Source: Escherichia phage CL1
Reading direction: 5' to 3' (one strand)
DNA length: 64,000 bases
Sequence record: OK040806
In this document: positions 1-64,000 of the stretch, piece after piece
How positions within the stretch are numbered: the stretch's first letter is position 1
Layout: the number at the start of each line of letters is the position of its first letter
Notes under the pieces: generated by a model
The model's input: the letters and a program-made list of their open reading frames with translations, nothing else
The model's database searches: none
What the model was told of the DNA's origin: nothing
Program-made: the position numbers and the translations under genes

Positions 1-535
1 GTCTGAGCTATTGCGTCGTTGCAAACGCTACCAGTATGCACAGGTAAACGTCTGTCACGTTCGTAAGAGTGCAGGTGGTCAGAAAGCTAACTCTGAAGGT
101 GGAGATATCTCTGAAGAGGACATTAAAGGCTCTGGTGCGTATTTCCAGATTTCCATGAACAACATCCTGTTAATGCGTAACAAGGTTGACCCAGACCCTG
201 TTAAGAAAAACTTGACAAAAATCAAGTTAACTAAGTGTCGTCGTCATGGTAAGTCAACAGGTATTGCTGGTCATACTTGGTACAATCCAGACACAGGGCG
301 TCTTATCAAAGCTTCTGGGTGTGGTGTTGACATTGATGGTGCAGCAGAAAATATCCGTCAGCAGTTTGGCATTGGTGAAGCTGAAGACCATTATGACGAC
401 TCTTTACCTCATTATGATGATGAAGTATTTGACCGTGAGACTGGTGAAGTTTATACTGAAGAACAGCGTCAAAGCTCAACGATTCCACCTGTATTAAGTG
501 AGGATGCAGATGACTGCCCATTCGAAACTGAATGA
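1..535 (+). CDS. hypothetical protein, 5' end lies outside the window
   Basis: Reading frame open from window start to stop at 533-535; no recognisable motif. Confidence 0.4.
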   Translation, partial: SELLRRCKRYQYAQVNVCHVRKSAGGQKANSEGGDISEEDIKGSGAYFQISMNNILLMRNKVDPDPVKKNLTKIKLTKCRRHGKSTGIAGHTWYNPDTGRLIKASGCGVDIDGAAENIRQQFGIGEAEDHYDDSLPHYDDEVFDRETGEVYTEEQRQSSTIPPVLSEDADDCPFETE

Positions 536-791
536 TAGTTATAAAAGAGAGGGGTTCATACCCTTCTTTGAAGAAAAAAGTTTAAATGAATTTCAGGAAG
601 AGTGTTTGACAAAGGTTGATAGGTTCTATAGAATGCTCTACATGAAATGTGATGGAGGCGTTGAGGTAGAAGAAAAGTTCCATCACAGTATGATAACAGT
701 CACTATTACTATACCTCGACATAATATTGGTTGGCTGTTTATAATTAAAGAAAATGTGTTTGAATATCAAGTATATCGGAGAATATCATGA
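504..791 (+). CDS. hypothetical protein
   Basis: ORF from track; start uncertain (GTG 498 or ATG 504), overlaps end of upstream ORF. Confidence 0.25.
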   Translation: MQMTAHSKLNDSYKREGFIPFFEEKSLNEFQEECLTKVDRFYRMLYMKCDGGVEVEEKFHHSMITVTITIPRHNIGWLFIIKENVFEYQVYRRIS

Positions 792-937
792 AACACTCTA
801 AAGCATTTGAACAAGTTTTTGGGGATTCCTTAAAAGCCACTGCTGGTAAACCAGCAAAATACTATGAAGAGAAGCGTGTAAGAACTGGAAAAACTGCACG
901 TAAAGCAGCTTCTAAAGATAAGCACAACTTCCAGTAA
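788..937 (+). CDS. small basic protein (49 aa), below ORF-track cutoff
   Basis: ATG at 788 preceded by GGAG; Lys/Arg-rich product; ends just before promoter 945-973. Confidence 0.3.
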   Translation: MKHSKAFEQVFGDSLKATAGKPAKYYEEKRVRTGKTARKAASKDKHNFQ

Positions 938-944
938 TTAATGT

Positions 945-973
945 TTGACAATAGAGTATCAACAAATTAGAAT
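945..973 (+). promoter_or_regulatory. sigma70-like promoter (TTGACA-N17-TAGAAT)
   Basis: TTGACA 945-950, 17-nt spacer, TAGAAT 968-973, about 37 nt upstream of ATG 1010. Confidence 0.5.
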
Positions 974-1009
974 TGGTACTCTTCATAAATTGAGATAGAG
1001 GTTTAAATA

Positions 1010-1867
1010 ATGTCTAAAGTTGTTAAAATGAAAGCTCCGGTAGAGAAGTACAATGGTACTGAACGTCAAACTCTGCGTTACCTGCTGAAAGATGTTTGGT
1101 TTTATTACCTGAACACTTCACCACGTCCGGGAAAAGGTAAATCCATTGATAAGAAATTCCCAGGCAAAGACTGCAACTACAGTGTTTCAATTCTGGCAGA
1201 AGATGGTAACAAGCTGTTTAAAGAGTTTACTAAGTCTAAGAAAAACCCAGAAGGTTGGGATAAAGTTACTACTGAAGCAGTTGATGCAGATGACTTCGAA
1301 GAGAAGTTTGGTTGCAAACCACCATTTGAAGCAGACACTTACTACATCCTGAAAGTAAGTCGTGCAGCAGCTTATAAAGATGGCGCTGTGTGGACAGCTA
1401 AACAGTCATTCCCTGTAATGCTGATTGAAGAAGTGAATGGTAAGCGTGTAGCTGTTAAACAGCCGATGAAGAAAATCAAAGCTCAAGCATCTGACAAACA
1501 TGAAGATGACAAGAACTATGATGTAATTCATCCAGATATTGCAGTTGGGAACGGTTCTTTTGGTAGTGTGATTCTTTCTACTCACTTCTACACTTTTGAG
1601 AACAATGTTCTGACAAAACCTATTCAGGAACAGTTTATCATTGATACTCTCGTACCTTACACTGGTGGTAACGGTGCTAACGGTGAACCTGAACTGGATG
1701 AAGACGAACTGGCTATGCTTGGTCTTGACGGTGTTGAAGATAACGGTGAAATCACTGAAGAAGACGCAAAAGACCACAAACCTTCGAATGATTCTGATGA
1801 TGGTGACGATGAAGACTTGCCAGACCCAGATGACGAAGAAGATGAAGACTTCGATACAGAAGACTAA
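1010..1867 (+). CDS. putative ssDNA-binding protein with acidic C-terminal tail
   Basis: 285 aa; C-terminus DSDDGDDEDLPDPDDEEDEDFDTED resembles phage SSB acidic tails; function inferred only. Confidence 0.4.
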   Translation: MSKVVKMKAPVEKYNGTERQTLRYLLKDVWFYYLNTSPRPGKGKSIDKKFPGKDCNYSVSILAEDGNKLFKEFTKSKKNPEGWDKVTTEAVDADDFEEKFGCKPPFEADTYYILKVSRAAAYKDGAVWTAKQSFPVMLIEEVNGKRVAVKQPMKKIKAQASDKHEDDKNYDVIHPDIAVGNGSFGSVILSTHFYTFENNVLTKPIQEQFIIDTLVPYTGGNGANGEPELDEDELAMLGLDGVEDNGEITEEDAKDHKPSNDSDDGDDEDLPDPDDEEDEDFDTED

Positions 1868-1885
1868 TCTCTAAAAGTTACTTTA

Positions 1886-1914
1886 AAGCCCTGTACTTAG
1901 TATGGGGCTTTTTC
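1886..1914 (+). terminator. intrinsic terminator
   Basis: Hairpin AGCCC..GGGGCT followed by TTTTT. Confidence 0.5.
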
Positions 1915-1929
1915 ATATGGAGAGTCATA

Positions 1930-2970
1930 ATGGAGCAGTATACGCTAACAAAACTTCCAGATTCAGTTACACATGTCTTTATTGACTCTGACAGTATTGC
2001 CTATAAAGGTGCTTGTGTAGTTGAGAAAGCAAAATATAAATATGTCAATAAACTCACAGCAGAAGAATCTGAACCATTTGATAATGCAAAAGATGCTGCA
2101 AGATGGTTAGCAGACCAGAGAATCCTTGTAGAAGAGCTTGGCCTAACATTTGATGAAGATGAATGGGAAAGACAGACTTGGAAAGAAGCTAAGAGTGAAA
2201 AAGAAGCTATCATGGCTACTCAGCAGGTTCTTCAGGAATGGCTTAAGATTGTTGGTAAAGAAAGAACTTGGGTAGGTTACTTAACAGAAAAGGGTGTACA
2301 TAAACATAAAGACATTAAAGGTCTTGAGCACCAATATCAAGGTAACCGTAAGGATGCTGTCACACCAACACACTTAGTTGCTTGTCGTGAATATCTTCTG
2401 TCAAGACCAGAGTTTAAGCTTCTCCGTGGGGGATTTGAAGCCGATTCCATCGTAATTGCTAAAGCTGAAAAGATGGGTAAGAAGGCTGCTCTTATGAGTA
2501 TTGACAAAGACCTTCGACAAGCTGAGGGGACTTATTGTATTGATATGACTTATGAAAAGTCACCACTAATTTTTATTGCTGATAATAATGTTGGTGATAT
2601 CTGGGATTGTCCTATCAAATCAAAACCAAAAGCTGCAAAAACAGTTGGTGTAGGTTTTAAATTCTTGTGTTATCAGGCTGTTGCTGGAGATAATGCAGAC
2701 AACTACTTCGGCCTTAAAGGTGCTGGAAAGGTAGCTGTGATGAATGCTTTAGATGGTAAAGAGACATATAAAGAGTGTCTTGATGCTATCTATGAACTCT
2801 ATGCTAAAAAAGAGTCTTACACCTATGTATCATGGGATGGACAGACTGTCACAAAGACACCATTAGAGTTAATGGAACAGCATTTCTGGATAGCATATCA
2901 AGAGAGAAGTCCAAAAGATAATTTCTCTTTTAAGAAATATAATTGGGAGCCGTGTATGAATGAAGATTAA
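1930..2970 (+). CDS. 5'-3' exonuclease / flap endonuclease (RNase H-like)
   Basis: N-terminal VFIDSDSIAYKGA and helix-3-turn-helix motif AGDNADNYFGLKGAGKVAV typical of the FEN family. Confidence 0.7.
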   Translation: MEQYTLTKLPDSVTHVFIDSDSIAYKGACVVEKAKYKYVNKLTAEESEPFDNAKDAARWLADQRILVEELGLTFDEDEWERQTWKEAKSEKEAIMATQQVLQEWLKIVGKERTWVGYLTEKGVHKHKDIKGLEHQYQGNRKDAVTPTHLVACREYLLSRPEFKLLRGGFEADSIVIAKAEKMGKKAALMSIDKDLRQAEGTYCIDMTYEKSPLIFIADNNVGDIWDCPIKSKPKAAKTVGVGFKFLCYQAVAGDNADNYFGLKGAGKVAVMNALDGKETYKECLDAIYELYAKKESYTYVSWDGQTVTKTPLELMEQHFWIAYQERSPKDNFSFKKYNWEPCMNED

Positions 2971-3457
2971 AGGATTTGGCAATTGTCCCACCTATGGACA
3001 TTGGGTGTCTTTATGTGGGGAAGTTGACCCCACTAAACATTTTGGTTTTGTCTATTTAGTACACTGTAAGAAAACCGGACAATATTACATCGGAAAGAAA
3101 CAGCTTAATAGTGTGACCAAAAGAAAAGTTGCTGGCAAGACTCGGAAGAAGGTAGTCACTAAGGAAAGTGATTGGATGACTTATGAGACTTCTTCTGAGT
3201 ATATTAAAAAAGATATTGAGAGTTTTGGGAAAGAATTTTTTGACTTTTACATTATCCAAACCTACTACACGAAAGGTGGCCTAGTTTATGGTGAAGCAAA
3301 TCTCCAACATAAATTCGATGTAATGACAAAAAGGATTGACTCTAAGCTCAGACTCTTCTACAATGCCAATATTGCAGCAATTAAGTTTATTACTAAAGAA
3401 ACTTATGAAGATGCTGAAAAAAGAATCCATAAGGTAATGAAAGCGAATTGTGCTTGA
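2960..3457 (+). CDS. GIY-YIG family nuclease (endonuclease II-like size)
   Basis: Motif FVYLVH-x8-YYIGKK followed by basic stretch; 165 aa. Confidence 0.45.
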   Translation: MKIKGFGNCPTYGHWVSLCGEVDPTKHFGFVYLVHCKKTGQYYIGKKQLNSVTKRKVAGKTRKKVVTKESDWMTYETSSEYIKKDIESFGKEFFDFYIIQTYYTKGGLVYGEANLQHKFDVMTKRIDSKLRLFYNANIAAIKFITKETYEDAEKRIHKVMKANCA

Positions 3458-3478
3458 TAACTATTGAGAGAGAATAAA

Positions 3479-3727
3479 ATGTTTAACAAAAGTAAAGCTG
3501 TGAGTCATGTAGCAAAAGTTGACAGCAAGATTGAAGAACTTGAGCGCATTCTTGCAAATGCCAGAGAGTCAATCATTAAAGAAGTTGAAGCTGTTGAATC
3601 TCAAATGCAGCACCTAATGCTTAAACGTCAAGAGCTACGTGAGCATCTGGAATATATTGAAACGCGAGAGCTAAAGGTTAACAAATATTTTAAGGAGTCA
3701 GAATGTTTAACTCAAGAGAATCAGTAA
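3479..3727 (+). CDS. hypothetical coiled-coil protein
   Basis: ATG 3479 after GAGAGAG; track start 3464 is TTG. Confidence 0.45.
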   Translation: MFNKSKAVSHVAKVDSKIEELERILANARESIIKEVEAVESQMQHLMLKRQELREHLEYIETRELKVNKYFKESECLTQENQ

Positions 3728-4458
3728 AAAACTGGAACCTTCGTTGTGGAAACACCCAAAAGCAACCTTACAGTGACGAGTATTGGGAATCTTTAAAGTC
3801 TCAATCTCTATGTATGCTTGAAGAAGCAAAAGAGCTTGTGAAGGCAATTGAAGAGAAAGACCCAATTGAGACACTGGATGCTCAGGCAGATTTGCAATAT
3901 GTTCTTGACGGTTTGATTTACCTGTCACAACATGACCATAACGGTGCTATGAAAGCTGTTTGCCATAATAATGACCTGAAGTACACAGATGACTATGAAG
4001 AAGCTTTAAAACGTCTTGCAGATATTGAGAAGCGTACTGGTCAAGAGTGTATCATCAGAATGTCAGTAGTTGATGGTAAAGAGTGGTATGCAATTGTTCG
4101 TGCATCCGATGGGAAGATTATGAAACAGTCTAATCTCCCTAAAGTTCAGCTTGGTGAATACATTGTAGAACTTGAAAGCCAAGAACTTTTTGTGGTAGTA
4201 TCTGACACATGCGTTATCTGCAAAGGTATTGTAGGTAGCTTAAAGGATTTGGGTGTAGATGGTTTTGTAGAAGTTAATCCAATTACCTCTAAAGCAGATA
4301 AAGATTTCTGTAAAGAGAATGGACTATGGATTGCAGATATTATCTACTATGATGGTGAGCAGTTCCATGTAACCTCATACCCGAAACTGAATTATGATGC
4401 TAATAACCTGAAGTGCTGGTTAAAAGGGGTTGGTTATAATGGATTCACAGAACATTAA
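3703..4458 (+). CDS. hypothetical protein, possible MazG-like NTP pyrophosphohydrolase
   Basis: AAGGAG RBS; EEAKELVKAIEE ... DAQADLQYVLDGL acidic helix pattern weakly resembles the MazG EExxE/DxxD motifs. Confidence 0.3.
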   Translation: MFNSRESVKNWNLRCGNTQKQPYSDEYWESLKSQSLCMLEEAKELVKAIEEKDPIETLDAQADLQYVLDGLIYLSQHDHNGAMKAVCHNNDLKYTDDYEEALKRLADIEKRTGQECIIRMSVVDGKEWYAIVRASDGKIMKQSNLPKVQLGEYIVELESQELFVVVSDTCVICKGIVGSLKDLGVDGFVEVNPITSKADKDFCKENGLWIADIIYYDGEQFHVTSYPKLNYDANNLKCWLKGVGYNGFTEH

Positions 4459-4762
4459 TAAAGAAGGTGTGGCTCAGAAGAGCCACTTCTCAAACTACAA
4501 TATCTCTATGACGGTGTTTATGAATGACCCGTTACTTGAGAAGTATGGTGAGACTCCAGATACACTTCTGGATAATGAACAAGTTTTAAAAGCAGTTCTG
4601 TACAAATACGGGATTGATATTGAGAAAGAGTATTCTTTTGAAATCTGTCAACACAGGAATACTTTTGGTAAAGTTGTAATGGCTCCACTCTTCATGGGTG
4701 TAGAAAGAACTGACTATGGTTGGTTATATCTAAAAAGAAACTTGGAGAAATACCGTGTCTAA
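4439..4762 (+). CDS. hypothetical protein
   Basis: ATG 4439; track start 4430 is TTG. Confidence 0.45.
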   Translation: MDSQNINKEGVAQKSHFSNYNISMTVFMNDPLLEKYGETPDTLLDNEQVLKAVLYKYGIDIEKEYSFEICQHRNTFGKVVMAPLFMGVERTDYGWLYLKRNLEKYRV

Positions 4763-5090
4763 AGCAAAAAAGCTGTCTTATGATGACATTATCTCAGGTG
4801 CTAAATTAGGTGTTGATAGTATCGGACAAGATGTTAAGCACGGGGACACAGTTATGTACTGTGACGACCGAAGAGGCAGAAGTGCAATCTTGTTTGGAAG
4901 AATTGTTTGCAAAATGCGAGGCAATTACGTTGTTGCAGACATGGATGTGAATGTCACACAAAAACTCGAAACAATTATGGATGCTAGTACACCATCATGG
5001 TTCCTGAATTGTATGCACACCTCTTCAGTCACAAAGGTAAGCGATAAGTTTTACGATATGTGGCAGAATGAGCAAATTTTCAAGATTTAA
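4755..5090 (+). CDS. hypothetical protein
   Basis: GTG start at 4755 with GGAG 8 nt upstream; first in-frame ATG far downstream. Confidence 0.4.
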   Translation: MSKAKKLSYDDIISGAKLGVDSIGQDVKHGDTVMYCDDRRGRSAILFGRIVCKMRGNYVVADMDVNVTQKLETIMDASTPSWFLNCMHTSSVTKVSDKFYDMWQNEQIFKI

Positions 5091-5096
5091 ACTAGG

Positions 5097-5118
5097 GAGC
5101 CTCTTCGGAGGCTCTTTT
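5097..5118 (+). terminator. intrinsic terminator
   Basis: GAGCCTC-TTCG-GAGGCTC hairpin then TTTT. Confidence 0.6.
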
Positions 5119-5136
5119 CATCTGTAGGATTCAAAA

Positions 5137-7371
5137 ATGATTAAGACAATTAAAAAATCAAACGGTACAGTAGTAAGCTTTGACCCAGAAAGATTGAATA
5201 AGTGGGCATCATGGGCAGACAAGCGTGGAATTATCTGGTCAGAAGTCACTATGGAAGCCATGAAGCGCGTCTATGAAGGTTGCACTACAAAAGAGATGCA
5301 CCAAGCCATGATTGATGTTTGTGTTGATAAACAAACTCAAGAGTACTCAGACATGGCTGGACGGCTACTTCTGGGGATTATCTACAAAGAAGCCTTTGGA
5401 GGCTTTACTAAGGTTCCTACGCTGGTTACCTTCGTTAAAAATATGGAGAGAGCAGGACTTTGGGAGAAGATGGACTATTCTCAGGAAGAGCTTGAATACC
5501 TGCAAGGGTACATTGTGCACTCAAAAGATATCTCTTACGGCTATGCAGTGTTGAAACAGTTCAGAGACAAATATGGTATCCGTGATATTAAAACTGGAAG
5601 ACTTTTTGAGTCACCACAATTTATGTTTATGGGTATGGCTATGAAAGCCTTTGAGAAGCAACCAAAGCACCGTAGACTGCAAGATGTTATTAAGCTGTAC
5701 ACTTACCTATCTGACCTGAAGATTAATGCTCCTACGCCTTATCTGAATGGTTTAAGAGCCACTAAGTCAGGTTATGCGTCATGTTGTTTGATTAAGGCAA
5801 ATGATACTGCTGAGTCACTTGGTATTGCTGCAAAGGTTGCTTATGATATGACTACAAAGCAAGCTGGTATTGGTATGCTGATGGAGACTCGCACTATTGG
5901 TGATGGTATTCGTCAAAACACTATCGAACACATGGGTAAGCTACCTTATTACAAGCTTGTACGTTCATCTGTAGAGGCAAATAAACAGAAGAGTCGTGGT
6001 GGTTCAGCTAACAACTTCTACACTGCTCTAGACCCGCAGATTGAAGATTTACTGCGTTTGAAGCACCCTACAACGGTTCCTTCTAAACGTATTAACGAGA
6101 TGGACTACTCATTTGGTACAAATGACTATTTCTGGCAGTGTGTTCAATATGATACAGACTGGTTGTTATTCTCTTATAAGGATGCACCAAAACTTTATGA
6201 TATGTTCTACACCGCATCTGCTGATGAGTTTGCTATGGCAGTTGGTCACGCAGTACATTCTGGTGTTAAACACAGACGAGTAAAGGCTCGTGAAATTGCT
6301 AAACTATTTATCCAGCAGCGTTACGCAACAGGTCGTGTGTACCCATTCTTCACAAATAATGCAAACACACATACACCATTTAAAGAGCCTTTGAAGATGT
6401 CAAACCTTTGTATGGAAATTGTGTTGCCAGTATACGGTTTTGAGAAGGAGACAGACCTTTACAGAGATGATGCTGTGAAAGAGGATGGTGAGGTAGCTCT
6501 TTGCTTCCTAGCTAGTTTGGTTGCAGGGAGAATTTCAGAAGATGAATACGCTGACGTTGCTTATTATGCTCTTGCAATGGTTGACTCCGTTATTGACCTT
6601 ATGGATTATCCGTATCCGTCGATGCGTAACCATGTTCAGAAGCGTCGTTCTGTTGGTATTGGCCTTACAAATGTGGCTCATTACCTTGCGAAAAACTACG
6701 TGAACTATTCTTCAAGAGCAGGTAAGACAAAGCTTCATGAGCTTGCTGAAATGCACTCTTACTACTTACATGAAGCCTCTTTAAGACTTGCTAAAGAGCG
6801 CGGTGTACCTGAATACATGAAGTTCACTAAGTATCCTGAAGGGTGGGTTCCTCCAAAGACAGCTAACAAGAAGATTGATGAGAAGCATGATGCAAAACTA
6901 AGATATGATTGGGATGACTTAGCACAACGTATTAAAGAAAATGGTGGAATCCGTAACTCTGTATTAGAAGCTTACATGCCTAATGAGAGTTCTTCACTGG
7001 CAACTAATACGACAAATGGCTTGTACCCAATTCGTGACTTTATTTTAACTAAAAAGTCTGCAACTGGTAACGTACTGTTTATTGTTCCAGATTATGAAGA
7101 GTTGAAGTATGTCTATGAAATTGCTTGGGATATTGACACCTTTGACCTGATTGATTGTTATGCAATTGTTCAAAAGTTCACTGGTCAAGCTATCTCTTCA
7201 GATTTCTATGTTGACTACGCAAAAGCTAAGAAGGTATCATTGGCTCAAGCTTTGAAGTACATGATTTATGCCAACTCAGTAGGTATGAAAACCATGTACT
7301 ACCTTAACAGTCGCATCGGTGTAGGTAAGTCTGCACTGCAAGATGCTTATTGCGAGGGTTGTGGTGTTTAG
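5137..7371 (+). CDS. nrdA: ribonucleoside-diphosphate reductase large subunit (class Ia)
   Basis: N-terminal ATP-cone-like IKKSNGTVVSFDPERL, active-site NLCMEIVLP, C-terminal CEGCGV; 744 aa. Confidence 0.95.
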   Translation: MIKTIKKSNGTVVSFDPERLNKWASWADKRGIIWSEVTMEAMKRVYEGCTTKEMHQAMIDVCVDKQTQEYSDMAGRLLLGIIYKEAFGGFTKVPTLVTFVKNMERAGLWEKMDYSQEELEYLQGYIVHSKDISYGYAVLKQFRDKYGIRDIKTGRLFESPQFMFMGMAMKAFEKQPKHRRLQDVIKLYTYLSDLKINAPTPYLNGLRATKSGYASCCLIKANDTAESLGIAAKVAYDMTTKQAGIGMLMETRTIGDGIRQNTIEHMGKLPYYKLVRSSVEANKQKSRGGSANNFYTALDPQIEDLLRLKHPTTVPSKRINEMDYSFGTNDYFWQCVQYDTDWLLFSYKDAPKLYDMFYTASADEFAMAVGHAVHSGVKHRRVKAREIAKLFIQQRYATGRVYPFFTNNANTHTPFKEPLKMSNLCMEIVLPVYGFEKETDLYRDDAVKEDGEVALCFLASLVAGRISEDEYADVAYYALAMVDSVIDLMDYPYPSMRNHVQKRRSVGIGLTNVAHYLAKNYVNYSSRAGKTKLHELAEMHSYYLHEASLRLAKERGVPEYMKFTKYPEGWVPPKTANKKIDEKHDAKLRYDWDDLAQRIKENGGIRNSVLEAYMPNESSSLATNTTNGLYPIRDFILTKKSATGNVLFIVPDYEELKYVYEIAWDIDTFDLIDCYAIVQKFTGQAISSDFYVDYAKAKKVSLAQALKYMIYANSVGMKTMYYLNSRIGVGKSALQDAYCEGCGV

Positions 7372-7426
7372 TTTTAATAACTATGAGGGTCGTAAAAGAC
7401 CCTCTAAAAATAACTTTGGAGAAACT

Positions 7427-7684
7427 ATGAAAGACTTAATAGCAAATCACGAATGGCCCATATACTTGCTCCACAAACCTCGGAAAACGCTGTACTATGT
7501 GAGTAGCACAGATATGATGATAAAACAGAAGGATGACTCATGGGTCGCTGGTGTCTCTTACATCTCTACAGCAGATGGTAAAATCTATGCAAGACCTTAT
7601 GACATGTTTAATAAAGAAAATTGGGAAGTTTTAGACAGAAAACAAGCCTTAGAGATGATAAAGAAAGGAGAAATCACACTATGA
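7427..7684 (+). CDS. hypothetical protein
   Basis: ATG 7427 after GGAG; track ORF start 7343 lies inside nrdA; stop overlaps nrdB start (ATGA). Confidence 0.4.
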   Translation: MKDLIANHEWPIYLLHKPRKTLYYVSSTDMMIKQKDDSWVAGVSYISTADGKIYARPYDMFNKENWEVLDRKQALEMIKKGEITL

Positions 7685-8754
7685 CTAACCAACACCCAAT
7701 CTTTTTAGGTGGTGAGAGAAAGACATTTGACTCACTTAATAAACACTACCCAAAAATCTTTGAACTATACAAACAACAAAAAGCACAAGATTGGTCAGAA
7801 GATGAGTTCCCTTTTGAACAATCACGTCTTGACTTTGAAAGCGTACCAGCATCAATGTCAGGTGTAATGCTTGAGATTCTTAAGTGGCAGTGGGAAGCAG
7901 ATACCCAAGTTGCTAAGAGTTTAGCGTTTGCTTTTGCACCATTCATCTCTGATGACATTTATGCAACTGCAATTATGAAGCAGTCTGAGATTGAAAACTT
8001 ACATGCTCTGACTTACTCGGAAATTGTAAGACAATGTATTAAAAATCCTGAAACAATCTTAGATGAGATTAACCAGAACATTGCTGTACAAGACCGATTA
8101 AAAACTGTGAATCGTGTTCTTGAAGAATTACTGGATGAAGGTATAAACTATCGACTGAGTTATGTCCGTGACTCACTTCTGGACAAAGACCCTTTGCACT
8201 TCCATAAAGTGATTCTAAAAGGTCTATTTGCAGTGACTGCACTGGAAGGTATATCCTTTATGGCATCCTTTGCATGTACTTTTGCACTTGATGCTCAAGA
8301 TAAATTTCAGGGTATTGCTCAAGCTGTACAGAAAATTATGCTTGATGAAATCCTTCACACTAAAATTGATATTGAAGTTTTAAAAGAAACTTTAAGAGAT
8401 GATGAGTGGCAAAAAGCTTTCCAACAAATTCTTCCAGAGATTAAAGTAATCTTAGATGAAGTAGTTGAAAGCGAAGAAAAATGGTCGTATTATATCTTCT
8501 CCGAAGGACGTGCTGTAGTTGGGTTAAATACAAAGCTTCTTCATGAGTGGGTTTACTATAATGCTGCCCCACTGTATGATATGTTTGGCATTCCTAGAGA
8601 TTTTGTAGCTCCTAAAGAACCACCTTTGAAGTATATGATTAAGAAGATGGAAATTGATAAAGAGCAGAATGCTAATCAGGAGCAACAGAACGGTGCGTAT
8701 TTATTGAATACTGTTGTAGATGATTTGAATAGTGGATTTTTAGAGGTTCCTTAA
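7681..8754 (+). CDS. nrdB: ribonucleoside-diphosphate reductase small subunit
   Basis: ATG 7681 after AAAGGAG; ferritin-like helical protein directly downstream of nrdA. Confidence 0.9.
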   Translation: MTNQHPIFLGGERKTFDSLNKHYPKIFELYKQQKAQDWSEDEFPFEQSRLDFESVPASMSGVMLEILKWQWEADTQVAKSLAFAFAPFISDDIYATAIMKQSEIENLHALTYSEIVRQCIKNPETILDEINQNIAVQDRLKTVNRVLEELLDEGINYRLSYVRDSLLDKDPLHFHKVILKGLFAVTALEGISFMASFACTFALDAQDKFQGIAQAVQKIMLDEILHTKIDIEVLKETLRDDEWQKAFQQILPEIKVILDEVVESEEKWSYYIFSEGRAVVGLNTKLLHEWVYYNAAPLYDMFGIPRDFVAPKEPPLKYMIKKMEIDKEQNANQEQQNGAYLLNTVVDDLNSGFLEVP

Positions 8755-8996
8755 TGACTTATGTAATTTACTCCAAAACTGGATGCCCTCAGTGTGAGAC
8801 TGCAAAGAATTTTGCAAAAGCTCGTGGTGTTGACCATGTTGTGAGAATGTTAGGGCAGGATTATGAACTGTCAGACCTGATAGATATTGCACAGATGCCA
8901 GTTCGCCAGATGCCATTCATCATGAAAACGGATGGTCAAAATCTAAAGCCTGTCGGAACACTACAGAATTTTATGGCAGAGGTGAATAATGCTTAA
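8754..8996 (+). CDS. glutaredoxin/NrdH-like redoxin
   Basis: 80 aa with CPQC active-site motif near N-terminus (YSKTGCPQCETAK); placed between nrdB and nrdD. Confidence 0.8.
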   Translation: MTYVIYSKTGCPQCETAKNFAKARGVDHVVRMLGQDYELSDLIDIAQMPVRQMPFIMKTDGQNLKPVGTLQNFMAEVNNA

Positions 8997-9195
8997 ACGC
9001 CTTTGGGAAGGCTTGGTTGTTGATGCACCAGCCATTGTGATTGGTATGCTTGTTGTTAACCTATTTACTGATTTTGAACAAGGTTCATTGTTTGGAGCCA
9101 TGTTACTATGGGTTATCATTGAAATATTAGAGATACAGCTAGGCATCACTAAAAAACTAAGAAAACTCATTTCAAAGTTTTCTAAAAAGATTTAA
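8989..9195 (+). CDS. small membrane protein
   Basis: 68 aa with two hydrophobic segments. Confidence 0.4.
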   Translation: MLKRLWEGLVVDAPAIVIGMLVVNLFTDFEQGSLFGAMLLWVIIEILEIQLGITKKLRKLISKFSKKI

Positions 9196-9201
9196 AATGA
9201 A

Positions 9202-9224
9202 AGGGTCTCTTCGGAGACCTTTTT
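9202..9224 (+). terminator. intrinsic terminator
   Basis: GGTCTC-TTCG-GAGACC hairpin then TTTTT. Confidence 0.55.
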
Positions 9225-9243
9225 AGCATGTAAAGGGGCAATA

Positions 9244-11388
9244 ATGAACAAAGTACAGATTATTAAAAAGAATGGCTCACTTGAAGAACCTGATATCAAA
9301 AAAGTTTTAGCAGCAGTAACTAAGTCAGCTAACAGGGTTGGGTATAAAGAACTTCCACCAGATGTTACCCAAGCTCTTGAGTCAGCATTTATGAGGATTC
9401 TGGTAAAGTCCACTAAGCAGAATAATTTGCTCATCTCGGTAAATGATATTCACAGTATTGTTGAGGGTGCTTTGGCAGAAGTTAATCACGAGATTTATGA
9501 GTCCTACTCAACATATAGAAATTACCGTAAAGAGGTTGCTCAAAATTGGGACGAGCTTTACCAAAAGACTAGAGATACACTCTTCTTAGGTGACCGTGAA
9601 AATGCTAACTTTGACAGCAGTTTAATTTCTACAAAAGGTTCAATTATTCGTGGTTATCTGACTAAAGAAATCTTTAAACAGTACCATTTAACACCAGAGG
9701 AACTTGAAGCCATTGAAAAAGGGTTTATCTACATCCATGACTTAAGAGACCTAATTTTTGGTGGTATCAACTGTTGCCTGTTCGACATTGGTAAAGTACT
9801 GAAAGGTGGCTTTGAAATGTCTGGAATTGAATACTGTGAACCGAAGTCTGTGCTGTCAGCCTTACAGGTTATTGGTGATGTAGTTCTTTCAGCAACTGCA
9901 CAGCAATTTGGTGGCTTTACTTTAGCAGAGATTGACAAGGTACTTGTACCGTATGCTAAAAAATCTTTAGTGTACCACTCAGAGAAAGCTGAAGAGTACG
10001 GAATACCTAAAGAGCAACACTATAATTACGTAATGGAGCAATTACAGAATGAGTTAACACAAGGTTTCCAATCTCTTGAAATGAAACTTAACACTGTTCC
10101 TTGCAGTCGCGGTGATTTTGCATTTACTACTCTGACATTTGGCCTGTTGGAACCAGATATGCACAATGAAGATAACCGTCTTCAGTTTATGATTGCCAAT
10201 ACAATCCTTAATGTAAGGATGAACGGGCAAGGAAAAAGCAAAAAACCTGTTGTGTTTCCTAAACTTGTGTATATCTATGAAGAGACAAGACATAAACTTG
10301 ATGTGTGCCAAGCAAGGTTGTTTGAAAAAGCTATTGAGTGTTGCTCTAAAGCGATGTATCCAGATTTCTTAAGTGTATCTGGTCATGGTGCTGTAGCAGA
10401 TGCTTTTAAGCGTTCTGGTAAGGTGATTTCACCGATGGGTTGCAGAGCTTTCTTATCTCCATATCTTAACGAGAATGGGGAAGAGTTCTATGTAGGTCGT
10501 GCTAACATTGGTGCTGTATCTTTGAACTTGCCAATGATTTACCAGTATTCTAAAGATAATGGTTTAGATTTCTGGAAAGAGCTTGATAAGTACCTAGAGA
10601 TGATTCGCAGCTTCCACAAGAAACGCTATGAAATGATTGCTAACATGCCAGCAAGCTCTAACCCTCTTGCGTTCACACAAGGTGGTCTGTACAAAGGGAC
10701 TAAGAAGCCTACTGATAAGGTTGGTTGGGATATCGTGAAGTCCTTCACAGCTTCTTTTGGGGTTACTGCGCTTGATGAGTTATCTGTTCTCGCTGAAGGT
10801 AAACGACTTCATGAAGTTGGTAGCTATAGTTTTGCATACGATGTTCTGGCATACATCAACATGAAAACTGAAGAGTTTAAAAATGAAGATGGTTTCTTAT
10901 ATGCTGTCTATGGCACTCCAGCAGAATCACTTTGTGGAACTCAACTAAAACAGTTCAGAGAAATGTTTGGTGTTATCAAAGGTGTTTCTGACAAGGAATA
11001 CTTTACAAATAGTTTCCATATGAATGTTGCAGCAGACATCTCACCATTTGAGAAGCAGGACTTAGAAGAGCCATTCTTCCATATCTGTAGAGGTGGCAGA
11101 ATCCAGTATGTCAGGGTAGCTAACCCAGAAAACTTAACAGCACTTAAGAGTTGTATTACAAGAGGGATGTTGAAAGGTTTTTATCAGGGACTTAACTTTG
11201 ACCTAGCAATTTGTGAGCATTGTGGTAGCAGACCAAAGGCCGATGTTGAAGAATGTGAGGTTTGCCATTCACATGATATCTCTGTGATTAACAGGGTGTG
11301 TGGGTATCTTGGGTGGACTAAGATTAAAGGTGAATCCCGAATGAACGATGCAAAAATTGCTGAGATTCGTGATAGAGTCTCTATGTAA
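9244..11388 (+). CDS. nrdD: anaerobic ribonucleoside-triphosphate reductase
   Basis: C-terminal glycyl-radical motif NRVCGYLGW and CEHCG..CEVCH zinc ribbon; 714 aa. Confidence 0.95.
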   Translation: MNKVQIIKKNGSLEEPDIKKVLAAVTKSANRVGYKELPPDVTQALESAFMRILVKSTKQNNLLISVNDIHSIVEGALAEVNHEIYESYSTYRNYRKEVAQNWDELYQKTRDTLFLGDRENANFDSSLISTKGSIIRGYLTKEIFKQYHLTPEELEAIEKGFIYIHDLRDLIFGGINCCLFDIGKVLKGGFEMSGIEYCEPKSVLSALQVIGDVVLSATAQQFGGFTLAEIDKVLVPYAKKSLVYHSEKAEEYGIPKEQHYNYVMEQLQNELTQGFQSLEMKLNTVPCSRGDFAFTTLTFGLLEPDMHNEDNRLQFMIANTILNVRMNGQGKSKKPVVFPKLVYIYEETRHKLDVCQARLFEKAIECCSKAMYPDFLSVSGHGAVADAFKRSGKVISPMGCRAFLSPYLNENGEEFYVGRANIGAVSLNLPMIYQYSKDNGLDFWKELDKYLEMIRSFHKKRYEMIANMPASSNPLAFTQGGLYKGTKKPTDKVGWDIVKSFTASFGVTALDELSVLAEGKRLHEVGSYSFAYDVLAYINMKTEEFKNEDGFLYAVYGTPAESLCGTQLKQFREMFGVIKGVSDKEYFTNSFHMNVAADISPFEKQDLEEPFFHICRGGRIQYVRVANPENLTALKSCITRGMLKGFYQGLNFDLAICEHCGSRPKADVEECEVCHSHDISVINRVCGYLGWTKIKGESRMNDAKIAEIRDRVSM

Positions 11389-11397
11389 AACTTGACA

Positions 11398-11438
11398 AGG
11401 TGGTGTGAGTCTTGATAGGCTTACATCACCTTTTTTAT
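11398..11438 (+). terminator. intrinsic terminator after nrdD
   Basis: 12-bp stem AGGTGGTGTGAG/CTTACATCACCT (two G-U pairs) then TTTTTTATT. Confidence 0.6.
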
Positions 11439-11450
11439 TGGATGTTAGAT

Positions 11451-11564
11451 ATGGCAGAGAGTATTATTGGGTTGTTCATAGGTTCTGTCTTACTAGGGTT
11501 CTTTTTAGGACTCTCCTATTGTGAGTTGAGAGATAAGCTAAAATGTTTAAAATACCAAAAACGT
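11451..11564 (+). CDS. small hydrophobic peptide (37 aa), speculative
   Basis: ATG 11451; product MAESIIGLFIGSVLLGFFLGLSY... has a single TM-like segment; no clear RBS. Confidence 0.2.
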
Positions 11565-11739
11565 TGATATACATACTCCACATACTAATCTTCTTCTTTG
11601 GGGTTAGTGTTATGGTATGGGGTTTTTCAGACCCACAATGGAGTTTCGCATATCATGGTTAGATGGATTTATGGTCATGCTTCAAACCATTTTTAGGGTT
11701 AGCTATAGCATTCAGTGCATTGCCAACTAAGGTGAAATT

Positions 11740-12135
11740 ATGATTAAGTTGAACAAAAAACAGTTAGAGTGGATTAAAGATTACGCCTCAGAGTGTGGCT
11801 CTTGCGAAAAGAGTCACGTAAGATATTCAATATTCCATATAACCTTCACATTGTATATCAGTGACAACGTTCTGAGTGATTCCGTAGAAGACGGTGTAGC
11901 ATTAACTAATGAGTTACTTGATAAACTAGCTGTAGTCACTGGAACTTGGTCTGAAGAAGACGGTCATGAATTATCTGACAATGTTGTCTTCTACACCATT
12001 GAAAACATTATGAACCCAGAGTATATTGCACTCATGACTTGTGCACAAGACTGTGTGCTCTTACAAGACTTCATTAAAGAGCACTGTGAAGAGTTTATTA
12101 CTAAATATGTTCCTTGTCAGGTAGTGTTTGAATAA
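11740..12135 (+). CDS. hypothetical protein
   Basis: 131 aa ORF. Confidence 0.5.
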   Translation: MIKLNKKQLEWIKDYASECGSCEKSHVRYSIFHITFTLYISDNVLSDSVEDGVALTNELLDKLAVVTGTWSEEDGHELSDNVVFYTIENIMNPEYIALMTCAQDCVLLQDFIKEHCEEFITKYVPCQVVFE

Positions 12136-12194
12136 GCAAAACAATTCGAAGAGAAGGTTTAAATAATATTTATATGTATTGGTGAGGTAACTAG

Positions 12195-12681
12195 ATGAAT
12201 TACATGGAGATTAGGCCATTTGACACAGCTAATGGTGAAGGGGTTCGTGTAAGCCTCTTTGTAGCTGGTTGTAAGCATCACTGTGAAGGCTGCTTTAACA
12301 GGGAGTCTTGGAAGTTTAATGCTGGTAAAGAGTTTACTTATGCAAACCTCTACGGCATCATTAAGTTAATGGATGATGAGGCCATCAGTGGGTTGTCAAT
12401 ACTCGGTGGAGAGCCTCTGGATGACAGAAATATTCAAGAGGTTACCAACATATGCAAACGTATTAAAACAGTTTACCCAGAAAAGTCTATATGGCTCTGG
12501 ACAGGTTTTCAGTTACACGAAAAAAATTCACTTAGATGTGATGAAATATGTTGACGTGGTGATTGATGGTAAGTATGATTCATCTAAACCAACAGTTAAA
12601 CCTTATCGTGGCTCTGATAACCAAAACCTCTGGAGAAAAGAGTATGGGTGGCAAGGTGATTGTCAATGGCGAGCAGAATAA
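12195..12681 (+). CDS. nrdG: anaerobic RNR activating protein (radical SAM), interrupted by apparent +1 frameshift in an A7 run
   Basis: CKHHCEGC radical-SAM cluster motif and ILGGEP in frame 1 (12195-12554); NrdG-like C-terminus VDVVIDGKYD..RGSDNQNLW in frame 2 (to 12681); frames join if A-run 12520-12526 has one fewer A. Confidence 0.8.
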
Positions 12682-12763
12682 ATTTAAACATTGGTGGCAA
12701 TGTTGTTGGTGTCACTGAAGAAGAACCTAAAACATTTTGTGAAAAGATTGAGAGAGATATGAA

Positions 12764-13021
12764 ATGGGAATCTGGAACAGTTTTAAATCAAAAGTAAAAG
12801 CAGCACTGGCATCACTAGGTATGCTCACTGGTGTTGATGTGACTCATCTCATGCAGCACTTCAAGATGGATGAGAAACTAGCTAATGAGATTATGAAAAG
12901 TATCTATGTAGGTCGTGGTAAAGGTGGTAAAAAACAAGCACATCGACCAACTGGTGCAGCAGCTATTAAACGGGCAGCTAAGAAAGCTCGTAACCGTAAA
13001 CGTAACAAGAAGGCTAAATAA
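12764..13021 (+). CDS. hypothetical protein with basic C-terminus
   Basis: 85 aa ending KKARNRKRNKKAK. Confidence 0.5.
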   Translation: MGIWNSFKSKVKAALASLGMLTGVDVTHLMQHFKMDEKLANEIMKSIYVGRGKGGKKQAHRPTGAAAIKRAAKKARNRKRNKKAK

Positions 13022-13023
13022 TC

Positions 13024-13344
13024 ATGAGCAAAGTTTATAACACTCGTAAATTACAGATTTTCGTACTGTGCCAGTTTATGGCTAAAGAGTATAACTACTA
13101 CTACTGCGGTACAGGGTTCATTAGTGATGATGACGGCTCATATCTACCATTCAAAGAGGCTGTAAAACTCTTCAATGAAGAGGAAAGCTCTAAGAAAGAT
13201 ATTGAAAAGGTTAAGCTAACCTACAGCAAGAAAGATAAGAAGATTATCTGCCTAGATAACTTTGTAAAAGTTACTGGAGAAGCGAAAGAGTTTATGGATG
13301 AGAGTGAGATTTCATTCACAAGCATCTTGAAAGTAGCTCAGTAA
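13024..13344 (+). CDS. hypothetical protein
   Basis: 106 aa ORF. Confidence 0.5.
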   Translation: MSKVYNTRKLQIFVLCQFMAKEYNYYYCGTGFISDDDGSYLPFKEAVKLFNEEESSKKDIEKVKLTYSKKDKKIICLDNFVKVTGEAKEFMDESEISFTSILKVAQ

Positions 13345-13356
13345 ACAGATACTATA

Positions 13357-13383
13357 AGGGGACTGTAAAGGTTCCCTTTTTAT
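13357..13383 (+). terminator. intrinsic terminator
   Basis: GGGGAC..GTTCCC hairpin then TTTTTATTTT. Confidence 0.5.
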
Positions 13384-13395
13384 TTTGGAGATAAC

Positions 13396-13911
13396 ATGTA
13401 TCTGTCAAACCTGAAACGTTCGGCTGCAATGTCAGTTCTAAGACTCAGTTTTGAGGAACGTCAAGAGTTCATTGACTCCCACCAATACGACCCTTCTAAC
13501 TCAAATCACATGATTCTCTGGAATCGTGAGAGTACTCGTGAAAGAGCACTATTCCGCTATTACCCACACTACACTATAGATAACTTGTATGAATGTTTTG
13601 TTGTGAAGAACACCATTGCAGTGCTCAATAAGCTTTGCAGATACACAGGTAACAAGTCCTTCACATTAGGTCACCACAAACCTGTTACAAAAGGTGGTGA
13701 ACATCACTGCGCAAACTGGTTTATCCAAACTAAAGCTGATAACCAGAAGCAAGGAGATAGACTCCTAAGCATCCCTAAGATGACCTATGAAGAGCAAGAG
13801 AAATATATCAAAAATAATATGCCAGATGTGCTTGACAACAACTATACAGATTTGGCAATATCTCTCCTGTTGAAGTTCGAGACAGTTTATAGGGCAACTT
13901 ACAATGGCTAG
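13396..13911 (+). CDS. HNH endonuclease (putative homing endonuclease)
   Basis: GHHKPVTKGGEHHCANWFIQTKADNQKQGD resembles the HNH core. Confidence 0.55.
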   Translation: MYLSNLKRSAAMSVLRLSFEERQEFIDSHQYDPSNSNHMILWNRESTRERALFRYYPHYTIDNLYECFVVKNTIAVLNKLCRYTGNKSFTLGHHKPVTKGGEHHCANWFIQTKADNQKQGDRLLSIPKMTYEEQEKYIKNNMPDVLDNNYTDLAISLLLKFETVYRATYNG

Positions 13912-14182
13912 AACAGATTGGGAAGTAAAAGAACTTGTAAGTGATGCTGGAAATGGCTGTGAGATGTATATGATTCGTGGTCATGTACCAGACCCATTAG
14001 CTATTGAGATGATTGACCATCACACAAGTGGATTCTACAAAGAACTCGGTGAACCAAGTATTGAAAGAACTTGGACAAAACCAGTTCCAGATAGCACAGG
14101 TAACTGCTCAGTAATCTATCACATTGTGAATCCACAAAAATGCAAAACAGCTATGGCTGTGACATTCGTAACTTTTGATTGA
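13904..14182 (+). CDS. hypothetical protein
   Basis: 92 aa ORF. Confidence 0.5.
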   Translation: MARTDWEVKELVSDAGNGCEMYMIRGHVPDPLAIEMIDHHTSGFYKELGEPSIERTWTKPVPDSTGNCSVIYHIVNPQKCKTAMAVTFVTFD

Positions 14183-14193
14183 GAGGGAAAACT

Positions 14194-15075
14194 ATGAAAA
14201 CATCTATCCGTGTTACAGTTCATTCACCAACTAAAGGTACTCATGAAGAAGAGTTTAACATCATCCAATTTCCTTCTGGTGAGATTGGTGGACACTTTTC
14301 ACAAGAGCTTGTTGATTTCACTGCTTATGCAGCATCATCCATCAACAATGTGATTATGATTGTAAAAGGTTATGATAAAGACACATTGTTTGCTGTGGCA
14401 CTTGCTAAAGAAGCAATTGATGATTTAGTCCCTCATGATTATGCTTTAAAGACTGTCATCTTTTACTACTTACCAAATGCACGATACGACCGTCACATGT
14501 TTAAAGGTGATGCAGCAGCTTTAAAGGTTTTTGCTAAGCAGGTCAATGCAATGGGGTTTGGCGCAGTCTGTGCAGTTGACCCTCACAGTTATGTACCAGA
14601 TAACCTGTTTAACTGCTTCCAGAGTATTCCTCAAAAGGAAATTGCAGTCCACTATGCAAATGACCCACTGGTTGATTACTTAGTAGCCCCAGATGCAGGT
14701 GCTTCTAAGAAGATTGCAGAGACTGCTAAAGAGGTGGATAAACCATATGTCACAATGTCTAAAGTACGTAACCTTAAGACTGGTGAAATTACTGGTATGC
14801 GAATCCTTGATGATGTTGATTTGACAGATAAAACCGTCATGATTCTGGATGATATTTGCGATGGTGGTCGAACCTTCATAGAGGCAGCTAAACATCTTCG
14901 TGAAGCAGGTGCAAGACGTGTGGAACTCTATGTAACTCATGGCATTTTCTCTAAAGGTGTTGAAAACTTGCTTGACAACGGCATTGACCACATCTACACT
15001 ACAAACTCTTTAGGGGAAGCTAAAGACCGTGGCTTAACACATTATGGTCAAGTTACTGTAGCAAACCTTGATTAA
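14194..15075 (+). CDS. prs: ribose-phosphate pyrophosphokinase-like (PRPP synthetase family; candidate ADP-ribose pyrophosphate synthetase)
   Basis: PRPP-binding motif VMILDDICDGGRT; ATG 14194 after GAGGG; immediately upstream of NampT-like gene. Confidence 0.85.
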   Translation: MKTSIRVTVHSPTKGTHEEEFNIIQFPSGEIGGHFSQELVDFTAYAASSINNVIMIVKGYDKDTLFAVALAKEAIDDLVPHDYALKTVIFYYLPNARYDRHMFKGDAAALKVFAKQVNAMGFGAVCAVDPHSYVPDNLFNCFQSIPQKEIAVHYANDPLVDYLVAPDAGASKKIAETAKEVDKPYVTMSKVRNLKTGEITGMRILDDVDLTDKTVMILDDICDGGRTFIEAAKHLREAGARRVELYVTHGIFSKGVENLLDNGIDHIYTTNSLGEAKDRGLTHYGQVTVANLD

Positions 15076-15084
15076 AACTTTATA

Positions 15085-15105
15085 GGGGCTTACAAGCCCC
15101 ATTTT
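15085..15105 (+). terminator. intrinsic terminator
   Basis: GGGGCTT-AC-AAGCCCC hairpin then ATTTT. Confidence 0.5.
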
Positions 15106-15120
15106 GAGAGAGATTAAAAG

Positions 15121-16902
15121 ATGACTAACTCACTTTATGCAGTACCAGCAGGTTTAAACGCAGATGCTTACAAATCTGGCCATATTTATCAGTATCCTAG
15201 TGTAACAGAGCATCTAATGTTCAACCTGACACCACGTAGTGATAAATGGTTTAACAGCCCTTTAGCAATTGATGGTGTAGTAGCTTTTGGTATTCAACGT
15301 TTTGTTAAAGATTACTTGATAGACCACTGGAATGCCACCTTCTTTGAACGTGACAAAAAAGAAGCAATTGACGAAATCTTGGAAGTCATGAACGGTGTTC
15401 TGGGTAAAGATGCTATTGGTCGAGAACATTGGGAAGCACTTCACGACTTAGGTTATCTACCAGTTGAAGTATACGCTGTAGAAGAAGGTACAGTTGTCCC
15501 TATGCGTGTTCCAATGATTGTATTCCAGAACACTGTTTCAGGTTTCCATTGGGTAGCAGGGTATCTAGAAGATGCTTTCTCTGCTGAGATTTGGAAGGCT
15601 TGTACCATTGCAACTATTGCATTGCACTACAAACGTATCTGTAAGAAGTGGTCTGACCTTACTTGTGACAATGACTTACATTTACCTTATCAGTGCCATG
15701 ATTTTGCTATGCGTGGTATGTCCGGCTTTACTGATGACGCATTTAACGCTGTAGGTCACTTGACTAGCTTTAAAGGAACTGATAGCTTCCCTGCTGTGTA
15801 TACAGCTAAACGCACCTATGGACAGTCCTACCCAATCTCTGATATCGGTGGTTCTGTACCAGCCACTGAGCATTCTGTAATGTGTGCAAACATTGCTTGG
15901 GAAGGTGGTAATGAGTTGATTGAAGAAGAAAGACGCTTTAAAGGTGAGTTACAAACCTTTCGTCGTTTCTTAACAGAAACTTACCCAACTGGTATTGCAA
16001 GTGTTGTTTCAGATACTTATAACTTCTGGAGAACTGTGTCAGAAATCTTACCAGCACTTCGCAAAGAGATTATGGAACGTGATGGTAAACTGGTGATTCG
16101 TCCTGACTCTGGAGACCCTGTACATATTGTCACAGGATATAAAGCAATCCACTTAGAGTGTGCTAAAAAGGCTTATTATGAACACCTAAGCAAGCTGGAA
16201 GCCAGTGACACAATGCTGAATGCTGTTCTGAACATGAAGCTTGAGAACATCAACTATGGTATTGCTGGGTGGCTACTGTCAGAAGGCTACGAAATGGTTG
16301 TTGACAGAGAAGACTTTGAAGTTGCCGATACAGTAATGTTGAAAAATGCTTATATGGTTGGTTCTGCAAACGTTGTAACGCGTCCTGTAGCGGAGATTGA
16401 TGGAGCTATCAAGACACTGTATAACATCTTTGGAGGAACTATCAACTCTAAAGGTTTTAAAGTACTGGATGAGCACATCGGGCTTATTTATGGCGACTCT
16501 ATCACGTTGGAACGTGCAAACGAAATACTGAAGCGTTTGTATGAAATGGGTTTTGCAAGCTCTAACGTAGTGTTTGGTGTAGGTTCTTACACTTACCAGT
16601 ACATGACTCGTGACACCTTTGCATTTGCTGTCAAAGCAACTCTTGCAAGCATTGGTGGTAAAGAGATTATGCTTGCAAAAGACCCTAAAACAGATAGTGG
16701 TGTTAAGAAGTCTGCTTTTGGTGGAGTAGCACCTATGTGGGATGGTGAAAATCTGAAAGCTGTAGATGGCTATGGGTTCCAGAGCTTTGCAGATGCACTT
16801 GAACACCCAGCTTGTGCTTTACGTTTAGTCTTTAGCGACTCTGAGCAGTTCGGCTACACGACTCTTGGTGATATTCGAAATAATATTGACAAGCAGCTTT
16901 AA
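15121..16902 (+). CDS. nadV: nicotinamide phosphoribosyltransferase family protein (NampT/NadV-like)
   Basis: 593 aa; N-terminal AVPAGLNADAYKSGHIYQYP typical of NampT. Confidence 0.85.
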   Translation: MTNSLYAVPAGLNADAYKSGHIYQYPSVTEHLMFNLTPRSDKWFNSPLAIDGVVAFGIQRFVKDYLIDHWNATFFERDKKEAIDEILEVMNGVLGKDAIGREHWEALHDLGYLPVEVYAVEEGTVVPMRVPMIVFQNTVSGFHWVAGYLEDAFSAEIWKACTIATIALHYKRICKKWSDLTCDNDLHLPYQCHDFAMRGMSGFTDDAFNAVGHLTSFKGTDSFPAVYTAKRTYGQSYPISDIGGSVPATEHSVMCANIAWEGGNELIEEERRFKGELQTFRRFLTETYPTGIASVVSDTYNFWRTVSEILPALRKEIMERDGKLVIRPDSGDPVHIVTGYKAIHLECAKKAYYEHLSKLEASDTMLNAVLNMKLENINYGIAGWLLSEGYEMVVDREDFEVADTVMLKNAYMVGSANVVTRPVAEIDGAIKTLYNIFGGTINSKGFKVLDEHIGLIYGDSITLERANEILKRLYEMGFASSNVVFGVGSYTYQYMTRDTFAFAVKATLASIGGKEIMLAKDPKTDSGVKKSAFGGVAPMWDGENLKAVDGYGFQSFADALEHPACALRLVFSDSEQFGYTTLGDIRNNIDKQL

Positions 16903-16916
16903 AAGTATATGATAAA

Positions 16917-16939
16917 AGGCTCCTACGGGAGCCTTTTTA
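16917..16939 (+). terminator. intrinsic terminator
   Basis: AGGCTCC-TACG-GGAGCCT hairpin then TTTTT. Confidence 0.6.
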
Positions 16940-16955
16940 ATTTCTGGAGAATGCT

Positions 16956-17300
16956 ATGGACAACCTTTCCATATGGTTTAACAAGAAACCTGTGCAACCA
17001 AAATACTTACAAGTTGCATATACAGACATCCTTGAAGTTCTCGGTAAAGAAAAGTTTGAAAAGTTTTGTGAAGGTATCTACAATCACCACTGCCAATTTG
17101 CTACAAAAGAAGGTATGTTTGTCATAGAACAGTTCTTTGGCAGAGACCCAGATGACTACGAAGAGATTAGCTTTGTAATGAAATACATGATAGAGTATAT
17201 TGAAAATCGTGGATTCGAAGTTAATCCTGAATTTTATGAACATGAGGGTGTGCCTTTAGTAAAAGGTTTTGATGGCATACTCGTTAACTGGACTTGGTGA
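16956..17300 (+). CDS. hypothetical protein
   Basis: 114 aa ORF with ATG start. Confidence 0.5.
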   Translation: MDNLSIWFNKKPVQPKYLQVAYTDILEVLGKEKFEKFCEGIYNHHCQFATKEGMFVIEQFFGRDPDDYEEISFVMKYMIEYIENRGFEVNPEFYEHEGVPLVKGFDGILVNWTW

Positions 17301-17305
17301 AAATT

Positions 17306-17641
17306 ATGAAAATCAAAGAAATGAACATCAATATTGTCTTAGAAGAGCGTTGGGAGAACATCAAGAAGCATGAGAGTGGTCATAAGTTCCTTAACAAAAT
17401 CTTAGTAGCAGCCAAAGAAGAACTGACTGGCAAGGTTGCAGCAGCAATTACAATAAAGGTCTGTGTAAAAGGTCTTCCAGACAATCACCAATTTGCACTT
17501 GACGAGTTTAAAGAAAGCTTCTACAATCCAAACAAACAGATGCTTGAAAGTAACTTTGCAGTGTCTACAAGTATTGTTCATGACAGAAGTTTTATCCTTT
17601 ACAAGAATATGAGAGGTGAGTCATGCAAGCATATTGGATAG
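17306..17641 (+). CDS. hypothetical protein
   Basis: ATG 17306; track start 17294 is TTG. Confidence 0.45.
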   Translation: MKIKEMNINIVLEERWENIKKHESGHKFLNKILVAAKEELTGKVAAAITIKVCVKGLPDNHQFALDEFKESFYNPNKQMLESNFAVSTSIVHDRSFILYKNMRGESCKHIG

Positions 17642-17799
17642 AAATTTTACTGTCACTTGGTAGTGTAGCAGTGTTTGTTTACCTTCTTTGCAAGTACTAT
17701 GCAGAGCACAAAAAATGTGACTACTGTAATGGGGAAGGTTATACAAGAGCAGGTTGTTGCCCTATGTGTGGCGGTTCTGGTAAAATGTTTAATAAGTAA
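17623..17799 (+). CDS. small membrane protein with CxxC..CxxCxGxG zinc-finger-like motif (58 aa)
   Basis: N-terminal TM segment ILLSLGSVAVFVYLL, then CDYCNGEG..CCPMCGGSG; below track cutoff. Confidence 0.35.
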   Translation: MQAYWIEILLSLGSVAVFVYLLCKYYAEHKKCDYCNGEGYTRAGCCPMCGGSGKMFNK

Positions 17800-17827
17800 C
17801 TTAACAGTAAACTAAGAGGAAAGTATT

Positions 17828-20194
17828 ATGCGCATGGTAAACGACCACGCAGAAGTGATTAAGAGTTCAACTTCTTTAGAGACGTCTCAAGCACAGATTA
17901 CAATGACACCTGAAATGTTCAGCCTTTTGAGTTCTGGTGTATACACCTTTAAAGAAAGGGCAGTGATTCGTGAGCTGTCATGTAACGCAGTAGATGCTCA
18001 GAAAGAAGCTGGAAAAGAGAACATCCCGTTCCATGTGCATTTGCCTACTCGTTTTGAGCCTTACTTTGAAGTTCGTGATTTTGGAACTGGATTAACTCAT
18101 GATAAAGTTATGAGTTTGTACCTAAACTACGGGGCTTCTACGAAGAATGACTCTAATGACTACATTGGTGCAATGGGTATCGGCTCGAAATCCCCATTTG
18201 CAATTGCTCAGTCATTCACAGTGTCCAGTTATGTTGATGGTGTTGTTAATAAGTACTCTGTTTATCTTGAGAATGGTATCCCTCAAGTGACTAAACTTAC
18301 TACTAACCCAACAAAAGAGCCAAATGGCTTAGCTGTACGTGTAGCAGTTGCTGACCATCGTATCTCAAAGTTCTTTGAAGAAGCTGGTCACGTATACTCA
18401 TACTTTGCTGTAAAACCGGAAAGTAATATCGAGTATGACGATGTACTAGCAGATATGAACGTCATTGCCCGTGAAGAAGGTGTTTACGATGCTATGATTC
18501 ATAAGCAAAGCTGGCGTTCTGGTGCTAATAGGACAGAGTTTAATGTGGTGATGGGTAACATTGCATACCCTGTTAATATGGAAGCATTACTTGGTGATGA
18601 TTTCTTCAAAGTCTTGCCAGAATTTTTCCGTAGGAGCGTAGACCTTGTAAACATCTACATGCCTATTGGTTCAGTTGCTATTGCAGCTTCTCGTGAAGCA
18701 TTGCAGATGAATGACACGACAAAAAATGTTATCATTGAGGCTACTAAAAAGATAACCGAAGCAATTACAAAGGATGTTATCAAGAAAGTTAATAACCAAC
18801 CTACACTCATGGATGCTGCACAGGCTTATGCTGAGTTACGTTTGAACTCACGAGAGATGTTTAATGCTGTGTGTCCAAAGCTAGAGTGGGGTGGTGTTAA
18901 GCTTGATTCTCTGGAAGAAGAATTACTAAACATTCGTCGTGGAATTATCTACGCAGAAGACGGCTCAGTCATTTATGAACGTGACGGTAAAGGTAATATT
19001 AAGGTTGATAGGAACGGGAACAATATCCCTAAAGTAGATTATCTTTATGACCCAGTTGCTTATGTCAAGTTCAACTCTTTAGAGAGTAAGATTCGTGCAA
19101 CATCGCTTTCCTACACTCAAGAGGCAAGTATGTTCAATATCTTTGGCGCAATGCGTAAAAGCCAAATTGAACAGTTTTTGTTTGTTATCAATGACCGTCG
19201 CAATAAAAATGGTACTGAGAAGACTGTAGGACGCAATCAAATCTTGCGTGGTGCATGTCGAGACTATGCCAGTGAGTCAAATCTGTTTCACAGATACAAC
19301 GGTATTGTCTTTGTATTCTCTACTGAGAAAGAGTTAGACGACTTAATCAATCTGCACAAACTTGATAAAAGCTTGTTAAAGATTGTGAAGATGTCTGATA
19401 AGGAACACCATTATCAGCGTAAAGAAGCTGTAAGAGGTGTTGTAAAACTCTGGAAAGCTGTTCCAGCAGAAGGTGTAGCTTCATACACAGAGGTGTCAGA
19501 AGACTTAGACACAATTGAAGAGCCTCAACTTTATATCAAGGCAGTAGGTGATACTGTTGATGGTGAATGTTTTTGCTCATCTCCAGATGATGTAGCTAAG
19601 TCAGTTGCCAATGTCATTGGAAAGACAGTCTATGTTTTCCGAAAAGCAAATTGGAAAAAGATACCAGAAGACTGGATTGAAGTAGATGAGAAGCTCTTGA
19701 ACGACAGCTTAACTGATGTTCACTGGATTAACCATAACAGATATATGACACGTATCTACATGAATGGTGTCCTTGACCTCACAAGCAGTTGGATTATTGC
19801 CAGAAACTTTACGTTCAATAACAAGAAGATTTCTCGTGGCTATTGCTATTCACGAGACACAAACAAAACTATCTTCTTAGAAGGTAATGAAGATGCTGTT
19901 GAGGCAATGTTTGGTAAAATCCAATACGTTGCTGCACCGTTTGCATACACTTACACTATTAGCGTGTTGCAAGATTTGAAAAGTTGTCTTGATAATGATA
20001 CAAAGCTTTACAAGAAAATTAAGAAAGCTGGTGACCGCATGGTCATTAAGGTGACAAACTACCTTTCAAAAAGAAAACAAGAAAACTTCTTGCTTTCTCA
20101 TTTAGATTGGAATAAAGTGTCACCCATCGAAGTGAGTAAGTTCTTAGGCTTTGATGTGAAGTGTGTTCCAGAAGGGACTACAATTTACGATTAA
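17828..20194 (+). CDS. rIIA: rIIA-like protein (GHKL ATPase fold)
   Basis: GHKL motifs IRELSCNAVDAQ, VRDFGTGL, GAMGIGSKSPFA; order and motifs match T4 rIIA as recalled. Confidence 0.85.
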   Translation: MRMVNDHAEVIKSSTSLETSQAQITMTPEMFSLLSSGVYTFKERAVIRELSCNAVDAQKEAGKENIPFHVHLPTRFEPYFEVRDFGTGLTHDKVMSLYLNYGASTKNDSNDYIGAMGIGSKSPFAIAQSFTVSSYVDGVVNKYSVYLENGIPQVTKLTTNPTKEPNGLAVRVAVADHRISKFFEEAGHVYSYFAVKPESNIEYDDVLADMNVIAREEGVYDAMIHKQSWRSGANRTEFNVVMGNIAYPVNMEALLGDDFFKVLPEFFRRSVDLVNIYMPIGSVAIAASREALQMNDTTKNVIIEATKKITEAITKDVIKKVNNQPTLMDAAQAYAELRLNSREMFNAVCPKLEWGGVKLDSLEEELLNIRRGIIYAEDGSVIYERDGKGNIKVDRNGNNIPKVDYLYDPVAYVKFNSLESKIRATSLSYTQEASMFNIFGAMRKSQIEQFLFVINDRRNKNGTEKTVGRNQILRGACRDYASESNLFHRYNGIVFVFSTEKELDDLINLHKLDKSLLKIVKMSDKEHHYQRKEAVRGVVKLWKAVPAEGVASYTEVSEDLDTIEEPQLYIKAVGDTVDGECFCSSPDDVAKSVANVIGKTVYVFRKANWKKIPEDWIEVDEKLLNDSLTDVHWINHNRYMTRIYMNGVLDLTSSWIIARNFTFNNKKISRGYCYSRDTNKTIFLEGNEDAVEAMFGKIQYVAAPFAYTYTISVLQDLKSCLDNDTKLYKKIKKAGDRMVIKVTNYLSKRKQENFLLSHLDWNKVSPIEVSKFLGFDVKCVPEGTTIYD

Positions 20195-20199
20195 AGTGT

Positions 20200-20229
20200 T
20201 TGACAAGGGGCTTCAAAGCCCCTTAGAAT
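20200..20229 (+). promoter_or_regulatory. sigma70-like promoter (TTGACA-N18-TAGAAT) with hairpin in spacer
   Basis: TTGACA 20200-20205, TAGAAT 20224-20229; spacer contains GGGGCTTCAAAGCCCC. Confidence 0.45.
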
Positions 20230-20273
20230 AGCCTTACAAAATGATTTATTAACTAACAAGAGAGAGTAATAAG

Positions 20274-21383
20274 ATGACTACTAAAACTAAAGCACAGATT
20301 GACGCAGAAATTTACGAACTGGTTAAAGAAGGTAAGCTGACTAAAACAGCTATTGCACAGAAGTTCAATACTTCAACCCGTTCAGTTGGTCGTGCTGTAG
20401 AGCGTCATGAAGCAACCTTAAAAGGTAAGAAGAAGGCGACTTCTACACCAGCTAAAAAGACCCTAAAGCAAGTTGCTAAGTCAGTTAAAAAGAAAGCTGA
20501 CAAACCAGTTGAAAAGGCCGTTAAAGACGCTGTACAGAAAGCTCCAGTAAATAAACTGCATGAAGCTATGCAGAAAGATGACAAGATTGAGTACATGATT
20601 ACTGGTGACTCTGTAATTATGACTTACGGTTCAGAATCTGAAATTGTTGAGTCTACTCATCCGAACTATCAAGAGATTGTAGTTCATGTTGTGAAAGGTG
20701 AGTTCAAGAAAGCATTTGAACTGATGAACATTCGTAAGTCTATCGAAAACTTCACTCAGGGTGCTATCACAATCAAAGGTGACAAGCTCTTCTACGGTGC
20801 TGTTGAGATGCGTTCTACTCTGGTTGACCGTATTCTTCATATGATGAAAACTGGTGATAAAGGTTTTGAACGACTTGTAATGTTCTTCGAAAAACTGATG
20901 GAAAACCCATCTAAAGATTCTGTAGAACAACTTTGGGGATTTGTATCACACCTTGATGTTGAAATTGATGAAGAAGGCTACATCATTGGTTGGAAGAAAG
21001 TCTCTACTCGTGAAGGCAAGCTGGTTGACTCTCACACCTACAAAGTGCCTAATGATTTGGGTAACATTGTAGAGATGCCACGTTGGATGGTTGATAACAA
21101 CCGTAACGTAACTTGCTCTCAAGGTCTTCATGTTGGTGCTTGGGATTATGTTCGTTGCTTCTCAGGTGATACCATCCTGAAGGTTCGTGTCCATCCACGA
21201 GATGTTGTATCTGTTCCGACTGATTACAACGATATGAAGATGCGCTCCTCTCGTTATGAAGTTGCAGCAATCGTTGATAATCAACGTAAAGTGCTGAAAG
21301 CATGGGATGGTAAGACTGAAGCTTTGCATGTCATTGTTGGCACTGCTGGTGAACTCATCTCTCAACGTAAACGTGAAATCTAA
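20274..21383 (+). CDS. rIIB: rIIB-like protein
   Basis: C-terminal KVRVHPRDVVSVPTDYNDMKMR and SQGLHVGAWDY match rIIB as recalled; directly downstream of rIIA. Confidence 0.85.
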   Translation: MTTKTKAQIDAEIYELVKEGKLTKTAIAQKFNTSTRSVGRAVERHEATLKGKKKATSTPAKKTLKQVAKSVKKKADKPVEKAVKDAVQKAPVNKLHEAMQKDDKIEYMITGDSVIMTYGSESEIVESTHPNYQEIVVHVVKGEFKKAFELMNIRKSIENFTQGAITIKGDKLFYGAVEMRSTLVDRILHMMKTGDKGFERLVMFFEKLMENPSKDSVEQLWGFVSHLDVEIDEEGYIIGWKKVSTREGKLVDSHTYKVPNDLGNIVEMPRWMVDNNRNVTCSQGLHVGAWDYVRCFSGDTILKVRVHPRDVVSVPTDYNDMKMRSSRYEVAAIVDNQRKVLKAWDGKTEALHVIVGTAGELISQRKREI

Positions 21384-21398
21384 TAAGTAATTTCTTAA

Positions 21399-21425
21399 AA
21401 GGCTGCTTCGGCGGCCTTTTTTTAT
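21399..21425 (+). terminator. intrinsic terminator
   Basis: AGGCTGC-TTCG-GCGGCCT hairpin then TTTTTTT. Confidence 0.6.
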
Positions 21426-21484
21426 TTGTATTTTGTGCAGAGTGCTGTATAATTGTTGTCACGATAAACTAAACAGGAGAACCA

Positions 21485-22033
21485 ATGAAGAAATTGATTC
21501 TAGGCTTGTGCTTAATGTTTACAGCACAATTATCTTATGCAGTTGACTGCCCAGAGCTATCAATTAGCCAAAAAGTTAACATGTTAAAAGCTTACCAGTA
21601 TGGTGAGAATAATATGGGGAAAGGCTGGGGTATTACTCTAGCAGCTATAGCCTTACAAGAGTCAGAGTTAGGTCTGAAGGTAGAGAATAAAAAGACCCAC
21701 GACTATGGTATTTTCCAGAATCACTTGAAGACTGTTGTAAAGCGTAACAAAATTAGTCCTAATGTGGCTAAAAAGAAACTCTTAAAAGATTTTGACTATG
21801 CAGCAAAAGAGACACATAAAGAGCTTGAGTTTTGGACTAAGGTGCATGGCCACCCGAAGTCAAAGAAGACTTTACAAAAAGTTTTAGCATCATATAATGC
21901 TGGGTATTCGTACAAAATCCCTAAAGCTAAGAAATACTCTCAAGACGTCTATAACAATATGAAAGTTATCGCTCAATGTGAATTTGCAACAAACATTTCT
22001 AAGGTAAATCATGAAAAAATTAAGAAAGTCTGA
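21485..22033 (+). CDS. secreted lytic-transglycosylase-like (SLT domain) protein
   Basis: Signal-peptide-like N-terminus MKKLILGLCLMFTAQLSYA; SLT-like motifs QESELG, YGIFQN, SYNAGY. Confidence 0.5.
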   Translation: MKKLILGLCLMFTAQLSYAVDCPELSISQKVNMLKAYQYGENNMGKGWGITLAAIALQESELGLKVENKKTHDYGIFQNHLKTVVKRNKISPNVAKKKLLKDFDYAAKETHKELEFWTKVHGHPKSKKTLQKVLASYNAGYSYKIPKAKKYSQDVYNNMKVIAQCEFATNISKVNHEKIKKV

Positions 22034-22706
22034 TGAAGTACTGTGCCATGCTTACGACTTGCATCCTCATGAGTTAGGTCTTGATTCCTGTGTATGGACT
22101 CCAGAACAGTGCAGAGATTTTGAAGATACTGCAAGAGAAGTTGTATGTTCACTTGAAGAGTTCCACACATCACAACCAATTGTGAACGTTGTGGATAAAG
22201 AGACGGGGCAATCTATAGGTGTAAGACGTGACAGTTTAGTCATAGTCAATAAAGACCTTGTAGAAAAAGGTAACCTCATCTTAGCAGATATTGATGGTGT
22301 TCTTACAAATTTTAATCACGAAGATTGCTCAACGGAATTGACTGATGGGTCATTCTCACAGTACACTAATCTTCTTGACTCTGTAAGAGCAAAACCAACG
22401 TATGTTTTTAGTATTATTGATGCAATCGCTAATCATGCTGCCATTGGACTCTTGACAGCAAGAGGTGAATCTCAGAGAATACCTACTGAGATGTTTTTAA
22501 GGCATAACATAGAGCATGATTACATGCTTTTTATGCGTGGTTTTGGAACTAACTCTATAAGTGCAGAAAGTTTGAAAGTCAGGATGATTCAGTCTTGCAT
22601 TCTACCTTACTTTAATATAGTATGCTTTATAGAAGATACAGAGAAGAATGTTCAGAAGGTAAACAGAGTCCTTCCACACATTAAAACCATGTTAGTTAAA
22701 CATTGA
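22011..22706 (+). CDS. hypothetical protein, possible HAD-like hydrolase
   Basis: LILADIDGVLTNF resembles HAD motif I (DxDG); weak. Confidence 0.35.
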   Translation: MKKLRKSDEVLCHAYDLHPHELGLDSCVWTPEQCRDFEDTAREVVCSLEEFHTSQPIVNVVDKETGQSIGVRRDSLVIVNKDLVEKGNLILADIDGVLTNFNHEDCSTELTDGSFSQYTNLLDSVRAKPTYVFSIIDAIANHAAIGLLTARGESQRIPTEMFLRHNIEHDYMLFMRGFGTNSISAESLKVRMIQSCILPYFNIVCFIEDTEKNVQKVNRVLPHIKTMLVKH

Positions 22707-22717
22707 GAGAAAAACTT

Positions 22718-23182
22718 ATGAACAATATCATTACGGTAGCACTGGACGATACGGCAAACAAATCTGAAGTAGTTCGTAAAATGATTCAAGGTAACTTTGA
22801 AGGTAAAATTTTCCGTGCTGTTAATGTAAAAGCTGATGGCAGCATTCGTGAATATCGTGCATTGTTGAATGTTAAAAAGCACGTGAAAGGTGCTGGTTCA
22901 ACAACTGCACACAAAGAAAACCTGATGACTATCTATGATATGGGTAAGGCTTCAGAGTTAGGTGCTGAAGGTATCGTTAAAGAAGGTGCTCCGTATCGCT
23001 CTTTCAATCTGGAAACTACTCTTATGCTTTCCTTTACAAGTGGTTCTAAAACAATCACTTACCTCTTTACTGATGCTGCAACGGTATCTGCTATTAAGGA
23101 TAGCACTGTCAAAGCTGGCGTAGTTGCTGCTGCAAAAGCTTCTTCGATGGCTGCGAATATCCTTGCTAAAGTCCTCGGTTAA
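22718..23182 (+). CDS. hypothetical protein
   Basis: ATG 22718; track start 22703 is TTG. Confidence 0.45.
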   Translation: MNNIITVALDDTANKSEVVRKMIQGNFEGKIFRAVNVKADGSIREYRALLNVKKHVKGAGSTTAHKENLMTIYDMGKASELGAEGIVKEGAPYRSFNLETTLMLSFTSGSKTITYLFTDAATVSAIKDSTVKAGVVAAAKASSMAANILAKVLG

Positions 23183-23193
23183 GGTTAAGATAC

Positions 23194-23216
23194 AGGCTCC
23201 TTCGGGAGCCTTTTTC
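23194..23216 (+). terminator. intrinsic terminator
   Basis: GGCTCC-TTCG-GGAGCC hairpin then TTTTT. Confidence 0.6.
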
Positions 23217-23234
23217 ATTTCAGGAGATTGTTAA

Positions 23235-23582
23235 ATGACATTTAAAGAGTTCTGTCAAGCTACTTTCATAATTGTTTTCTTAGTTGGGGCAGGTGTCTGG
23301 GGAGGATACTCTTACAGAGACTACCAAGTTGCTGAAGCTGAGCTAAATAATGAGAAACTAATAAGTGTTGCCAAAGATGCTTATCAGGAAGGTTTAGCCA
23401 CACTCAGCACCAATTACAAAAATGATTTGAAAGATGTGCTTGCTAAGAATAAGCATACAAAAGAGGTACTAACATATGAAAAAACTAAGCCAGAGTTTTA
23501 TAATGTTTGTGTTACTGATAACTATGTCAGGGTGTTCAACGAACAAAGTGAACAGTACATTCAAAAACTCCCAAGTAAGTGA
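23235..23582 (+). CDS. membrane protein with N-terminal TM helix (i-spanin-like)
   Basis: TM segment ATFIIVFLVGAGVWGG followed by charged helical region. Confidence 0.35.
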   Translation: MTFKEFCQATFIIVFLVGAGVWGGYSYRDYQVAEAELNNEKLISVAKDAYQEGLATLSTNYKNDLKDVLAKNKHTKEVLTYEKTKPEFYNVCVTDNYVRVFNEQSEQYIQKLPSK

Positions 23583-23745
23583 GAGTGATAAGTACACACA
23601 AGAAGAATCAAGATTCACCGTCAAAGGTAATACTGGTAGTGATGTGGCAGCAGCCCTTGAGTTTTATCGTGATGGTTTTTATCAGTGCACAATAAAAGCT
23701 AATAACCTTATTGACATGATTTTATTAGGGAATAAACAGCAATGA
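23476..23745 (+). CDS. putative lipoprotein overlapping previous gene out of frame (o-spanin-like)
   Basis: Signal peptide with lipobox-like LLITMSGC; gene starts inside 23235-23582 in another frame. Confidence 0.35.
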   Translation: MKKLSQSFIMFVLLITMSGCSTNKVNSTFKNSQVSESDKYTQEESRFTVKGNTGSDVAAALEFYRDGFYQCTIKANNLIDMILLGNKQQ

Positions 23746-24011
23746 CAGAGAATGAAGATACTTTCTATGTAGAAGGGTACTTACTGCTACCACGACCAAA
23801 AGAAACTTATGTGCGGGTTGATTTCTCACCAACCATTATGGATAACGTGATGTGTCATATCTTTATGCAAGGTGTCACAGCACAGCTTAAGCATGTTGGA
23901 AAAGAGTGCAAAATAAAGGTTGACACTCATCCAGAAATCAAAGAGAATCACTACACATGGTTCTTACCAGACTCTAAAGAAATCTTAGCAGTTCTTAAAA
24001 CGAGGAAATGA
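23742..24011 (+). CDS. hypothetical protein
   Basis: 89 aa; start overlaps upstream stop. Confidence 0.45.
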   Translation: MTENEDTFYVEGYLLLPRPKETYVRVDFSPTIMDNVMCHIFMQGVTAQLKHVGKECKIKVDTHPEIKENHYTWFLPDSKEILAVLKTRK

Positions 24012-24319
24012 TTATGCAATTCCAGCCAACCAATCGTGGATTTTCTTATGCAGAATTTAAAGATGCTAAAGGGGAAATTTGTACTTTACAGGAGAGTTCA
24101 TCATATGAACCATGTATTTGGTTAGGTGCTAAAGAGGTCTCTGTTCAGTACCTAGATGGTGGCTGGAAAACACTTGATATCCCATCATTAGTAGGCAAAG
24201 ATTTTGTAGGTAACCAAAGAATGAAACTCAACCAAGAACAGGTGAAAGAGTTATTGCCGTACCTTCAGTACTTTGCTGAAAATGGTGAATTACCAACAGA
24301 GGAACTTACAAATGGGTGA
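24008..24319 (+). CDS. hypothetical protein
   Basis: 103 aa; ATGA overlap with upstream gene. Confidence 0.45.
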   Translation: MIMQFQPTNRGFSYAEFKDAKGEICTLQESSSYEPCIWLGAKEVSVQYLDGGWKTLDIPSLVGKDFVGNQRMKLNQEQVKELLPYLQYFAENGELPTEELTNG

Positions 24320-24716
24320 CTGTGCAGATGATGCAGACCGTTGGGCTGAACTTCAAGACTTAAGAGCAGAGTTTAGAGACCTCTTAGTGAGGTCTTCTAA
24401 AACAAATGTAGAGTACACACAAAAGGATTTTCCAAAGGTTCCTTTATATGTTATACACCAAAATAATCTAATGAACTCTGGATTAAGTTTGCAACAAAGG
24501 ATGGAAATTTGCCTAGCAAGGTATTACATTAATGTTGACGCCAAAGTTGGTGAATTGATTAAGTGTCCGTGCTGTAATCTTGAATTTAAGAAGAAGTCAT
24601 ACCAACAAAAGTTTTGTGGAGTTAAAAAGAGAGGTCGCTCTAACTGTAAAGACTTCTTCTTTAATTTCACTGACTTAAAAAGAAATAACAGAGCTAAGTT
24701 CTTTATTGTGGGGTGA
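24312..24716 (+). CDS. hypothetical Cys-rich protein
   Basis: ATG 24312 after GAGGA; contains CPCCN..C cluster; track start 24273 is TTG. Confidence 0.4.
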   Translation: MGDCADDADRWAELQDLRAEFRDLLVRSSKTNVEYTQKDFPKVPLYVIHQNNLMNSGLSLQQRMEICLARYYINVDAKVGELIKCPCCNLEFKKKSYQQKFCGVKKRGRSNCKDFFFNFTDLKRNNRAKFFIVG

Positions 24717-24718
24717 TT

Positions 24719-25045
24719 ATGGAAGTGAACGGTAAAACCATTGTAGCTGTCATCCAAGATAGTGAAAAAGATATTGGTGTAGCACAAGTCACATATGGTA
24801 ACGGCAAGTTCCTATATGGTGTTGTGGCAATGGTAGGAACAAGAAGTGATACAAAAACTTTTAAAGATTGTGTTGACCTTCTTGAAGAATCCATCCACAA
24901 TCATTGGTGTCTGATATGGATGACTGACAACGAAGTGATAGAACGCTTCAAAAAGATTGATATCAACATTGATAGTATTGAGCATGTTGATTTATATGAG
25001 CTAACTGAGAAGGTAAACTATGAAAGTAATACTAGCCAGAGATAA
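24719..25045 (+). CDS. hypothetical protein
   Basis: ATG 24719; track start 24713 is GTG. Confidence 0.45.
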   Translation: MEVNGKTIVAVIQDSEKDIGVAQVTYGNGKFLYGVVAMVGTRSDTKTFKDCVDLLEESIHNHWCLIWMTDNEVIERFKKIDINIDSIEHVDLYELTEKVNYESNTSQR

Positions 25046-25253
25046 AAAGACCCGCAAGATTGTACGTTCAGCAGTATTCATAGGGAGAGATGAAGTCGTT
25101 CCGTTTGCAGGGGAAGATGTGTTAACTTATAAGAAAGGTTTAAAACGTAAATTCAGTGACCGTTTACGTGGCTTCATATCTGAACCATTAGAAGATTTTA
25201 AAAGTCGCTGTGGTAAAGGCATCATCACTCAAGAGGCAATTATTCATGGCTGA
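25020..25253 (+). CDS. hypothetical protein
   Basis: 77 aa ORF with ATG start. Confidence 0.4.
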   Translation: MKVILARDKKTRKIVRSAVFIGRDEVVPFAGEDVLTYKKGLKRKFSDRLRGFISEPLEDFKSRCGKGIITQEAIIHG

Positions 25254-25446
25254 TTTCTGCAAAGATTGTGCTATCGAAATGTTCGGACGTGATACAGGTG
25301 ACTTAAAAGGTCTTATCACTGAAGATGACTTTAAAGCTGGCTATGCAATGCCAGTAATCTGTGAAGGTTGTGGATGTATCTGGGTAGACCACGAAGGGCA
25401 ACGTGTAAAACCTTCAGAAGATAAAGAATCTTGGGAGAGATGTTAA
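25246..25446 (+). CDS. small zinc-ribbon-like protein
   Basis: CKDC ... CEGCGC four-Cys pattern; ATG 25246 overlapping upstream stop. Confidence 0.4.
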   Translation: MADFCKDCAIEMFGRDTGDLKGLITEDDFKAGYAMPVICEGCGCIWVDHEGQRVKPSEDKESWERC

Positions 25447-26232
25447 ATGGGTATTGTGAAAATCATCAATGGTGATATCTTTGCAGCATTTGATAAAGGT
25501 AAGTTTGATGTCATCGGTCACGGTTGCAACTGTATGAACTTAATGGGTGCAGGTATCGCTGACAAGATTTCTAAACTTTACCCAAAAGCATATGAGACTG
25601 ATACAGAAGTTTATCTGTATGCAGGTGGCATAGGCCACAAGCCCTGTGAGAATTTACTAGGCAATTTCTCTGTAGCACGTTTAAAACAAGGTCGTATAGC
25701 TAACCTTTACACTCAGCTTAAGACTGGTAAAGATGCCCGATACAGTGCTTTAGAGTCATCTTTGAAACAACTTAACAGATACTGTGAAGTAAATCAGTTG
25801 AAGAAAGTTGGCTTGCCTATGATTGGTGCAGGTATCGGTGGGCTAGACCCTCAAGCCGTCACAGTTATCATTAATCAGGTGATGAAGAGTGTAGATGTGT
25901 ATCTGTATGTCTACGAGACAAAGATGTACAACGAGTTACACTCAGGTTGGAAGAACTACTGCGAACCAGAATACTTTGCAGGTGTAGTAACGTTCACAGA
26001 CAATACAGTTACCCTCTTCAGACGAAGAAAAGGTAAGATACATCAAAGTAACCCTCCGGTTGAGAAGATGTCTCTAAGTAACGCTCTAGTTACCCACCTG
26101 TCGAAGAGCAATCACAGGATAGCTGTAACATTTGGTAGTGATGCAGATACATATATCTATGCAAGAACTGATGAGGATATCGAGACGGTCTTCTCTTCAC
26201 CAGAAGTTACCTTTTTAGGCGCAAAGAACTAA
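25447..26232 (+). CDS. macro-domain-like protein (putative ADP-ribose binding/hydrolase) with C-terminal extension
   Basis: INGDIF..DVIGHGCNCMNLMGAGIA and VGLPMIGAGIGGLDP resemble the two conserved macro-domain glycine-rich motifs. Confidence 0.45.
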   Translation: MGIVKIINGDIFAAFDKGKFDVIGHGCNCMNLMGAGIADKISKLYPKAYETDTEVYLYAGGIGHKPCENLLGNFSVARLKQGRIANLYTQLKTGKDARYSALESSLKQLNRYCEVNQLKKVGLPMIGAGIGGLDPQAVTVIINQVMKSVDVYLYVYETKMYNELHSGWKNYCEPEYFAGVVTFTDNTVTLFRRRKGKIHQSNPPVEKMSLSNALVTHLSKSNHRIAVTFGSDADTYIYARTDEDIETVFSSPEVTFLGAKN

Positions 26233-26304
26233 GAAAATCTGTATAATATTCACAATAGACTAAGCCTTTCTTATCTGGTAAATTTTTTCAGGTAAGGAGG
26301 GCTT

Positions 26305-26500
26305 TTTTTATTTCAAGATTGTGCAGGTAGAGTTCTGTAGAGAAATCTGTAGAGAGAATTTTGAACTCCAAAGAGAAAATTCATTTTCAAACTGTGCAGG
26401 TAATCTCCAAAGAGCTTTTTCATTTTCAAAACGTGCAGACCCCGCTCAGGTCGGGCAAGAAAAATCATTTTAGAATTGTGCAGGTAGGTGGGTGCAGGTG
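26305..26500. repeat. degenerate direct repeats TTTCAA(A)NTGTGCAGGTA (4 copies) plus tandem duplication of a ~38-bp unit
   Basis: Copies near 26315, 26383, 26423, 26471; unit CTCCAAAGAG..CATTTTCAAA..GTGCAG repeated at 26368-26445; no credible coding frame. Confidence 0.5.
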
Positions 26501-26662
26501 GGAATGTCGCCATTTCTCACAAGGCTACCACATCTGGAAATAAAAGTCAACAGAAAAATTTGTAGCGGATTGAAAAATAATTCTTGATTGTAGTTCTGTT
26601 TTGTGGTAGTCGCGCGCACCCGTTTCATTACAATTTTGCAAAAAATATTTTTAAAATTCCTA

Positions 26663-26691
26663 TTGACTCTTTGAGTATGGTTATCTAATAT
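26663..26691 (+). promoter_or_regulatory. sigma70-like promoter (TTGACT-N17-TAATAT) for the small-ORF array
   Basis: TTGACT 26663-26668, TAATAT 26686-26691, about 50 nt upstream of ATG 26742. Confidence 0.55.
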
Positions 26692-26741
26692 TTGCATCAG
26701 ACGGGCAAGCCAGCCCACTTCCTAAACTGGAGAATCTAAAA

Positions 26742-26948
26742 ATGCTTTACAGTCGCGAATTGATGGTTACAACTAACGTTAACACAGGTGTAAAACGTTT
26801 CTACATGCAAATCTGCGGCGTATGGTCCAGAATATCAGAAGATGACTATTGCAACTATGTAGGAACGGCTATTAATTCTAATTGCTATCTGACAAGAAAC
26901 ACTAAGAAATTTACAAGGCAGACAGCGATTTACTACTACGACAAATAA
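26742..26948 (+). CDS. array ORF 1, hypothetical (68 aa)
   Basis: ATG preceded by conserved CTAAACTGGAGAATCTAAAA. Confidence 0.5.
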   Translation: MLYSRELMVTTNVNTGVKRFYMQICGVWSRISEDDYCNYVGTAINSNCYLTRNTKKFTRQTAIYYYDK

Positions 26949-27036
26949 AGTACTTTACAGGGGGCTTAAAAGCTGATATCTTAAGCCCCAGATAAAGAGC
27001 TTTACTAAATTAACCCTTAAACTAGGAGATTCAAAA
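26949..27036 (+). repeat. type A intergenic cassette (copy 1, variant)
   Basis: GGGGCTTAA..TTAAGCCCC hairpin + AGATAAAGAGCTTTAC + CTAGGAGATTCAAAA leader. Confidence 0.6.
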
Positions 27037-27417
27037 ATGGCTTATCGTGCACCGAAATTCATCAACAAAGACAACTTCCGCAACGCACTGGAGAAGTCAC
27101 TTGATGAAAAATTTAACGGCAAATTGATTGTTGTTCACGCATTCAATTTTAAGTATGATATTAACGGGAATAAAATCAACCATTACACGGCAACCATGTT
27201 AGATGGTACGCTATCAAGTGAAAAAGCCGTACTGAATGCACTTGCAGGACGTGGTAAAAACCTGATAAGATGCGATAAGAGACGTTATCAGGGTGGCGCA
27301 TATGGTTATGATGATGCTGTTTATCATCTTGAAAATATGGGCTATTCAGTGGAAAAAGCTGGAGTGTCTCAAATAATCGGCAGTGATGGTTATGTAACAA
27401 TCTTCAAAATTAACTAA
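27037..27417 (+). CDS. array ORF 2, hypothetical (126 aa)
   Basis: Conserved leader AAACTAGGAGATTCAAAAATG. Confidence 0.55.
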   Translation: MAYRAPKFINKDNFRNALEKSLDEKFNGKLIVVHAFNFKYDINGNKINHYTATMLDGTLSSEKAVLNALAGRGKNLIRCDKRRYQGGAYGYDDAVYHLENMGYSVEKAGVSQIIGSDGYVTIFKIN

Positions 27418-27505
27418 TAAAGTACTTTACAAGGGGCTTATAGTTCGATAAAGTAAGCCCCAGATAAAGAGCTTTACCACTAAATCCTAAATTGGAGATT
27501 CAAAA
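27418..27505 (+). repeat. type A intergenic cassette (copy 2)
   Basis: TTTACA-N17-TAAAGT promoter-like element overlapping hairpin GGGGCTTATAGTTCGATAAAGTAAGCCCC, then AGATAAAGAGCTTTAC and conserved leader. Confidence 0.6.
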
Positions 27506-27763
27506 ATGGCTATCATCAAAAACGTTGTAATTACTGCAAAGACTCGTGATGACGCTCGCATCATGGCGAAAAAGTTAGGCGGGAAAGTGGTTGACAACGG
27601 AAAACAATCTGCTGTAAGATGGGGCGTGAAGGCTGATAAAAAGTTAACCTTAAAACGCAGTTCAAATAACCTCTTTAAAGGTGTAAAATCACTCGGTAAA
27701 GTGAACGTGTTTACTAAACAAGGTTACAAAATGCACTTATCATTAACTGGCAATTTAATCTGA
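27506..27763 (+). CDS. array ORF 3, hypothetical basic protein (85 aa)
   Basis: Conserved leader; Lys-rich. Confidence 0.55.
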   Translation: MAIIKNVVITAKTRDDARIMAKKLGGKVVDNGKQSAVRWGVKADKKLTLKRSSNNLFKGVKSLGKVNVFTKQGYKMHLSLTGNLI

Positions 27764-27852
27764 TAAAGTACTTTACAAGGGGCTTATAGTTCGATAAAGT
27801 AAGCCCCAGATAAAGAGCTTTACTAACTAAATCCTAAACTGGAGATTCTAAA
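27764..27852 (+). repeat. type A intergenic cassette (copy 3)
   Basis: Near-identical to copy 2. Confidence 0.6.
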
Positions 27853-28365
27853 ATGAAAACTGTAGACGCTACCTTTGAAGTTGTAAAAGAAAAATTCACC
27901 ATTATTTATGAAGCTGTCAATTGCTTTGAAGCAAGCCATAATCTTGATAATTGGAAGTTTACAGATGACCATCAAGGCGGCGTGACGATTAAAAATCCTA
28001 ACTGTCAGAGTAATGAATTTAAATATGCAATCCCTTTGCATTACAGCCTTAAGCAGCTTTCAAGTGACTATGCAAAACAAGGCCGTGAGAATCCATCGAA
28101 AGAGGCTTACACGAGCTTACAGAAAGAACTAGAAAGGGATTTAGAGGCTTCAGAGTATAACATTGCCGCGAAAGTTGTAGATGCAAACGGTAGCACGGTT
28201 TTAGAGAGTTTTTATATTGGTTATGCTTTCGATTGGTGCTACAGTGACGGCGATGATTTAGATGACAGACTAAAAGAGGAAGTGAACAACGCAGACGCAG
28301 AATCTGAAGTATTAGAACGCTTGGAAGCATTAAAAGATTCAGTGATGAATATCTTTAAGAACTAA
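27853..28365 (+). CDS. array ORF 4, hypothetical acidic protein (170 aa)
   Basis: Conserved leader; acidic C-terminal region DGDDLDDRLKEEVNNADAESE. Confidence 0.55.
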   Translation: MKTVDATFEVVKEKFTIIYEAVNCFEASHNLDNWKFTDDHQGGVTIKNPNCQSNEFKYAIPLHYSLKQLSSDYAKQGRENPSKEAYTSLQKELERDLEASEYNIAAKVVDANGSTVLESFYIGYAFDWCYSDGDDLDDRLKEEVNNADAESEVLERLEALKDSVMNIFKN

Positions 28366-28453
28366 ATAGATTTCTTTACACGGGGCTAACAAGCGGATAT
28401 GATAGCCCCAGATAAAGAGCTTTACTACTAAATCCTAAACTGGAGACTCTAAA
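28366..28453 (+). repeat. type A intergenic cassette (copy 4, variant loop)
   Basis: GGGGCTA..TAGCCCC hairpin + AGATAAAGAGCTTTAC. Confidence 0.55.
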
Positions 28454-28750
28454 ATGAAATTATCGAATAAAGTTCGTGAAAACCTTAGTAAATTACTCAA
28501 CAAAATTGATTTTATCGAGACATCAAGAAATAATCATGATGTTATGGAATGGTTGCACGGCAAAATAAAAGGCCGTCGCGTAGTGATTTGCTTATGGAAT
28601 AGTTGCAGGGAGTATAAAAAGCCTGTATTGCAAATTAATGTTTATGATGATACTTTTAAAAGTCCTGTAAAGTCTAAAAGCGATTTATTAGAATCCTATG
28701 AGATAACTGTAAATGGCAAAGTATCACGTAAAGAGGAAACACCATGTTAA
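28454..28750 (+). CDS. array ORF 5, hypothetical (98 aa)
   Basis: Conserved leader. Confidence 0.55.
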   Translation: MKLSNKVRENLSKLLNKIDFIETSRNNHDVMEWLHGKIKGRRVVICLWNSCREYKKPVLQINVYDDTFKSPVKSKSDLLESYEITVNGKVSRKEETPC

Positions 28751-29076
28751 TGACTGGTATCACTGCAATCATTGCCATTTTCGCGCTATATAAGGCATAT
28801 AAAGCCTATAATCTAGCAAATAAGGCAATCACACAGCAAGTTAGTAATAACCTTGTAGAGAGCTTTCTAGGGCGTTTAAGTGATGAGCAAATAAAGCGGC
28901 TAGAGATGAGCTTCAGATATAAAGCGAAAACCTATCAGATAAGTGACATCTTCAAAGAGGATTTTCAGCTTGTCGATGATTATAACTCACTGATAAATGC
29001 TTTAAATATCAGTGACTTAAAAGATTATTACGCTGTAATTGTCCAAGAACTGAACAAACGAAAACAAAACTGTTGA
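28744..29076 (+). CDS. array ORF 6, membrane protein (110 aa)
   Basis: ATGTTAA overlap with ORF 5 stop; N-terminal TM helix GITAIIAIFALY. Confidence 0.5.
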   Translation: MLMTGITAIIAIFALYKAYKAYNLANKAITQQVSNNLVESFLGRLSDEQIKRLEMSFRYKAKTYQISDIFKEDFQLVDDYNSLINALNISDLKDYYAVIVQELNKRKQNC

Positions 29077-29162
29077 CACTGATTTTTAGATAACCTAAAT
29101 TACTAATCAACGGGAGGGATGACCTCCCACTAAACAAAGTCCTTAAACTAGGAGATTCAAAA
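29073..29162 (+). repeat. type B cassette (copy 1): promoter + GGGAGG..CCTCCC leader hairpin
   Basis: TTGACA 29073-29078, N17, TAAATT 29096-29101; leader AATCAACGGGAGGGATGACCTCCCAC; then AAAGTCCTTAAACTAGGAGATTCAAAAATG. Confidence 0.6.
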
Positions 29163-29435
29163 ATGTATACTACTAATAACGGTCGTACTCTAAATGTAAC
29201 TTTGCGCCACTATGTTAACGGCGTGATGCACTTTGAAGATTTACAAGCTGAACAACATATCTTAGATTGGCAACTTGCAGGACTACAAAAAACTGCTACA
29301 GGATACGGGAAAAAGATTCCAACTAGTTGGAAAGTATACTATGAAGGGCGTTTGCGCAGAATTTATCAAGATGTATACAGCAATAGCGCAACAAGTTACA
29401 TCATGGTAAAAGGTAAAAAATTACACTTAGTATAA
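29163..29435 (+). CDS. array ORF 7, hypothetical (90 aa)
   Basis: Conserved leader. Confidence 0.55.
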   Translation: MYTTNNGRTLNVTLRHYVNGVMHFEDLQAEQHILDWQLAGLQKTATGYGKKIPTSWKVYYEGRLRRIYQDVYSNSATSYIMVKGKKLHLV

Positions 29436-29521
29436 AGTACTTTACAAGGGGCTTATAGTTCGATAGAGTAAGCCCCAGATAAAGAGCTTTACTACTCAAT
29501 CCTAAATTGGAGAACTTAAAA
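29436..29521 (+). repeat. type A intergenic cassette (copy 5)
   Basis: Same hairpin and AGATAAAGAGCTTTAC element. Confidence 0.6.
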
Positions 29522-29926
29522 ATGGCTATTAATAACCGTGAGTTATCAATCTTAAAAGCACGTTTGACCGTTAACCGGATTAATGTTATTACGTCATCAG
29601 CACCGGACGAAACATTACACAACATTATTGGGAAGATTCAAAGTGTTATCTTAGACGTTGAAAGCGTAAAAAACTCATTGGCTGACGTTGCAGCAGGTAT
29701 CACGCTAGACGGTGCACAATATGAAATGGCTGACATGTTAGGCAAATCAAAGGTAATGAATAAAGAGCTTGATTTAAAAATGTTCCGTTTTGCCGTGAAA
29801 GTGTGGCTATCTGTCGAGTATGACGCAAATTTTGCAATCGCTGACTTTTTCGCAACATGGTTGCAACGTAATTTAACAAATTATGATTTTCGTGATATCT
29901 GTGACGCAATTTACGCAGAACTCTAA
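29522..29926 (+). CDS. array ORF 8, hypothetical (134 aa)
   Basis: ATG 29522 follows conserved leader; track start 29507 lies in the leader. Confidence 0.5.
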   Translation: MAINNRELSILKARLTVNRINVITSSAPDETLHNIIGKIQSVILDVESVKNSLADVAAGITLDGAQYEMADMLGKSKVMNKELDLKMFRFAVKVWLSVEYDANFAIADFFATWLQRNLTNYDFRDICDAIYAEL

Positions 29927-29935
29927 AAAATTTTA

Positions 29936-30025
29936 TTGACACTGATTTTTAAAACAAGTAAATTACTAATCAACGGGAGGGATGACCTCCCCACTAAGTA
30001 AAGTCCTTAAACTAGGAGATTCAAA
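29936..30025 (+). repeat. type B cassette (copy 2)
   Basis: TTGACA 29936-29941, TAAATT 29959-29964, GGGAGGGATGACCTCCCC hairpin. Confidence 0.6.
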
Positions 30026-30226
30026 ATGGCTATTATCAACGGTTTAAACATTGAAACTACTCATATCAAAGATATCAAAGTTGGCGATGTAGTCCTTTCC
30101 CACGGCGTAGAAAAAACTGTCACTGCAAAGGATATTAAAGAGGATTCTTTCATGGGTAGGACTCTCTTCGGTGATTCTTATTGCTTAGGTTATCTTGCAG
30201 TTTTAAAAGTTGTCAAAAATAACTGA
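30026..30226 (+). CDS. array ORF 9, hypothetical (66 aa)
   Basis: Conserved leader. Confidence 0.5.
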   Translation: MAIINGLNIETTHIKDIKVGDVVLSHGVEKTVTAKDIKEDSFMGRTLFGDSYCLGYLAVLKVVKNN

Positions 30227-30321
30227 TAAAGTACTTTACAAGGGGCTTATAGTTCGATAAAGTAAGCCCCAGATAAAGAGCTTTACCACTAAATCAAGTC
30301 CTTAAACTAGGAGATTCAAAA
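30227..30321 (+). repeat. type A intergenic cassette (copy 6)
   Basis: Same hairpin and leader. Confidence 0.6.
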
Positions 30322-30885
30322 ATGAAATGCTATCACGGAACTACACTCAAAAACTTTGTAAACCTGCTGAATGGTGGCGATAAGCCTGAAGGTATCTGGA
30401 ACTGTTCCTACATGGACGATTGTTTCTATGTTTACCCAATGAATAAGGTTATCAAAATGGGATGTCTGGAAGATGAAGAAGATTCTTACATCCGTGAACG
30501 CTGCATTCAAAGTGCCTTAGAGTCGGGGCTTATTACGGCTGCTTTCCAAATGGAAACGCAGGACGTGATTGTTATTGAAATGGATATCCCAGAGGAAGAA
30601 CTAGAGGACGATTATTCTTGTGACAACATGAGCGAAATTGCCAGCTTTACCGGATACTTTGATAAAAATTGGATTGTTAGCATCCACTCAACGAAATTTA
30701 GTGCGATGTATGCACCTTTCTTTGTACCTGATACGAAAAACCGCAACTTGGGATATGTTGACGATGATTTGTTGAGTATTGCAAAAATTGTACAGAATAG
30801 CGGTGATAGTTCCGTGTTTTGTGACCTACTGGATAAAATCACGGAAAACCTCACAGAACGCAATTTAAAGGACTTTTTAGGATAA
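30322..30885 (+). CDS. array ORF 10, hypothetical acidic protein (187 aa)
   Basis: Conserved leader; acidic stretch DIPEEELEDDYSCD. Confidence 0.55.
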   Translation: MKCYHGTTLKNFVNLLNGGDKPEGIWNCSYMDDCFYVYPMNKVIKMGCLEDEEDSYIRERCIQSALESGLITAAFQMETQDVIVIEMDIPEEELEDDYSCDNMSEIASFTGYFDKNWIVSIHSTKFSAMYAPFFVPDTKNRNLGYVDDDLLSIAKIVQNSGDSSVFCDLLDKITENLTERNLKDFLG

Positions 30886-30948
30886 GCAGTACAAAGACAC
30901 CAACTTTTAACTTAAGGCCCACACAGGGCCATTTAGAGGGCTTCAAAC

Positions 30949-31182
30949 ATGCTTACAACCGTTTATCTTATCCTTTCTATTTGTAATGGTCATTCATGTG
31001 ATTTTAAAGGGCTTGAGGAGTTTACAGGAAGTAAAGAAAATGCCGTTCAGGTCTGTCAGATAGCAAGACAAGACTACCCCGCCAGTGATGATATACAATG
31101 TTACTTTAAGACAGAAGATGAAGAGGGTATCTATTTCGATAGTGTAGACGGGCAATATGAAATTATCATTGAAAAAGACTAG
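30949..31182 (+). CDS. array ORF 11, small protein with hydrophobic N-terminus (possible secreted/lipoprotein)
   Basis: MLTTVYLILSICNG; no standard cassette upstream, GGCCCACACAGGGCC hairpin instead. Confidence 0.4.
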   Translation: MLTTVYLILSICNGHSCDFKGLEEFTGSKENAVQVCQIARQDYPASDDIQCYFKTEDEEGIYFDSVDGQYEIIIEKD

Positions 31183-31271
31183 ACAAGCCTGATAAAAGTC
31201 TGTAAATTGTCAATCAACGGGAGGCGATAACCTCCCAACTAAACAAAGTCCTTAAACTAGGAGATTCAAAA
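31183..31271 (+). repeat. type B cassette (copy 3, variant)
   Basis: TAAATT + GGGAGGCGATAACCTCCC hairpin + conserved leader. Confidence 0.5.
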
Positions 31272-31613
31272 ATGGCTTATGTAACCGTAATTACCAATAA
31301 AGAAGATTCATCTTGGTCAACTCAAGTAAGCGATAAGATGTCACCTATGCAGTGCCTAAAATACTTTGAGCAATGGAACAAAGGCGAGGATACCAGCCCC
31401 TTTCAAGTGATGCAGATTATCCATACAGATAACGAAGGGAATAAAACTGTTTTGAATAGTGAGTACTATGCAACCAGATTCGAAACGAGAAGTAAAGCAA
31501 TGAAGCTCTTACGTGAATCCGGTTATTCTCATATTGCCGCGCTAATCTGGGATGACCTGCTAAAAAATCAGCGTATCAGCTACGTAAAACCTGAAAAAAT
31601 ATTCATCAGTTAA
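31272..31613 (+). CDS. array ORF 12, hypothetical (113 aa)
   Basis: Conserved leader. Confidence 0.55.
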   Translation: MAYVTVITNKEDSSWSTQVSDKMSPMQCLKYFEQWNKGEDTSPFQVMQIIHTDNEGNKTVLNSEYYATRFETRSKAMKLLRESGYSHIAALIWDDLLKNQRISYVKPEKIFIS

Positions 31614-31739
31614 TCAATAACTTACAAAAAACTTTTAAAAAAGTGTTGACAATACCCCTTGACATTGGTAACTTTGTTCGAGGGGGTTTATCTAAAAGGG
31701 ATTAACTTAAAAGATTCTTTATAGATAAACTTAAAAAAT

Positions 31740-31836
31740 TGCTTGCAATCAGATATCAAAACAAGTAAATTACTAATCAACGGTGAGGGAATGAACTTCC
31801 TCACTAAATAAAGTCCTTAAACTAGGAGATTCAAAA
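31740..31836 (+). repeat. type B cassette (copy 4, variant)
   Basis: TAAATTACTAATCAACGG + GAGGGAATGAACTTCCTC hairpin + leader; preceded by extra TTGACA element near 31647. Confidence 0.5.
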
Positions 31837-32367
31837 ATGAACAAATTTCAAGCTATCAACTACATTCGCTCAAATGCTGTAATGTCTAAGCCTGTTAAAG
31901 ATACCTATGAATTTCGCTGCAATGGGGTACACTTTGCAACCATTACCAAATCAGAAAACGGGGTTTATTACATTCATCGCCGTAATGTTTATACTGTTGT
32001 AGTCTCTCACTTTATGAAAGCTGTAGCGGAATTATTACCGTTATTCTTAGAGATTTACTTGGATGAGTGTAAAAACGTTCATAGCCACGTTAAAAACCTT
32101 TTAAATAGCTATAAAATGGCTTATGAACGTTCAATCAAGTCCTTAAACAAGTTCTATAAAGCCCCTGTAAATACTGTTTCAATGGCCTACGCTGCAAATG
32201 GTGAAAGAGTAAGACTATCCGATGTGGAAGATATCGAGCTTTACGACCATCGCCCTAACGGTTACTCTCAGACCCTCGGTGAAGGTTTAACGTTCAATAT
32301 CAAGAACTTAGAAAAAACTTTAAAAGATATTGAAAAAGATATTGACGAGACAATCAAAAATCTGTAA
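31837..32367 (+). CDS. array ORF 13, hypothetical (176 aa)
   Basis: Conserved leader. Confidence 0.55.
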   Translation: MNKFQAINYIRSNAVMSKPVKDTYEFRCNGVHFATITKSENGVYYIHRRNVYTVVVSHFMKAVAELLPLFLEIYLDECKNVHSHVKNLLNSYKMAYERSIKSLNKFYKAPVNTVSMAYAANGERVRLSDVEDIELYDHRPNGYSQTLGEGLTFNIKNLEKTLKDIEKDIDETIKNL

Positions 32368-32432
32368 ATTATCAATCAACGGGAGGGATAACCTCCCTAC
32401 TAAGCAAAGTCCTTAAACTAGGAGTTATCAAG
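32368..32432 (+). repeat. type B cassette (copy 5)
   Basis: TAAATT + GGGAGGGATAACCTCCC hairpin + leader. Confidence 0.55.
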
Positions 32433-32705
32433 ATGGAACACGTCGAACTGACCACACTTTTACAAATTGCAACCGACAAAGAGGATGTAGCATTATTCCA
32501 CCGCATCGAAAGTGATTTATTCAATGGTGAAATCATTAAAGAATCTTACGAAGTTGTCGGATTCAAAGACGGTAAAGCGTTCGGATTCTTTGACCTCGAC
32601 AAAGGCAAAGCGGTTACAAAATATGATGTTTTATCTTGTGAGATTCTTACAAAATACAACGAAAAAAAGGCTTGCAACATACGCCAACATGCAGTAAATT
32701 ACTAA
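32433..32705 (+). CDS. array ORF 14, hypothetical (90 aa)
   Basis: Leader variant CTAGGAGTTATCAAGATG. Confidence 0.5.
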   Translation: MEHVELTTLLQIATDKEDVALFHRIESDLFNGEIIKESYEVVGFKDGKAFGFFDLDKGKAVTKYDVLSCEILTKYNEKKACNIRQHAVNY

Positions 32706-32762
32706 TCAACGGGAGGGATAACCTCCCTACTGAATAAAGTCCTTAAACTAGGAGATTCTAAA
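32706..32762 (+). repeat. type B cassette (copy 6)
   Basis: TAAATT + GGGAGGGATAACCTCCC hairpin + leader. Confidence 0.55.
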
Positions 32763-33011
32763 ATGGCAACTATCCGCGCAACTATCAATGCTTATGGCTG
32801 TTATACTCTGGACGTTAAATTTGATATTGGTGGAACTGATGAATGCTTTTCATTAGTGAAGACAGTTATCAAGCAAGTTATCCCAGATTATAACCCTACT
32901 GATGACTTCTGGAAAGATGCTGTAAAAGAGGCATTAAACGATGAGCATCACTATCATTACTGGGGTGACTTGATTGTCTCCCTGTACTACAATAAACAAG
33001 GTTACAACTAA
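32763..33011 (+). CDS. array ORF 15, hypothetical (82 aa)
   Basis: Conserved leader. Confidence 0.55.
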   Translation: MATIRATINAYGCYTLDVKFDIGGTDECFSLVKTVIKQVIPDYNPTDDFWKDAVKEALNDEHHYHYWGDLIVSLYYNKQGYN

Positions 33012-33049
33012 TCGACGCAGCGGGGCTAAATAGCCCCAGATACCTTTAC

Positions 33050-33071
33050 AGCCCCTTAAATGGGCTTTTTT
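33050..33071 (+). terminator. intrinsic terminator ending the plus-strand array
   Basis: AGCCC-CTTAAAT-GGGCT then TTTTTT; preceded by GGGGCTAAATAGCCCC hairpin. Confidence 0.55.
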
Positions 33072-34650
33072 ACGTCTTATTAAATCCTTTCCCTTTCCTT
33101 TCCAGAATCTTACTAGACCTTAAAAGCAATAACTCTATAGTCTACTCTATAGCCTTTTATCAAATCAACTTAAATATAAGCCCATAACCCGAAAGGGAAG
33201 GGCAACCATTTAAACGCTCTATAAAGCCCTATAACAGCCTTATCAACCTAACTTAAGGGATTGCATTACTCCACGCTTAAAAGCTCTTTATAAAGCTTCT
33301 CAGAGCCTTAAAAGAATCTTATAAGGGTGTAAGCTTTATCATCTCGTTAGTATCTTGTGAATAACTAAAAAGGGCTTGTTAGTGTCTTAAAAGTATGTTA
33401 TAGGGGCTATAAAGTTGCTTAAAAGTTGCTATAAAGTTACGTAAATGCTAGCCCCCTTAACATTTTCTTAACAAATTTTTAACAATCCCTACATAGTTAT
33501 GCTTTTAAGGCACTTGTTAACAACTTGTTAGCCCCTTGTTAAATCTCTGTTAAGACCACGTAAAAGCCTTGTAAGAGTCTTTGACATAGCCTTAAAAGCT
33601 CCTGTAAAGCCCTATAAAGAGCTTTCTATATAGTTGGGGTGCAATTACTAGGGAGAGGCTTAAAAGAGCTTACAAAGAGCTATAGAGAGCTTTTAAGAGG
33701 GCTATTTAAAGGGTCACTAAGAGGGAAAGGGAACTATAGACCAAGAGATAGTGACCATGTTAATAGCTTGTTAAAAAGATTAAACACTTGTTAGGAACTT
33801 GTTAATTATCTTAACAAAATAACTCTTAAAAATTAACTTGTTAGCTCTTGTTAGTCATCTGTTAAGACTCTGTAAAGCCTACGTATCAACTGTTAAAAAA
33901 CTGTTAAGCTCTTGTTAGTTCTGTTAAGAATCTGTTAAGACCTCTGAAGAGATGTTAAGAAGATGTAGCAACTGTTAAGAGATTGTTAATGATATTTTAA
34001 AATTTTGCAAAGGGGATGTTACAGGGATGTTAAGGGCTACCAAGCAGATATATATCTTCTACAGATATTTTTGAGTTCCTTCAAAGACCCTAAAAAATGA
34101 CTTGATAGCTCTATTTTATAAAAATTTTAAAATTCTGAATAATTACCTAGACAGTCTTTTAAAAATACAGGTAGAAACAGGCTTATAAGATACCTTGTTA
34201 GTACCGTGTTAGACCTTGTGAGATAAGGTCTGTAAAGATATTCCTGTTAAGTTTGCTAAAACAGTCTATATAGAGGCTTAGTATTTCCTAGTGAACACCT
34301 ATAGAGAGTGTCATAGCTGACATAGAGATTAAGAGGTGTATAGGAGCTTCTAAGAGGGTATAGAGGGATGGTTAAGGTGATTGTATAGGTTGTTAAGAAG
34401 GCTTGTTAGAAGAGTGTTTAAAGGGCTTGTTAGAGGGTTATTTAGAAGGCTTATACAGAGGGGCTATTAAGACCACTAGATAGTGACTAAGATACTATAT
34501 AGTACTATATAACTATATAGAGAGTAAGATTAAGAAGGTTGTTAAGAAGGGTAGATATTTTATTCACATATGATGGTGACCCAGAGGTTGGGACAACCGA
34601 TGAAATTTTATAAAAATTAAAAAGCCCCCAATTAAGGAGGCTCTTAAGAT
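33072..34650. repeat. 1.6-kb ORF-free AT-rich region densely packed with short direct repeats (TGTTAAG/CTTGTTAG family, TATAAAG/TTAAAAG words)
   Basis: More than 25 copies of NTGTTAA/G, clustered 33500-34020 and 34190-34560; palindromes near 34044 and 34490-34520; sits between converging plus and minus gene blocks. Confidence 0.6.
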
Positions 34651-34653
34651 ATT

Positions 34654-35202
34654 TTAAATCAGTGTTTCCAGAACTGTCTTCAGTGATGACTTGGTTGTCT
34701 GATAAAAATGAGCAAATCCATTGTTACTATCGAATATCTGCATCATGATATCATCTCCCTTGATTGGGTACACTCGGATATCATAGTGGAACCCATTAAA
34801 GACAGCAGAACCATTACAGAATGAACTAAAGTCATCCACTGAGATATACTCTTCATGACCTGTGATTTTTATACAAACACCTTTACTCGGTCTCTTAGGG
34901 TTGATATCTTCCATCACAGACATATTCTGTCCACCAAGAGACACCATAGTGACCACTTTACGGTTCTTCTGTCTAAAGTACATCTTAACTTTCTGCAAAG
35001 TGTCTTCATAGAACGGATAAGACCTTTCTACAAAGATTCCTTCAAGTGGCTCTTTACCATTTTCAACTTCTCGGTTATGCCGTACTGCAAAGATAATCTG
35101 TTCGAACCAGTCAAGATTTTCTTCGGAGAGTGCTTCCCGAATATCACTCCAATCAAGGACTAGATAGTTACCTTCAACTTCTTTTAAGTTATCTTTTTCC
35201 AT
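34654..35202 (-). CDS. hypothetical protein
   Basis: Track ORF 34654-35247 (start there is TTG); first ATG at 35202. Confidence 0.4.
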   Translation of the reverse strand: MEKDNLKEVEGNYLVLDWSDIREALSEENLDWFEQIIFAVRHNREVENGKEPLEGIFVERSYPFYEDTLQKVKMYFRQKNRKVVTMVSLGGQNMSVMEDINPKRPSKGVCIKITGHEEYISVDDFSSFCNGSAVFNGFHYDIRVYPIKGDDIMMQIFDSNNGFAHFYQTTKSSLKTVLETLI

Positions 35203-35215
35203 ATCTATCACACCA

Positions 35216-35680
35216 TTATCGTAAAACTTGGTAAGCTGGAACTGCAAACTTGTTGCCGTTGTTCTTAATGAGGTCTTCTTCTGTTACTAAGAATGTAATC
35301 CCACATAAGTGTGTGTAGTGGCTATCATACTCAAATATTTTAAGTAAGTATTTACCATCGTGATAAACAGATTCTACTACACCTTTTGCAACAATCTTTC
35401 CAGTCTTGAAATCTTTAAGATGGTATACATTTCCAACTTTAGGAACTGTTTTCATCTCAGGTTCTTTTAGTTTCTCACCAGCTTCTACATCACCTAGTAA
35501 GTGAGAACTTTCAAAAGCTACATGTCTCATATAAGCTTCTGAGCATTCCAAGATAAAGCAATGCACAAGAGCCTTAGCAGCATGTCTTGAACAATTCAAC
35601 TTATCACAAATCTCTTTGTACATTTTATCTTTAGTTGAATTGTTAAGCATTGCTTTTTGAACTACTACTTTAACTTTCAT
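35216..35680 (-). CDS. hypothetical protein
   Basis: 154 aa ORF with ATG start. Confidence 0.45.
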   Translation of the reverse strand: MKVKVVVQKAMLNNSTKDKMYKEICDKLNCSRHAAKALVHCFILECSEAYMRHVAFESSHLLGDVEAGEKLKEPEMKTVPKVGNVYHLKDFKTGKIVAKGVVESVYHDGKYLLKIFEYDSHYTHLCGITFLVTEEDLIKNNGNKFAVPAYQVLR

Positions 35681-35733
35681 TTCGCTACCTTCTAAGTTTC
35701 TACAAAGGGGCTATCAAGTAACCCCTCAAGCTA

Positions 35734-35958
35734 CTACTCAGACTTTTCAGTTTTCTTTTCAGATTTCTTACTAGTCTTCTTCTCAGCTTTCTGCTCAGGT
35801 TCCTTCTCAGAAGTTGCCTTGATAACCATATCAAGAAGCTCTGATAAGTCACTCTTCAGCAAAGTAACAGGCTGCTCATTGTAGAAGTTTTTGTCAAGAT
35901 AAACTTTGAACTCTTCTATAGAAGGAAATCCAAAAATTGGTACAGGTGTCTTAATCAT
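35734..35958 (-). CDS. hypothetical protein with Lys/Glu-rich C-terminus
   Basis: 74 aa; ATG start. Confidence 0.4.
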   Translation of the reverse strand: MIKTPVPIFGFPSIEEFKVYLDKNFYNEQPVTLLKSDLSELLDMVIKATSEKEPEQKAEKKTSKKSEKKTEKSE

Positions 35959-36034
35959 TACTTAGTTTCTCCATAGGCATCTTTTAAGATTGCCTTGTTA
36001 ATCATTTCAGCGATTGCAAAACGAACACATACAG

Positions 36035-51337: not shown

Positions 51338-52804
51338 ATGGCAGAAATTACAGAAACACAAGAAAGCTTACCACCATTTAGAATGGGTGAAGTAGGTTCT
51401 TTGGGTCTGAAGGTTAAGAATGGAAGAATCTATGAAGAACCTCGTCAGGCACTAAGGTTCCCTGAAAGTATTAAAACTTTCCAATTAATGATGCGTGACC
51501 CTGCTGTAGCAGCATCTGTAAATATTATTAAGATGTTTGTCAGAAAAGTCAACTGGAGATTCGTACCTCCAAAGGGAAAAGAGCAAGACCCTAAAATGCT
51601 TGAAAGAGCAGACTTCTTTAATTCTTTAATGGATGACATGGAGCATGATTGGGCAGATTTTATTAACTCTGTAATGTCATTCTGCACTTATGGGTTCTGT
51701 GTTAACGAAAAGGTTTATAAGAAACGTCAGGGTAAAAAAGGAAAGTACCAGTCAAAATTTGATGATGGTCTAATTGGGTGGGCTAAATTACCAATCAGAA
51801 ACCAGTCAACACTTGATAAGTGGTATTTTGACGAAGACTTTAGAAAAGTTACTGGTGTTAGACAGAATCTGAGAAATGTTTCACATATTGCTGGAGCAAT
51901 TAATCTTGGAGAAAGACCTCTAACAAGAAAACTTCCACGAGCTAAATTCATGCTGTTTAAGTATGACGATGAATATGGAAATCCAGAAGGTCGTTCACCA
52001 TTACTTAATGCTTATGTACCGTGGAAGTATAAAGTACAGATTGAAGAGTATGAAGCTGTTGGTGTTTCAAGAGACTTAGTAGGTATGCCAAAGATTGGTT
52101 TACCACCAGACTATCTGGATGAAAATGCAGAGCCTGAAAAGAAAGCTTTCGTACAATACTGCAAAACTGTTGTTAACGATATGATTGCTAATGACAGGGC
52201 AGGTTTAATCTGGCCTAGATATATCGACCCAGAAACTAAAGAGGATATCTTTGAGTTCTCATTAGTCTCTAGACAGGGTGCTAAAGCATATGACACAGGT
52301 TCTATCATTGACAGATATTCCAAGCAGATTATGATGGCATTTATGTCAGATGTTCTTGCTATGGGTCAGTCAAAATATGGTTCATTCTCTCTTGCAGATT
52401 CTAAGACAAGCCTATTAGCAATGTCAGTAGATATTCTGCTGAAGCAAATTAAGAACGTAATTAACCGTGATTTAGTTGCACAGACTTATGCTCTTAATAT
52501 GTGGGATGATGAAGAACATGTGCAAATCACATATGATGATATCGAAACTCCAGACCTTGAAGCAATTGGTTCTTATATTCAGAAGACTGTTGCAGTAGGT
52601 GCTTTGGAAGTTGACAAAGAGCTATCTAACAAACTTAGAGAGCATATTGGTCTTCCTCCTGCTGATGAGTCTCAGCCAGTATCTGAAAAGCTTTCTCCAA
52701 ATAGCCAAAGCCGTTCAGGAGATGGTTACAAGACCGCTGGGGAAGGTACTGCAAAGACACCTTCAGCGAAAGACCCAAGCACAGCAAATAAGGCAAATAA
52801 ATAA
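51338..52804 (+). CDS. putative portal protein
   Basis: About 490 aa immediately after terminase and before prohead protease; assignment by position and size. Confidence 0.55.
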   Translation: MAEITETQESLPPFRMGEVGSLGLKVKNGRIYEEPRQALRFPESIKTFQLMMRDPAVAASVNIIKMFVRKVNWRFVPPKGKEQDPKMLERADFFNSLMDDMEHDWADFINSVMSFCTYGFCVNEKVYKKRQGKKGKYQSKFDDGLIGWAKLPIRNQSTLDKWYFDEDFRKVTGVRQNLRNVSHIAGAINLGERPLTRKLPRAKFMLFKYDDEYGNPEGRSPLLNAYVPWKYKVQIEEYEAVGVSRDLVGMPKIGLPPDYLDENAEPEKKAFVQYCKTVVNDMIANDRAGLIWPRYIDPETKEDIFEFSLVSRQGAKAYDTGSIIDRYSKQIMMAFMSDVLAMGQSKYGSFSLADSKTSLLAMSVDILLKQIKNVINRDLVAQTYALNMWDDEEHVQITYDDIETPDLEAIGSYIQKTVAVGALEVDKELSNKLREHIGLPPADESQPVSEKLSPNSQSRSGDGYKTAGEGTAKTPSAKDPSTANKANK

Positions 52805-53304
52805 TGGCTGAAGTTATCTCTATTTCAAATGCTACACGAGTGCATTCGTATAGGGGTGTCCTTATCATCACTGACAAGTTATCTGTAGAGGCTGGCTCAA
52901 GGGTCAGCCTTTCAGGTTATGTTAGTGATGGTGGAATCTCTGACGTTTTCACTATTTGCAGGTTACTTGATGCACCAATGAGTGGAAAACCGTTTATTTC
53001 AGGAAATTGTAGTGAAATTGTTAAAATTCCATTTGACAGTTCATGCCTTTTGGGTGTAAAGTTATATAACTGCGAGAATAAACGTATCAATGTTAATAGC
53101 ATTGAAGCCGCTTTCATTACCCTTGATACTGCATTTCAATCTCCAATGACAGTTAATAAAGAAACAAACAGACTTGAATACATTTTTTCACAAAATGATT
53201 ACAAAGTACTTGTCAAAGGCAAAGTATATGATATGATTGTAAATGTGGTAGATGAATCTGGTAACCATTCAACAGTCCTTAAACAAAAAGTAAGGTTTAA
53301 TTAA
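52804..53304 (+). CDS. hypothetical structural-module protein
   Basis: 166 aa ORF. Confidence 0.45.
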   Translation: MAEVISISNATRVHSYRGVLIITDKLSVEAGSRVSLSGYVSDGGISDVFTICRLLDAPMSGKPFISGNCSEIVKIPFDSSCLLGVKLYNCENKRINVNSIEAAFITLDTAFQSPMTVNKETNRLEYIFSQNDYKVLVKGKVYDMIVNVVDESGNHSTVLKQKVRFN

Positions 53305-53636
53305 TGGGAACATTAACTATTGATGGTAAGAATAAAATCCTCGCCACGCTAACCCCAACGACTATTATTTTACACAATGTAGACCCAACGGCAGACCCTA
53401 CAGCAAATAAGGTTACTCAGCCAGTGGCTATTTATTTTTCTGAACCGGATAATGGCTTAATTGCCTCAGAAGACACAGTTAACATTACTGTTCCAGCTTC
53501 TGCAACGGTCTCACACTATAGCTTGTGGGATGCTAACGATAAATGCGTGGCAACTGGTGCTCTTAGCAAACCTCAATTCTTTGCTGAAGAAGGTATCTAT
53601 GTTATCTCTTCAGTCTCTGTAGATTTAAACAAATAG
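53304..53636 (+). CDS. hypothetical structural-module protein
   Basis: 110 aa ORF. Confidence 0.45.
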   Translation: MGTLTIDGKNKILATLTPTTIILHNVDPTADPTANKVTQPVAIYFSEPDNGLIASEDTVNITVPASATVSHYSLWDANDKCVATGALSKPQFFAEEGIYVISSVSVDLNK

Positions 53637-53647
53637 GGTGAGTAAAA

Positions 53648-54994
53648 ATGAGTTCGAATATCTTCAGACTTGCTGATAGATTATTCAACCAACCTTTACT
53701 AGCCACTGAATCATTAGCTCACTCAGCAGCAACTTATGTGAATAACAGATTGCTGGGTGATGTCCAAGCAGCAGTAAACTTTGATAAACCCAAAGGTGAA
53801 GCAAGAAGTCTTTTAAAAGTAAAAGATGACATTGCTATTATCCCTATTATGGGTGGTTTAACTCATCGTATGACATTCATTGATGCAATGTGTACAGGTG
53901 GTTTAAGCTCTTATGAAGGTTTACGTAGAGGCTTTGACGAAGCTTTAGCAGATGAGTCAATCAAGACTATTGTTCTGCATATTGATTCTGGTGGTGGTGA
54001 AGCTTCAGGTTGCTTTGAATTAGCACGTCACATTATGGCTTCAAGAGGCCAAAAGAAAATTATTGCTTATGTAGATGAGTTCGCTTGTTCCGCTGCATAT
54101 GCTCTTGCATCTTCTGCTGAAGAAATTATTGCATCACCAGATGCAGATGTTGGTTCTATTGGTGTAATCATGGTTCATCAGGAATTAACTAAGGCATTTG
54201 AAAAGAATGGCGTAACAATTAACGTCATTAAAGCTGGTGAATTTAAAGGTATGGGTTCACCATTCCAAGCACTTTCAGAAGAAAGCAAAGAAAGACTTCA
54301 AAAGAGAATTAATGATACCTACGCAACCTTTACAGGTTTTGTAGCTGAATCTCGTAATCTCTCTGAAGAAGCTGTAAAGAATACTGAGGCGAATGTTTAT
54401 TCTGCTCAGGAAGCTCTTGAACTTGGTTTAATTAACTCAATCATGTCTCAAGATGATTTCTTAAATTACTTACAAGGTTCTGAAGAGGCTCCTGTAAGTT
54501 TAAACGTTAACAATTCAGGTGAAGAAATGACTGAACAAGAAAAGCAAGAACTAGAAGCTTTGCGTCTTCAGGTTGCTCAAATGAAAGCTAAAGAACAGGA
54601 AGCTGCTTTGTCAGATTTGACTAATAAGATTTCTGCTTCTGCTGAAGCTTTTGGATTTGATGCAAAAGAAGCTGCAACGACTATTTTAGGTGCTGGTCTT
54701 GATAACCCTCTGAGTGTTCTGTTTATGAATGCTATGGAAGGTGCTAACCAGAAACTTAATGAAACTATCGCGTCCCATGCTTCTGCAATGGAAGAAAAAG
54801 AATCAGAAATTACCAAGCTGAAAGAAACTGCTGGTGCTGTTCTTGAACACTCCAACGCTATGGAAGAAATGGGTAATGACGGCGAAGCTGATTTGGTTGA
54901 AGAAGAAAAAGAACCAGCTAAGAATGCTTCCGAAGACACCGCTGAACAACGCAAACTGGCTCTCCAGAATGCTCTAAAATCTCTTATCAAATAA
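53648..54994 (+). CDS. prohead protease (S49/ClpP-like) with C-terminal scaffold-like helical region
   Basis: IVLHIDSGGGEASG and YVDEFACSAAYALAS resemble S49 serine-protease motifs; C-terminal half helical and Glu/Ala-rich. Confidence 0.7.
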   Translation: MSSNIFRLADRLFNQPLLATESLAHSAATYVNNRLLGDVQAAVNFDKPKGEARSLLKVKDDIAIIPIMGGLTHRMTFIDAMCTGGLSSYEGLRRGFDEALADESIKTIVLHIDSGGGEASGCFELARHIMASRGQKKIIAYVDEFACSAAYALASSAEEIIASPDADVGSIGVIMVHQELTKAFEKNGVTINVIKAGEFKGMGSPFQALSEESKERLQKRINDTYATFTGFVAESRNLSEEAVKNTEANVYSAQEALELGLINSIMSQDDFLNYLQGSEEAPVSLNVNNSGEEMTEQEKQELEALRLQVAQMKAKEQEAALSDLTNKISASAEAFGFDAKEAATTILGAGLDNPLSVLFMNAMEGANQKLNETIASHASAMEEKESEITKLKETAGAVLEHSNAMEEMGNDGEADLVEEEKEPAKNASEDTAEQRKLALQNALKSLIK

Positions 54995-55005
54995 GGAACA
55001 CAATA

Positions 55006-55383
55006 ATGGCATATCAAGGTTTTACTAAGTTAGGTAAAAGAGAACCTCTGAATGATATCATTCTTTGGGAACAGGTTACCCCAACAGGCCACTCTCGTAA
55101 AGAGTATACCCCACAGGCATCTACAGAATACCGTGTAGGTGAAGTTCTGAAAGCAGATGGTACTAAAGTACAAGCTGGGGAAGAAACTCAGGCTGATTCT
55201 GTATGTATCGTTAACTTTTATGCAGACCTGCAACTGTCTTACCACGGTCAGTTGAAAGTTGTTGGTATTTACCGTGATGCAGAATTAAAAGACATGCTAA
55301 CTCTTGAATCAAGCGTCGATGCTGATGCAGTCAAGAAAGCACTGGCTGCTAAAGGTATTGATTTCGTACCAACTGGCCTGTAA
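55006..55383 (+). CDS. putative head decoration protein
   Basis: 125 aa between protease/scaffold and major capsid gene; assignment by position. Confidence 0.4.
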   Translation: MAYQGFTKLGKREPLNDIILWEQVTPTGHSRKEYTPQASTEYRVGEVLKADGTKVQAGEETQADSVCIVNFYADLQLSYHGQLKVVGIYRDAELKDMLTLESSVDADAVKKALAAKGIDFVPTGL

Positions 55384-55416
55384 TAACAATAATAAGACAT
55401 TCTGGAGAATTTTACA

Positions 55417-56522
55417 ATGTTGACTAATTCTGAAAAAAGCAGATTTTTCCTTGCTGACCTGACTGGTGAAGTCCAGTCTATCCCAAATACTTATGGGTAT
55501 ATTTCCAACTTAGGTCTGTTCCGTTCAGCACCAATCACCCAAACTACTTTCCTTATGGACTTGACTGATTGGGATGTTAGCTTGCTTGATGCGGTAGACC
55601 GTGATAGCCGTAAAGCAGAGACTAGCGCACCTGAGCGTGTTCGTCAAATCAGCTTCCCAATGATGTACTTCAAAGAAGTTGAAAGCATCACTCCTGATGA
55701 AATTCAGGGTGTACGTCAGCCAGGCACTGCAAACGAACTGACTACTGAAGCAGTAGTACGTGCTAAGAAGCTGATGAAGATTCGTACCAAGTTCGATATT
55801 ACTCGTGAGTTCCTGTTTATGCAAGCTCTGAAGGGTAAAGTTGTTGATGCTCGTGGTACGCTGTATGCTGACCTGTACAAGCAGTTCGATGTTGAGAAGA
55901 AGACTATTTACTTCGACCTTGATAACCCTAATGCGGATATCGACGCTTCTATCGAAGAACTGCGTATGCACATGGAAGACGAAGCTAAAACTGGTACTGT
56001 AATCAACGGTGAAGAAATTCACGTAGTTGTTGACCGTGTATTCTTCAGCAAACTGGTTAAGCATCCTAAGATTCGTGATGCTTACCTTGCACAGCAGACT
56101 CCGCTGGCTTGGCAACAGATTACTGGTTCTCTGAGAACTGGTGGTACTGACGGCGTTCAGGCTCACATGAACACTTTCTACTACGGTGGTGTTAAGTTTG
56201 TCCAGTACAACGGCAAGTTCAAAGACAAGCGTGGTAAGGTTCACACTCTGGTGAGCATTGACAGCGTAGCGGACACTGTTGGTGTTGGTCATGCTTTCCC
56301 TAACGTTTCTATGCTGGGTGAAGCTAACAACATCTTCGAAGTGGCATATGGCCCATGTCCTAAGATGGGTTACGCAAATACACTTGGTCAGGAACTGTAC
56401 GTATTCGAATACGAAAAGACCGTGACGAAGGTATTGACTTCGAAGCTCACTCTTACATGCTGCCATACTGTACTCGTCCTCAGTTGCTGGTAGATGTTCG
56501 CGCTGACGCTCAAGGTGGCTGA
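55417..56522 (+). CDS. major capsid protein, with apparent -1 frameshift near the 3' end
   Basis: Strong host-like codon bias; track frame ends 56493 with implausible tail TVTKVLTSKLTLTCCHTVLVLSCW; -1 frame from about 56418 reads DRDEGIDFEAHSYMLPYCTRPQLLVDVRADAQGG to stop 56520-56522. Confidence 0.7.
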
Positions 56523-56542
56523 TAAACTTAGGAGGGTTATGA

Positions 56543-56992
56543 ATGTGTTATACAGGCGACCCAGCCAATAACCCTCTTGATAGAGTAAGAATCCTCTGCA
56601 CAGACACCAATAATGATGAAATTCTTATTGAGCAGTCTGTGCTAGAGTGGTTCTATCTAGAATCTGGAAAGGATGAAAAGAAAGCAGCCATCAAAGCTCT
56701 TAAATATTTACTCTTTCAAGTAGCCAAGATGGGAGATGAGAAGGTTGGTGGTGTTTATTTACGTAACTCTTCCAGATTCAAATCTCTTAAAGCTGTTTAT
56801 GACGACCTTGTTAAAAGCTCTGTTTCAGGACTACCCTATGCAGGTGGTATTAATCAGTGCGACATTGATATGCGTCGTCAGAATCCTTGCTCTGTCAAGA
56901 AATACACAGAATATGGTGATGCTGCCAGATACGAAGGCAGAGATTACTGCAACCGTGTTAATGGCGTATTTATTATCGAGCGAGATGAATAA
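56543..56992 (+). CDS. hypothetical head/neck module protein
   Basis: 149 aa; GGAGGG RBS. Confidence 0.5.
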   Translation: MCYTGDPANNPLDRVRILCTDTNNDEILIEQSVLEWFYLESGKDEKKAAIKALKYLLFQVAKMGDEKVGGVYLRNSSRFKSLKAVYDDLVKSSVSGLPYAGGINQCDIDMRRQNPCSVKKYTEYGDAARYEGRDYCNRVNGVFIIERDE

Positions 56993-57474
56993 TGGTTAAA
57001 AGGGTTATTCACCCCGCTAGAGCAAAATTAGTCGGGGCTATGAAGAACTTGCAAACGGCTAATGCTCAAGTTGGGTATTTCCAAGAACAAGGTCAACATA
57101 GCTCTGGTTTTTCTTATCCTGCTTTAATGTATTTACAAGAAGTTATTGGTGTTCCTTCAGCTTCTGGTAAAGTATATCGTAGGTTGTTTGAAATCACTAT
57201 GATGCTAAACAGACAGACCTTGTTAGAGCAGACTAAGAAGAATCTATATAAGCAACTTAGCAGTCTCAACACAGACCCTTCAGATACCTTAGAAGCATTT
57301 GCAAAGAATGCTCAAAAGGCAATTAAAAGAGGTTTTGGTAATTCTGCTATTCTCCCTCCTAACGCGCCTTCCACAGTCAAGAAAAAAGGCTTTAATGCAC
57401 CTCTTGTTGAGACAGGTGACTTAAGGGATAACCTTGCTTATAAAATTTCTACTAAGAAGGGTATTAAAAAATGA
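56992..57474 (+). CDS. hypothetical head/neck module protein
   Basis: 160 aa ORF. Confidence 0.5.
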   Translation: MVKRVIHPARAKLVGAMKNLQTANAQVGYFQEQGQHSSGFSYPALMYLQEVIGVPSASGKVYRRLFEITMMLNRQTLLEQTKKNLYKQLSSLNTDPSDTLEAFAKNAQKAIKRGFGNSAILPPNAPSTVKKKGFNAPLVETGDLRDNLAYKISTKKGIKK

Positions 57475-57872
57475 GGCTCTTAAACAGACACAGCTTTGTA
57501 GTAAAGCGTAAAGTCTCTGAAGACGGTTATTATAATGATGATGGTGATTGGGTAGCTTCACAAGATATTGTTGAGGTTAACTGCAAAGGTAATATTCAGC
57601 CATACATCAAAGGTTCTGTAAAGAACGGTACACAGATTGCTTTACCGGAAGGTATCAGGCTAACCGATACAAGAATCCTGTATACCACATATAAACTTAG
57701 GACTTCAGATGATGTAGAGTGGAATGAGTCTGATATTGTTATGATTGATGGTCATGAGTATGAAGTATTTATGACTATGGATTGGTCACAGCAATTAGCC
57801 CATACATCCCATTATGAATATATCATTATTAGAAGGGATAAAATGAATGCAGTTAGAAACAGCAGAACTTGA
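57471..57872 (+). CDS. hypothetical head-tail joining protein
   Basis: 133 aa ORF. Confidence 0.45.
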   Translation: MRLLNRHSFVVKRKVSEDGYYNDDGDWVASQDIVEVNCKGNIQPYIKGSVKNGTQIALPEGIRLTDTRILYTTYKLRTSDDVEWNESDIVMIDGHEYEVFMTMDWSQQLAHTSHYEYIIIRRDKMNAVRNSRT

Positions 57873-58446
57873 AAAAGGTCTAGTTAGAACCTTAGTGGAT
57901 GTTATTGGTCACAGGTTAGCTCGTGATAAAAATAATAGGCCAAACGTAATTAGAGCTTACCCTTCTGATAACTCAAATGACAAAGGTTTAAAACCTGACC
58001 AACCATTTATTACCGTATATTGTCAAGATGCTGCAACACCTTATGGTTGGGTTCTTGATAAATTTGTTGAAGATGATGTAGTTTGTTACAGAATTGCTTT
58101 TCAGATTCCAGTATTAATTACGGTGAATGGTAAAGGTGCTCACAGTATTATGCTTGAGCTTAAACAACGATTAGAGATGAGTTCAGTCAGAGATTTAATT
58201 CTTGAAGAGACAGGAGCAACAGTTTTAGACACTGGAGCTATCCCAAATGATTACACTTATCTCAATACAGATTTCGAAAATTCTGCACCTCTTGTTGTAA
58301 CCCTTGTAAAAAACTCAGTCCTGAAAGATGAACGTGGAAGTATTATTGAGCGTGTCATTGTTGATGGTGAGTTGGTTTATGAAGAAGGACAAGAGCCACC
58401 AGAATATACTATCCATCTAGATGTAGACTCCAAAGGGGTAAAATAA
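57847..58446 (+). CDS. hypothetical neck/tail protein
   Basis: 199 aa ORF. Confidence 0.45.
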   Translation: MQLETAELEKGLVRTLVDVIGHRLARDKNNRPNVIRAYPSDNSNDKGLKPDQPFITVYCQDAATPYGWVLDKFVEDDVVCYRIAFQIPVLITVNGKGAHSIMLELKQRLEMSSVRDLILEETGATVLDTGAIPNDYTYLNTDFENSAPLVVTLVKNSVLKDERGSIIERVIVDGELVYEEGQEPPEYTIHLDVDSKGVK

Positions 58447-59799
58447 ATGTGGAATCCAATTGTTAATGTAGATATTACATTGAACACCGCAGGAACTACA
58501 AGAGAAGGTTTTGGCTTACCACTATTCTTGGCTTCAACAGATAATTTTGAAGAAAGAGTCCGTGGTTACACTTCCTTAACTGAAGTTGCTGAAGATTTCG
58601 ATGAGAATACTGCTGCATATAAGGCTGCTAAACAACTTTGGAGTCAGACTCCTAAAGTAACTCAGCTTTATATTGGTAGACGTGCTATGCAGTACACTGT
58701 ATCAATTCCTAATGCCGTTACTGAAAGTACAGACTACTCAATTACTGTAGCTGCTGGCGGTGGAATTTCTCAACCATACCAGTACACAGCACAATCTGAA
58801 GACACTGCTGAAAACGTGTTGCAACAGTTTAAAACACAGATTGAAGCTGACCCAACAATCAAAGATAAGGTTTCTGTGAATGTAACTGGTAGCAACGGTT
58901 CTGCCACAATGATTATTACCAAAGCTGGTGATAATGACTTTGTGAAAGTAACAACCACAGCACAGACTGTATATATTGCAAGTACAACTGCCGATACAGC
59001 AGCAACTGCTCTGGCAGCTATCGAAGCTTACTCTACTGACTGGTATTTCATTGCAGCAGAAGACAGAACTCAACAGTTTGTCTTAGCAATGGCTTCTGAG
59101 ATTCAGGCTCGTAAGAAAATCTTCTTTACAGCTAACTCCGATGTAACAGCCCTGCAAGGTACAGAATTAGCCAGTGCAAATGATGTTCCAGCACAGCTTG
59201 CTAAGAATATGTACACTCGTACAGTTTGCTTGTGGCATCACGCAGCAGCAGAAGATTATCCAGAGATGGCATACATTGCTTATGGTGCTCCATATGATGC
59301 AGGCTCAATTGCTTGGGGTAATGCTCAGCTAACTGGCGTAGCAGCTTCTCTACAACCATCTAATCAGAGACCTCTGACAAGTATTCAGAAGTCTGCTTTA
59401 GATGTACGTCACTGTAACTTTATTGACCTTGATGGTGGTGTTCCAGTGGTTCGTAGAGGGATTACTTCTGGTGGGGAATGGATTGATATCGTCCGTGGTG
59501 TTGACTGGTTAGAATCAGACCTGAAAACTTCTCTGAGAGACTTGCTAATTAACCAGAAGGGTGGTAAGATTACTTATGATGATACTGGTATTACCCGTAT
59601 TCGTCAAGTCATTGAAACCTCTCTACAAAGAGCAGTCAACAGAAACTTCCTGTCATCTTACACAGTTAATGTTCCTAAAGCCTCTCAAGTTGCTTTGGCA
59701 GACAAGAAAGCTCGTATCCTGAAAGACGTTACCTTCGCAGGTATCTTAGCAGGTGCTATCTTGGATGTTGACTTGAAAGGTACAGTGGCTTACGAATAA
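58447..59799 (+). CDS. putative tail sheath protein
   Basis: 450 aa directly upstream of a ~150-aa tube-like gene, chaperone and tape measure; assignment by position and size. Confidence 0.45.
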   Translation: MWNPIVNVDITLNTAGTTREGFGLPLFLASTDNFEERVRGYTSLTEVAEDFDENTAAYKAAKQLWSQTPKVTQLYIGRRAMQYTVSIPNAVTESTDYSITVAAGGGISQPYQYTAQSEDTAENVLQQFKTQIEADPTIKDKVSVNVTGSNGSATMIITKAGDNDFVKVTTTAQTVYIASTTADTAATALAAIEAYSTDWYFIAAEDRTQQFVLAMASEIQARKKIFFTANSDVTALQGTELASANDVPAQLAKNMYTRTVCLWHHAAAEDYPEMAYIAYGAPYDAGSIAWGNAQLTGVAASLQPSNQRPLTSIQKSALDVRHCNFIDLDGGVPVVRRGITSGGEWIDIVRGVDWLESDLKTSLRDLLINQKGGKITYDDTGITRIRQVIETSLQRAVNRNFLSSYTVNVPKASQVALADKKARILKDVTFAGILAGAILDVDLKGTVAYE

Positions 59800-59814
59800 T
59801 AGAGGTAAATTGGA

Positions 59815-60261
59815 ATGGCTATGTATCAGCAATATTCCCCTAAAGACGTTGTATGTAGCTGGAATGGTATCGCCATTGAAGGCTTTGCCCCAGACTCATT
59901 TTTACGTCTACAGAGAACATCACCACTTATTACACCAGTTGTTGGTGCAGGTGGTCAAGTTGCTCTGACAAGAAATGCAGACAAGACAGGTACTATTGAG
60001 ATTGAGCTAATGCAGACTTCTCTCTCTAACCAGATGCTTTCTGCAATTCAAGCTAAACAAGACAATATGGAACTTGAAGAAGATATCTCTTCTAACTTCG
60101 TAATCTACGACCCATCAGGCTCTGTTCTGGCAACTGGTATTAATGCTTGGTTGCAGGAATTGCCACAGATTGAACTTGGTCGTGACCAGAACTCTAAAAC
60201 TTGGATTTTTGGTTGTGAGAAGCTAGACTACACTTCTACAATTCCAGCGTCAAGTGTTTAA
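59815..60261 (+). CDS. putative tail tube protein
   Basis: 148 aa following sheath-like gene. Confidence 0.45.
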   Translation: MAMYQQYSPKDVVCSWNGIAIEGFAPDSFLRLQRTSPLITPVVGAGGQVALTRNADKTGTIEIELMQTSLSNQMLSAIQAKQDNMELEEDISSNFVIYDPSGSVLATGINAWLQELPQIELGRDQNSKTWIFGCEKLDYTSTIPASSV

Positions 60262-60273
60262 TAAATCCTATAA

Positions 60274-60306
60274 GGGGGAGACTTTAAAAGGTCTTCCCCT
60301 TTTTTG
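60274..60306 (+). terminator. intrinsic terminator after tube gene
   Basis: GGGGAGAC..GTCTTCCCC hairpin then TTTTTT. Confidence 0.55.
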
Positions 60307-60333
60307 TTTCTTTTAAAGTATTAAGGAATCACA

Positions 60334-60974
60334 ATGAAAACAGAATCTAAAGTAATCAATGGTAAGAAAGTGAATATCGTTCTGCTTGGGGCAAGAGATG
60401 GTATTAAGATGTCTATGAAGTTGGGTAAAATTGTTGTTCCAACCTTTGCACAGATGCTATCAAGTCTGACTGATAAAGATAAGAAAGAAGCTCCAATGGT
60501 TCCATTTAAAGAACTTGTTGAGGCTTGTTTTGACAGAATTGAAGAAATTAACCTAGAAGAAATGGCTACCATACTATTTCAAGGGGCAACTGTTGATGAC
60601 TTCCCACTTAATATTGATACATACTTCCAAGCAAACTATGGTGAATTTATTGATTACTTAGCATTTGCGCTGGAGGCAAACTTCGGAAGTTTTTTTCGAA
60701 GCAAGCATTTTCAAAAGCCTAACTTCTCAGTAAACATGGGTAATACTCTACAGACACCACTAACTGATGCTGCTGTAGAGGCAACCTATGAAGAAGCAGA
60801 CGAGATGAAATTTGTGCTTGCTATTTATGGTATGGAAGGGTGTAAAGAAACACTTGACCAACTCTTTGCTATGACATTCTCTGATTTATTATCATTGAGA
60901 CAATTTCTTGAAATTCAGAGGTCGTATAAAGAGGAAATTGCTTACAACGAACTTAGAAGAGCAGGAAAAATGTA

Positions 60975-60975
<1 letters not shown>
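60334..60975 (+). CDS. putative tail assembly chaperone
   Basis: 213 aa immediately upstream of tape measure with overlapping stop/start; assignment by position. Confidence 0.35.

Positions 60976-64000
<3,025 letters not shown>

Follow-up and report, generated by a model that had tools for sequence, protein, structure and literature searches.

The nrdD and nrdG genes of bacteriophage T4 are dispensable in aerated culture. In T4 and its close relatives NrdG is encoded in one frame and carries the cysteine motif CX3CX2C, as do the proteins described by TIGR02491, the NCBIfam model for NrdG, the activating enzyme of the anaerobic (class III) ribonucleotide reductase. Closer to the DNA analysed here is the gene of phage Felix O1, whose NrdG (NP_945003.1, ORF121), like that of its close relatives, is positioned after nrdD and an open reading frame (ORF) of 131 residues. 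In Felix O1, VpaE1_ev035, vB_EcoM_E9 (E9) and SSBS18_WS_10_728 (SSBS18) the gene is intact and 486 nucleotides (nt) long, and it contains a run of six adenines (A6) that is read as GAA AAA ATT and encodes Glu-Lys-Ile. As a radical-SAM activase, NrdG would be expected to install the glycyl radical on the phage NrdD, and so to allow dNTPs to be made without oxygen.

The window, by which we mean the whole stretch of 64,000 nt analysed here, comes from Escherichia phage CL1 (OK040806). Its nrdG region is 100% identical to that of Escherichia phage C600M2 (OK040807.1), a Felixounavirus, and nrdG is positioned in it as in Felix O1. With one A removed the gene resembles the 486-nt genes of the four phages named above, but as written it has A7 in place of A6 at 12520-12526 and its frame is split. 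The features of the locus are as follows.

9244-11388, + strand: nrdD, class III ribonucleotide reductase; intact, 714 residues, with the C-terminal glycyl-radical motif RVCGYLG and, on an identical product, the Pfam domains ATP-cone and NRDD
12195-12554, + strand: 5' part of nrdG as written; 119 residues, stop codon TGA at 12552-12554, radical-SAM motif CX3CX2C (Cys26, Cys30 and Cys33)
12520-12526, + strand: A7 homopolymer, flanked by G and T as read from the sequence; site of the single-base insertion
12526-12681, + strand: 3' part of nrdG in the +1 frame; IHLDVMKYVDVVIDGKYD...RGSDNQNLW...QWRAE, stop codon at 12679-12681

The nrdG gene in two reading frames

The split had been described in a first-pass annotation as a +1 frameshift at an A7 homopolymer with one A too many, and every coordinate and motif given there was confirmed. 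The 119-residue ORF contains AGCKHHCEGC, which holds the CX3CX2C motif, together with SILGGEP and IWLWTGF, and its last nine residues (NSLRCDEIC) are out-of-frame junk. The ORF in the +1 frame, which runs to 12681, holds VDVVIDGKYD and RGSDNQNLW. In the window as written no single uninterrupted frame covers the whole NrdG domain. Deleting one A does give a continuous protein, as had also been claimed: the resulting ORF of 486 nt encodes 161 residues containing ...FQLHEKIHLDVMKYVDVVIDG..., matches NrdG from end to end, and yields ...FQLHEKIHLDVMK... as the junction peptide of the full-length protein. The 119-residue protein is present in identical form as UCJ01413.1 (C600M2) and UCJ01269.1 (CL1), and in both GenBank records, OK040807 and OK040806, nrdG is entered as two coding sequences (CDSs), an 'organic radical activating enzyme' and a 'hypothetical protein'.

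The repaired 161-residue protein scores 197.7 bits against TIGR02491, an equivalog model with a curated cutoff of 126.1 bits, and the match covers profile positions 1-153 of 154. The 119-residue ORF as written stops at position 112 of the 154 (positions 1-112 only, 151.2 bits), and the 3' part contributes the remaining 46.5 bits. Pfam searches returned Fer4_12 (E = 2.5e-43) and Radical_SAM (E = 4.7e-07), and the sole match in a sequence search of the PDB was the N-terminal cluster region of pyruvate formate-lyase activase. Queried with tblastn, a 62-residue segment across the junction matched 1,838 NrdG-bearing phages, with the T4-like phages in a single frame; T4 and its close relatives are 54-56% identical to the repaired protein over these residues. 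The partner of an NrdG is encoded in the same locus, in the form of nrdD with its glycyl-radical motif.

The 51 C-terminal residues that follow the junction are 100% identical to those of Felix O1, VpaE1_ev035 and SSBS18, and the corresponding codons differ from those of the same three phages at 2-7 nucleotides, all of them synonymous. E9 has one change within this segment. Over its whole length the repaired NrdG shows 1-2 amino acid differences from E9, VpaE1_ev035 and SSBS18, and 15 from Felix O1. At the level of sequence, the nearly full-length match of the repaired protein to TIGR02491 and the identity of the 51 post-junction residues to Felix O1 indicate that the split is more than a chance arrangement of ORFs. 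With its C-terminal frame undecayed and altered by synonymous differences only, the frameshift must be either extremely recent or not real. A long-standing pseudogene was considered and rejected on the same ground, as the downstream frame of nrdG differs from that of relatives only synonymously.

On the 3' side of nrdG (~12675-12800) the window is without some 220 bp that are found in Felix O1, E9 and many others. In the Felix O1-type form ORF122 overlaps the 3' end of nrdG, and the window keeps a remnant ORF of 43-45 residues. The short form is found also in VpaE1_ev035, ULIM3, ULIM8 and others, and from the sequences compared the absence looks like a natural indel polymorphism.

Run lengths in relatives, sister assemblies and control genes

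A comparison with the nrdG of related phages had been suggested in the first-pass annotation, and was made with a 90-base query across the A-run. Taking 60 rows spread down the ranking together with the best 60 rows gave ~100 distinct Felixounavirus records. Among these listed matches all but C600M2 and EC6 are one base shorter than the window at the run, which leaves the ~100 relatives with A6 and an unbroken gene; EC6 is two bases shorter (A5). Apart from C600M2, A7 was found in none of the ~100 listed relatives, among them those from collections that are mostly not flow-sequenced. Exact-pattern counts in IMG/VR gave seven contigs with A6, one with A5 and none with A7. The EC6 genome combines 454 and Illumina sequencing, the former being a flow chemistry too.

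C600M2 and CL1 were both sequenced on the Ion Torrent S5, a flow-based platform, to depths of 6,746x and 37x, respectively; SPAdes and Unicycler, run with default settings, produced both assemblies, and the two genomes are 99.92% identical (PMC8759396). The main errors of Ion Torrent sequencing are over-calls and under-calls of homopolymers, and reproducible 'high-frequency indel' errors are mistaken for polymorphisms, with frameshifts in assemblies as a result (PMC3623719).

Over 64 kb, the differences between the window and C600M2 amount to nine indels of a single base and a 210-bp patch of substitutions. All nine indels relative to OK040807.1 (at 4766, 21417, 26283, 33061, 38847, 40825, 42467, 44073 and 60690) fall in homopolymers, and across 49.7 kb there are no substitutions. 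Those at 40825, 42467 and 60690 alter ORFs in the window; in C600M2 the 4766 indel affects where an ORF starts. Real divergence would yield substitutions first.

The commonest discordance in this S5 data set is from six bases to seven. The window contains seven 7-mer homopolymers, and each of the six with a counterpart to compare has six bases in E9 as well as in SSBS18 (6/6), while its 6-mers agree with those of E9 and SSBS18 in 40/44 and 52/54 cases, respectively. Two 7-mers are private to C600M2, and both are 6-mers in the window, E9 and SSBS18. The Logan re-assembly of SRR15840093, which apparently derives from the same reads as the window, has T7 at 21417, as in the window, and it has A7 in rIIA (~18721-18726; locus L022 10311) where the window and C600M2 both have A6; this A7 call splits rIIA into ORFs of 303 and 494 residues. 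In this data set, runs of six bases and runs of seven are not reliably told apart. Homopolymers elsewhere in the window served as controls for the nrdG run.

21417-21423, + strand: T7 run, intergenic and terminator-like; T7 also in Logan SRR15840093, T6 in C600M2, E9 and SSBS18
32662-32668, + strand: A7 run in a small hypothetical gene, close to its 3' end; A7 in C600M2, A6 in E9 and SSBS18
40825-40829, - strand: run of five T, in the window only, near the 5' end of a gene whose start is shifted; four T in C600M2, E9 and SSBS18
42467-42473, + strand: A7 run, in the window only; A6 in C600M2, E9 and SSBS18; the ORF changes from 123 to 145 residues
56414-56417, + strand: A4 run in the major capsid gene (55417-56493); A5 in 59/60 sampled relatives
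60690-60696, + strand: T7 run at the apparent -1 slippery site of the tail-assembly chaperone; T6 (G TTT TTT C) in C600M2, E9 and SSBS18

At the capsid site the last 22 conserved residues are out of frame, and the addition of one A gives a C-terminus nearly identical to that of E9. The comparison that gave A5 in 59/60 relatives reached out to Erwinia and Yersinia phages; A4 occurs also in C600M2 and in the Salmonella phages Si3 and GE_vB_BS. In relatives the tail-assembly chaperone is a 132-residue ORF that ends shortly past the T-run, with the -1 frame running for ~80 codons more, and judging by this layout the run appears to be a -1 programmed-frameshift site. The extra T in the window fuses both chaperone frames into one ORF of 213 residues (60334-60975). 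The A7 run at 32662-32668 alters the C-terminus of its small gene, which has 90 residues as written and 87 if repaired. Frameshifts like that in nrdG are found as well in the capsid and tail-chaperone genes, without which a phage would not be viable.

Origin of the seventh adenine

We consider it probable that the extra A is a systematic homopolymer miscall of the Ion Torrent S5 in the consensus of both CL1 and C600M2. An over-call of A6 as A7 would have entered both sister consensuses, and the physical phage would carry A6 and an ordinary, intact nrdG encoding 161 residues. This explanation is favoured by the sequencing platform, by the homopolymer-only differences between the sister assemblies, by the 7-mers of the window that are 6-mers in E9 and SSBS18, by the rIIA call in the re-assembly, by the frameshifts in essential genes, by the A6 run of ~100 relatives and by the undecayed C-terminal frame next to an intact nrdD, and from these we infer that the nrdG site is itself among the miscalls. 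The first-pass annotation had left three readings side by side, and of these the sequencing or assembly indel is the one now preferred; a genuine pseudogene retains a small share of the probability, and slippage-dependent expression found no support, the frameshift not being conserved. The gene is a known one in a known phage genus, and the defect is probably not in the phage itself.

The recurrence of A7 in three assemblies from two read sets (C600M2 at 6,746x, CL1 at 37x and Logan SRR15840093) counts against an artefact to the extent that it excludes random error, and the error must then be site-specific and systematic. It also fits the main rival, a real and very recent DNA polymerase slippage that lengthened the A6 run by one base before CL1 and C600M2 diverged, an event we regard as unlikely. 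NrdG would then be inactive, with the last 27% of its domain lost, and dNTPs would come from the aerobic NrdAB or from the host. With CL1 and C600M2 all but clonal, both could plausibly have inherited one real mutation, and since nrdG is dispensable with aeration such a mutation would be tolerated in the laboratory; the A-run is moreover a plausible hot spot for slippage, EC6 having the opposite indel. Phage enrichment and plaque purification were indeed aerobic, at 220 rpm (PMC8759396), which relaxes selection on nrdG. The number of shared sites also speaks against an artefact: if errors were independent, at ~10% and ~7% per 6-mer over roughly 58 six-mers, ~0.4 shared 6-to-7 sites would be expected, and two were seen (nrdG and 32662). 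So does the recurrence of the capsid A4 run in Si3 and GE_vB_BS, as does the finding that in PGM data long homopolymers are chiefly under-called, not over-called (Bragg et al. 2013, PMC3623719), yet over-calls from six to seven are the commonest here. Against a real mutation, nrdD is intact and no decay is seen 3' of the nrdG junction, A7 is absent from the listed relatives (again including those from collections mostly not flow-sequenced), and an equally 'reproducible' homopolymer frameshift lies in the essential capsid gene of both assemblies. Agreement between C600M2 and CL1 was considered as proof of a real A7 and was rejected: since the two also share the capsid frameshift, their agreement does not prove a call to be real. 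In a variant of the same idea the nrdG A-run would be a true on/off hot spot for anaerobic dNTP synthesis, with A5 (EC6), A6 (most phages) and A7 (CL1 and C600M2) as real alleles. Null alleles would then be tolerated during aerobic propagation and would revert by slippage in anoxic hosts. This we judge very unlikely.

Two further explanations take the A7 run as real and nrdG as functional. Slippage-dependent expression, whether programmed or leaky, would proceed through a +1 shift of tRNA-Lys on A AAA AAA T or through RNA polymerase dropping one A, and seems to us extremely improbable. The run would let tRNA-Lys re-pair perfectly in the +1 frame (GAA AAA AAT TCA), and the downstream frame of nrdG is wholly preserved. 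The frameshifted layout, however, is not conserved, given A6 and one frame in the ~100 listed relatives and the in-frame NrdGs of T4-like phages. Past the run the A site holds AAT, a codon that is not rare and not a stop, and the sequence upstream of the run contains no Shine-Dalgarno-like stimulator, so that the slippery motif is accompanied by neither of these stimulatory elements. Appreciable slippage by bacterial RNA polymerase takes runs of about 8-9 or more, and the seven-A run is shorter than efficient slippage usually needs. The other explanation, a two-piece NrdG in which the 119-residue N-terminal fragment and a separately started C-terminal fragment of 46 residues form an active enzyme, is barely conceivable. 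An ATG at 12541 does open the C-terminal frame 11 nt ahead of the upstream stop, and the CDS is annotated as C600M2_68, but no recognisable ribosome-binding site precedes 12541. The split costs the residues IHLDV and appends the nine junk residues, and the layout is found in no relative but EC6, the other flow-sequenced genome.

Further features, significance and known systems

Within a Dit-like or baseplate gene (63203-64000), codons 82-151 of the window (63446-63655) carry 53 substitutions relative to C600M2, all synonymous, with no change in the protein. The stop codon of this gene, which is the last CDS of CL1 (UCJ01346.1), closes the window. Throughout these 70 codons one fixed codon is used for each amino acid (L=CTG, S=AGC, R=CGC, T=ACC, G=GGC, A=GCG, V=GTG, I=ATT, Q=CAG and so on), with four TCN-to-AGC serine switches relative to C600M2. 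The GC content is 45%, against 34% in C600M2, and among 253 Felixounavirus records no DNA match is better than 82%. From its codon usage the segment looks back-translated, codon-optimised or edited, rather than naturally diverged.

In another part of the window (27000-32800) copies of an intergenic module (...ACTAATCAACGGGAGGGATGACCTCCC...TAAACTAGGAGATTCAAAATG) lie between small ORFs. This module cross-matches many times within E9 and SSBS18, and many of the small indels relative to relatives fall inside it. It is probably a repeated early-region cassette of promoter, terminator and ribosome-binding site.

The significance of the nrdG split is mainly one of annotation quality in the records OK040807 and OK040806, where several other frameshifts at homopolymers probably exist, affecting the capsid gene, the tail chaperone and small ORFs. 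Scans for split genes in flow-sequenced phage genomes will keep yielding such cases, and comparing run lengths with a sister assembly, a re-assembly and relatives separates artefacts from real pseudogenes and recoding sites. If A7 were true, the lineage would be unable to activate its own NrdD, a modest handicap in the anoxic gut and one with relevance for the therapeutic use of Felix O1-like phages.

Among known systems, recoding sites such as the +1 site of prfB, the -1 site of dnaX and the transcriptional slippage sites of IS elements and of endosymbiont poly(A) tracts resemble nrdG of the window in having a homopolymeric slippery sequence at the frame junction. They differ in that the nrdG layout is unconserved and comes without a stimulatory stop, rare codon or Shine-Dalgarno-like element, and in that its run is shorter than those at which RNA polymerase is known to slip efficiently. 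The nrdG of EC6 (JX560968; AFU62434.1 and AFU62435.1) likewise has a single-base indel in the same run and is annotated as two CDSs, but the indel is the opposite one (A5, a -1 deletion) in an independent lineage. The homopolymer errors known from Ion Torrent and 454 sequencing share with this locus both the single-base homopolymer change that produces a frameshift in an assembly and the presence of other discrepancies confined to homopolymers. The one departure from the pattern described by Bragg et al. 2013 (PMC3623719) is the direction of the error: long runs were under-called there, whereas the nrdG run, like most of the discordant 6-mers, would be an over-call.

Follow-up and report, generated by a model that had tools for sequence, protein, structure and literature searches.

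An adps-namat gene pair of a Felixounavirus as a probable NARP1 operon for the reconstitution of NAD+

Positions 14194-16902 of the window, i.e. the whole stretch of 64,000 nucleotides that was analysed, carry with a probability of roughly 0.93 a Felixounavirus copy of the operon NARP1 (NAD+ reconstitution pathway 1). Two ORFs lie on the + strand, one at 14194-15075 (293 aa) and one at 15121-16902 (593 aa), separated by a spacer of about 45 nt. We assign the first as adps, an ADP-ribose pyrophosphokinase of PRPS-like type, and the second as namat, a nicotinamide ADP-ribose transferase of Nampt-like type. The initial annotation had described a Prs-family gene with the motif DDICDGGRT directly upstream of a 593-aa Nampt-family gene, and both coordinates and families were confirmed. 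It had leaned towards NARP1 rather than ordinary salvage, and this preference is strengthened by synteny with genes 79-80 of phage Bas63 (78% and 97% identity), by the signatures of Adps and Namat and by a listing of the genes by accession. The support for NARP1 consists of orthology, synteny, signature residues, fold, the lack of an NMNAT among the ORFs scanned and the earlier tabulation of the genes. The pair is already known and in itself adds no novelty.

Escherichia phage C600M2 (OK040807, Felixounavirus) was the only record 100% identical over window positions 14000-17000, and by nucleotide comparison 231 phage records covered at least 80% of this region. The C600M2 adps gene (OK040807_00070) is an entry in Supplementary Table 1 of Osterman et al. 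(bioRxiv 10.1101/2024.02.11.579819), where it is flagged 'Namat within 10 genes: Yes', and C600M2 namat (OK040807_00071) is given as 'Adps-associated' in Supplementary Table 2 of this discovery paper. A Namat homologue is found close to adps in 97% of the Adps clade. Here namat was likewise found in the immediate vicinity of adps, within 14194-16902, and copies of the NARP1 pair in Felixounavirus number about 250.

NAD+-cleaving defences such as SIR2-HerA/Nezha, DSR2, type I Thoeris, Kongming and SPARSA leave ADP-ribose (ADPR) and nicotinamide. In the mechanism that we propose, Adps, having a PRPP-synthetase fold, would pyrophosphorylate the distal ribose of ADPR at its 1'' hydroxyl, using the beta,gamma-pyrophosphate of ATP (ADPR + ATP -> ADPR-PP + AMP). 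Namat, having a Nampt fold, would then combine ADPR-PP and nicotinamide to NAD+ and PPi, re-forming NAD+ directly, with neither an NMN intermediate nor an NMN adenylyltransferase. Selection of ADPR-PP over PRPP would come from an adenine-stacking clamp, to which the beta1-beta2 loop contributes Trp43 and the GSYTYQYMTRD helix Tyr490/Tyr494. The chemistry is taken from the SpbetaL1 and ICP1 enzymes, which are about 31-48% identical to the phage proteins, and the anti-defence phenotype from Bas63, Fado and an SBSphiJ knock-in; Bas63 Adps did not purify. By analogy with these orthologues, we infer that the C600M2 alleles probably have the same activity.

NARP1 was discovered and genetically validated in genes 79-80 of Bas63 (Osterman et al., bioRxiv 10.1101/2024.02.11.579819). 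Bas63, also named JohannRWettstein (MZ501086; bas63_0079-0080), belongs to the same genus and has the same gene order, the same neighbours and the same protein lengths of 293 and 593 aa, but differs in carrying another allele of the Adps N-terminal domain and of the upstream 92-aa gene. Deletion of its genes 79-80 reduced plating on SIR2-HerA about 20-fold. In an independent screen with Bas63, either single deletion lowered plating by 1e4-1e6, and complementation rescued it.

The namat gene (15121-16902, + strand) has GAGAG 5' of its ATG, and its assignment was based on identity to Bas63 gp80, PDB matches and the fold of a model. The protein is 97% identical to Bas63 gp80 without gaps, including both selectivity-clamp elements described below and an 88-aa insertion. 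It matched Pfam NAPRTase and NAMPT_N as well as phrog_448 (5.8e-201), and it scored 464.6 bits with NCBIfam PRK09198, whose cut-off is 405. The best PDB sequence matches were the crystal structures of SpbetaL1 Namat, 9w5w/9w5x (PMC12774641), at E ~1e-125. The same structures were the top Foldseek matches (E ~5e-53, TM 0.94-0.95 by target) of an AF2 model with a pLDDT of 93.5, and HdNadV and mammalian NAMPT ranked behind them. The two Namats have the same fold, with 48% identity over 478 aligned residues, and they share the catalytic core and the type of selectivity-clamp helix.

Two sequence elements bear on the specificity of the enzyme. The selectivity-clamp loop (SCL) SDKWFNSPLA, residues 40-49 (15238-15267, + strand), is identical to that of Bas63 and was mapped to R40 of SpbetaL1. 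According to the published rule, position 3 of the SCL is occupied either by Arg or by Lys/Tyr, and in the latter case a stacking residue comes next (PMC12774641). The loop found here, S40-D41-K42-W43, fits this rule with Lys at the third position, and Lys-Trp takes the place of the stacking Arg40 of SpbetaL1. Stacking by Trp has been modelled for Bas63 Namat (PMC12774641), and Trp43 is the predicted adenine-stacking residue. The selectivity-clamp helix (SCH) motif GSYTYQYMTRD, residues 488-498 (16582-16614, + strand), fits the published Namat consensus GSX-Phi1-X-Phi2-X-Phi3-TRD, where X is aromatic. This motif type was present in 38 of 38 aligned homologues, with GSFTYQYNTRD as the counterpart in SpbetaL1 Namat, and was absent from HdNadV (GAQTYQRNTRD) and Xcc Nampt (GGALLQKVDRD).

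In the alignment, the residues of SpbetaL1 Namat that contact NAD+ are all conserved or conservatively replaced, the positions here being D15, Y17, F195, R198, D221, A248, R327, D329, G458, D459, G488, S489, Y490, Y494, T496, R497 and D498. The catalytic core of Nampt type is intact (Y17, F195, R198, D221, H251, R327, D329). His251 aligns with His245 of SpbetaL1 in the PATEH motif and is invariant across the 38 homologues; from human NAMPT His247, it is probably the catalytic histidine.

The phage Namat is about 100 aa longer than SpbetaL1 Namat, owing to an insertion of 88 aa after the RPDSGDP strand and one of about 15 aa at residues 258-272. The longer insertion (residues 340-427; 16138-16401, + strand), also present in Bas63 Namat, forms a subdomain that neither Nampt nor the solved SpbetaL1 Namat possesses, and it has no known fold. 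It may add a regulatory or partner-binding surface.

The adps gene (14194-15075, + strand) was assigned by identity to Bas63 gp79 and by the supplementary listing of OK040807_00070. We take the ATG at 14194 as the start, with GAGGG 7-11 nt 5' of it; read mechanically, the ORF would begin further upstream, at an in-frame TTG (14179). The protein matched Pfam Pribosyltran and Pribosyl_synth as well as phrog_619 (1.2e-96). It is 78% identical to Bas63 gp79 without gaps, 31-33% identical to the Adps of ICP1 and Cody, and 24% identical to E. coli Prs. It thus appears to belong to the phage Adps clade, nearer to validated Adps than to cellular Prs. A PDB sequence search with Adps returned no solved Adps, the best match being Sulfolobus Prs 4twb (E = 2.8e-17). 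Since the PDB copy searched holds no solved Adps, membership of the clade is judged here from the sequence.

Residues 217-228 of the product read ILDDICDGGRTF and include the PP loop DDICDGGRT (residues 219-227; 14848-14874, + strand), which we compared with the motifs of Adps and Prs. ICP1 Adps has the same DDICDG (in DDICDGAAS), and the complete DDICDGGRT also occurs in the Adps of Klebsiella phage 0507-KN2-1, whereas the counterpart in E. coli Prs is DDMIDTGGT. The ribose-5-phosphate loop DTGGT of Prs is thus replaced by the Adps-type CDGGRT. The codon of Lys190 (14761-14763, + strand) falls in an invariant alignment column and corresponds to the catalytic beta-hairpin Lys of Adps, Lys185 in ICP1, and to Lys194 of Prs; in ICP1 Adps, K185A abolished ADPR-PP formation (PMC13586617). 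ICP1 Adps is likewise a PRPS-like two-domain protein, about 31% identical to the one studied here, and in the alignment its residues R87, H121, D161, K185, D212, D213 and D216 are all kept, as R97, H131, D167, K190, D219, D220 and D223, covering the catalytic and acceptor equivalents. The two proteins differ in the tail of the PP loop (GAAS versus GGRT) and in the aromatic contacts F18, F92 and F223 of ICP1 Adps, which are not conserved here in the alignment. T16 and M102 stand opposite the adenine contacts F18 and F92, in an alignment whose N-terminal part cannot be relied on at about 31% identity. A further trait expected of Adps is the loss of the C-terminal alpha11-alpha12 regulatory module. 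The protein studied here is 22 aa shorter than E. coli Prs and lacks the last ~15 residues of the latter, but its C-terminus is longer than that of ICP1 Adps.

We infer co-transcription of adps and namat with two upstream genes, between two terminator-like hairpins that were found by a consensus scan on the + strand. The first, a hairpin followed by a T run at 13356-13378 (fold -14.1 kcal/mol, z = -2.5), is predicted to delimit the unit on its upstream side. The second, a 10-bp stem with a T run at 16914-16937 (fold -16.5 kcal/mol, z = -3.3), sits 12 nt past the namat stop and is the predicted end. Between the two genes of the pair, a GC-rich hairpin GGGGCU-UACA-AGCCCC followed by AUUUU (15085-15100, + strand) was found; the fold of 15072-15120 gave -12.6 kcal/mol (z = -2.9). 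The terminator scan did not call this hairpin, which may serve in attenuation or in RNA stability. A sigma-70 promoter scan yielded 26 matches against 18.7 +/- 3.4 in shuffled sequence, and because this barely exceeds the shuffled expectation, no promoter was assigned.

The first of the two upstream genes, encoding 171 aa (13396-13911, + strand), is an orthologue of Bas63 gp77 (95% aa identity to bas63_0077; phrog_3500) with a weak match of HNH type. Bas63 gp77 is a reported counter to retron Ec67, and the gene, although part of the predicted unit, is outside NARP1. The second, encoding 92 aa (13904-14182, + strand), is the orthologue of Bas63 gp78 (68% aa identity to bas63_0078; phrog_4726) and ends 12 nt 5' of the adps ATG. 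The 92-aa gene had no match in Pfam, and its tblastn matches were nearly all in Felixounavirus-type phages of the Ounavirinae. It was considered as an accessory of NARP1, and neither the domain search nor this restricted distribution speaks for or against such a role.

Ordinary salvage makes use of the same two superfamilies and the same nicotinamide-transfer chemistry: a true Prs would make PRPP, a NadV/Nampt would make NMN, and host NadR or PncC/NadD would finish NAD+. The same likeness holds for NARP2, where phage KVP40 combines a Nampt with an Nmnat/Nudix protein. NARP1 differs from both in that the first acceptor is ADPR and not R5P, the second donor is ADPR-PP and not PRPP, and no NMNAT is needed. 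We consider salvage improbable at this locus. The family labels do name salvage enzymes throughout Pfam, PHROGs, NCBIfam PRK09198 and the GenBank annotation, and Namat in vitro retains about half of the NMN-forming activity of human Nampt with PRPP, so some conventional flux is possible. The broad subfamily model TIGR01251, the only Prs model in NCBIfam that Adps passed, also speaks for salvage, with a narrow margin (118 versus 113 bits). The equivalog scores point the other way, every Prs cut-off being missed widely (best 103 versus 296 bits). The product of 14194-15075 has neither the equivalog score nor the DxxDTGGT loop of a class I Prs, carrying CDGGRT in place of DTGGT, and the aromatic clamp specific to Namat is present here but missing in the true Nampts HdNadV and Xcc Nampt. 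Furthermore, SpbetaL1 Adps gave no product from R5P + ATP (Fig. 2D legend) but ADPR-PP from ADPR + ATP. For the Bas63 orthologue, the salvage alternative offered by the initial annotation is contradicted, as SIR2-HerA was still overcome in a pncC nadR host, i.e. the counter-defence is independent of host pncC/nadR, and metabolomics detected ADPR-PP only when genes 79-80 were present.

A route like NARP2 or NARP3, in which the Nampt homologue stops at NMN and NAD+ is completed by an NMN adenylyltransferase, or a NadR/PnuC pair, that is encoded elsewhere in the phage and has escaped recognition, is very unlikely. The phage genome extends about 24 kb beyond the window, and many small ORFs have no assigned function. 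We scanned the five neighbouring ORFs and 32 ORFs of at least 110 aa from window positions 1-49300 against Pfam; domains of the CTP_transf_like, Nudix, NadR and PnuC families were all absent, with the reservation that the 32 ORFs were scanned as concatenated translations, where weak matches could be hidden. The scanned ORFs thus include neither the linked NMN adenylyltransferase gene that defines NARP2 nor, by Pfam, the genes for a PnuC transporter and a NadR-like kinase/adenylyltransferase that define NARP3. This agrees with the earlier remark that no NMNAT lies nearby, an argument that was weak as first stated. The region outside the window corresponds in Bas63 to structural and replication genes, and the annotation of the rest of that related genome includes no NMNAT. 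In addition, an Adps neighbour in phages marks NARP1 and not NARP2, and this namat is tabulated with that association.

The Adps allele differs from that of Bas63, its N-terminal ~180 residues being ~53-87% identical per 30-residue block. At the nucleotide level, a mosaic patch with 59-80% identity to Bas63 extends over window positions ~13900-14700 and spans the N-terminal half of Adps together with the upstream 92-aa gene; this patch is recombinant. That the pair has decayed or been repurposed in this phage, e.g. with a divergent Adps that is inactive or uses another acceptor, is hardly credible: besides the patch, T16 takes the place of F16, a putative adenine contact in Bas63, and nrdG of the same genome record has a frameshift, but both ORFs are intact and of full length, the catalytic and acceptor residues are all retained, and within the genus this allele of Adps is more frequent than the other, with 154 records at >=90% identity versus 94 of the Bas63 type. 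The two sharply distinct N-terminal alleles, travelling with the 92-aa gene, may be the outcome of selection, either by host factors directed against Adps or by different ADPR-derived substrates.

With NARP1 as the preferred reading, the practical value of the pair is in annotation. NARP1 was published in 2024 and the enzyme structures were solved in 2025-2026, and the labels in GenBank, PHROGs, Pfam and NCBIfam are 'ribose-phosphate pyrophosphokinase' and 'nicotinamide/nicotinate phosphoribosyltransferase'. Because the databases keep these names of salvage enzymes, a scan based on labels would miss an anti-defence operon. Two patterns in combination recognise the pair directly in the sequence, GS[FY]T[YM][QN][YMF]xTRD for Namat and the loop DDI[CS]DG for Adps. 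Groups working with Bas63 also gain cheap hypotheses, concerning the two Adps alleles, the Namat insertion and an unlinked Macro protein resembling Adpp.

This candidate accessory gene (25447-26232, + strand) encodes a 261-aa Macro-domain protein (Pfam Macro, 32.3 bits versus a cut-off of 22; phrog_335 'phosphatase'). Adpp is the ADPR-1''-phosphate phosphatase of NARP1-AP, the Adps-Adpp-Namat system of Vibrio phage Gary (bioRxiv 10.64898/2026.01.28.702374). As in NARP1-AP, the phage genome encodes Adps, Namat and a Macro protein homologous to Adpp, but the Macro gene is located outside the operon, 8.5 kb or about 20 genes downstream, and its product has an additional C-terminal region of ~100 aa. 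A Pfam scan found no Macro domain in the operon neighbours, where NARP1-AP would have one, and Felixounaviruses are absent from the table of NARP1-associated Macro proteins (bioRxiv 10.64898/2026.01.28.702374).

It is a possible, though doubtful, idea that Felixounaviruses run a dispersed and extended NARP1, with an unlinked Adpp-like Macro enzyme, selection on Adps alleles and the insertion surface of Namat. The Macro protein would act in trans, dephosphorylating ADPR-1''-phosphate or trimming ADPR derivatives and so feeding Adps. If true, an unlinked Macro enzyme would confer resistance to RES-type NADases without a phosphatase inside the operon. The Macro protein resembles the Tk.4-type Macro proteins of T-even phages (34-35%) at least as closely as it does Adpp, and T-even phages are not known to carry NARP1. 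Its homology to Adpp covers the N-terminal ~155 aa, with 29% identity (E = 8e-15) to the full gp176 of Vibrio phage Cody, which differs by 3 residues from the assayed Adpp of Vibrio phage Gary, and the HxCNC and GLPxIGxG loops are kept between the Macro protein and Adpp.

The pair consists of adps (14194-15075, +), an ORF of 293 amino acids resembling PRPP synthetase (Prs), and namat (15121-16902, +), a Nampt-like ORF of 593 amino acids, with a spacer of 45 nt between them. The initial annotation had described a Prs-like gene carrying DDICDGGRT directly upstream of a 593-residue Nampt-family gene; both ORFs were recovered at these places and the family matches agree. A mechanical ORF call starts adps at a TTG at 14179, and the annotated start is the ATG at 14194, which has a GAGGG Shine-Dalgarno sequence. 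The Prs-like protein, in which DDICDGGRT occupies residues 219-227, matches Pfam Pribosyltran and Pribosyl_synth, phrog_619 (1.2e-96) and TIGR01251, while NAPRTase, NAMPT_N, phrog_448 (5.8e-201) and PRK09198 are matched by the Nampt-like protein.

We regard it as highly probable (roughly 0.93) that the pair is NAD+ reconstitution pathway 1 (NARP1), composed of the Prs-like enzyme Adps and the Nampt-like enzyme Namat, and as this system has already been described, the pair itself is of low interest. The founding example of NARP1 is the gene pair 79-80 in Bas63 (JohannRWettstein), a BASEL phage that is also a Felixounavirus (bioRxiv 10.1101/2024.02.11.579819). In the Bas63 genome (MZ501086), bas63_0079 and bas63_0080 equal the pair studied here in length, are flanked by the same genes on either side, and align with it without gaps at 78% and 97% identity, respectively. 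Positions 14000-17000 match Escherichia phage C600M2 (OK040807.1) at 100% identity; this Felixounavirus came from wastewater in Qatar, with E. coli K-12 as its isolation host. The same segment is covered to at least 80% by 230 further Ounavirinae records. The window extends past the end of the linear C600M2 record, into the structural module. Both C600M2 genes are listed in the supplementary tables of the discovery paper, OK040807_00070 in the Prs/Adps table ('Namat within 10 genes: Yes') and OK040807_00071 in the NadV table ('Adps-associated'). The earlier suggestion of a NARP1-type counter-defence was thus right, as judged from Bas63 orthology, the Adps and Namat signatures and this listing.

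Bas63 lacking genes 79-80 plates less well on SIR2-HerA cells and NAD+ recovery is abolished; the effect is independent of host pncC and nadR, and the intermediate ADPR-PP was seen only when both the two genes and the defence system were present (bioRxiv 10.1101/2024.02.11.579819). An independent genome-wide knockout study of Bas63 reported a 1e4-1e6-fold plating defect on Sir2-HerA for either single deletion, rescued by complementation, and weaker effects on retron Ec86 and hhe. By analogy with the published chemistry, Adps would move the beta,gamma-pyrophosphate of ATP onto the distal ribose of ADP-ribose, at position 1'', and Namat would let nicotinamide displace the pyrophosphate to give NAD+, which would be remade in two steps from host NADase products. 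Since the substrate is needed only after NAD+ cleavage, the pathway would work only once a defence system fires.

A PDB search with the Prs-like protein found no solved Adps structure. Because none was present in the PDB copy searched, the protein was aligned with the Adps sequences of ICP1 (the enzyme with published structures), Vibrio phage Cody, a Klebsiella phage and Bas63, together with E. coli Prs. The catalytic lysine is conserved (K190, ICP1 K185), as are the acceptor residues R97, H131, D167, D219, D220 and D223 (ICP1 R87, H121, D161, D212, D213 and D216). The PP loop is of the Adps type, beginning DDICDG, whereas that of E. coli Prs reads DDMIDTGGT. The broad subfamily TIGR01251 is the sole NCBIfam threshold cleared, all Prs equivalog thresholds being failed by about 190 bits or more. 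The adenine contacts F18 and F92 of ICP1 Adps are unmatched, in an N-terminal alignment that is unreliable at 31% identity.

For Namat, the structural study of the SpbetaL1 enzyme describes an adenine 'selectivity clamp' of two elements, a helix motif GSX-Phi-X-Phi-X-Phi-TRD with X aromatic, and a loop with Arg at its third position, or else with Lys/Tyr there and a stacking residue next (PMC12774641). Here the helix motif is GSYTYQYMTRD (residues 488-498) and the loop is S40-D41-K42-W43, both as in Bas63. The SpbetaL1 motif is GSFTYQYNTRD, whereas true Nampts carry GAQTYQRNTRD (Haemophilus ducreyi NadV) or GGALLQKVDRD (Xanthomonas). All SpbetaL1 NAD+-contact residues are kept or conservatively replaced, and the invariant His251 aligns with SpbetaL1 His245 of the PATEH motif and is probably the catalytic histidine. 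An AlphaFold2 model built with 38 homologues (pLDDT 93.5, pTM 0.92) has as its best PDB matches the Namat crystal structures, ahead of HdNadV and mammalian NAMPT. Chromosomal Namat-type homologues of about 496 amino acids (about 47% identity; proteins P0069, P0073-P0077, P0085-P0086 and P0103-P0111) were also seen in Klebsiella, Cronobacter, Erwinia, Phytobacter and Kosakonia genomes; they carry the GS[YF]TYQYNTRD motif, lack the insertion that the window's Namat has at residues 340-427, and agree with reported bacterial NARP1 copies.

For the other NAD+ routes, NARP2 (Nampt with Nmnat/Nudix) and NARP3 (PnuC-like with NadR-like), a Pfam scan covered the five ORFs around the pair and another 32 of 110 amino acids or longer (window 1-49300). 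It gave no match to CTP_transf_like, Nudix, NadR or PnuC, in keeping with the initial annotation, which had recognised no NMN adenylyltransferase nearby. In Bas63, the genome portion that the window does not cover carries tail, baseplate and replication genes. Judged by the ORFs scanned and this Bas63 gene content, neither pathway is present.

Terminator-like hairpins at 13356-13378 and 16914-16937 bound four tightly packed genes, the orthologues of gp77 and gp78 followed by adps and namat, which are probably co-transcribed. Within the adps-namat spacer, a GC-rich hairpin followed by AUUUU (15085-15100; -12.6 kcal/mol, z = -2.9) could partly terminate transcription or affect RNA stability, and in that way set the Adps:Namat ratio. 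The first gene of the predicted unit (13396-13911, +; 171 amino acids) is 95% identical to Bas63 gp77, reported to counter retron Ec67 and described there as GIY-YIG. No GIY-YIG Pfam match was found in the orthologue, which has only a weak HNH-endonuclease PHROG match and contains the HNH-like stretch GHHKPVTKGGEHHCANW. Just 3' of the unit lie rIIA and rIIB homologues (17828-21383, +). Their Bas63 orthologues, g84 and g85, are reported to counter QatABCD defence, which makes this stretch a cluster of anti-defence genes.

Compared with Bas63, nucleotide identity is 59-80% at about 13900-14700 and 90-99% in the flanks. This divergent mosaic patch comprises the 92-residue upstream gene and the N-terminal 170 or so codons of adps. 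Phage records show a bimodal distribution of Adps identity (154 at 90% or above, 94 at 60-80%), which together with the patch indicates that two alleles of the Adps N-domain circulate by recombination in Felixounaviruses, the Bas63 allele being the less common.

At 25447-26232 (+), 8.5 kb from the pair, a 261-residue protein has an N-terminal Macro domain (32.3 bits, cut-off 22; phrog_335 'phosphatase'), about 100 extra C-terminal residues and 96% identity to bas63_0095. It matches Vibrio phage Cody gp176, a Macro/Adpp protein encoded between adps and namat, over the full gp176 length (29% identity, E = 8e-15); T-even Tk.4-type Macro proteins are equally close. Cody gp176 differs by three residues (about 98% identity) from the assayed Adpp of Vibrio phage Gary, the ADPR-1''-phosphate phosphatase of NARP1-AP. 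We hypothesise from this similarity that the protein could be an ADPR-1''-P phosphatase that feeds NARP1 although its gene is unlinked. A further reading, of low probability, is a dispersed NARP1 in which an Adpp-like Macro protein would act in trans and the Adps alleles would differ in function.

Elsewhere, nrdG (anaerobic ribonucleotide reductase activase; 12195-12681) is split into two overlapping ORFs by one extra A in the homopolymer at 12514-12520 (A7 here, A6 in Bas63); the extra base is either a genuine frameshift or an error in the deposited sequence. The full set of 26 phage tRNA genes forms an array at 44139-49275 (+), the count agreeing with the C600M2 genome announcement; the Bas63 tRNAs are reported to be mostly non-essential. 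The early region encodes a SegE-type GIY-YIG homing endonuclease (2960-3457, +; 92.8 bits) and, at 3703-4458 (+), a protein that weakly matches the MazG-like PRA-PH pyrophosphohydrolase domain (E = 1.9e-4).

What the first reader, a model, noticed from the sequence alone, without database searches (positions are those of the whole stretch)
25447..26232. Macro-domain-like protein at the end of the early operon
The N-terminal ~150 aa carry two glycine-rich motifs arranged like the ADP-ribose-binding pocket of macro domains (GDIF..DVIGHGCNCMNLMGAGIA and LPMIGAGIGGLDP), followed by a ~100-aa extension of unknown fold. Phage macro domains are candidates for removing ADP-ribose marks or degrading ADP-ribose-derived signals of host defence. 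Its position near the NAD-related pair suggests a shared theme.
Basis: inference. Interest (0 to 1): 0.6.

Follow-up and report, generated by a model that had tools for sequence, protein, structure and literature searches.

The report
Phage macrodomain enzyme with orphan tail
This gene of a Felix O1-like coliphage encodes a genuine ADP-ribose-processing macrodomain, most likely a counter-defence enzyme that strips ADP-ribose put on phage DNA by bacterial DarT-type toxins, fused to a small domain found nowhere else.

Summary
Window 25447-26232 (+) is a 261-aa ORF in Escherichia phage C600M2 (Felixounavirus). Residues 1-157 are a real macrodomain: Pfam Macro scores above its cutoff, and the model (pLDDT 87) best matches TARG1, DarG and Poa1p. 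Residues 158-261 form a beta-rich domain with no detectable relative by sequence or fold outside this protein family. A strong terminator follows the gene.

The macrodomain belongs to PHROG 335. That family contains two recently characterised phage proteins. T4 Tk.4/AdfM is an anti-DarTG2 factor (genetic evidence). Vibrio phage Adpp is an ADPR-1''-phosphate phosphatase that feeds the NARP1 NAD+ pathway. This phage carries NARP1, but 8.5 kb and 16 genes away.

One feature separates the two. All 14 NARP1-adjacent Adpp lineages, and Poa1p, have a 12-15-residue loop after the catalytic-position residue. This protein, T4 AdfM, PhiKZ AdfM and TARG1 have 8. A relative that has deleted NARP1 keeps the gene intact.

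I favour an AdfM-like DNA de-ADP-ribosylase (about 0.45) over an Adpp working in trans (about 0.22). It is already annotated as a macro-domain protein. The new points are the orphan C-terminal domain, the loop signature, and two deeply divergent alleles within one genus. Interest is moderate.

The parts
25447..26232 (+). Complete CDS, 261 aa plus stop. It is C600M2_92 in OK040807.1, annotated there as 'O-acetyl-ADP-ribose deacetylase'.
   Evidence: ORF list; 100% match to the phage record; PHROG 335 E=5e-112.
25434..25439 (+). Shine-Dalgarno GGAGAG, 7 nt before the ATG. The ATG abuts the upstream gene's TAA stop, suggesting translational coupling.
   Evidence: Sequence read directly.
25447..25917 (+). 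Macrodomain, aa 1-157, of the ALC1-like / TARG1-DarG-Poa1p class.
   Evidence: Pfam PF01661 at 32.3 bits; Foldseek top hits TARG1 4j5s, DarG 5m3e/5m3i and Poa1p 6lfr; NCBIfam DarG 47.7 bits and PADLOC DarG 48.3 bits, covering the macro half only.
25519..25560 (+). H25-G-C-N28-C29 ... M33-G-A-G-I-A38: the catalytic His/Asn region and the first phosphate-binding glycine loop.
   Evidence: Invariant in 20 family members. H25 corresponds to Adpp H24 (H24A abolishes anti-aRES function) and to Poa1p H23. N28 corresponds to PhiKZ AdfM N23 (N23A reduces activity).
25702..25743 (+). N86-L-Y-T-Q90 motif plus the short 8-residue loop LKTGKDAR before Y99. Q90 occupies the position of TARG1 K84, DarG K80 and SCO6735 Q85.
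   Evidence: HMMER alignments to TARG1; equivalence of K84, K80 and Q85 from PMC9411070; loop-length survey.
25816..25848 (+). P124-M-I-G-A-G-I-G-G-L-D134: the second phosphate-binding glycine loop.
   Evidence: P124, I126, G127 and G129 are invariant across the family. The stretch aligns to TARG1 P118-R-I-G-C-G-L-D125.
25918..26229 (+). C-terminal orphan domain, aa 158-261: a linker helix, six beta-strands and a short helix.
26262..26312 (+). Intrinsic terminator: a 17-bp stem with a 9-nt loop, followed by a T-run.
   Evidence: RNA fold gives dG -24.9 kcal/mol and z -5.59, with 0 of 200 shuffles as stable. The simple scan missed it because of its loop-length limit.
14194..16902 (+). Context only: the NARP1 operon (Adps 14194-15075, Namat 15121-16902), 8.5 kb upstream. 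Not shown to be functionally coupled to the macro gene.
   Evidence: Annotation of the phage record; coordinates located in the window; NARP1 was defined experimentally in the close relative Bas63.

Best explanation
The gene encodes a two-domain phage counter-defence enzyme. The N-terminal macrodomain binds the ADP-ribose moiety of a modified macromolecule and hydrolyses the bond at the distal ribose C1''. It uses the invariant His25/Asn28 and Gln90, a Gln-type active site like that of SCO6735 rather than the Lys of DarG and TARG1. The most likely substrate is ADP-ribosyl-thymidine installed on single-stranded phage DNA by DarT2-type toxins, which would make the protein an orphan antitoxin mimic like T4 Tk.4/AdfM. 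The fast-evolving C-terminal domain, found only in this protein family, probably provides partner or substrate recognition.

Shown here: the ORF, the fold, the class, the active-site motifs, homology to AdfM and to Adpp, the short-loop signature, the terminator, and the orphan status of the C-terminal domain.
Taken from the literature: the activities of the homologues.
Inferred: the substrate of this protein and the role of its C-terminal domain.
For: 1) It is a real macrodomain of the TARG1/DarG/Poa1p class.
2) It is homologous to T4 Tk.4/AdfM at 35% identity, E=3e-24, over the whole macrodomain, and both have PHROG 335 as top hit. Knocking out T4 tk.4 sensitises T4 to DarTG2.
3) The only significant curated-family match is DarG: NCBIfam NF048014 at 47.7 bits and PADLOC DarG at 48.3 bits. 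Both scores are higher than those of T4 AdfM or Adpp.
4) Q90 sits at the TARG1 K84 / DarG K80 position. SCO6735 has Gln there, cleaves dT-ADPr DNA, and is inactivated by Q85A.
5) The loop after this residue is 8 residues long, as in T4 AdfM, PhiKZ AdfM (which biochemically removes DarT2 ADP-ribose from DNA) and TARG1. All 14 distinct NARP1-adjacent Adpp lineages have 12-15 residues, and Poa1p has 14-15.
6) With the loop masked, the protein still scores higher on a short-loop HMM than on a long-loop HMM: 148.8 versus 134.5 bits.
7) A Felixounavirus contig (L009) has cleanly deleted NARP1 but keeps the gene intact at 99% identity.
8) There is localised allele replacement. In L026 the flanking genes are 92-98% identical but the macrodomain is 53% and the C-terminal domain 26% identical. 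The C-terminal domain diverges faster than the macrodomain in every comparison. This pattern is typical of arms-race genes.
Against: No experiment exists on this protein or on any Felixounavirus homologue. The evidence for T4 AdfM is genetic only, and 35% identity does not establish orthology. The biochemically proven Adpp phosphatase is in the same family (29% identical to this protein, 35% to T4 AdfM) and shares every catalytic motif, including the His whose mutation kills Adpp. The loop-length rule is a correlation across related lineages, not a demonstrated specificity determinant. The loop lengths of DarG and SCO6735 themselves could not be read. The phage does carry NARP1, and the NARP1...rIIA-rIIB...macro gene order is conserved even in relatives only 33% identical. 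The C-terminal domain has no consistent positive charge (pI 4.8-9.7), so a DNA-binding role is not supported.
Confidence: 0.45

Rival explanations
1. It is an Adpp-type ADPR-1''-phosphate phosphatase acting in trans. It would convert the ADPR-1''-P made by RES-domain NAD+ phosphorylases (aRES) into ADPR, which the phage's own NARP1 (Adps + Namat) then rebuilds into NAD+. That would amount to a split NARP1-AP pathway.
For: The phage encodes NARP1 on the same strand in the same gene block. The protein is homologous to Adpp (29% identity, E=8e-15). It keeps H25, equivalent to Adpp H24 whose H24A mutation abolishes function, and to Poa1p H23. NARP1 and the macro gene are both near-universal in the genus: 215, 203 and 214 records for NARP1, macro and rIIA respectively. 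They remain syntenic in relatives only 33% identical. Many records annotate it as 'phosphatase'.
Against: It is not in the operon: 16 genes and 8.5 kb separate them. No Escherichia, Salmonella, Citrobacter or Erwinia phage appears in the published list of NARP1-associated macro proteins. It lacks the 12-15-residue aromatic/basic loop present in 14 of 14 Adpp lineages and in Poa1p. With the loop masked it still scores 14 bits higher on the short-loop HMM. L009 lost NARP1 but kept the gene. T4 carries a short-loop homologue, and no Adps or Namat was detected within 10 kb of the T4-type macros sampled. The Erwinia-phage two-domain homologues replace the catalytic His with Gln.
Confidence: 0.22
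2. It is a promiscuous macrodomain that performs both reactions, dT-ADPr DNA hydrolysis and ADPR-1''-P dephosphorylation, so one gene covers both DarT2-type and aRES-type defences.
For: AdfM and Adpp are 35% identical and share all active-site motifs. Macrodomains of this class are known to be multi-substrate enzymes: TARG1 acts on protein, O-acetyl-ADPR and DNA substrates (PMC8501950 and PMC9411070). The loop-masked HMM scores for this protein are intermediate.
Against: The clean split in loop length between NARP1-embedded and other family members suggests specialisation rather than promiscuity. No dual-activity phage macrodomain has been reported in the papers read.
Confidence: 0.13
3. It reverses ADP-ribosylation of proteins or RNA, installed either by host toxins or by the phage's own enzymes, or it acts as a housekeeping O-acetyl-ADP-ribose deacetylase, as the GenBank product name says.
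For: The best sequence and structure matches include TARG1/OARD1, a protein glutamate-ADPr hydrolase and O-acetyl-ADPR deacetylase. That similarity is the source of the record's product name.
Against: The TARG1 Lys84/Asp125 dyad used for protein substrates is absent, replaced by Q90 and G131. No sirtuin or ADP-ribosyltransferase is annotated in the 24.8 kb around the gene. The characterised phage members of this family act on DNA adducts or on ADPR-1''-P.
Confidence: 0.12
4. It is a non-catalytic ADP-ribose binder or sponge, for example one that sequesters an ADP-ribose-derived immune signal.
For: The ADP-ribose-binding loops are intact. Some records call it a 'high-affinity ADP-ribose binding module'.
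Against: Residues needed only for catalysis in homologues (H25, N28, Q90) are invariant across the family. The characterised relatives are enzymes.
Confidence: 0.05

Closest known systems
T4 Tk.4 = AdfM (anti-DarT factor macrodomain; HIDEN-SEQ preprint 10.1101/2025.11.20.689424)
   Same: Same PHROG (335). 35% identity over the whole macrodomain, E=3e-24. Same HxCNC, MGxG, NLYTQ and PxIGxG motifs. Same Gln at the catalytic position and the same 8-residue loop. An orphan phage gene with no adjacent toxin.
   Different: T4 Tk.4 is a single-domain protein of 155 aa. This protein adds a ~104-aa C-terminal domain. T4's function is known from a knockout phenotype; this protein is untested.
Adpp of Vibrio phage Gary (NARP1-AP pathway; preprint 10.64898/2026.01.28.702374)
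   Same: Same family, 29% identity with E=8e-15. Same catalytic His (H24/H25) and Gln. Both phages encode Adps and Namat.
   Different: Adpp sits between Adps and Namat, has a 15-residue His-rich loop after the Gln, and is a single-domain protein. This gene lies 8.5 kb from NARP1, has the 8-residue loop, and carries an extra domain.
PhiKZ gp104 'AdfM' (Cell Rep 2026, PMC13309987)
   Same: A phage macrodomain with an 8-residue loop and a conserved Asn (N23, equivalent to N28 here). It is proven to remove DarT2 ADP-ribose from DNA.
   Different: Only about 23% identical to this protein (E=2.6e-4). It is a Lys-type active site like DarG, and it is imported into the phage nucleus. It is a different lineage that happens to share the name AdfM.
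DarG antitoxin macrodomain (NCBIfam NF048014; PDB 5m31, 5m3e, 5m3i)
   Same: It is the best curated-family match, and its structures are among the top fold matches.
   Different: This protein scores 47.7 bits against a 250-bit cutoff. It has no DarT-binding C-terminal domain and no adjacent DarT, and it has Gln instead of the catalytic Lys80.
Human TARG1/OARD1 (PDB 4j5r, 4j5s)
   Same: The top sequence and structure hit. Same loop length. The adenine-contacting Asp (D10, equivalent to TARG1 D20) and both glycine loops align.
   Different: The TARG1 Lys84/Asp125 dyad is replaced by Gln90 and Gly131.
Streptomyces SCO6735 (PDB 5e3b; PMC9411070)
   Same: An ALC1-like macrodomain with an essential Gln at the Lys84/Lys80 position. 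It cleaves thymidine-linked ADP-ribose on DNA.
   Different: Sequence similarity is weak (E=0.12-0.5). A residue-level alignment could not be displayed.
Yeast Poa1p (PDB 6lfq), ADPR-1''-phosphate phosphatase
   Same: Shares the H-x-C-N-C motif and the fold. It is the source of the 'phosphatase' annotation.
   Different: Poa1p has Ser at the Gln position and a 14-15-residue loop. It works in tRNA-splicing metabolism.

Membership tests
Macro domain (Pfam PF01661) | HMM score above the curated gathering threshold | tested here: met
   32.3 bits against a cutoff of 22, E=1e-7, aa 25-141.
Macro domain (Pfam PF01661) | Macro fold: a three-layer alpha/beta/alpha sandwich | tested here: met
   The model has pLDDT 87. 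228 PDB matches at E<=0.001; the top 50 listed are macrodomain structures or designed serine hydrolases (NESG OSH55 series), with target-normalised TM up to 0.85.
Macro domain (Pfam PF01661) | ADP-ribose binding | not testable with these tools
   Only the binding-loop motifs and the adenine-contacting Asp (D10) are conserved at sequence level.
ALC1-like class (TARG1 / DarG) | Closest structural neighbours are TARG1 and DarG | tested here: met
   Foldseek ranks 1-11 are TARG1, DarG and Poa1p.
ALC1-like class (TARG1 / DarG) | Catalytic lysine (TARG1 K84, DarG K80) | tested here: not met
   The aligned residue is Gln90, which is invariant in the phage family. This matches the SCO6735 Gln85 variant.
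DarG antitoxin (NCBIfam NF048014) | Full-length equivalog score of at least 250 bits, including the C-terminal DarT-binding domain | tested here: not met
   47.7 bits. Only model positions 12-151 of 338 are matched.
DarG antitoxin (NCBIfam NF048014) | Encoded next to a DarT toxin gene | tested here: not met
   The neighbours are 66-126-aa hypothetical proteins on one side and a ~500-bp non-coding gap on the other. The host genome is a lytic phage.
T4 Tk.4/AdfM family (PHROG 335, short-loop group) | Significant full-domain homology and the same PHROG | tested here: met
   BLASTP 35% identity, E=3e-24. PHROG 335 is the top hit for both proteins.
T4 Tk.4/AdfM family (PHROG 335, short-loop group) | 8-residue loop of the form Q-x-x-[PTG]-G-x-[ND]-x-x-Y | tested here: met
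   QLKTGKDARY here against QFQPGPNFEY in T4.
T4 Tk.4/AdfM family (PHROG 335, short-loop group) | Protects the phage from DarTG2 | not testable with these tools
   This needs plaque assays. No paper was found that tests Felixounaviruses against DarTG.
Adpp (NARP1-AP phosphatase) | Macro gene within two genes of Adps/Namat (the paper's own criterion) | tested here: not met
   16 genes and 8.5 kb separate them. No enterobacterial phage is listed in Table S1.
Adpp (NARP1-AP phosphatase) | Long (12-15 residue) loop after the conserved Gln | tested here: not met
   8 residues here, against 12-15 in 14 of 14 distinct Adpp lineages. This feature is my own observation, not a published criterion.
Adpp (NARP1-AP phosphatase) | Catalytic His (Gary Adpp H24) | tested here: met
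   H25 is conserved. It is also conserved in T4 AdfM, so it does not discriminate between the two functions.
Adpp (NARP1-AP phosphatase) | ADPR-1''-P to ADPR activity | not testable with these tools
   Requires an enzyme assay.

The most novel reading that the evidence does not exclude
The orphan C-terminal domain may be a specificity module that recognises a fast-evolving host partner. It could, for example, bind and inhibit a DarT-like toxin directly, as the unrelated C-terminal domain of DarG does. Alternatively it could direct the macrodomain to an ADP-ribose-based modification or signal that has not yet been described. Either would make this a new two-domain class of anti-defence enzyme, with its two deeply divergent alleles in one phage genus matched to different host systems.
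Probability: 0.15. Interest if true: 0.7.

Novelty: new variant of a known kind. Interest (0 to 1): 0.42.

Why it matters
Phage macrodomains of this family have only just been linked to two different counter-defence roles: erasing DarT2 DNA ADP-ribosylation, and rescuing NAD+ reconstitution from RES-type NAD+ phosphorylases. Felix O1-like phages are common and are used therapeutically and diagnostically against E. coli and Salmonella. They carry both NARP1 and this macro gene, so knowing which role the gene plays predicts which host defences they can evade. The loop-length signature found here (8 versus 12-15 residues after the catalytic-position residue) is a simple, testable rule for sorting the roughly 2,800 phage records with homologues into the two functional groups. 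The fused C-terminal domain and the two highly divergent alleles offer a way to study how specificity evolves. None of this overturns current understanding. It refines and extends it.

Tried and rejected
1) Simple promoter/terminator scan. It reported no terminator. I rejected that result because the scan allows loops of only 3-8 nt, and direct folding shows a strong terminator with a 9-nt loop.
2) Apparent standalone copies of the C-terminal domain (P0033, P0037). These are truncated gene calls of the same protein. The long hits (P0034, P0035, P0038, P0039) are beta-propeller or other repeat proteins and reflect compositional noise.
4) Catalytic residues as a discriminator between AdfM and Adpp. 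This was rejected because His, Asn and Gln are invariant in both.
5) Co-occurrence of NARP1 and the macro gene across isolates. This is uninformative because both are near-universal in the genus.
6) Published tests of Felixounaviruses against DarTG or aRES. None was found.
7) Reading the DarG and SCO6735 loops from PDB alignments. The five TARG1 sequence variants always filled the five displayed alignment slots. A plasmid search returned no DarG-annotated hit among the 25 rows shown.
8) A DNA-binding role for the C-terminal domain based on charge. This is not supported, because pI ranges from 4.8 to 9.7 across the family.
9) My first coordinates for the NARP1 genes were one base off, so the translations contained stops. 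This was corrected.

Full report
**What is there**
The window is 100% identical over the queried 2.3 kb (with one single-base gap) to Escherichia phage C600M2 (OK040807.1; Ounavirinae, Felixounavirus). At 25447..26232 on the + strand there is a 261-aa ORF with an ATG start. A GGAGAG Shine-Dalgarno lies 7 nt upstream, and the ATG directly follows the TAA stop of the upstream gene. The gene is the last of a tightly packed block of + strand genes. About 30 nt after its stop codon comes a 17-bp hairpin (dG -24.9 kcal/mol, z -5.6 against shuffles) followed by a T-run at 26262-26312. After that there are ~500 bp without a convincing gene. 'Early' expression was not tested.

**Fold and class**
Pfam Macro (PF01661) matches above its gathering threshold: 32.3 against 22 bits, aa 25-141. 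A model built from 19 homologues is confident, with pLDDT 87 and pTM 0.86. Its best solved-structure matches are human TARG1, the DarG macrodomains of T. aquaticus and M. tuberculosis, and yeast Poa1p, at E about 1e-9 to 1e-10 and target-normalised TM 0.75-0.85. This is the ALC1-like class of macrodomains.

D10 aligns with the adenine-contacting D20 of TARG1. The only significant curated-family matches are to DarG: NCBIfam NF048014 at 47.7 bits and PADLOC DarG at 48.3 bits. These cover only the macro half of the model and fall far below the 250-bit equivalog cutoff. The protein is therefore DarG-like, not a DarG.

**Active site**
HMMER alignments place the family-invariant Gln90 (motif NLYTQ) at the position of TARG1 Lys84, and Gly131 at the position of TARG1 Asp125. 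PMC9411070 states that TARG1 K84, DarG K80 and SCO6735 Q85 are equivalent. It also reports that SCO6735 lacks the lysine yet cleaves thymidine-linked ADP-ribose from DNA, and is inactivated by Q85A. This protein is thus a Gln-type member of the class.

**The C-terminal domain**
Residues 158-261 fold into a linker helix, a six-stranded beta unit and a short helix; pLDDT is 79 when the domain is modelled alone. Four lines of evidence show it has no known relatives:
- It has no Pfam match.
- The only significant BFVD match is a 260-aa macro protein of phage SUSP2, which belongs to its own family.
- A profile search of 1.84 billion representative proteins returned only the same macro fusions, two truncated gene calls of them, and repeat-protein noise.

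The domain has six well-conserved positions (N170, P174, F177, G179, D232, Y236) and no consistent charge. It is an orphan domain that occurs only fused to this macrodomain.

**Two published functions in one family**
PHROG 335 ('phosphatase') is the top PHROG both for this protein and for T4 Tk.4.
- A 2025 preprint shows that T4 tk.4 is the single T4 gene required to resist DarTG2, and renames it AdfM.
[quoted passage not shown] That compound is the product of aRES NAD+ phosphorolysis, and removing the phosphate lets NARP1 rebuild NAD+.

I took the orthologue from Vibrio phage Cody, which has the same Adps-macro-Namat operon, and compared all three proteins. The identities are: this protein and T4 AdfM 35% (E=3e-24); this protein and Adpp 29% (E=8e-15); T4 AdfM and Adpp 35% (E=1e-23). 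All three share H-x-C-N-C, M-G-x-G, N-[LV]-Y-x-Q and P-x-I-G-x-G. The inactivating Adpp mutation H24A maps to H25 here. The N23A mutation of the separately named PhiKZ 'AdfM', which biochemically removes DarT2 ADP-ribose from DNA, maps to N28. Catalytic residues therefore do not tell the two functions apart.

**A feature that does separate them**
Table S1 of the aRES preprint gives the sequences of NARP1-associated macro proteins. I aligned 14 distinct lineages from it with 76 unique family sequences, drawn from 79 viral-contig loci and the reference phages. I then counted the residues between the conserved Gln and the next conserved Tyr.

| Group | Loop length (residues) |
|---|---|
| All 14 Adpp lineages | 12-15 (Gary: QYHWHAHKVAPGRNTDY) |
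| This protein | 8 |
| Every Felixounavirus-type homologue | 8 |
| T4 AdfM | 8 |
| 34 other viral-contig sequences | 8 (pattern Q-x-x-[PTG]-G-x-[ND]-x-x-Y) |
| TARG1 (acts on dT-ADPr DNA) | 8 |
| PhiKZ AdfM (acts on dT-ADPr DNA) | 8 |
| Poa1p (phosphatase) | 14-15 |

The Poa1p sequence was verified. By homology to TARG1, this loop flanks the C1'' position of the distal ribose, where the leaving group sits.

With the loop columns masked, this protein still scores higher on an HMM of short-loop sequences than on one of long-loop sequences: 148.8 against 134.5 bits, with neither model trained on it or its close relatives. In a neighbour-joining tree, 13 of 14 Adpp lineages fall outside the large short-loop assemblage that contains both T4 AdfM and the two-domain clade. 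This is a correlation, without bootstrap support or phylogenetic correction, but it is consistent across the data.

**Relation to NARP1**
The upstream pair (Adps 14194-15075, Namat 15121-16902) is NARP1, which was discovered in the Felixounavirus Bas63. It lies 8.5 kb and 16 genes from the macro gene, with rIIA and rIIB between them. No enterobacterial phage is in the published list of NARP1-associated macro proteins.

Among isolated phages, NARP1, the macro gene and rIIA are all near-universal in the genus, at 215, 203 and 214 records. The gene order is kept even in uncultured relatives whose macro protein is only 33% identical. Co-occurrence is therefore uninformative. One contig, L009, has a clean deletion of window 14200-17299, which is exactly the NARP1 operon, yet it keeps an intact macro gene at 99% identity. 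I could only see the 17 kb of that contig that is held, so a NARP1 copy elsewhere on it cannot be excluded.

**Evolutionary signature**
In contig L026 the flanking genes are 92-98% identical in protein sequence to the window, but the macrodomain is 53% and the C-terminal domain 26% identical. This second allele is the type found in Salmonella phages Si3 and pSJ21. It forms a 90%-identity cluster of 96 members, against 1,060 members for the allele seen here. In every comparison the C-terminal domain diverges faster than the macrodomain: 87 against 92%, 49 against 77%, and 26 against 53%. Localised allele replacement and a fast-evolving accessory domain are what one expects of a gene engaged with variable host factors.

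**Verdict on mechanism**
I favour an AdfM-like ADP-ribosylglycohydrolase that removes DarT2-type ADP-ribose from phage DNA, with confidence about 0.45. The rivals are:
- an Adpp acting in trans with NARP1 (0.22);
- a dual-activity enzyme (0.13);
- reversal of protein or RNA ADP-ribosylation, or O-acetyl-ADPR deacetylation (0.12);
- a non-catalytic binder (0.05).

The substrate assignment and the role of the C-terminal domain are inferences. Nothing here measures activity.

**Novelty and interest**
The gene is already annotated in public records, variously as 'macro domain protein', 'phosphatase' or 'O-acetyl-ADP-ribose deacetylase'. Its family has two recent functional precedents. Three points appear to be new: the fused orphan domain, the loop-length signature that sorts the family into two groups, and the coexistence of two deeply divergent alleles in one genus. 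I rate it a new variant of a known kind, of moderate interest.

Noticed in passing
window 26310-26500: The ~500-bp non-coding gap after the terminator holds three to four direct repeats with the core 'TTTTCAAA(C/T)TGTGCAGGTA', at 26310, 26383 and 26467 (spacing 73 and 84 nt). They are followed by GGTGGGTGCAGGTGGG. They could be protein-binding sites or part of a small RNA.
   Followed up: no
window 26945-29513: An ~82-nt intergenic module recurs before five successive small genes (26945, 27417, 27763, 28365, 29432). Each copy has a GGGGCTTA...TAAGCCCC hairpin, then ATAAAGAGCTTTAC, then TCCTAAACTGGAGA with the ribosome-binding site. It looks like a repeated terminator/promoter/RBS cassette.
   Followed up: no
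window 24008-25253: The region just upstream of the macro gene is variable between otherwise ~95% identical relatives. The ORFs at 24008-24716 are absent from L009, L022, L026 and L027 (and from the more distant L029). The 77-aa ORF at 25020-25253 is only 26-36% identical there, while the next gene (25246-25446) is 98% identical.
   Followed up: partly
L009:2546-2559 (equivalent to window 14200-17299): A Felixounavirus contig from IMG/VR has a clean ~3.1-kb deletion that removes exactly the NARP1 operon (Adps + Namat), while the flanking genes are retained at ~94% nucleotide identity.
   Followed up: partly
L028:8483-9265 and L029:9998-10780: The two-domain homologues of the Erwinia phage phiEa21-4 type (260 aa, 44-45% identical) have Gln instead of the otherwise near-invariant catalytic His25. 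That His is the residue whose mutation inactivates Adpp. L038 shows the same change.
   Followed up: no
literature: Two groups independently gave the name AdfM to different phage macrodomain lineages. T4 Tk.4 is the Gln type in PHROG 335. PhiKZ gp104 is a DarG-like Lys type. PhiKZ gp104 is only ~23% identical to the protein studied here, and a T4 versus PhiKZ BLASTP aligns only 23 residues (E=0.005).
   Followed up: partly
L066/L067:10001-10456 and L073:10001-10456: Uncultured phage contigs show further arrangements of macro and NARP1 genes. In L066/L067 a long-loop macro directly abuts a Namat-like gene. In L073 a short-loop macro sits 4-5 kb upstream of Adps and Namat.
   Followed up: no
window 14194 versus 25447, and 24700-27000: The offset between window and OK040807.1 coordinates differs by one base between the NARP1 genes and the macro gene. 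The 2301-nt query also aligns to 2300 nt of the record. The window therefore differs from the deposited record by at least two single-base indels, apparently outside these coding sequences.
   Followed up: no

Follow-up and report, generated by a model that had tools for sequence, protein, structure and literature searches.

The 509 bp from position 26233 to 26741 of the window, by which we mean the whole 64,000-nucleotide stretch of DNA analysed here, form a composite non-coding boundary between a delayed-early or middle operon, running from rIIA to a macro-domain gene, and an early array of small open reading frames (ORFs). Within this boundary lies a cis-acting array of direct repeats, or iterons, that occurs once per genome, is conserved across the phage group and, judging by its conservation footprint, is probably bound by protein. 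As far as the searchable literature shows, the iteron array has not been described before; the kinds of element that make up the boundary (iterons, terminator, early promoter) are themselves familiar. As to function, we tentatively read the array, together with a neighbouring AT-rich block, as a redundant nucleoprotein site of the replication-origin type, comparable to oriE of phage T4. Felix O1-like phages, classics of typing and biocontrol, have an origin and an early-gene control that are so far undefined. The array offers a precise, group-wide cis-element that can serve as a probe for its binding protein and as a candidate origin for assays, as well as a site to be avoided or exploited in phage engineering; insertions into it are tolerated in phage Bas63.

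Layout of the boundary

The window belongs to the genus Felixounavirus (subfamily Ounavirinae), its positions 26100-26900 being 99.9% identical to Escherichia phage C600M2 and matched by 222 phage records in a megablast search. Positions 26233-26741 are the exact gap between the macro-domain gene on the left and a long run of small plus-strand ORFs on the right, which continues as far as the genome's right physical end. In Felix O1, RT-PCR has shown that several genes of this array peak at 5 min, while genes 1, 3, 4, 6 and 10, which lie upstream, do so at 25 min (PMC3185647, Table 3), and it is because of this difference that we place the border between a later operon and the early array in the gap. 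Read from left to right, the gap comprises a terminator, the iteron array, a spacer with two alleles, an AT-rich block with a purine-pyrimidine tract, and a promoter with its AT-rich tract, leader hairpin and ribosome-binding site (Table 1). Conservation differs from block to block, amounting to 0.96-1.00 in iteron cores 2-4, the boxes that precede them, the AT-rich block and the -35 hexamer, and to 0.58-0.87 in the spacers, the promoter spacer and the sequence of the leader hairpin.

Table 1. Features in and around the gap (positions in the window; a point marks features to which no strand is assigned).
Feature	Position	Strand	Evidence
Macro-domain gene ('phosphatase', Tk.4-like), last of the rIIA-to-macro operon	25447-26232	+	Pfam Macro E=1e-7; phrog_335; annotated in C600M2 and Barry
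Rho-independent terminator, stem AAGCCTTTCTTATCTG / CAGGTAAGGAGGGCTT, then T7	26262-26309	+	Annotated in phage Barry; compensatory changes
Iteron 1 (TTTTTTTATTTCAAGATTGTGCAGGTA; core 26308-26326)	26303-26329	+	24.7 bits; repeat search; found in every lineage
CTGTAGAGA twice, 12 bp apart, in the long iteron 1-2 spacer	26335-43 and 26347-55	+	Repeat search; 0.96 conserved within Felixounavirus
Box CTCCAAAGAG and iteron 2 (AAAATTCATTTTCAAACTGTGCAGGTA; core 26381-26399)	26366-26402	+	35.3 bits; box 1.00, core 0.99 conserved
Box CTCCAAAGAG and iteron 3 (CTTTTTCATTTTCAAAACGTGCAGACC; core 26420-26438)	26405-26441	+	34.4 bits; core 0.99 conserved
Box variant GTCGGGCAAG and iteron 4 (AAAAATCATTTTAGAATTGTGCAGGTA; core 26465-26483)	26450-26486	+	31.0 bits
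Fixed-length spacer, two unrelated alleles	26487-26541	.	Alignment; block conservation 0.65-0.75
Near-invariant 48-bp AT-rich block AAAAGTCAACAGAAAAATTTGTAGCGGATTGAAAAATAATTCTTGATT	26542-26589	.	0.97-0.99 conserved in three genera; unique in genome
GC-rich alternating purine-pyrimidine tract GTCGCGCGCACCCG	26609-26622	.	Alternation retained in relatives
UP-element-like AT-rich tract ATTTTGCAAAAAATATTTTTAAAATTCCTA	26633-26662	+	Core AAAAATATTTTTAAAA conserved
Sigma-70-type early promoter TTGACT-17-TAATAT	26663-26691	+	Consensus scan, conservation; inferred start about 26696-26699
Leader hairpin GGGC-AAGCCA-GCCC	26703-26716	+	8-10 nt past inferred transcript start
Shine-Dalgarno GGAG	26729-26732	+	9 nt 5' of the ATG of the first array ORF
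First small array ORF, 68 aa, phrog_5293	26742-26948	+	ORF list; PHROG match

The gap holds both a Rho-independent terminator and a sigma-70-type early promoter with a leader. The former closes the rIIA-to-macro operon. Namely, its consensus fold over eight relatives contains 13 pairs, two of them with compensatory changes, the 3' arm being conserved and the 5' arm varying with the pairing kept. A simple scan of the window missed this terminator because its loop measures 11 nt; the same scan did detect the equivalent hairpin in Erwinia phage phiEa21-4. The T-run of the terminator continues into the left half of iteron 1.

The promoter had been singled out as a strong one in a preliminary description of this DNA, made from the sequence before the present comparisons. 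The hexamers are indeed there, they are conserved and they head the array, but the match taken by itself does not exceed chance, since it agrees with the consensus at 9 of 12 positions and 50 such sites occur in 13 kb where 40 are expected. With match strength at chance level, our call rests on conservation, which is 0.99 for the -35 and 0.91 for the -10 hexamer, with a fixed spacing and an unchanging place ahead of a conserved leader. The phages Moogle and phiEa21-4 have this site as well, the form taken in relatives being TTGAC[TAC]-17-TA[AGC]TAT. The alleles of the leader were folded one by one, since hairpin alleles misalign, and all eight of them form a GC hairpin of 4-8 bp at the same position, with a sequence that is just 0.58-0.60 conserved. 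Downstream of it, the first small ORF starts with a translation-start cassette, TCCTAAACTGGAGAATCTAAAA, that it has in common with other array genes. This ORF is replaced or absent in some relatives, where homology breaks at the transcript start.

The spacer that follows the last iteron occurs as two unrelated alleles: the window has a G-rich one, including a partial fifth repeat copy GTGCAGGTGGG at 26492-26502, and most other lineages, Felix O1, SUSP2 and Moogle among them, have the polypyrimidine sequence CCCCTCTCCCCCTCTTACTCCCCCTCCCC. Within the AT-rich block, the element GTCAAG(A/C)GA recurs in Erwinia and Yersinia relatives, and GTCAAGCGA is present in loci L009 and L105. The alternating purine-pyrimidine tract, which had been reported as a GC-rich island and is present as such, reads GTCGTGTGCGCC, GTTGCGTACACGCG or TCGCATACGTGCG in relatives.

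Seven ORFs can be called in the gap, and none of them survives outside close relatives, frameshifts or stops interrupting them in SUSP2, Moogle and phiEa21-4. None has a Shine-Dalgarno site, as the preliminary description had already observed, or a Pfam or PHROG match, and the gap ORFs annotated in Felix O1, Moogle and Bas63 fail the coding tests in the same way. The ORFs that many GenBank records annotate here are almost certainly not genes. The view of the region as non-coding, rich in repeats and placed before the array as a control region holds, and its repeats are conserved in the footprint-like manner of sites bound by protein. That earlier view did not include the terminator, the hairpin in the leader, the conservation throughout the subfamily or the possibility of a replication origin.

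Could the gap instead give rise to a small RNA, as had also been proposed, or to another structured transcript? It is long, conserved and non-coding, its plus strand folds with a z-score of -1.98, and in phiEa21-4 the minus strand carries promoter-like sites (TTGACG-18-TATACT and TTGCCA-17-TAAAAT). Those sites, however, are not conserved in the window, in Moogle or in Yersinia phage P778, and the minus-strand fold has a z-score of +0.26. No Rfam match at E <= 1 lies inside the gap, and no conserved pair of promoter and terminator delimits a transcript. On the 5' side of the repeats lies a terminator but no promoter, and the conserved blocks lack a pairing pattern. We therefore do not uphold the proposal of a small-RNA locus and consider such a transcript very improbable.

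The iteron array and its spread

The array is made up of four units of about 37-45 bp (three in some relatives), all in the same orientation, each consisting of a purine-rich box (CTCCAAAGAG or a variant), five A/T positions, the core TCATTTY-N6-GTGCAG and lineage-specific 3' bases. In the window, the start-to-start distances of GTGCAG are 73, 39 and 45 bp. The four degenerate copies of TTTCAA(A)NTGTGCAGGTA noticed in the preliminary description lie within these units, at 26311-29, 26385-402, 26424-41 and 26469-86, the third of them being degenerate (...GTGCAGAC), and the duplicated unit of about 38 bp noticed along with them corresponds to 26366-26399 and 26405-26438, which are 82% identical, with a third copy at 26450-83. 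The doubled CTGTAGAGA is likewise real; the pair is looser in Mooglevirus, and a TCTGTAnAG pair is retained in the phages Si3 and finno. We also considered whether CTGTAGAGA is tied to the YTGTTAR repeats of the terminal-repeat region, and rejected this, as YTGTTAR clusters at 33-34 kb only.

That the copies exceed chance by far can be seen from a weight matrix built from 28 distinct iterons, all of them taken from other phages. The matrix finds exactly four sites in the 64-kb window, all on the plus strand and within 184 bp, starting at 26303, 26376, 26415 and 26460 for iterons 1 to 4 with the scores given in Table 1. The runner-up in the 64 kb scores 14.9 bits, and the maximum over 50 shuffles is 15.8 bits. 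The motif does not occur elsewhere in the 88-kb genome of C600M2, and in a short-word self-BLAST of the gap against the genome, the sole matches are to the translation-start cassette of other array genes. In addition, the spacers between iterons are conserved at 0.65-0.87, as against 0.96-1.00 for cores and boxes. By these sequence measures the repeats are real and under selection.

Comparison with the homologous regions of related phages, which had been suggested as a check, shows the array to be kept in Suspvirus, in Mooglevirus and in Erwinia and Yersinia relatives. The iteron block is present in about 291 phage records, as compared with about 299 that carry a related large terminase. In Felix O1, Suspvirus SUSP2, Mooglevirus Moogle and Erwinia phage phiEa21-4, the macro gene is followed by the same layout of terminator, four iterons, C-rich tract and promoter. 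Between the E. coli and Erwinia phages, whose macro proteins are 37% identical, blastn aligns the iteron segment only, namely the iteron 4 unit. Yersinia phage P778, with a large terminase that is 71% identical, has a homologous gap with four direct repeats of 39 nt, spaced at 67, 47 and 47 bp. Four copies are retained in five lineages, the felixounaviruses finno and Si3 having three, and the downstream ORFs are unrelated between lineages in which the iterons persist. Outside the group, no iteron-like array was found in 72,556 plasmids, 596 Gb of bacterial genomes gave single scattered matches only, and more distant phages with macro genes have no such repeats after the macro gene. A two-iteron pattern retrieves 31 contigs from IMG/VR, most of them 84-94 kb and three 51-73 kb long, and most of these are already known as Ounavirinae loci.

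Across all lineages compared, TCATTT-N7-GTGC is invariant. The 3' flank, on the other hand, is GTGCAGGT (AGGT) in Felix, Suspvirus and Mooglevirus, GTGCATAG (ATAG) in Erwinia phiEa21-4 and GTGCTCTG (TCTG) in Yersinia P778, and it is altered in all copies of a lineage together, as is the upstream box. This is the pattern to be expected if a binding protein and its sites co-evolve, and we infer that the iterons are sites for a sequence-specific DNA-binding protein. The iterons are direct repeats without dyad symmetry, and a two-domain or dimeric reader would fit them, since about one helical turn separates the invariant elements TCATTT and GTGC.

One could also argue that the repeats are non-functional relics, that is, terminator-tail or translation-start cassettes that decayed after gene loss in a region of cassette shuffling. 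In line with this, CTTTTTCATTTC, which forms the left half of the iteron, also forms the tail of another terminator, at 23194-23222, iteron 1 overlaps a real terminator, and homology breaks off at iteron 3 and at the transcript start. Relics would decay, however, whereas no bases of the gap are better conserved than the cores, which survive, with their copy number kept, as far as the Erwinia and Yersinia phages. This reading is already disfavoured by conservation, and we regard it as very improbable.

Several other identities were considered and rejected. A CRISPR array does not fit, as the repeats are degenerate (71-86% between copies) and the spacers, of 12-48 bp, are conserved across phages. 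The iterons do not qualify as promoters, since the minus-strand matches seen in the phiEa21-4 and P778 units are absent from the window and Moogle. Matches to sigma-54, sigma-E, CRP, IHF, Fis, DnaA and LexA sites, judged by eye against consensus sequences, are partial and lineage-specific. Finally, the product of the first array ORF is not a good candidate for the iteron-binding protein, the ORF not being conserved alongside the iterons.

A possible replication origin or transcription control site

If the array and the AT-rich block are indeed an origin, a binding protein would occupy the iterons and form a nucleoprotein site with the block, and the strong early transcription alongside would help to open or prime it. 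The array would then be one of several initiation routes and hence individually dispensable, as is the case with T4 origins. As in iteron origins, there are at least three direct repeats, each about 17-25 bp long and all oriented alike, in one cluster per replicon, and 3' of them come a GC-rich, an AT-rich and again a GC-rich segment, followed by the early promoter. The many other promoters of the small-ORF array are without such repeats. It also speaks for an origin that the iterons persist in lineages whose downstream genes have not been conserved.

That said, several observations do not speak for an origin. No initiator gene could be recognised: the neighbouring ORFs have no DNA-binding or Rep domain by Pfam and PHROG, and a scan of these ORFs and the replication module revealed no cognate initiator encoded nearby. 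The module itself specifies a T7-like replisome with a gp4-type primase-helicase (Toprim/DnaB-type), and a Cro/C1 helix-turn-helix protein is encoded elsewhere, in the part of the proteome that was scanned. The promoter fires away from the iterons, which counts against an origin. Duplex stability, in kcal/mol per step, is -1.17 in the AT-rich block (26542-89) and -1.10 in the tract at 26640-80, the least stable 40-mer of the gap; with a window mean of -1.28 (SD 0.076, extreme -0.97), no segment of the gap stands out as an unwinding element in this AT-rich window. Cumulative GC skew shows no inflection at the gap, and AT skew gives no origin signal either; skew is, however, uninformative on this point because it tracks gene orientation.

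The main alternative, which we hold to be possible but rather doubtful, has a regulator of phage or host origin bound to the iterons, from where it would activate the early promoter at 26663, shut it off or insulate it. Such a regulator might act by looping or wrapping of DNA over a fixed distance or by blocking read-through from the upstream operon. The array does lie directly 5' of the first array promoter, at the border between the 25-min and the 5-min genes, and in three genera iteron 4 and the -35 hexamer keep a distance of about 176-180 bp, despite spacer alleles that are unrelated and equal in length. What is more, the phage encodes an essential Cro/C1-type helix-turn-helix protein of 98 aa (the fitness of Bas63 gene 35 is about -1.2). 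On the other side, the iterons are found at just one of the many array promoters, at least 165 bp from its -35 hexamer; they are not palindromic, no regulator gene adjoins them, and they persist while the array genes differ between lineages.

In its specific form, as an operator cluster, control of the array had been suggested in the preliminary description, and the sequence does not bear this out. The sites are direct, non-palindromic repeats that lie 165-360 bp upstream of the -35 hexamer and occur once per genome, and no regulator gene is adjacent. Because they neither abut the promoter nor show dyad symmetry, and because the first ORF is not conserved with them, we do not regard an operator cluster as shown; for the same reasons of symmetry and distance, an origin fits the sites better than an operator does.

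Insertion data bear on both readings. In Bas63, the annotated 'gene 96' is an ORF at offsets +79 to +234 past the macro stop and covers iterons 1-3. PhageMaP barcode insertions in it have positive fitness values, 0.65, 0.62 and 0.24 in one host data set and 0.93, 0.83 and 0.65 in another, so that insertions among iterons 1-3 are neutral and behave like those in non-essential genes. 'Gene 97', to which iteron 4, the spacer and the AT-rich block belong, is without an entry in these two data sets. The insertions lower our estimate for an origin and lend it no support, but they are compatible with a redundant one, since breaking one iteron in four need not abolish function and phages of this size often have redundant initiation routes. 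Transcription control fits equally well, the gene array to be controlled being largely dispensable. All in all, the two readings are close, with the origin ahead.

Known systems and the genome end

Of the systems with which the array can be compared, T4 oriE is a direct precedent: its evenly spaced direct repeats belong to an origin that depends on an early promoter (PMC3016281). In both cases, a lytic myovirus carries a cluster of evenly spaced direct repeats beside an early promoter for host RNA polymerase, the repeats are conserved at the syntenic place in relatives and have no proven role, and neither element is indispensable by itself (PMC3016281). There are differences as well. The T4 repeats measure 12 nt, whereas a core of about 19-25 nt is set in units of 37-45 bp here, there is no sequence similarity, no genes like repEA and repEB are adjacent, and the origin proposed here is a candidate only.

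Among plasmid and lambdoid replicons, RK2 oriV, R6K gamma, P1 oriR and lambda ori have three to five sites of about 20 bp in the same orientation, followed by AT-/GC-rich segments, one such array per replicon. The present array resembles them in its uniform orientation, its single copy and the AT-rich and GC-rich segments after it. It differs from them in that no Rep, O or DnaA-type initiator gene, no DnaA boxes and no marked unwinding element are present. Its spacing differs too, being about 40 bp here as opposed to about 22 bp; since iterons of plasmid origins are typically spaced at roughly 22 bp, the range of 39-75 bp found here is wider than that norm and counts against an origin.

As to the promoter-proximal part, Arbiol et al. 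reportedly described, in 2010, early-promoter/stem-loop (PeSL) cassettes that separate the small early genes in phages of the T4 type. The stretch 26663-26741, with its promoter, leader hairpin and translation-start cassette, looks like such a shuffling cassette, as do the hairpin-bearing gaps of the array, and homology breaks at the transcript start. The resemblance, however, covers only the promoter-proximal third of the gap and leaves the iterons and the AT-rich block without a counterpart.

For the phages at hand, a literature search on Felix O1 and Ounavirinae in connection with an origin or iterons returned nothing relevant, and no paper tying Ounavirinae to an origin. Direct repeats other than these are listed in the genome paper of Felix O1, which calls temporal regulation unknown, and the wV8 paper does not mention repeats.

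The position of the array relative to the genome end invites a further comparison, with phage T5. With the right end placed by the terminal repeat of UAB_Phi87, the iterons lie 7.6-7.7 kb from it, or about 8.6% of the genome, and nothing but small early ORFs separates the two; the first-step segment of T5 makes up 7.9% of its genome and has conserved, non-coding repeats at its end (bioRxiv 10.1101/866236). As in the injection-stop signal (iss) of T5, conserved non-coding repeats about 8% from the genome end border small early genes and are better conserved than these. One could imagine, therefore, that the array is an entry or anchoring signal, either as the inner border of a first-entering terminal segment or as a link between the genome end and some host structure. 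For Felix O1-like myoviruses, however, no case of two-step entry is known, transcription of the array runs towards the end and not inward, and the insertions among the iterons are neutral. In addition, the T5 region extends over 1.2-1.6 kb with inverted repeats, palindromes and paired DnaA boxes, whereas four direct repeats and none of these elements are found here. We consider a signal of this type very unlikely, and slightly more so the specific proposal that a terminal segment of about 7.7 kb (8.6%) enters first and has the iterons as its inner border, with T5-like staged entry or end-anchoring. Were staged entry nevertheless to occur, the small-ORF array would be the pre-early gene set of a contractile-tailed, Felix O1-like phage.

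The least probable reading of all is that the gap is itself a genome terminus or packaging site, be it a direct terminal repeat or a pac site. Such an idea could arise from the record of phage KhF1, which starts and ends within the gap with a terminal duplication of 377 bp, and from several IMG/VR contigs that end there. The experimentally sequenced 608-bp terminal repeat of UAB_Phi87, however, aligns to 33459-34043 (85% identity), 7 kb away, and several records end near that position, while the two end copies of KhF1 are just 90% identical. The contigs stop in the polypyrimidine tract, in one case followed by a Nextera adapter, and another is chimeric with E. coli mukB/mukE, so that the contig ends in the gap look like technical breaks.

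Annotated proteins and irregular records in the gap

Several GenBank records place 'hypothetical proteins' within the non-coding gap between the macro-domain gene and the early small-ORF array (see the table). Their reading frames are not conserved, and it is very likely that these are annotation artefacts. Consequently, the data that PhageMaP, the published barcode-insertion screen in phage Bas63, gives for 'gene 96', an ORF annotated over iterons 1-3 of the four direct repeats in the gap, actually read out the iteron array.

Annotated proteins inside the gap and gaps between array ORFs
Feature	Record	Location	Strand
Hypothetical proteins bas63_0096, bas63_0097	MZ501086.1	64142-64457	minus and plus, over all annotated gap proteins
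Hypothetical proteins ORF31-34	AF320576		as above
Hypothetical protein gp115	Moogle		as above
Small-ORF gaps, about 88 bp each	window	26949-27036, 27418-27505, 27764-27852, plus later array gaps	

A number of database records are irregular in this region. In particular, the phage sequence of an IMG/VR contig (IMGVR_UViG_3300045988_004180; L025 3500-3698) stops after GGTCGGG, within the spacer that separates iteron 3 from iteron 4, and gives way to E. coli mukB/mukE chromosome (100%); this end of the assembly is most likely chimeric. The record of phage KhF1 (KT184313.1; L003, L004) has both its ends inside the gap and carries a terminal duplication of 377 bp, whose copies share only 89.7% identity and differ over the first 134 nt; these ends appear to reflect a mixed sample or an artefact of assembly instead of true termini. 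Finally, this Felixounavirus region also turns up in entries titled 'Campylobacter phage A132' (MG065664.1; 94% identity) and 'Staphylococcus phage SA1' (GU169904.1; 87% identity), both of which are probably contaminated or chimeric.

Spacer alleles and possible ancestry of the iterons

After iteron 4, most relatives (L006 1466-1508, L007, L008) carry a homopyrimidine near-mirror-repeat tract, CCCCTCTCCCCCTCTTACTCCCCCTCCCCCC, while the equivalent stretch of the window, 26487-26541, is G-rich, of the same length and unrelated in sequence. Two IMG/VR contigs (L018 and L020) both stop exactly at ...CTCTTACTCC, followed in one of them by a Nextera adapter, and this run-on suggests that sequencing or assembly failed at the homopyrimidine tract.

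As for the origin of the iterons, a second terminator, AGGCTCCTTCGGGAGCCT, followed by TTTTTCATTTCAGGAGATTG, was observed at 23194-23236; the tail it carries also makes up the left half of iteron 1, a match which hints that the iteron unit derived from a terminator-tail/translation-start cassette. Separately, in Yersinia phage P778 (L105 5400-5620) the iterons are of the GTGCTCTG type, and a single AATTGTTGCAGGTA lies upstream of them; similar to the 3' half of the Felix-type iteron, this lone copy may be a remnant of an older iteron type.

Cassettes of the array and the region at its end

Each of the array gaps contains a promoter-like TTTACA-17-TAAAGT/TATCTT, overlapped by a long hairpin (CTTTACAGGGGGCTTAA...TTAAGCCCCAGATAAAG), and a translation-start cassette is common to them. 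Felix O1 has been reported to carry 57-bp repeats, to which these elements correspond. In appearance they are similar to the promoter/stem-loop shuffling cassettes known from T4-type phages or, alternatively, to RNase III sites in the early region of T7.

When compared with L010, L013, L014, L024 and L035, stretches of related phages, the first ORF (68 aa) together with its leader (26692-26948) acts like a swappable cassette. Homology breaks at the transcript start, and several relatives have a different leader hairpin after the promoter, followed directly by the homologue of the second ORF.

Where the array ends, 1.64 kb (33012-34653) are devoid of coding sequence. This stretch probably serves as the packaging and terminus region; it includes a homologue (33459-34043, 85% identity) of UAB_Phi87's experimentally sequenced direct terminal repeat. 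What is more, it is dense in YTGTTAR / TGTTAAGA repeats, with 24 of the window's 53 plus-strand YTGTTAR sites falling at 33-34 kb, and the least stable duplex of the window, at about 34511, lies next to this region.

Follow-up and report, generated by a model that had tools for sequence, protein, structure and literature searches.

The DNA analysed here (64,000 nucleotides of Escherichia phage CL1, record OK040806; the window) contains at positions 26742-33011 (~6.3 kb) an array of 15 small + strand ORFs (66-187 aa) separated by repeated promoter and stem-loop cassettes. These cassettes are probably early-gene units served by the host sigma70, each a self-contained module of a hyperplastic array, and equivalent to the PeSLs defined for T4-type phages (PMC2839356). 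At 100% DNA identity, the ORFs correspond to C600M2_93-107, annotated in Escherichia phage C600M2 (Felixounavirus) as hypothetical CDS, and the phage is a Felix O1-like (Ounavirinae) myovirus, not a T4-type phage. Gain and loss of genes by recombination within such repeats had earlier been described only in T4-like phages, to which the array adds a Felix O1-like phage. An earlier note, made from the sequence alone, had described 15 small ORFs with two cassette families, and this layout was confirmed, with six class A and six class B copies.

The array is flanked by terminators on both sides (Table 1). The left terminator is t13 of Felix O1, and the annotations of AYO145A and Barry list it as a terminator. 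The right one (within 33021..33072) is t23 of Felix O1, and a degenerate half of a class A cassette (33021-33048) is located just before it. Cassettes fill nearly all of the intergenic space of the array, and a scan of the whole 88.16-kb genome located the strict forms of all cassette and leader motifs in the array only, and on the + strand only. The 25-nt leader that had been noted in front of nearly every gene precedes 13 of the 15 genes, but not in a single form: seven copies match the quoted 25-mer with at most three mismatches, five further copies represent sub-variant 2 (TCCTAAAYTGGAGA), and the copy in front of g14 is a separate variant. The exceptions are g6, which overlaps g5, and g11, which is separated from g10 by a different spacer of 63 nt with a GGCCC...GGGCC hairpin and no cassette. 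Each module reaches from the stop codon of one gene to the start codon of the next. It comprises a predicted promoter of the type read by host RNA polymerase with sigma70, a GC-rich RNA hairpin, and an A-rich leader of standard form that bears a GGAG Shine-Dalgarno sequence.

Table 1. Genes, cassettes and boundaries of the array (positions in the window)
Feature	Position	Strand	Remarks
Left boundary, intrinsic terminator	26265..26312	+	3' of macro-domain gene; hairpin GCCTTTCTTATCTGG...CAGGTAAGGAGGGC, then T7 run
P1 (B-like, for g1)	26663..26741	+	TTGACT-N17-TAATAT; hairpin GGGCAAGCCAGCCC at 26703-26716; leader variant 2
g1	26742..26948	+	68 aa, basic; missing from AYO145A, bumzen, Mushroom
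Cassette A copy 1	26949..27036	+	-10 TATCTT; leader 1
g2	27037..27417	+	126 aa; missing from tootiki, Felix O1, ST11
Cassette A copy 2	27418..27505	+	-10 TAAAGT; leader 2
g3	27506..27763	+	85 aa, pI 10.8; relatives have a 97-aa allele, ~70% identity
Cassette A copy 3	27764..27852	+	leader 2
g4	27853..28365	+	170 aa, acidic; missing from Barry
Cassette A copy 4	28366..28453	+	-10 TATGAT; divergent sub-type with an upper stem of 7 bp and a variant lower stem
g5 + g6 module	28454..29076	+	g5 98 aa; g6 110 aa, overlapping, N-terminal hydrophobic helix; no cassette between
Cassette B copy 1	29073..29162	+	TTGACA-N17-TAAATT; hairpin GGGAGGGATGACCTCCC; leader 1
g7	29163..29435	+	90 aa
Cassette A copy 5	29436..29521	+	-10 TAGAGT; leader 2
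g8	29522..29926	+	134 aa; most conserved gene of the array
Cassette B copy 2	29936..30025	+	
g9	30026..30226	+	66 aa; missing from Felix O1, ST11
Cassette A copy 6	30227..30321	+	leader 1
g10 + g11 module	30322..31182	+	g10 187 aa, acidic; g11 77 aa, hydrophobic N-terminus with Cys
Cassette B copy 3	31180..31271	+	-35 TAGACA, overlaps g11 stop codon
g12	31272..31613	+	113 aa
Gene-less promoter and hairpin remnant	31646..31690	+	TTGACA-N17-TAACTT; arms CCCC...GGGGG
Cassette B copy 4	31743..31836	+	TTGCAA-N17-TAAATT; divergent hairpin GGTGAGGGAATGAACTTCCTCAC
g13	31837..32367	+	176 aa
Cassette B copy 5	32342..32432	+	-35 TTGACG, within g13 coding sequence
g14	32433..32705	+	90 aa; missing from 7/15 arrays (GenBank panel)
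Cassette B copy 6	32672..32762	+	-35 TTGCAA, within g14 coding sequence
g15	32763..33011	+	82 aa; two allele groups, ~60% and 95-99% identical to the window copy
Right boundary	33021..33072	+	degenerate cassette A half (GGGGCTAAATAGCCCCAGATACCTTTAC), then canonical intrinsic terminator AGCCCCTTAAATGGGCT + T6 run

In class A cassettes, a two-tier hairpin encloses the promoter, TTTACA-N17-TAnnnT. Their core, AGCCCCAGATAAAGAGCTTTAC, is present in six exact copies, the number previously claimed, with 0 expected by chance. The hairpin is present as well, but is longer than first described: a lower stem of 12 bp, which takes in the upstream stop codon, is separated by a 3x3 internal loop from the upper stem of 8-9 bp (GGGGCTTA/TAAGCCCC), giving ~20 bp altogether and a free energy of -22 to -24 kcal/mol (z = -3.3 to -4.2). 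Conservation was analysed in 56 distinct copies from 15 genomes of three genera. The -35 sequence CTTTACA is invariant in all 56, as are the opening T and A of the -10 hexamer, while its last T and a G two bases 5' of it occur in at least 90% of the copies. The inner bases of the hexamer (TAAAGT, TATCTT, TATGAT, TAGGAT, TAAGAT, TAGTAT, TACCAT, TATATT) and the remaining loop are variable. In the hairpin alignment 89.5% of cells are paired, a share that falls to 34-54% on sliding the partner column. At pair 8-59, 41 copies have GC and 11 have UA; at pair 23-44, 30 have CG, 25 have UG and one has UA. The covariation score exceeded all 500 shuffles, although copies sharing descent provide few independent compensatory events. 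The G.U wobbles fit a + strand RNA and not a DNA cruciform.

The class A hairpin straddles the promoter: the -35 separates its two stems, and the -10 is part of its loop and 3' arm. The hairpin therefore exists only in RNA reading through from upstream. There it would most likely mark, attenuate or protect the upstream message at its 3' end; a new transcript for the next gene would start from the duplex DNA. No U-tract was found at the cassette hairpins, which are therefore not canonical intrinsic terminators, and a simple terminator scan of the region returned only the terminator at the array end. The class A hairpin might instead be a processing site for RNase III or another endonuclease, with no terminator or attenuator role: long read-through transcripts would be cut between the genes to give stable mRNAs, each monocistronic and with a hairpin at its 3' end, in the manner of the T7 early region, and the promoter-like hexamers would be secondary. 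We regard this as possible rather than likely. The ~20-bp two-tier structure has the general shape of an RNase III substrate, like sites of the T7 R1.1 type; the missing U-tract also agrees with processing, as do the wobbles, given that selection as + strand RNA is possible only via read-through. What a promoter explains and a processing site does not is that G(-14), T(-12), A(-11) and T(-7) are retained where the rest of the loop varies, and that the -35, at 17 bp, is invariant. Since the two roles are compatible, processing would be more a refinement of the promoter reading than an alternative to it.

Class B cassettes contain a TTGnnn-N17-TAnnnT promoter followed, ~3 nt past the predicted transcript start, by a GC hairpin. 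Here too the reported six copies were recovered (core TAAATTnnnAATCAACGGGAGG, 0.02 expected), one of them, at 31766, with a divergent hairpin. All 45 distinct class B and P1 promoters compared have TAnnnT at a constant offset and, at exactly 17 bp, a -35 that matches in at least 4/6 positions, even where this -35 falls inside upstream coding sequence. The hairpin has ~30 different stem sequences, each of them a 4-9-bp GC stem at the same position after ATCAAC. It would act as a 5'-terminal stem-loop, of the kind that shields E. coli mRNAs from 5'-end-dependent decay. Absent from the earlier description, besides the degenerate class A half at the right boundary, were P1, the B-like promoter and hairpin belonging to gene 1, which has an A/T-rich tract 5' of its -35 element, and the gene-less remnant at 31646-31690, a position at which relatives have an ORF of 38-48 aa.

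We infer promoter activity, and any terminator activity of the cassettes, from these patterns of conservation; promoter-like hexamer pairs in the region are in little excess over shuffled sequences (33 vs 24 +/- 5), and no transcript 5' or 3' ends for Ounavirinae phages were found in the literature searched. It is very unlikely that the promoters, rather than being host-sigma70 early ones, belong to a middle or late class that depends on a factor encoded by the phage and in which the invariant (G/A)CTTTACA would be an activator box comparable to the MotA box of T4. Many class A copies read GTGCTTTACA and so contain TGCTTTA, which resembles the MotA-box consensus of T4. However, TGCTTTA lies 19 nt from the -10, compared to ~12 nt in T4 middle promoters, the C600M2 copies have TACTTTA, and TTTACA, given its distance of exactly 17 bp to TAnnnT, makes a good sigma70 -35. 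Moreover, class B promoters have the canonical TTGACA, and the Felix O1 authors identified neither an RNA polymerase nor proteins modifying its specificity. By RT-PCR in Felix O1, which was gel-based and crude, ORFs 16, 20, 21 and 22 (g4, g8, g12, g13) were maximal at 5 min, and ORFs 17, 19 and 23 (g5, g7, g15) at 25 min (PMC3185647). The 5-min maxima support the early-gene reading; the 25-min ones count against it and favour an activator box.

The variability of the locus was examined in related phages, including a set of 35 arrays from three genera. A segment was scored as covered when one place in a related record spanned at least 80% of an equal-sized query. By this measure the array was covered in 16/254 records, compared to 252/262 for a structural control segment and 204/269 for the neighbouring rII-to-macro segment, which bears out the proposed hyperplasticity. 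As for the gene shuffling postulated in the earlier note, whole genes are gained, lost and replaced by other alleles, but their order does not change: it is collinear in 35/35 arrays, and the genes are therefore not reordered by recombination.

The crossover points fall inside the cassettes. In five independent indels, the hybrid cassette has its promoter from the upstream partner, and the leader and ORF come from the downstream one. Neighbouring genes without an intervening cassette were split in 1/53 array-pairs, compared to 54/288 for those with a cassette (Fisher p = 0.0009), although breakpoints in cassettes are partly expected from selection for intact genes, given how little other intergenic space there is. 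As near-identical direct repeats of 60-90 nt, the modules would permit homologous recombination within a genome or between co-infecting relatives, which would delete, insert or swap whole genes and leave one intact hybrid module, so that content would differ among relatives while gene order stays fixed.

Alternatively, the repeats could be regulatory boilerplate, similar by functional constraint and common descent and with no special part in gene turnover, the indels ending intergenically since only intact genes survive. Gene-sparing indels must indeed end in or near a cassette, and the collinear order is in keeping with this explanation, yet we consider it unlikely. Each junction retains exactly one full-length hybrid cassette, with parentage switching within a stretch common to both parents. 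Hairpin and leader alleles are spread mosaically over array positions. Copies in one genome also show concerted evolution by homogenisation of paralogs: for 22/37 class A spacers, the closest sequence is a paralog from the same genome. Tandem A-A junctions and one tandem duplication of A+g3 are also present, and the sole non-cassette deletion truncates g6, so such deletions happen, but rarely. We give hardly any credence to the repeats being sites of site-specific or transposition-like mobility (integron attC-like or MITE/REP-like) rather than expression signals. The occurrence of small unrelated ORFs between conserved imperfect inverted repeats is a superficial likeness, whereas all copies point the same way, lie at a constant distance from the start codon and contain a promoter sequence, are limited to one locus of one phage subfamily, and have G.U-tolerant stems indicative of RNA. 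Neither terminal inverted repeats nor duplicated target sites were observed, and integrase and transposase genes were absent from the part of the annotation inspected.

Every computationally checkable feature of the PeSL definition (PMC2839356) was found in the array: a predicted sigma70-type promoter, a G-run/C-run stem-loop between the -35 and -10 (class A) or directly past the -10 (class B), units concentrated among genes without known function with hyperplastic content, and crossover points within the motifs. The match with PeSLs suggested in the earlier note is thus supported, but not its T4-type setting, the phage being Felix O1-like.

The array proteins are small and mutually unrelated, as previously stated (every pairwise E > 0.25; pI 4.1-10.8). 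A Pfam search of the 15 proteins gave no match, and each belongs to a separate PHROG of unknown function. The AlphaFold2 model of g4 (pLDDT 90.8) had no structural relative in the PDB. Homologs of g8 were identified in 233 phage records, all of enterobacterial Ounavirinae. In Bas63, g107 is the ortholog of g10, and it is conditionally essential on one host, E. coli S17-1. The array genes probably encode accessory early proteins for host takeover or counter-defence. Those sharing a module tend to travel together: g5 and g6 co-occur in 27/28 arrays, while g10 and g11 are both present in 21 arrays, both missing from four and discordant in none. In Mooglevirus, g12 has a class A cassette upstream, and in SUSP2 a class A copy and an additional 48-aa ORF immediately 5'.

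Codon usage of the array differs from that of the rest of the window. Enrichment in GCG, CCG, ACG and GGC had been proposed; it holds for GCG (6.0 vs 2.5 per 1000 codons), ACG (9.1 vs 3.4) and GGC (13.9 vs 8.5), but not for CCG (1.8 vs 2.7). CGC is also more frequent (10.9 vs 2.3). GC3 is 0.365 in the array and 0.330 elsewhere (per-gene Mann-Whitney p = 0.064), and the four proposed codons pooled against their synonymous alternatives gave a Fisher odds ratio of 2.5 (p = 3e-7).

The array of g1–g15, its 15 small ORFs numbered 5′ to 3′, is best read as a series of self-contained early-gene modules equipped with predicted promoters for the host sigma70 polymerase. Their RNA hairpins would delimit or stabilise messages, and the repeated modules would serve homologous recombination, so that accessory genes would be gained, lost or replaced at cassette boundaries.

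Over 26700–33100 the sequence matches that of Escherichia phage C600M2 (OK040807.1; Ounavirinae, Felixounavirus) with 100% identity, and the window is a circularly permuted form of the 88.16-kb genome of this phage. A total of 254 phage records matched the same segment, and the hosts in their names are nearly all Escherichia, Salmonella, Shigella or Citrobacter. Judged by sequence, the source is a Felix O1-like myovirus and not a T4-type phage, the group named for comparison in the earlier note.

All 15 ORFs claimed in that note were found on the plus strand, encoding proteins of 66–187 aa. Six copies had been counted for each of two cassettes, and both counts were confirmed: the core of cassette A (a TTTACA-N17-TAnnnT promoter embedded in a two-tier hairpin) is present six times exactly, with a chance expectation of 0, and that of cassette B (a TTGnnn-N17-TAnnnT promoter followed by a GC hairpin) six times, with 0.02 expected. 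The A-rich ribosome-binding leader, said to stand before nearly every gene, precedes 13 of the 15 in two sub-variants. The cassette-free genes are g6, which overlaps g5, and g11, separated from g10 by a different spacer of 63 nt. The intergenic spacers are 57–99 nt long and are filled entirely by the cassette. A scan of the whole 88.16-kb genome detected the strict cassette and leader motifs only in the array and only on its plus strand. At the position of the gene-less promoter/hairpin element (see table), relatives carry an ORF of 38–48 aa (nataliec_25, KPS64 gp112, Mordin gp029), and the element looks like the leftover of a lost gene module.

Features of the array and its surroundings (positions in the window)
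Feature	Position	Description
Macro-domain protein gene	25447–26232	directly upstream of the array; 261 aa
Intrinsic terminator, left boundary of the array	26265–26312	canonical; read by eye
Non-coding stretch upstream of P1	26313–26660	TGTGCAGGTA three times exactly, at 26320, 26393 and 26477 (spacing 73 and 84 nt)
P1, B-like first promoter of g1		TTGACT-N17-TAATAT, then hairpin GGGCAAGCCAGCCC
Array, g1–g15	26742–33011	filled by the 15 ORFs, plus strand
Gene-less promoter/hairpin remnant (putative)	31646–31690	TTGACA-N17-TAACTT, CCCC...GGGGG arms, no gene behind
Half cassette A		directly before the final array terminator
Intrinsic terminator, right boundary of the array	33050–33072	hairpin 33050–33066, then T-run; found by scan
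Non-coding iteron region	33070–34650	1.6 kb, from the array terminator to the first minus-strand gene
tRNA cluster	44139–49275	26 genes, plus strand

Taken as RNA, the class A spacer folds over its entire length into a two-tier hairpin (−22 to −24 kcal/mol; z = −3.3 to −4.2). The lower stem of 12 bp, in which TAAAGTACTTTA pairs with TAAAGAGCTTTA, contains the stop codon of the upstream gene; a 3×3 internal loop separates it from the upper stem of 8–9 bp, formed by GGGGCTTA and TAAGCCCC and topped by an 11-nt loop. The two stems flank the −35 hexamer TTTACA, and the −10 hexamer runs from the loop into the beginning of the 3′ arm. An alignment of 56 distinct copies, drawn from 15 Felixounavirus, Mooglevirus and Suspvirus genomes, showed that CTTTACA, GGGG, the G two bases 5′ of the −10 and AGCCCCAGATAAAGAG are invariant or nearly so, as are the opening T and A and the last T of the −10 hexamer, while the inner −10 bases and the remainder of the loop vary. 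This pattern is predicted by a sigma70 promoter with an extended −10, and structure alone would not give it.

The paired positions covary: 89.5% of cells were paired, compared to 34–54% when the partner column was slid, and the covariation score was higher than in all 500 shuffles. Pair 8–59 appears as GC (41 copies) or UA (11), pair 23–44 as CG (30), UG (25) or UA (1), and pair 6–61 as AU (48) or GU (8). The G·U wobbles argue that the stem has been selected as plus-strand RNA. Since transcription is predicted to start 3′ of the upper stem, this hairpin would be made as RNA only by read-through from upstream, and it may act as an attenuator, a 3′ stabiliser or an RNase III site. RNase III cuts RNA duplexes of about two helical turns that contain an internal loop, and the shape of the predicted class A fold (12-bp stem, 3×3 loop, 8–9-bp stem) fits this description. 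The early region of T7 combines small non-essential genes with strong host promoters and intercistronic RNase III hairpins. The array resembles it in its small, probably non-essential early genes, its predicted strong host promoters and its lengthy, imperfect hairpins between genes, which have an internal loop but lack a U-tract; T7, however, has three promoters clustered at the start of one operon and not one per gene.

In class B and P1, TAnnnT was found at a fixed offset in 45 of 45 distinct promoter variants, and every variant has a −35 with at least four of six matches at a spacing of exactly 17 bp, including copies whose −35 is within the upstream coding sequence. The class B hairpins were folded sequence by sequence, since MAFFT misaligns hairpins of unequal length. 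Approximately 30 different stem sequences were obtained, all 4–9-bp GC stems with the same start position after the conserved ATCAAC, the hairpin beginning 7–8 nt past its A in all variants; examples are GGGAGG/CCTCCC, GGGGAGGG/CCTTCCCC, GGGGC/GCCCC, GGGC/GCCC and GGGAA/TCCC. In class B and P1 alike, the predicted +1, 7–8 nt past the −10, leaves about 3 unpaired nt before the hairpin. The ompA 5′ UTR is said, from work of Emory, Bouvet and Belasco in 1992, to carry a 5′-terminal stabiliser stem-loop, and the distance in class B and P1 is within the single-stranded 5′ extension tolerated by such stabilisers. If transcription starts 7–8 nt past the −10, the class B geometry would, by analogy, be that of a 5′-terminal mRNA stabiliser.

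The loop of the class B hairpin includes AATG. In three related array loci (Felix O1 ORF19, L009; Barry_0018, L010; nataliec_24, L004) the GenBank start is the ATG within this loop, and the ORFs so annotated are about 15 aa too long; mis-called start codons of this kind are thereby flagged in several GenBank records.

Several other identities were considered for the cassettes. Canonical intrinsic terminators were rejected: the hairpins have no U-tract and are followed by AGATAAAG in class A or ACTAAA in class B, and the terminator scan detected only the hairpin at the right boundary, plus two weak 5-pair matches on opposite strands in g10 (30700–30716). A MotA-box-like reading of GTGCTTTACA was rejected because of its spacing, and an integron attC site or a MITE because of the orientation, a constant distance to the ATG, the predicted promoter inside the repeat and the RNA-type wobbles. 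An Rfam scan of 25500–35500 (E ≤ 1) returned only sub-threshold chance matches, to mir-708 and Phe_leader.

The leader has the 3′ end UAGGAGAU-N7-AUG and contains a weak mini-hairpin of 3–4 bp that takes in part of the Shine-Dalgarno sequence. Its two variants, CCT-AAAYT-GGAG (314 copies) and CCTT-AAAYT-AGGAG (156 copies), are set apart by a paired insertion equal to one extra U-A pair in the mini-hairpin, and no single-insertion intermediate was found among the 470 copies in the array (leaders across 26714–32765) and related loci. The class A hairpin and the leader could also be read as a system of post-transcriptional control, coupled to the release of gene circles by recombination. The conserved mini-hairpin would then occlude the Shine-Dalgarno sequence; an RNase from host or phage, or else a repressor of translation, would act on all early messages together, first processing and then silencing them; and cassette-to-cassette recombination would free circles of a gene plus its cassette, spreading accessory genes among co-infecting Ounavirinae. 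We regard this combination as improbable.

Gene-content strings were compiled for 15 GenBank and 20 IMG/VR arrays. Array content was not identical across related phages, since whole genes and blocks vary: g1, g2, g2–g3, g3, g4, g9, g9–g11, g7–g12, g13, g14 and g15 are often absent, some relatives carry extra genes, and g3, g10 and g15 have divergent alleles. The gene shuffling proposed earlier is supported in the sense of whole-gene gain, loss and replacement, but not of reordering, as a permuted order of g1 to g15 was found in none of the 35 arrays. As a measure of hyperplasticity, we took queries of equal size and counted the related records with a single place spanning at least 80% of the query. 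This was the case in 16 of 254 records for the array, compared to 252 of 262 for a structural control segment and 204 of 269 for the neighbouring rII-to-macro segment.

Junction sequences revealed hybrid cassettes in several phages. In LF82P9 a g7-type promoter, fused past the end of g6, precedes g13; Felix O1 and ST11 have a g9-type promoter on g12; g15 carries a g13-type promoter in ST11 and a g14-type promoter in several phages. In five indels, three-way alignments put the switch of parentage within the hairpin or leader common to both parents. The gene pairs without a cassette (g5/g6 and g10/g11) were split in 1 of 53 cases and the cassette-separated pairs in 54 of 288 (p = 0.0009, kinship ignored). 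The breakpoint pattern may reflect a recombination preference, selection for intact genes, or both. Within genomes, cassette copies have been homogenised: 22 of 37 have a paralog from their own genome as nearest neighbour. The class before a given gene can differ between genera, and g12 is preceded by class B in Felixounavirus and by class A in Mooglevirus.

Two tandem arrangements were observed. In a Mooglevirus contig (L020; IMGVR_UViG_2974556886_000001, reverse-complement 7040–7900) a 430-bp unit of cassette A plus g3 is repeated, with the duplication junction ATG|CTTTACA, and in Mordin (L015, 1150–1230) two copies of cassette A are joined at an internal CTTTAC repeat. Both could represent true unequal exchange or an assembly artefact. 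The sole array with a deletion not ending in a cassette is that of IMGVR_UViG_2706796256_000001 (L025), in which g5 is absent and g6 is cut to 82 aa. Spread beyond the Ounavirinae was rejected: the invariant 15-mer was multi-copy only in contigs of ∼54–90 kb, most of 81–90 kb, and single matches elsewhere were at chance level.

The earlier note likened the array to the hyperplastic regions with promoter-early stem-loops (PeSLs), which are described in the T4-like phages RB49/phi1, PST/T4 and nt-1/KVP40 (Arbiol et al., 2010, PMC2839356; Comeau et al., 2014, PMC4122927). The likeness stood for all computable features, the AT-rich tract 5′ of the −35, judged by eye, aside, but not for the T4-like lineage. 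The shared features are (i) a sigma70-type early promoter, here predicted, with −35 and −10 conserved in class A and B/P1, (ii) a G-run/C-run stem-loop placed between −35 and −10, over the −10 or just 3′ of it (in class A the upper stem falls between the −35 and the end of the −10, and in class B GGGAGG/CCTCCC follows the −10), (iii) clustering in a hyperplastic region among small genes of no known function, and (iv) relatives that differ by indels and replacements whose crossovers fall inside the motif. A/T runs 5′ of the −35 were seen by eye, against a 61% A+T background, as AAAAAATTTTATTGACA and AAATATTTTTAAAATTCCTATTGACT in class B/P1 and ATAAAGTAC in class A.

The differences are that the array phage belongs to the unrelated subfamily Ounavirinae, with lineage-specific motif sequences; that the array has just two sharp classes and a common standardised leader; that class A adds a second, lower stem holding the stop codon; that there is one terminator-bracketed array, compared to several regions in T4-like phages; and that gene order is strictly collinear. 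The promoter, terminator and mini-circle activities of PeSLs have been shown experimentally in T4-like phages (PMC2839356, PMC4122927), and in the array cassettes they are putative. We classify the cassettes as putative PeSL-like elements in a new lineage, with an architecture predicted to be functionally that of PeSLs, the T4-like scope of the definition being taken as descriptive and not mechanistic. The unrelated myovirus subfamily and the different cassette sequences suggest convergence; if so, it would be a general means by which virulent phages maintain a plastic set of individually expressed early genes. No PeSLs outside T4-like phages were found described in the searchable literature.

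The Felix O1 genome paper (Whichard et al., 2010, PMC3185647) listed a 57-bp repeat, CTTTACATGGGGCTTAAAAGTCTGTAAAGTAAGCCCCAGATAAAGAGCTTTACCACT, which is cassette A, and a 39-bp repeat, TTGACACTGGTTTTTAGATAGATTAAATTACACATCAAC, which is the class B promoter. They were placed between genes 15/16, 19/20, 18/19 and 20/21 and described as repeats only, neither as promoters nor as hairpins, and the promoters downstream of terminators and the temporal control were stated to be unknown. In the literature searched on Felix O1-like phages, no account of the cassettes as promoters or PeSLs and no transcript-end maps were found. To the transcription-start question left by the genome paper the cassettes offer a concrete, testable answer. 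They also provide a parts list of 13 natural predicted promoter/5′ UTR units with graded variants, and the array locates variable gene content in a group of phages that find wide use in typing, biocontrol and therapy.

No pair of the 15 array proteins was detectably related and each falls into its own PHROG, all of unknown function, in agreement with their earlier description as unrelated small proteins. Searches with the 15 proteins gave no Pfam match and no PDB match by sequence. The families of g4, g8 and g10 occur in enterobacterial Ounavirinae only; a confident AlphaFold2 model of g4 had no convincing structural relative, and the model of g10 was poor (pLDDT 51). An excess of GCG, CCG, ACG and GGC codons, noted by eye before, was found for all but CCG: GCG, ACG, GGC and also CGC are about 2–5 times commoner in the array than in the rest of the window. 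The effect is modest, with GC3 at 0.365 in the array vs 0.330 in the rest of the window and total GC lower (0.375 vs 0.395). This bias fits weakly adapted accessory genes; that it marks early genes read before the 26 tRNAs of the phage accumulate is speculation.

Support from published experiments is limited. RT-PCR data for Felix O1 (PMC3185647) place the peak of the g4, g8, g12 and g13 orthologs at 5 min and that of the g5, g7 and g15 orthologs at 25 min, and in these data cassette class (A vs B) and timing are uncorrelated. In the Bas63 essentiality preprint, g107, the g10 ortholog, is conditionally essential in E. coli S17-1, and the main text mentions it as the sole array gene. The 15 array genes are candidates for host takeover or counter-defence, one ortholog having a host-dependent fitness effect.

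The non-coding region beyond the right terminator is dense in short iterons. Of the 28 CTTGTTA matches in the window, 13 are found there, all on the plus strand and often 11 nt apart, and further repeat families are CTTAAAAG, CTATAAAG and TGTTAAGA. Several GenBank relatives are linearised within the counterpart of this region, a possible origin of replication, packaging site or array of protein-binding sites. On the other side of the array, the macro-domain protein (Pfam PF01661, E = 1e-7) bears the annotation O-acetyl-ADP-ribose deacetylase, and one PDB entry, 8rsi, shares this name and is of similar length.

What the first reader, a model, noticed from the sequence alone, without database searches (positions are those of the whole stretch)
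29107..29162. Leader hairpin pairing an SD-like GGGAGG with an anti-SD-like CCTCCC in cassette B transcripts
In all six type B cassettes the predicted 5' UTR begins with AATCAACGGGAGGGAT(G/A)ACCTCCC, a perfect hairpin whose arms are a Shine-Dalgarno-like and an anti-Shine-Dalgarno-like hexamer. The real RBS (CTAGGAG) lies 20-25 nt downstream. A conserved 5' stem-loop could stabilise the mRNA, be a processing site, or modulate ribosome loading. The same unit recurs at 29965-30025, 31210-31271, 31770-31836, 32375-32432 and 32713-32762.
Basis: seen in the sequence. Interest (0 to 1): 0.45.

Follow-up and report, generated by a model that had tools for sequence, protein, structure and literature searches.

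The report
Early-promoter cassette with 5' RNA hairpin
A Felix O1-like phage puts the same small unit (host-type promoter, short G/C-rich RNA hairpin, ribosome-binding site) in front of many early genes; the hairpin is real and conserved by structure, most likely shields the start of each mRNA, and its likeness to ribosome-binding sequences is incidental.

Summary
The window is a Felixounavirus (99.7% identical to Escherichia phage C600M2). The six units exist. All six carry a sigma-70-type promoter (-35, 17 nt, TAAATT), then 10 nt ending in ATCAAC, a stable hairpin, an A-rich spacer and a strong ribosome-binding site. Only four have the exact quoted sequence. A seventh, diverged copy lies at 26663-26744.

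In 140 homologous leaders from three Ounavirinae genera I found 42 different hairpins. All start at the same distance from the -10. Stems are 4-9 bp with compensatory and G.U changes; loops are not conserved. G.U pairs nearly always have the G in the 5' arm, which points to an RNA structure on the sense strand.

Only 12 of 42 hairpins keep both an SD-like and an anti-SD-like arm, so that reading is not supported. No U-tract follows the stem, so it is not an intrinsic terminator.

Orthologous genes carry cassette A in one phage and cassette B in another, and genes come and go at cassette borders. This matches the PeSL cassettes of T4-like phages.

Best explanation: a sequence-independent stem-loop about 3-4 nt from the predicted 5' end protects early mRNAs, as in ompA and the T7 gene 10 leader. 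No 5' ends have been mapped. It is a new member of a known kind, of modest interest.

The parts
26663..26744 (+). Cassette B0, a diverged seventh copy and the first promoter of the array: -35 TTGACT 26663-26668, -10 TAATAT 26686-26691, SD GGAG 26729-26732, ATG 26742
26703..26716 (+). B0 hairpin GGGC-AAGCCA-GCCC (4 bp), not SD-like
29073..29165 (+). Cassette B1: -35 TTGACA 29073-29078 (holds the stop codon of the upstream ORF), -10 TAAATT 29096-29101, predicted start 29108-29109, SD 29151-29154, ATG 29163
29112..29128 (+). B1 hairpin GGGAGG-GAUGA-CCUCCC
29936..30028 (+). Cassette B2: -35 TTGACA 29936-29941, -10 TAAATT 29959-29964, SD 30015-30018, ATG 30026
29975..29991 (+). B2 hairpin GGGAGG-GAUGA-CCUCCC
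31180..31274 (+). Cassette B3: -35 TAGACA 31180-31185, -10 TAAATT 31203-31208, SD 31260-31263, ATG 31272
31219..31236 (+). B3 hairpin GGGAGG-CGAUAA-CCUCCC (6-nt loop)
31743..31839 (+). Cassette B4: -35 TTGCAA 31743-31748, -10 TAAATT 31766-31771, SD 31825-31828, ATG 31837
31782..31805 (+). B4 hairpin GGUGAGGGA-AUGAAC-UUCCUCACU (9 bp, one compensatory U-A pair, two G.U pairs)
32342..32435 (+). Cassette B5: -35 TTGACG 32342-32347, -10 TAAATT 32365-32370 (its TAA is the stop codon of the upstream ORF), SD 32421-32424, ATG 32433
32381..32397 (+). B5 hairpin GGGAGG-GAUAA-CCUCCC
32672..32765 (+). Cassette B6: -35 TTGCAA 32672-32677, -10 TAAATT 32695-32700, SD 32751-32754, ATG 32763
32711..32727 (+). 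B6 hairpin GGGAGG-GAUAA-CCUCCC

Best explanation
Each unit is a self-contained early-expression cassette. It consists of an A-rich upstream stretch, a host sigma-70 promoter (-35, 17 nt, TAAATT), a 10-nt stretch ending in the invariant (A/T)TCAAC, a G/C-rich RNA stem-loop, an A-rich single-stranded spacer and a strong SD plus ATG.

Host RNA polymerase is predicted to start at the C or A of AUCAAC. The transcript would then begin with about 3-4 unpaired nucleotides followed directly by the hairpin.

I propose that the hairpin works as a sequence-independent 5'-terminal stem-loop. It would limit access of the 5'-end-dependent decay machinery of E. coli (RppH and RNase E), prolonging the life and raising the yield of the short early mRNAs. 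This is how the ompA and RNAI 5' stem-loops and the T7 gene 10 leader stem-loop work.

Because the cassette sequence recurs before many genes, it also offers homology for recombination that swaps, inserts and deletes small early genes, as described for PeSL cassettes of T4-like phages.

Shown here: the repeats, promoter-like geometry, RNA-level structural conservation, fixed 5' position, lack of a terminator tail, and cassette swapping between phages. Inferred, not shown: the start site, the effect on half-life, and any recombination mechanism.
For: Promoter geometry. All seven copies have a -35, a 17-nt spacer and a TAnnnT -10, followed by a stem that starts 10-11 nt later.

Fixed position. 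In 140 homologous leaders from 34 loci, the first paired base lies 10 nt after the -10 in 129, 11 nt in 9 and 12 nt in 2. The distance from the stem end to the SD varies from 12 to 23 nt. The 5' position is therefore what is conserved.

Structure rather than sequence. There are 42 distinct hairpins, with stems of 4-9 bp and loops of 4-9 nt of varied sequence. On a structure-anchored alignment, 99.2% of cells pair against 85.5% in shuffles. Five of 9 pairs show changes on both sides, 31 such cells against 7.1 expected, and 0 of 500 shuffles reach the observed score. Sliding the partner drops pairing to 62-84%.

RNA on the sense strand. In the 36-hairpin set, 18 of 19 G.U pairs have G in the 5' arm, and the sense RNA is the more stable strand in 24 of 36.

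Own-transcript function. The first promoter of the array lies behind a terminator-like hairpin at about 26264-26311 and a gene-free stretch, so I would not expect read-through to reach it. It still keeps a hairpin in the window and in the relatives.

Not a terminator. 41 of 42 hairpins have 3 or fewer U in the 8 nt after the stem, and the terminator scan finds none at these sites.

Known mechanism. A 5' stem-loop leaving no more than 2-4 unpaired nucleotides stabilises RNAI and ompA mRNA (PMC2948425; PMC3997798). The T7 phi10 transcript starts with GGGAGACC-ACAAC-GGUUUCCC, also 8 bp with a 5-nt loop. That stem-loop raises expression 1.5-3-fold and raises mRNA abundance when placed upstream of the SD (PMC6146998).

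Timing. Felix O1 ORFs 20-22 in this array are maximally expressed at 5 min (PMC3185647).
Against: No 5' end has been mapped for any Felixounavirus, so the hairpin's place in the transcript rests on promoter geometry alone.

A 3-4-nt tail sits at the upper limit of the protective range, and from my own knowledge RppH can act on 2-3 unpaired nucleotides.

Type A cassettes are interchangeable with type B in front of orthologous genes. Their hairpin lies over the promoter spacer and -10, upstream of their own predicted start. A function shared by both hairpins would therefore have to act on read-through RNA, not on the 5' end.

The cassettes sit in one co-directional array, so each B hairpin is also internal in transcripts that start further upstream.

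Concerted evolution of repeats could keep the position fixed without selection on the spacing.
Confidence: 0.5

Rival explanations
1. The hairpin acts on read-through RNA from upstream cassettes. It would work as an attenuator or terminator of upstream transcription, the role proposed for PeSL stem-loops. Alternatively it would be a barrier that leaves a protected 3' end on the upstream cistron after cleavage in the A/U-rich spacer.
For: The PeSL stem-loop of phage RB49/phi1 cut lacZ expression about as much as rrnB T1 (PMC2839356). Both A and B cassettes place a G/C-rich sense-strand hairpin between the upstream stop codon and the downstream SD. A and B are interchangeable before orthologous genes. 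Upstream ORFs end inside the B promoters, so the hairpin is the first non-coding element after each gene.
Against: There is no U-tract: 41 of 42 hairpins have 3 or fewer U in the next 8 nt, and the terminator scan makes no call here. The first promoter of the array lies behind a terminator-like hairpin and a gene-free stretch, yet still has a hairpin. The 5' boundary is fixed relative to the -10, not relative to the upstream stop codon.
Confidence: 0.25
2. The hairpin, together with the invariant AUCAAC, is a binding site for a phage or host protein. Candidates are a nut/boxB-like antitermination site, a translational operator, or a mark for an early-mRNA-specific nuclease that times the early-to-middle switch.
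For: The (A/T)TCAAC motif in front of the stem is present in nearly all leaders; the exceptions carry ATCAGAC. Several loops are GNRA tetraloops (GAAA, GAGA) or purine-rich pentaloops (GAUAA, GAUGA). From my own knowledge these resemble the boxB loops of lambda and P22. The Felix O1 paper states that temporal control in these phages is unexplained (PMC3185647).
Against: Loop length runs from 4 to 9 nt and loop sequence varies widely (AACA, AAUGA, AAGAUAAA, AAGUUAUAA). Stem sequence varies too. No boxA-like sequence is visible in the leaders. There is no Rfam match. The suggested RegB-like nuclease of phage Mordin is not supported for the window homologue.
Confidence: 0.08
3. The SD-like 5' arm and anti-SD-like 3' arm act on ribosomes. 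The arms would serve as a masked decoy or standby SD, or as a switch in which CCUCCC can sequester the true SD.
For: In the window, six of seven hairpins contain GGAGG or GAGG in the 5' arm and CCUCC or CCUC in the 3' arm. In relatives, 27 of 42 distinct hairpins keep an SD-like 4-mer in the 5' arm.
Against: Only 12 of 42 hairpins keep both arms SD-like and anti-SD-like, and 14 have neither. The hairpin closes with probability 0.90-1.00 in the six type B copies (0.73 in the diverged B0), so neither arm is predicted to be free. The AUG in the GAUGA loop is 1 nt from GGAGG and is lost in the GAUAA and GAAA variants. The true SD pairs with a different conserved UCCU.
Confidence: 0.05
4. The palindrome has no RNA function. 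It would be a DNA-level feature of a repeat kept uniform by gene conversion, useful only as recombination homology.
For: Cassettes are highly similar within a genome and sit at the borders of gene gains, losses and cassette swaps. The crossover of one PeSL mini-circle in RB49 mapped within the stem-loop (PMC2839356).
Against: Homology for recombination does not require pairing. Yet pairing is kept through compensatory and wobble changes, with a strand-specific G.U polarity. Hairpins differ between copies in one genome while each still pairs.
Confidence: 0.07

Closest known systems
PeSL (promoter-early stem-loop) cassettes of T4-like phages (Arbiol et al. 2010, PMC2839356; Comeau et al. 2014, PMC4122927)
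   Same: Both are repeated intergenic cassettes of roughly 60-100 bp in a region of small genes of unknown function. Both combine a strong sigma-70-type promoter with an A/T-rich upstream stretch, a stable poly-G/poly-C-type stem-loop, and an SD plus start codon at the 3' end. In both, cassettes mark the borders of insertions, deletions and replacements between related phages.
   Different: The host phage belongs to a different subfamily (Ounavirinae, not T4-like). In type B the stem-loop lies downstream of the predicted start, whereas in most PeSLs it lies between -35 and -10 or over the -10; that layout is seen here in type A. Terminator activity and mini-circles were shown for PeSLs but are untested here, and no U-tract is present.
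5'-terminal stabilising stem-loops of E. coli RNAs (ompA 5' UTR, engineered RNAI, papA)
   Same: A hairpin within a few nucleotides of the 5' end, where the structure matters rather than the sequence. The tail predicted here is 3-4 nt; the documented limit is 2-4 nt (PMC2948425).
   Different: Those cases rest on measured half-lives and mapped ends. Here both are predictions. ompA has a longer UTR with a second protective element (my own knowledge).
Phage T7 gene 10 leader (phi10 transcript)
   Same: The transcript starts with GGGAGACC-ACAAC-GGUUUCCC, 8 bp with a 5-nt loop, an A-U pair at stem position 4 and a G.U at position 5; the GGGAGG-type Felix O1 stem has the same two pairs at positions 4-5, and the more common GGGGAGGG form one position further in. 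An A/U-rich spacer and a strong SD follow. The stem-loop raises mRNA level and expression (PMC6146998, citing Mertens et al. 1996).
   Different: The T7 leader is made by T7 RNA polymerase and starts at the first paired G with no tail. It is a late-gene leader present once. The element here is predicted to be made by host polymerase, has a short tail, and is present in 5-9 copies before early genes. There is no sequence homology beyond the G-rich stem.
Lambda and P22 nut-site boxB hairpins
   Same: A short G/C stem with a purine-rich 4-5-nt loop close to an early promoter.
   Different: There is no boxA. Loop length and sequence are not conserved (4-9 nt). One copy sits at every promoter rather than one per operon. 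No N-like protein has been identified. Not a member.
Intrinsic (rho-independent) terminators
   Same: A G/C-rich hairpin in an intergenic position.
   Different: No U-tract follows the stem. The true terminator of the array is the separate hairpin at 33050-33066 followed by TTTTTT.

Membership tests
PeSL-type regulatory cassette | Sigma-70-like early promoter with an A/T-rich upstream stretch | tested here: met
   -35, 17 nt, TAnnnT in all 7 window copies. TAnnnT is at the expected place in 140 of 140 homologous leaders. A-rich sequence precedes the -35. Promoter activity itself was not measured.
PeSL-type regulatory cassette | Adjacent stable stem-loop, often poly-G followed by poly-C | tested here: met
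   The 5' arm is 96% purine (mostly G) and the 3' arm 96% pyrimidine. Stems are 4-9 bp. Covariation is shown.
PeSL-type regulatory cassette | SD and start codon of the downstream gene at the 3' end of the motif | tested here: met
   GGAG lies 12-23 nt after the stem and the ATG follows.
PeSL-type regulatory cassette | Many copies in a region of small genes of unknown function, at the borders of indels and replacements between related phages | tested here: met
   Seven B and six A cassettes lie between 26.6 and 32.8 kb. All the downstream proteins scanned lack a known function. Gene presence and the A or B type before orthologous genes differ between phages.
PeSL-type regulatory cassette | Stem-loop terminates or attenuates upstream transcription | tested here: inconclusive
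   A sequence proxy only: no U-tract and no terminator call. A reporter assay is needed.
PeSL-type regulatory cassette | Recombination between cassettes yields mini-circles | not testable with these tools
   Requires inverse PCR on infected cells or virion DNA.
5'-terminal stabilising stem-loop (ompA/RNAI type) | Hairpin no more than 2-4 nt from the 5' end of the transcript | tested here: inconclusive
   The predicted start at the 7th or 8th nt after the -10 gives a 3-4-nt tail. No mapped 5' ends were found.
5'-terminal stabilising stem-loop (ompA/RNAI type) | Structure matters, sequence does not | tested here: met
   42 distinct hairpins, compensatory and wobble changes, variable loops.
5'-terminal stabilising stem-loop (ompA/RNAI type) | Lengthens mRNA half-life in an RNase E / RppH-dependent way | not testable with these tools
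   Requires rifampicin-chase half-lives of wild-type, disrupted and restored stems in wild-type, rppH and rne strains.
nut-site boxB | Conserved GNRA-like pentaloop on a short stem, with boxA upstream | tested here: not met
   Loops are 4-9 nt and of varied sequence. No boxA-like motif is visible in the leaders.
Intrinsic terminator | G/C-rich hairpin followed directly by a U-run | tested here: not met
   3 or fewer U in the 8 nt after the stem in 41 of 42 hairpins. Not listed by the terminator scan.
   Both present in 12 of 42 distinct hairpins, neither in 14 of 42.
Any Rfam family | Covariance-model match | tested here: not met
   No relevant hit at E up to 1 in 24000-36000.

The most novel reading that the evidence does not exclude
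The invariant AUCAAC plus the stem-loop is a recognition module read by a phage-encoded factor, such as an antiterminator or an early-mRNA-specific nuclease or repressor. That factor would mark all transcripts of this cassette family and drive the early-to-middle switch, a switch the Felix O1 genome paper describes as unexplained in a phage that has no RNA polymerase or sigma-modifying genes of its own.
Probability: 0.1. Interest if true: 0.65.

Novelty: new member of a known kind. Interest (0 to 1): 0.35.

Why it matters
Felix O1-like phages are widely used for Salmonella and E. coli typing, biocontrol and therapy. Their genome papers nevertheless state that promoters and temporal control are not understood. 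The Felix O1 paper listed these sequences only as direct repeats (PMC3185647).

Recognising them as promoter, 5' hairpin and RBS cassettes has four consequences:
- It gives a concrete promoter map for the early gene array.
- It extends PeSL-style modular gene shuffling beyond T4-like phages.
- It offers a natural series of more than 40 compact 5' stem-loops used with host polymerase, which could serve as expression parts.
- It shows that the SD/anti-SD look of the stem is a by-product of a G-rich stem and not a ribosome signal.

Tried and rejected
RegB lead. The phage Mordin annotation calls the gene after rIIB 'similar to T4 RegB', and RegB cuts GGAG. The window homologue (21485-22033) has no RegB hit in Pfam, only a sub-threshold SLT match, and falls in a PHROG of unknown function. 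Dropped.

Leader peptide. The AUG in the GAUGA loop opens a 4-codon ORF, but it is absent from the GAUAA, GAAA and other variants. Dropped.

Rfam. No relevant match.

Intrinsic terminator. No U-tract.

RNase III site. Stems of 4-9 bp are too short, from my own knowledge.

Plain MAFFT alignment. Alignment A1 misaligned the stems because of indels. I replaced it with a structure-anchored, N-padded alignment, A2. A2 is fitted to the structure, so the percentage paired is inflated. The counts of double changes and the slid controls are the informative part.

Apparent 0.9-kb insertion in C600M2. In one search this was an artefact of joining repeat matches; the gene layout is identical.

A general habit of 5' hairpins at promoters. 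Outside this family, promoter-like sites carry such hairpins at about the background rate: 13 of 193 including the family, against 85 of 3000 random positions.

Wider search. ATCAACGGGG..CCCCAAC in IMG/VR returned mostly chance hits plus Ounavirinae.

Literature. Searches for mapped 5' ends or transcriptomes of Felixounavirus found nothing, and two of them were wasted on loose term settings. The wV8, Felix O1, UAB_Phi87, Felixounavirus-comparison and Bas63 papers do not mention the hairpin.

Full report
**What is there**

The window is a Felix O1-like myovirus, 99.7% identical over the region to Escherichia phage C600M2. About 250 related records exist, nearly all Felixounavirus and its sister genera.

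Between 26.6 and 33.0 kb the + strand carries an array of small genes. Pfam gives them no function, and they fall only in PHROGs of unknown function. The array ends at an intrinsic terminator at 33050-33066. Almost every gene is preceded by one of two repeated intergenic cassettes.

The finding concerns 'type B'. The exact motif GGGAGGGATRACCTCCC occurs four times (0.00 expected). The promoter-proximal motif TAAATTNNYAATCAACGG occurs exactly six times. The RBS block AAGTCCTTAAACTAGGAG occurs exactly seven times.

- The unit at 31219-31236 has a 6-nt loop.
- The unit at 31782-31805 has a 9-bp stem, GGUGAGGGA/UUCCUCACU, with a G-C to U-A double change and two G.U pairs.
- A seventh, diverged unit opens the array at 26663-26744: TTGACT-17-TAATAT, ATCAGAC, GGGC-AAGCCA-GCCC.

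**Anatomy**

Each unit reads as follows:
- an A-rich stretch;
- a -35 hexamer with 4-6 of 6 matches;
- a 17-nt spacer;
- a -10 hexamer, TAAATT (TAATAT in the diverged first unit B0);
- 10 nt ending in ATCAAC;
- the hairpin;
- an A-rich spacer, ACUAAnnAAAG;
- UCCUUAAACUAGGAG, then 8 nt, then ATG.

Upstream ORFs end inside the promoter. Their stop codons lie in the -35 (29074-29076; 31180-31182) or in the -10 (32365-32367), so the hairpin is the first non-coding element.

Under the usual rule that E. coli RNA polymerase starts 7-8 nt after the -10, the transcript would begin (C)AAC, followed at once by the stem. That leaves a 3-4-nt tail.

As RNA the leaders fold with the hairpin in the MFE and centroid structures, with a closing-pair probability of 0.90-1.00. 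A second, weak 4-bp hairpin (UCCU/AGGA) is predicted to cover the true SD.

**Comparative evidence**

I collected early regions from Felixounavirus (Felix O1a, AYO145A, C600M2, DaR-2019b and IMG/VR contigs), Mooglevirus (Mordin, Moogle, Sf19, 3HA14) and Suspvirus (phiSUSP1, EP1, CHB7).

These gave 140 type B leaders in 34 loci, carrying 42 distinct hairpins (a stricter set gave 119 leaders and 36 hairpins).

- *Position.* Every leader has TAnnnT at the expected place. The first paired base lies 10 nt after it in 129 cases, 11 nt in 9 and 12 nt in 2. The distance from the stem to the SD ranges from 12 to 23 nt.
- *Stems.* Stems are 4-9 bp. Examples: GGGAGG/CCUCCC, GGGGAGGG/CCUUCCCC, GGGGAGG/CUUCCCC, GGGGC/GCCCC, GGGGU/GCCCC, GGGC/GCCC, GGGA/UCCC and GGUGAGG/CCUCAC.
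- *Loops.* Loops are 4-9 nt, A-rich and otherwise unconserved: GAAA, GAGA, GAUAA, AAUGA, AACA, AAGAUAAA and others.
- *Covariation.* On a structure-anchored alignment, 99.2% of cells pair against 85.5% in shuffles. Five of nine pairs show changes on both sides, 31 cells against 7.1. In 0 of 500 shuffles is the covariation score reached. Sliding the partner by 1-3 columns lowers pairing to 62-84% with 0-1 double-change pairs. Caveat: the arms were defined from each sequence's own fold, so the percentage paired is inflated by construction.
- *Strand.* 18 of 19 G.U pairs have the G in the 5' arm. The 5' arm is 96% purine and the 3' arm 96% pyrimidine. The sense RNA is more stable than the antisense in 24 of 36 hairpins. 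This points to an RNA structure on the coding strand, not a DNA cruciform.

**The SD/anti-SD reading**

Only 12 of 42 distinct hairpins have both an SD-like 4-mer in the 5' arm and an anti-SD-like 4-mer in the 3' arm. Fifteen have only the first, one only the second, and 14 neither.

At orthologous positions, such as the leader of the 90-aa MYTTNNG gene, the stem is GGGAGG/CCUCCC in the window, GGGGAGG/CUUCCCC in Mordin and GGGGC/GCCCC in Sf19 and 3HA14. The SD look is therefore a by-product of a G-rich stem.

The AUG in the GAUGA loop is not conserved. The stem is not followed by a U-run: 3 or fewer U in the next 8 nt in 41 of 42 hairpins, and the terminator scan makes no call. Rfam has nothing.

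**Cassettes as modules**

Type A cassettes have TTTACA-17-TAnnnT with an 8-10-bp hairpin, GGGGYUUAn..nUAAGCCCC, spanning the spacer and -10, followed by AGAUAAAGAGCUUUAC. I found 120 copies and 46 variants, and 42 of the 46 keep TAnnnT.

They alternate with type B, and the two types are interchangeable:
- The 126-aa gene has A in the window and B in AYO145A.
- The 185-187-aa gene has A in most phages and B in Moogle.
- The 113-aa gene has B in the window, Felix O1 and Moogle, and A in Mordin, SUSP1 and CHB7.
- The 73-aa gene has A in Mordin and B in SUSP1, 3HA14 and CHB7.

Genes are present or absent between phages at cassette borders. For example, Felix O1a lacks the 126-, 85-, 66- and 187-aa genes.

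This is the pattern described for PeSLs in T4-like phages: a sigma-70 promoter with an A/T-rich upstream stretch, a poly-G/poly-C stem-loop 'most commonly between the -35 and -10 or overlapping the -10', and an SD plus ATG. PeSLs mediate insertion, deletion and replacement of small genes of unknown function (PMC2839356; PMC4122927). Type A has the common PeSL layout. Type B is a positional variant with the stem-loop just inside the transcript.

**How it most likely works**

The best-supported mechanism is a 5'-terminal protective stem-loop.

- RNase E cuts much faster when it can reach an unpaired 5'-monophosphate end (PMC3997798).
- A stem-loop that leaves no more than 2-4 unpaired nucleotides stabilises RNAI and accounts for the long life of ompA mRNA (PMC2948425).
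- The closest phage analogue is the T7 phi10 transcript. In the T7 record it starts GGGAGACC-ACAAC-GGUUUCCC, followed by an A/U-rich spacer and AAGGAG. That stem-loop raises mRNA level and expression 1.5-3-fold when placed upstream of the SD (PMC6146998).

Three findings are what this model predicts: the fixed 5' position with a free 3' distance, the free sequence and loop, and retention of a hairpin at the first promoter of the array. That first promoter lies behind a terminator-like hairpin and a gene-free stretch.

The main rival is the PeSL-type role on read-through RNA, as an attenuator or 3' barrier. It is favoured by the interchangeability of A and B and by the reporter result for an RB49 stem-loop. 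It is weakened by the missing U-tract and by the hairpin at the first promoter.

Three further readings are less likely:
- A protein-binding site: loops and stems vary too much.
- A ribosome-directed SD/anti-SD device: the arms are not conserved as such.
- A purely DNA-level repeat: pairing is kept by covariation with strand polarity.

None of the mechanisms has been tested by experiment. No 5'-end or transcriptome data for this phage group were found. RT-PCR timing in Felix O1 places ORFs 16 and 20-22 of this array among the genes maximal at 5 min.

**Novelty and verdict**

The Felix O1 genome paper lists the promoter half of cassette B (TTGACACTGGTTTTTAGATAGATTAAATTACACATCAAC) and cassette A only as direct repeats. 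It did not count them among its predicted promoters. The other Felix O1-group papers I could read do not mention them.

The element is therefore best filed as a new member of a known kind. It is a PeSL-like early regulatory cassette in Ounavirinae, and its stem-loop sits at the predicted 5' end in the manner of the T7 gene 10 and ompA leaders.

Noticed in passing
window 26947-27036, 27418-27506, 27765-27852, 28368-28453, 29434-29521, 30228-30321: Type A cassettes: TTTACA-17-TAnnnT, with an 8-10-bp hairpin (GGGGYUUAn..nUAAGCCCC) spanning the spacer and -10, then the conserved AGAUAAAGAGCUUUAC and the RBS. There are 120 copies and 46 variants in the collected loci. 42 of the 46 keep TAnnnT, and the stems covary, including U.G pairs. 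This is the classical PeSL layout, and type A is interchangeable with type B before orthologous genes.
   Followed up: partly
window 29140-29154 and the same block in every A and B cassette: The conserved UCCU(U)AAACU(A)GGAG forms a weak 3-4-bp hairpin that pairs the true SD. The predicted unpaired probability of the SD is only 0.24-0.36. The block is kept across genera as UCCUAAACUGGAG. It is closer to an SD/anti-SD device than the 5' hairpin is.
   Followed up: partly
window 33547-34251, within the gene-free stretch 33012-34650: A cluster of 7 exact CTGTTAAG plus many TGTTAAG-like variants, between the early array and the convergent minus-strand genes. The whole window has 20 copies against 3.8 expected. 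The same repeats occur in relatives. This could be a binding-site array or an origin.
   Followed up: no
window 26233-26660: A gene-free stretch upstream of the first promoter. It holds a terminator-like hairpin with several G.U pairs plus a U7 run at about 26264-26311, then four copies of (T/G)GTGCAGGT at 26320-26499.
   Followed up: no
L103 11800-11886 and 12470-12561 (IMG/VR 3300042281_000410; also L106): A 67% G+C contig with P2/Mu-like tail genes and no tblastx similarity to the window. It has two cassettes, TTGCNT-17-CATAnT-6 nt-ATCAAC-GGGGnn..nnCCCC-SD-ATG, each preceded by a palindromic operator-like AATAGGCCANTGGCGTATT. The design is the same, down to ATCAACGGGG, in an unrelated phage. 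Whether this is chance or convergence is unresolved.
   Followed up: partly
window 21485-22033: The 182-aa protein after rIIB is annotated in phage Mordin as RegB-like and in CHB7 as a putative lysin. Here it gives only a sub-threshold SLT (lytic transglycosylase) hit and falls in a PHROG of unknown function.
   Followed up: partly
window 14972-15030: One of the best promoter-like sites outside the array (TTGACA-17-TACACT, 10 of 12 matches). It is followed directly by an unrelated hairpin, UCUUUAG-GGGAAG-CUAAAGA, at the predicted start.
   Followed up: no
window 25447-26232: A macro-domain protein (Pfam PF01661, E = 1e-7), annotated in C600M2 as O-acetyl-ADP-ribose deacetylase. It lies just upstream of the cassette array.
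   Followed up: no
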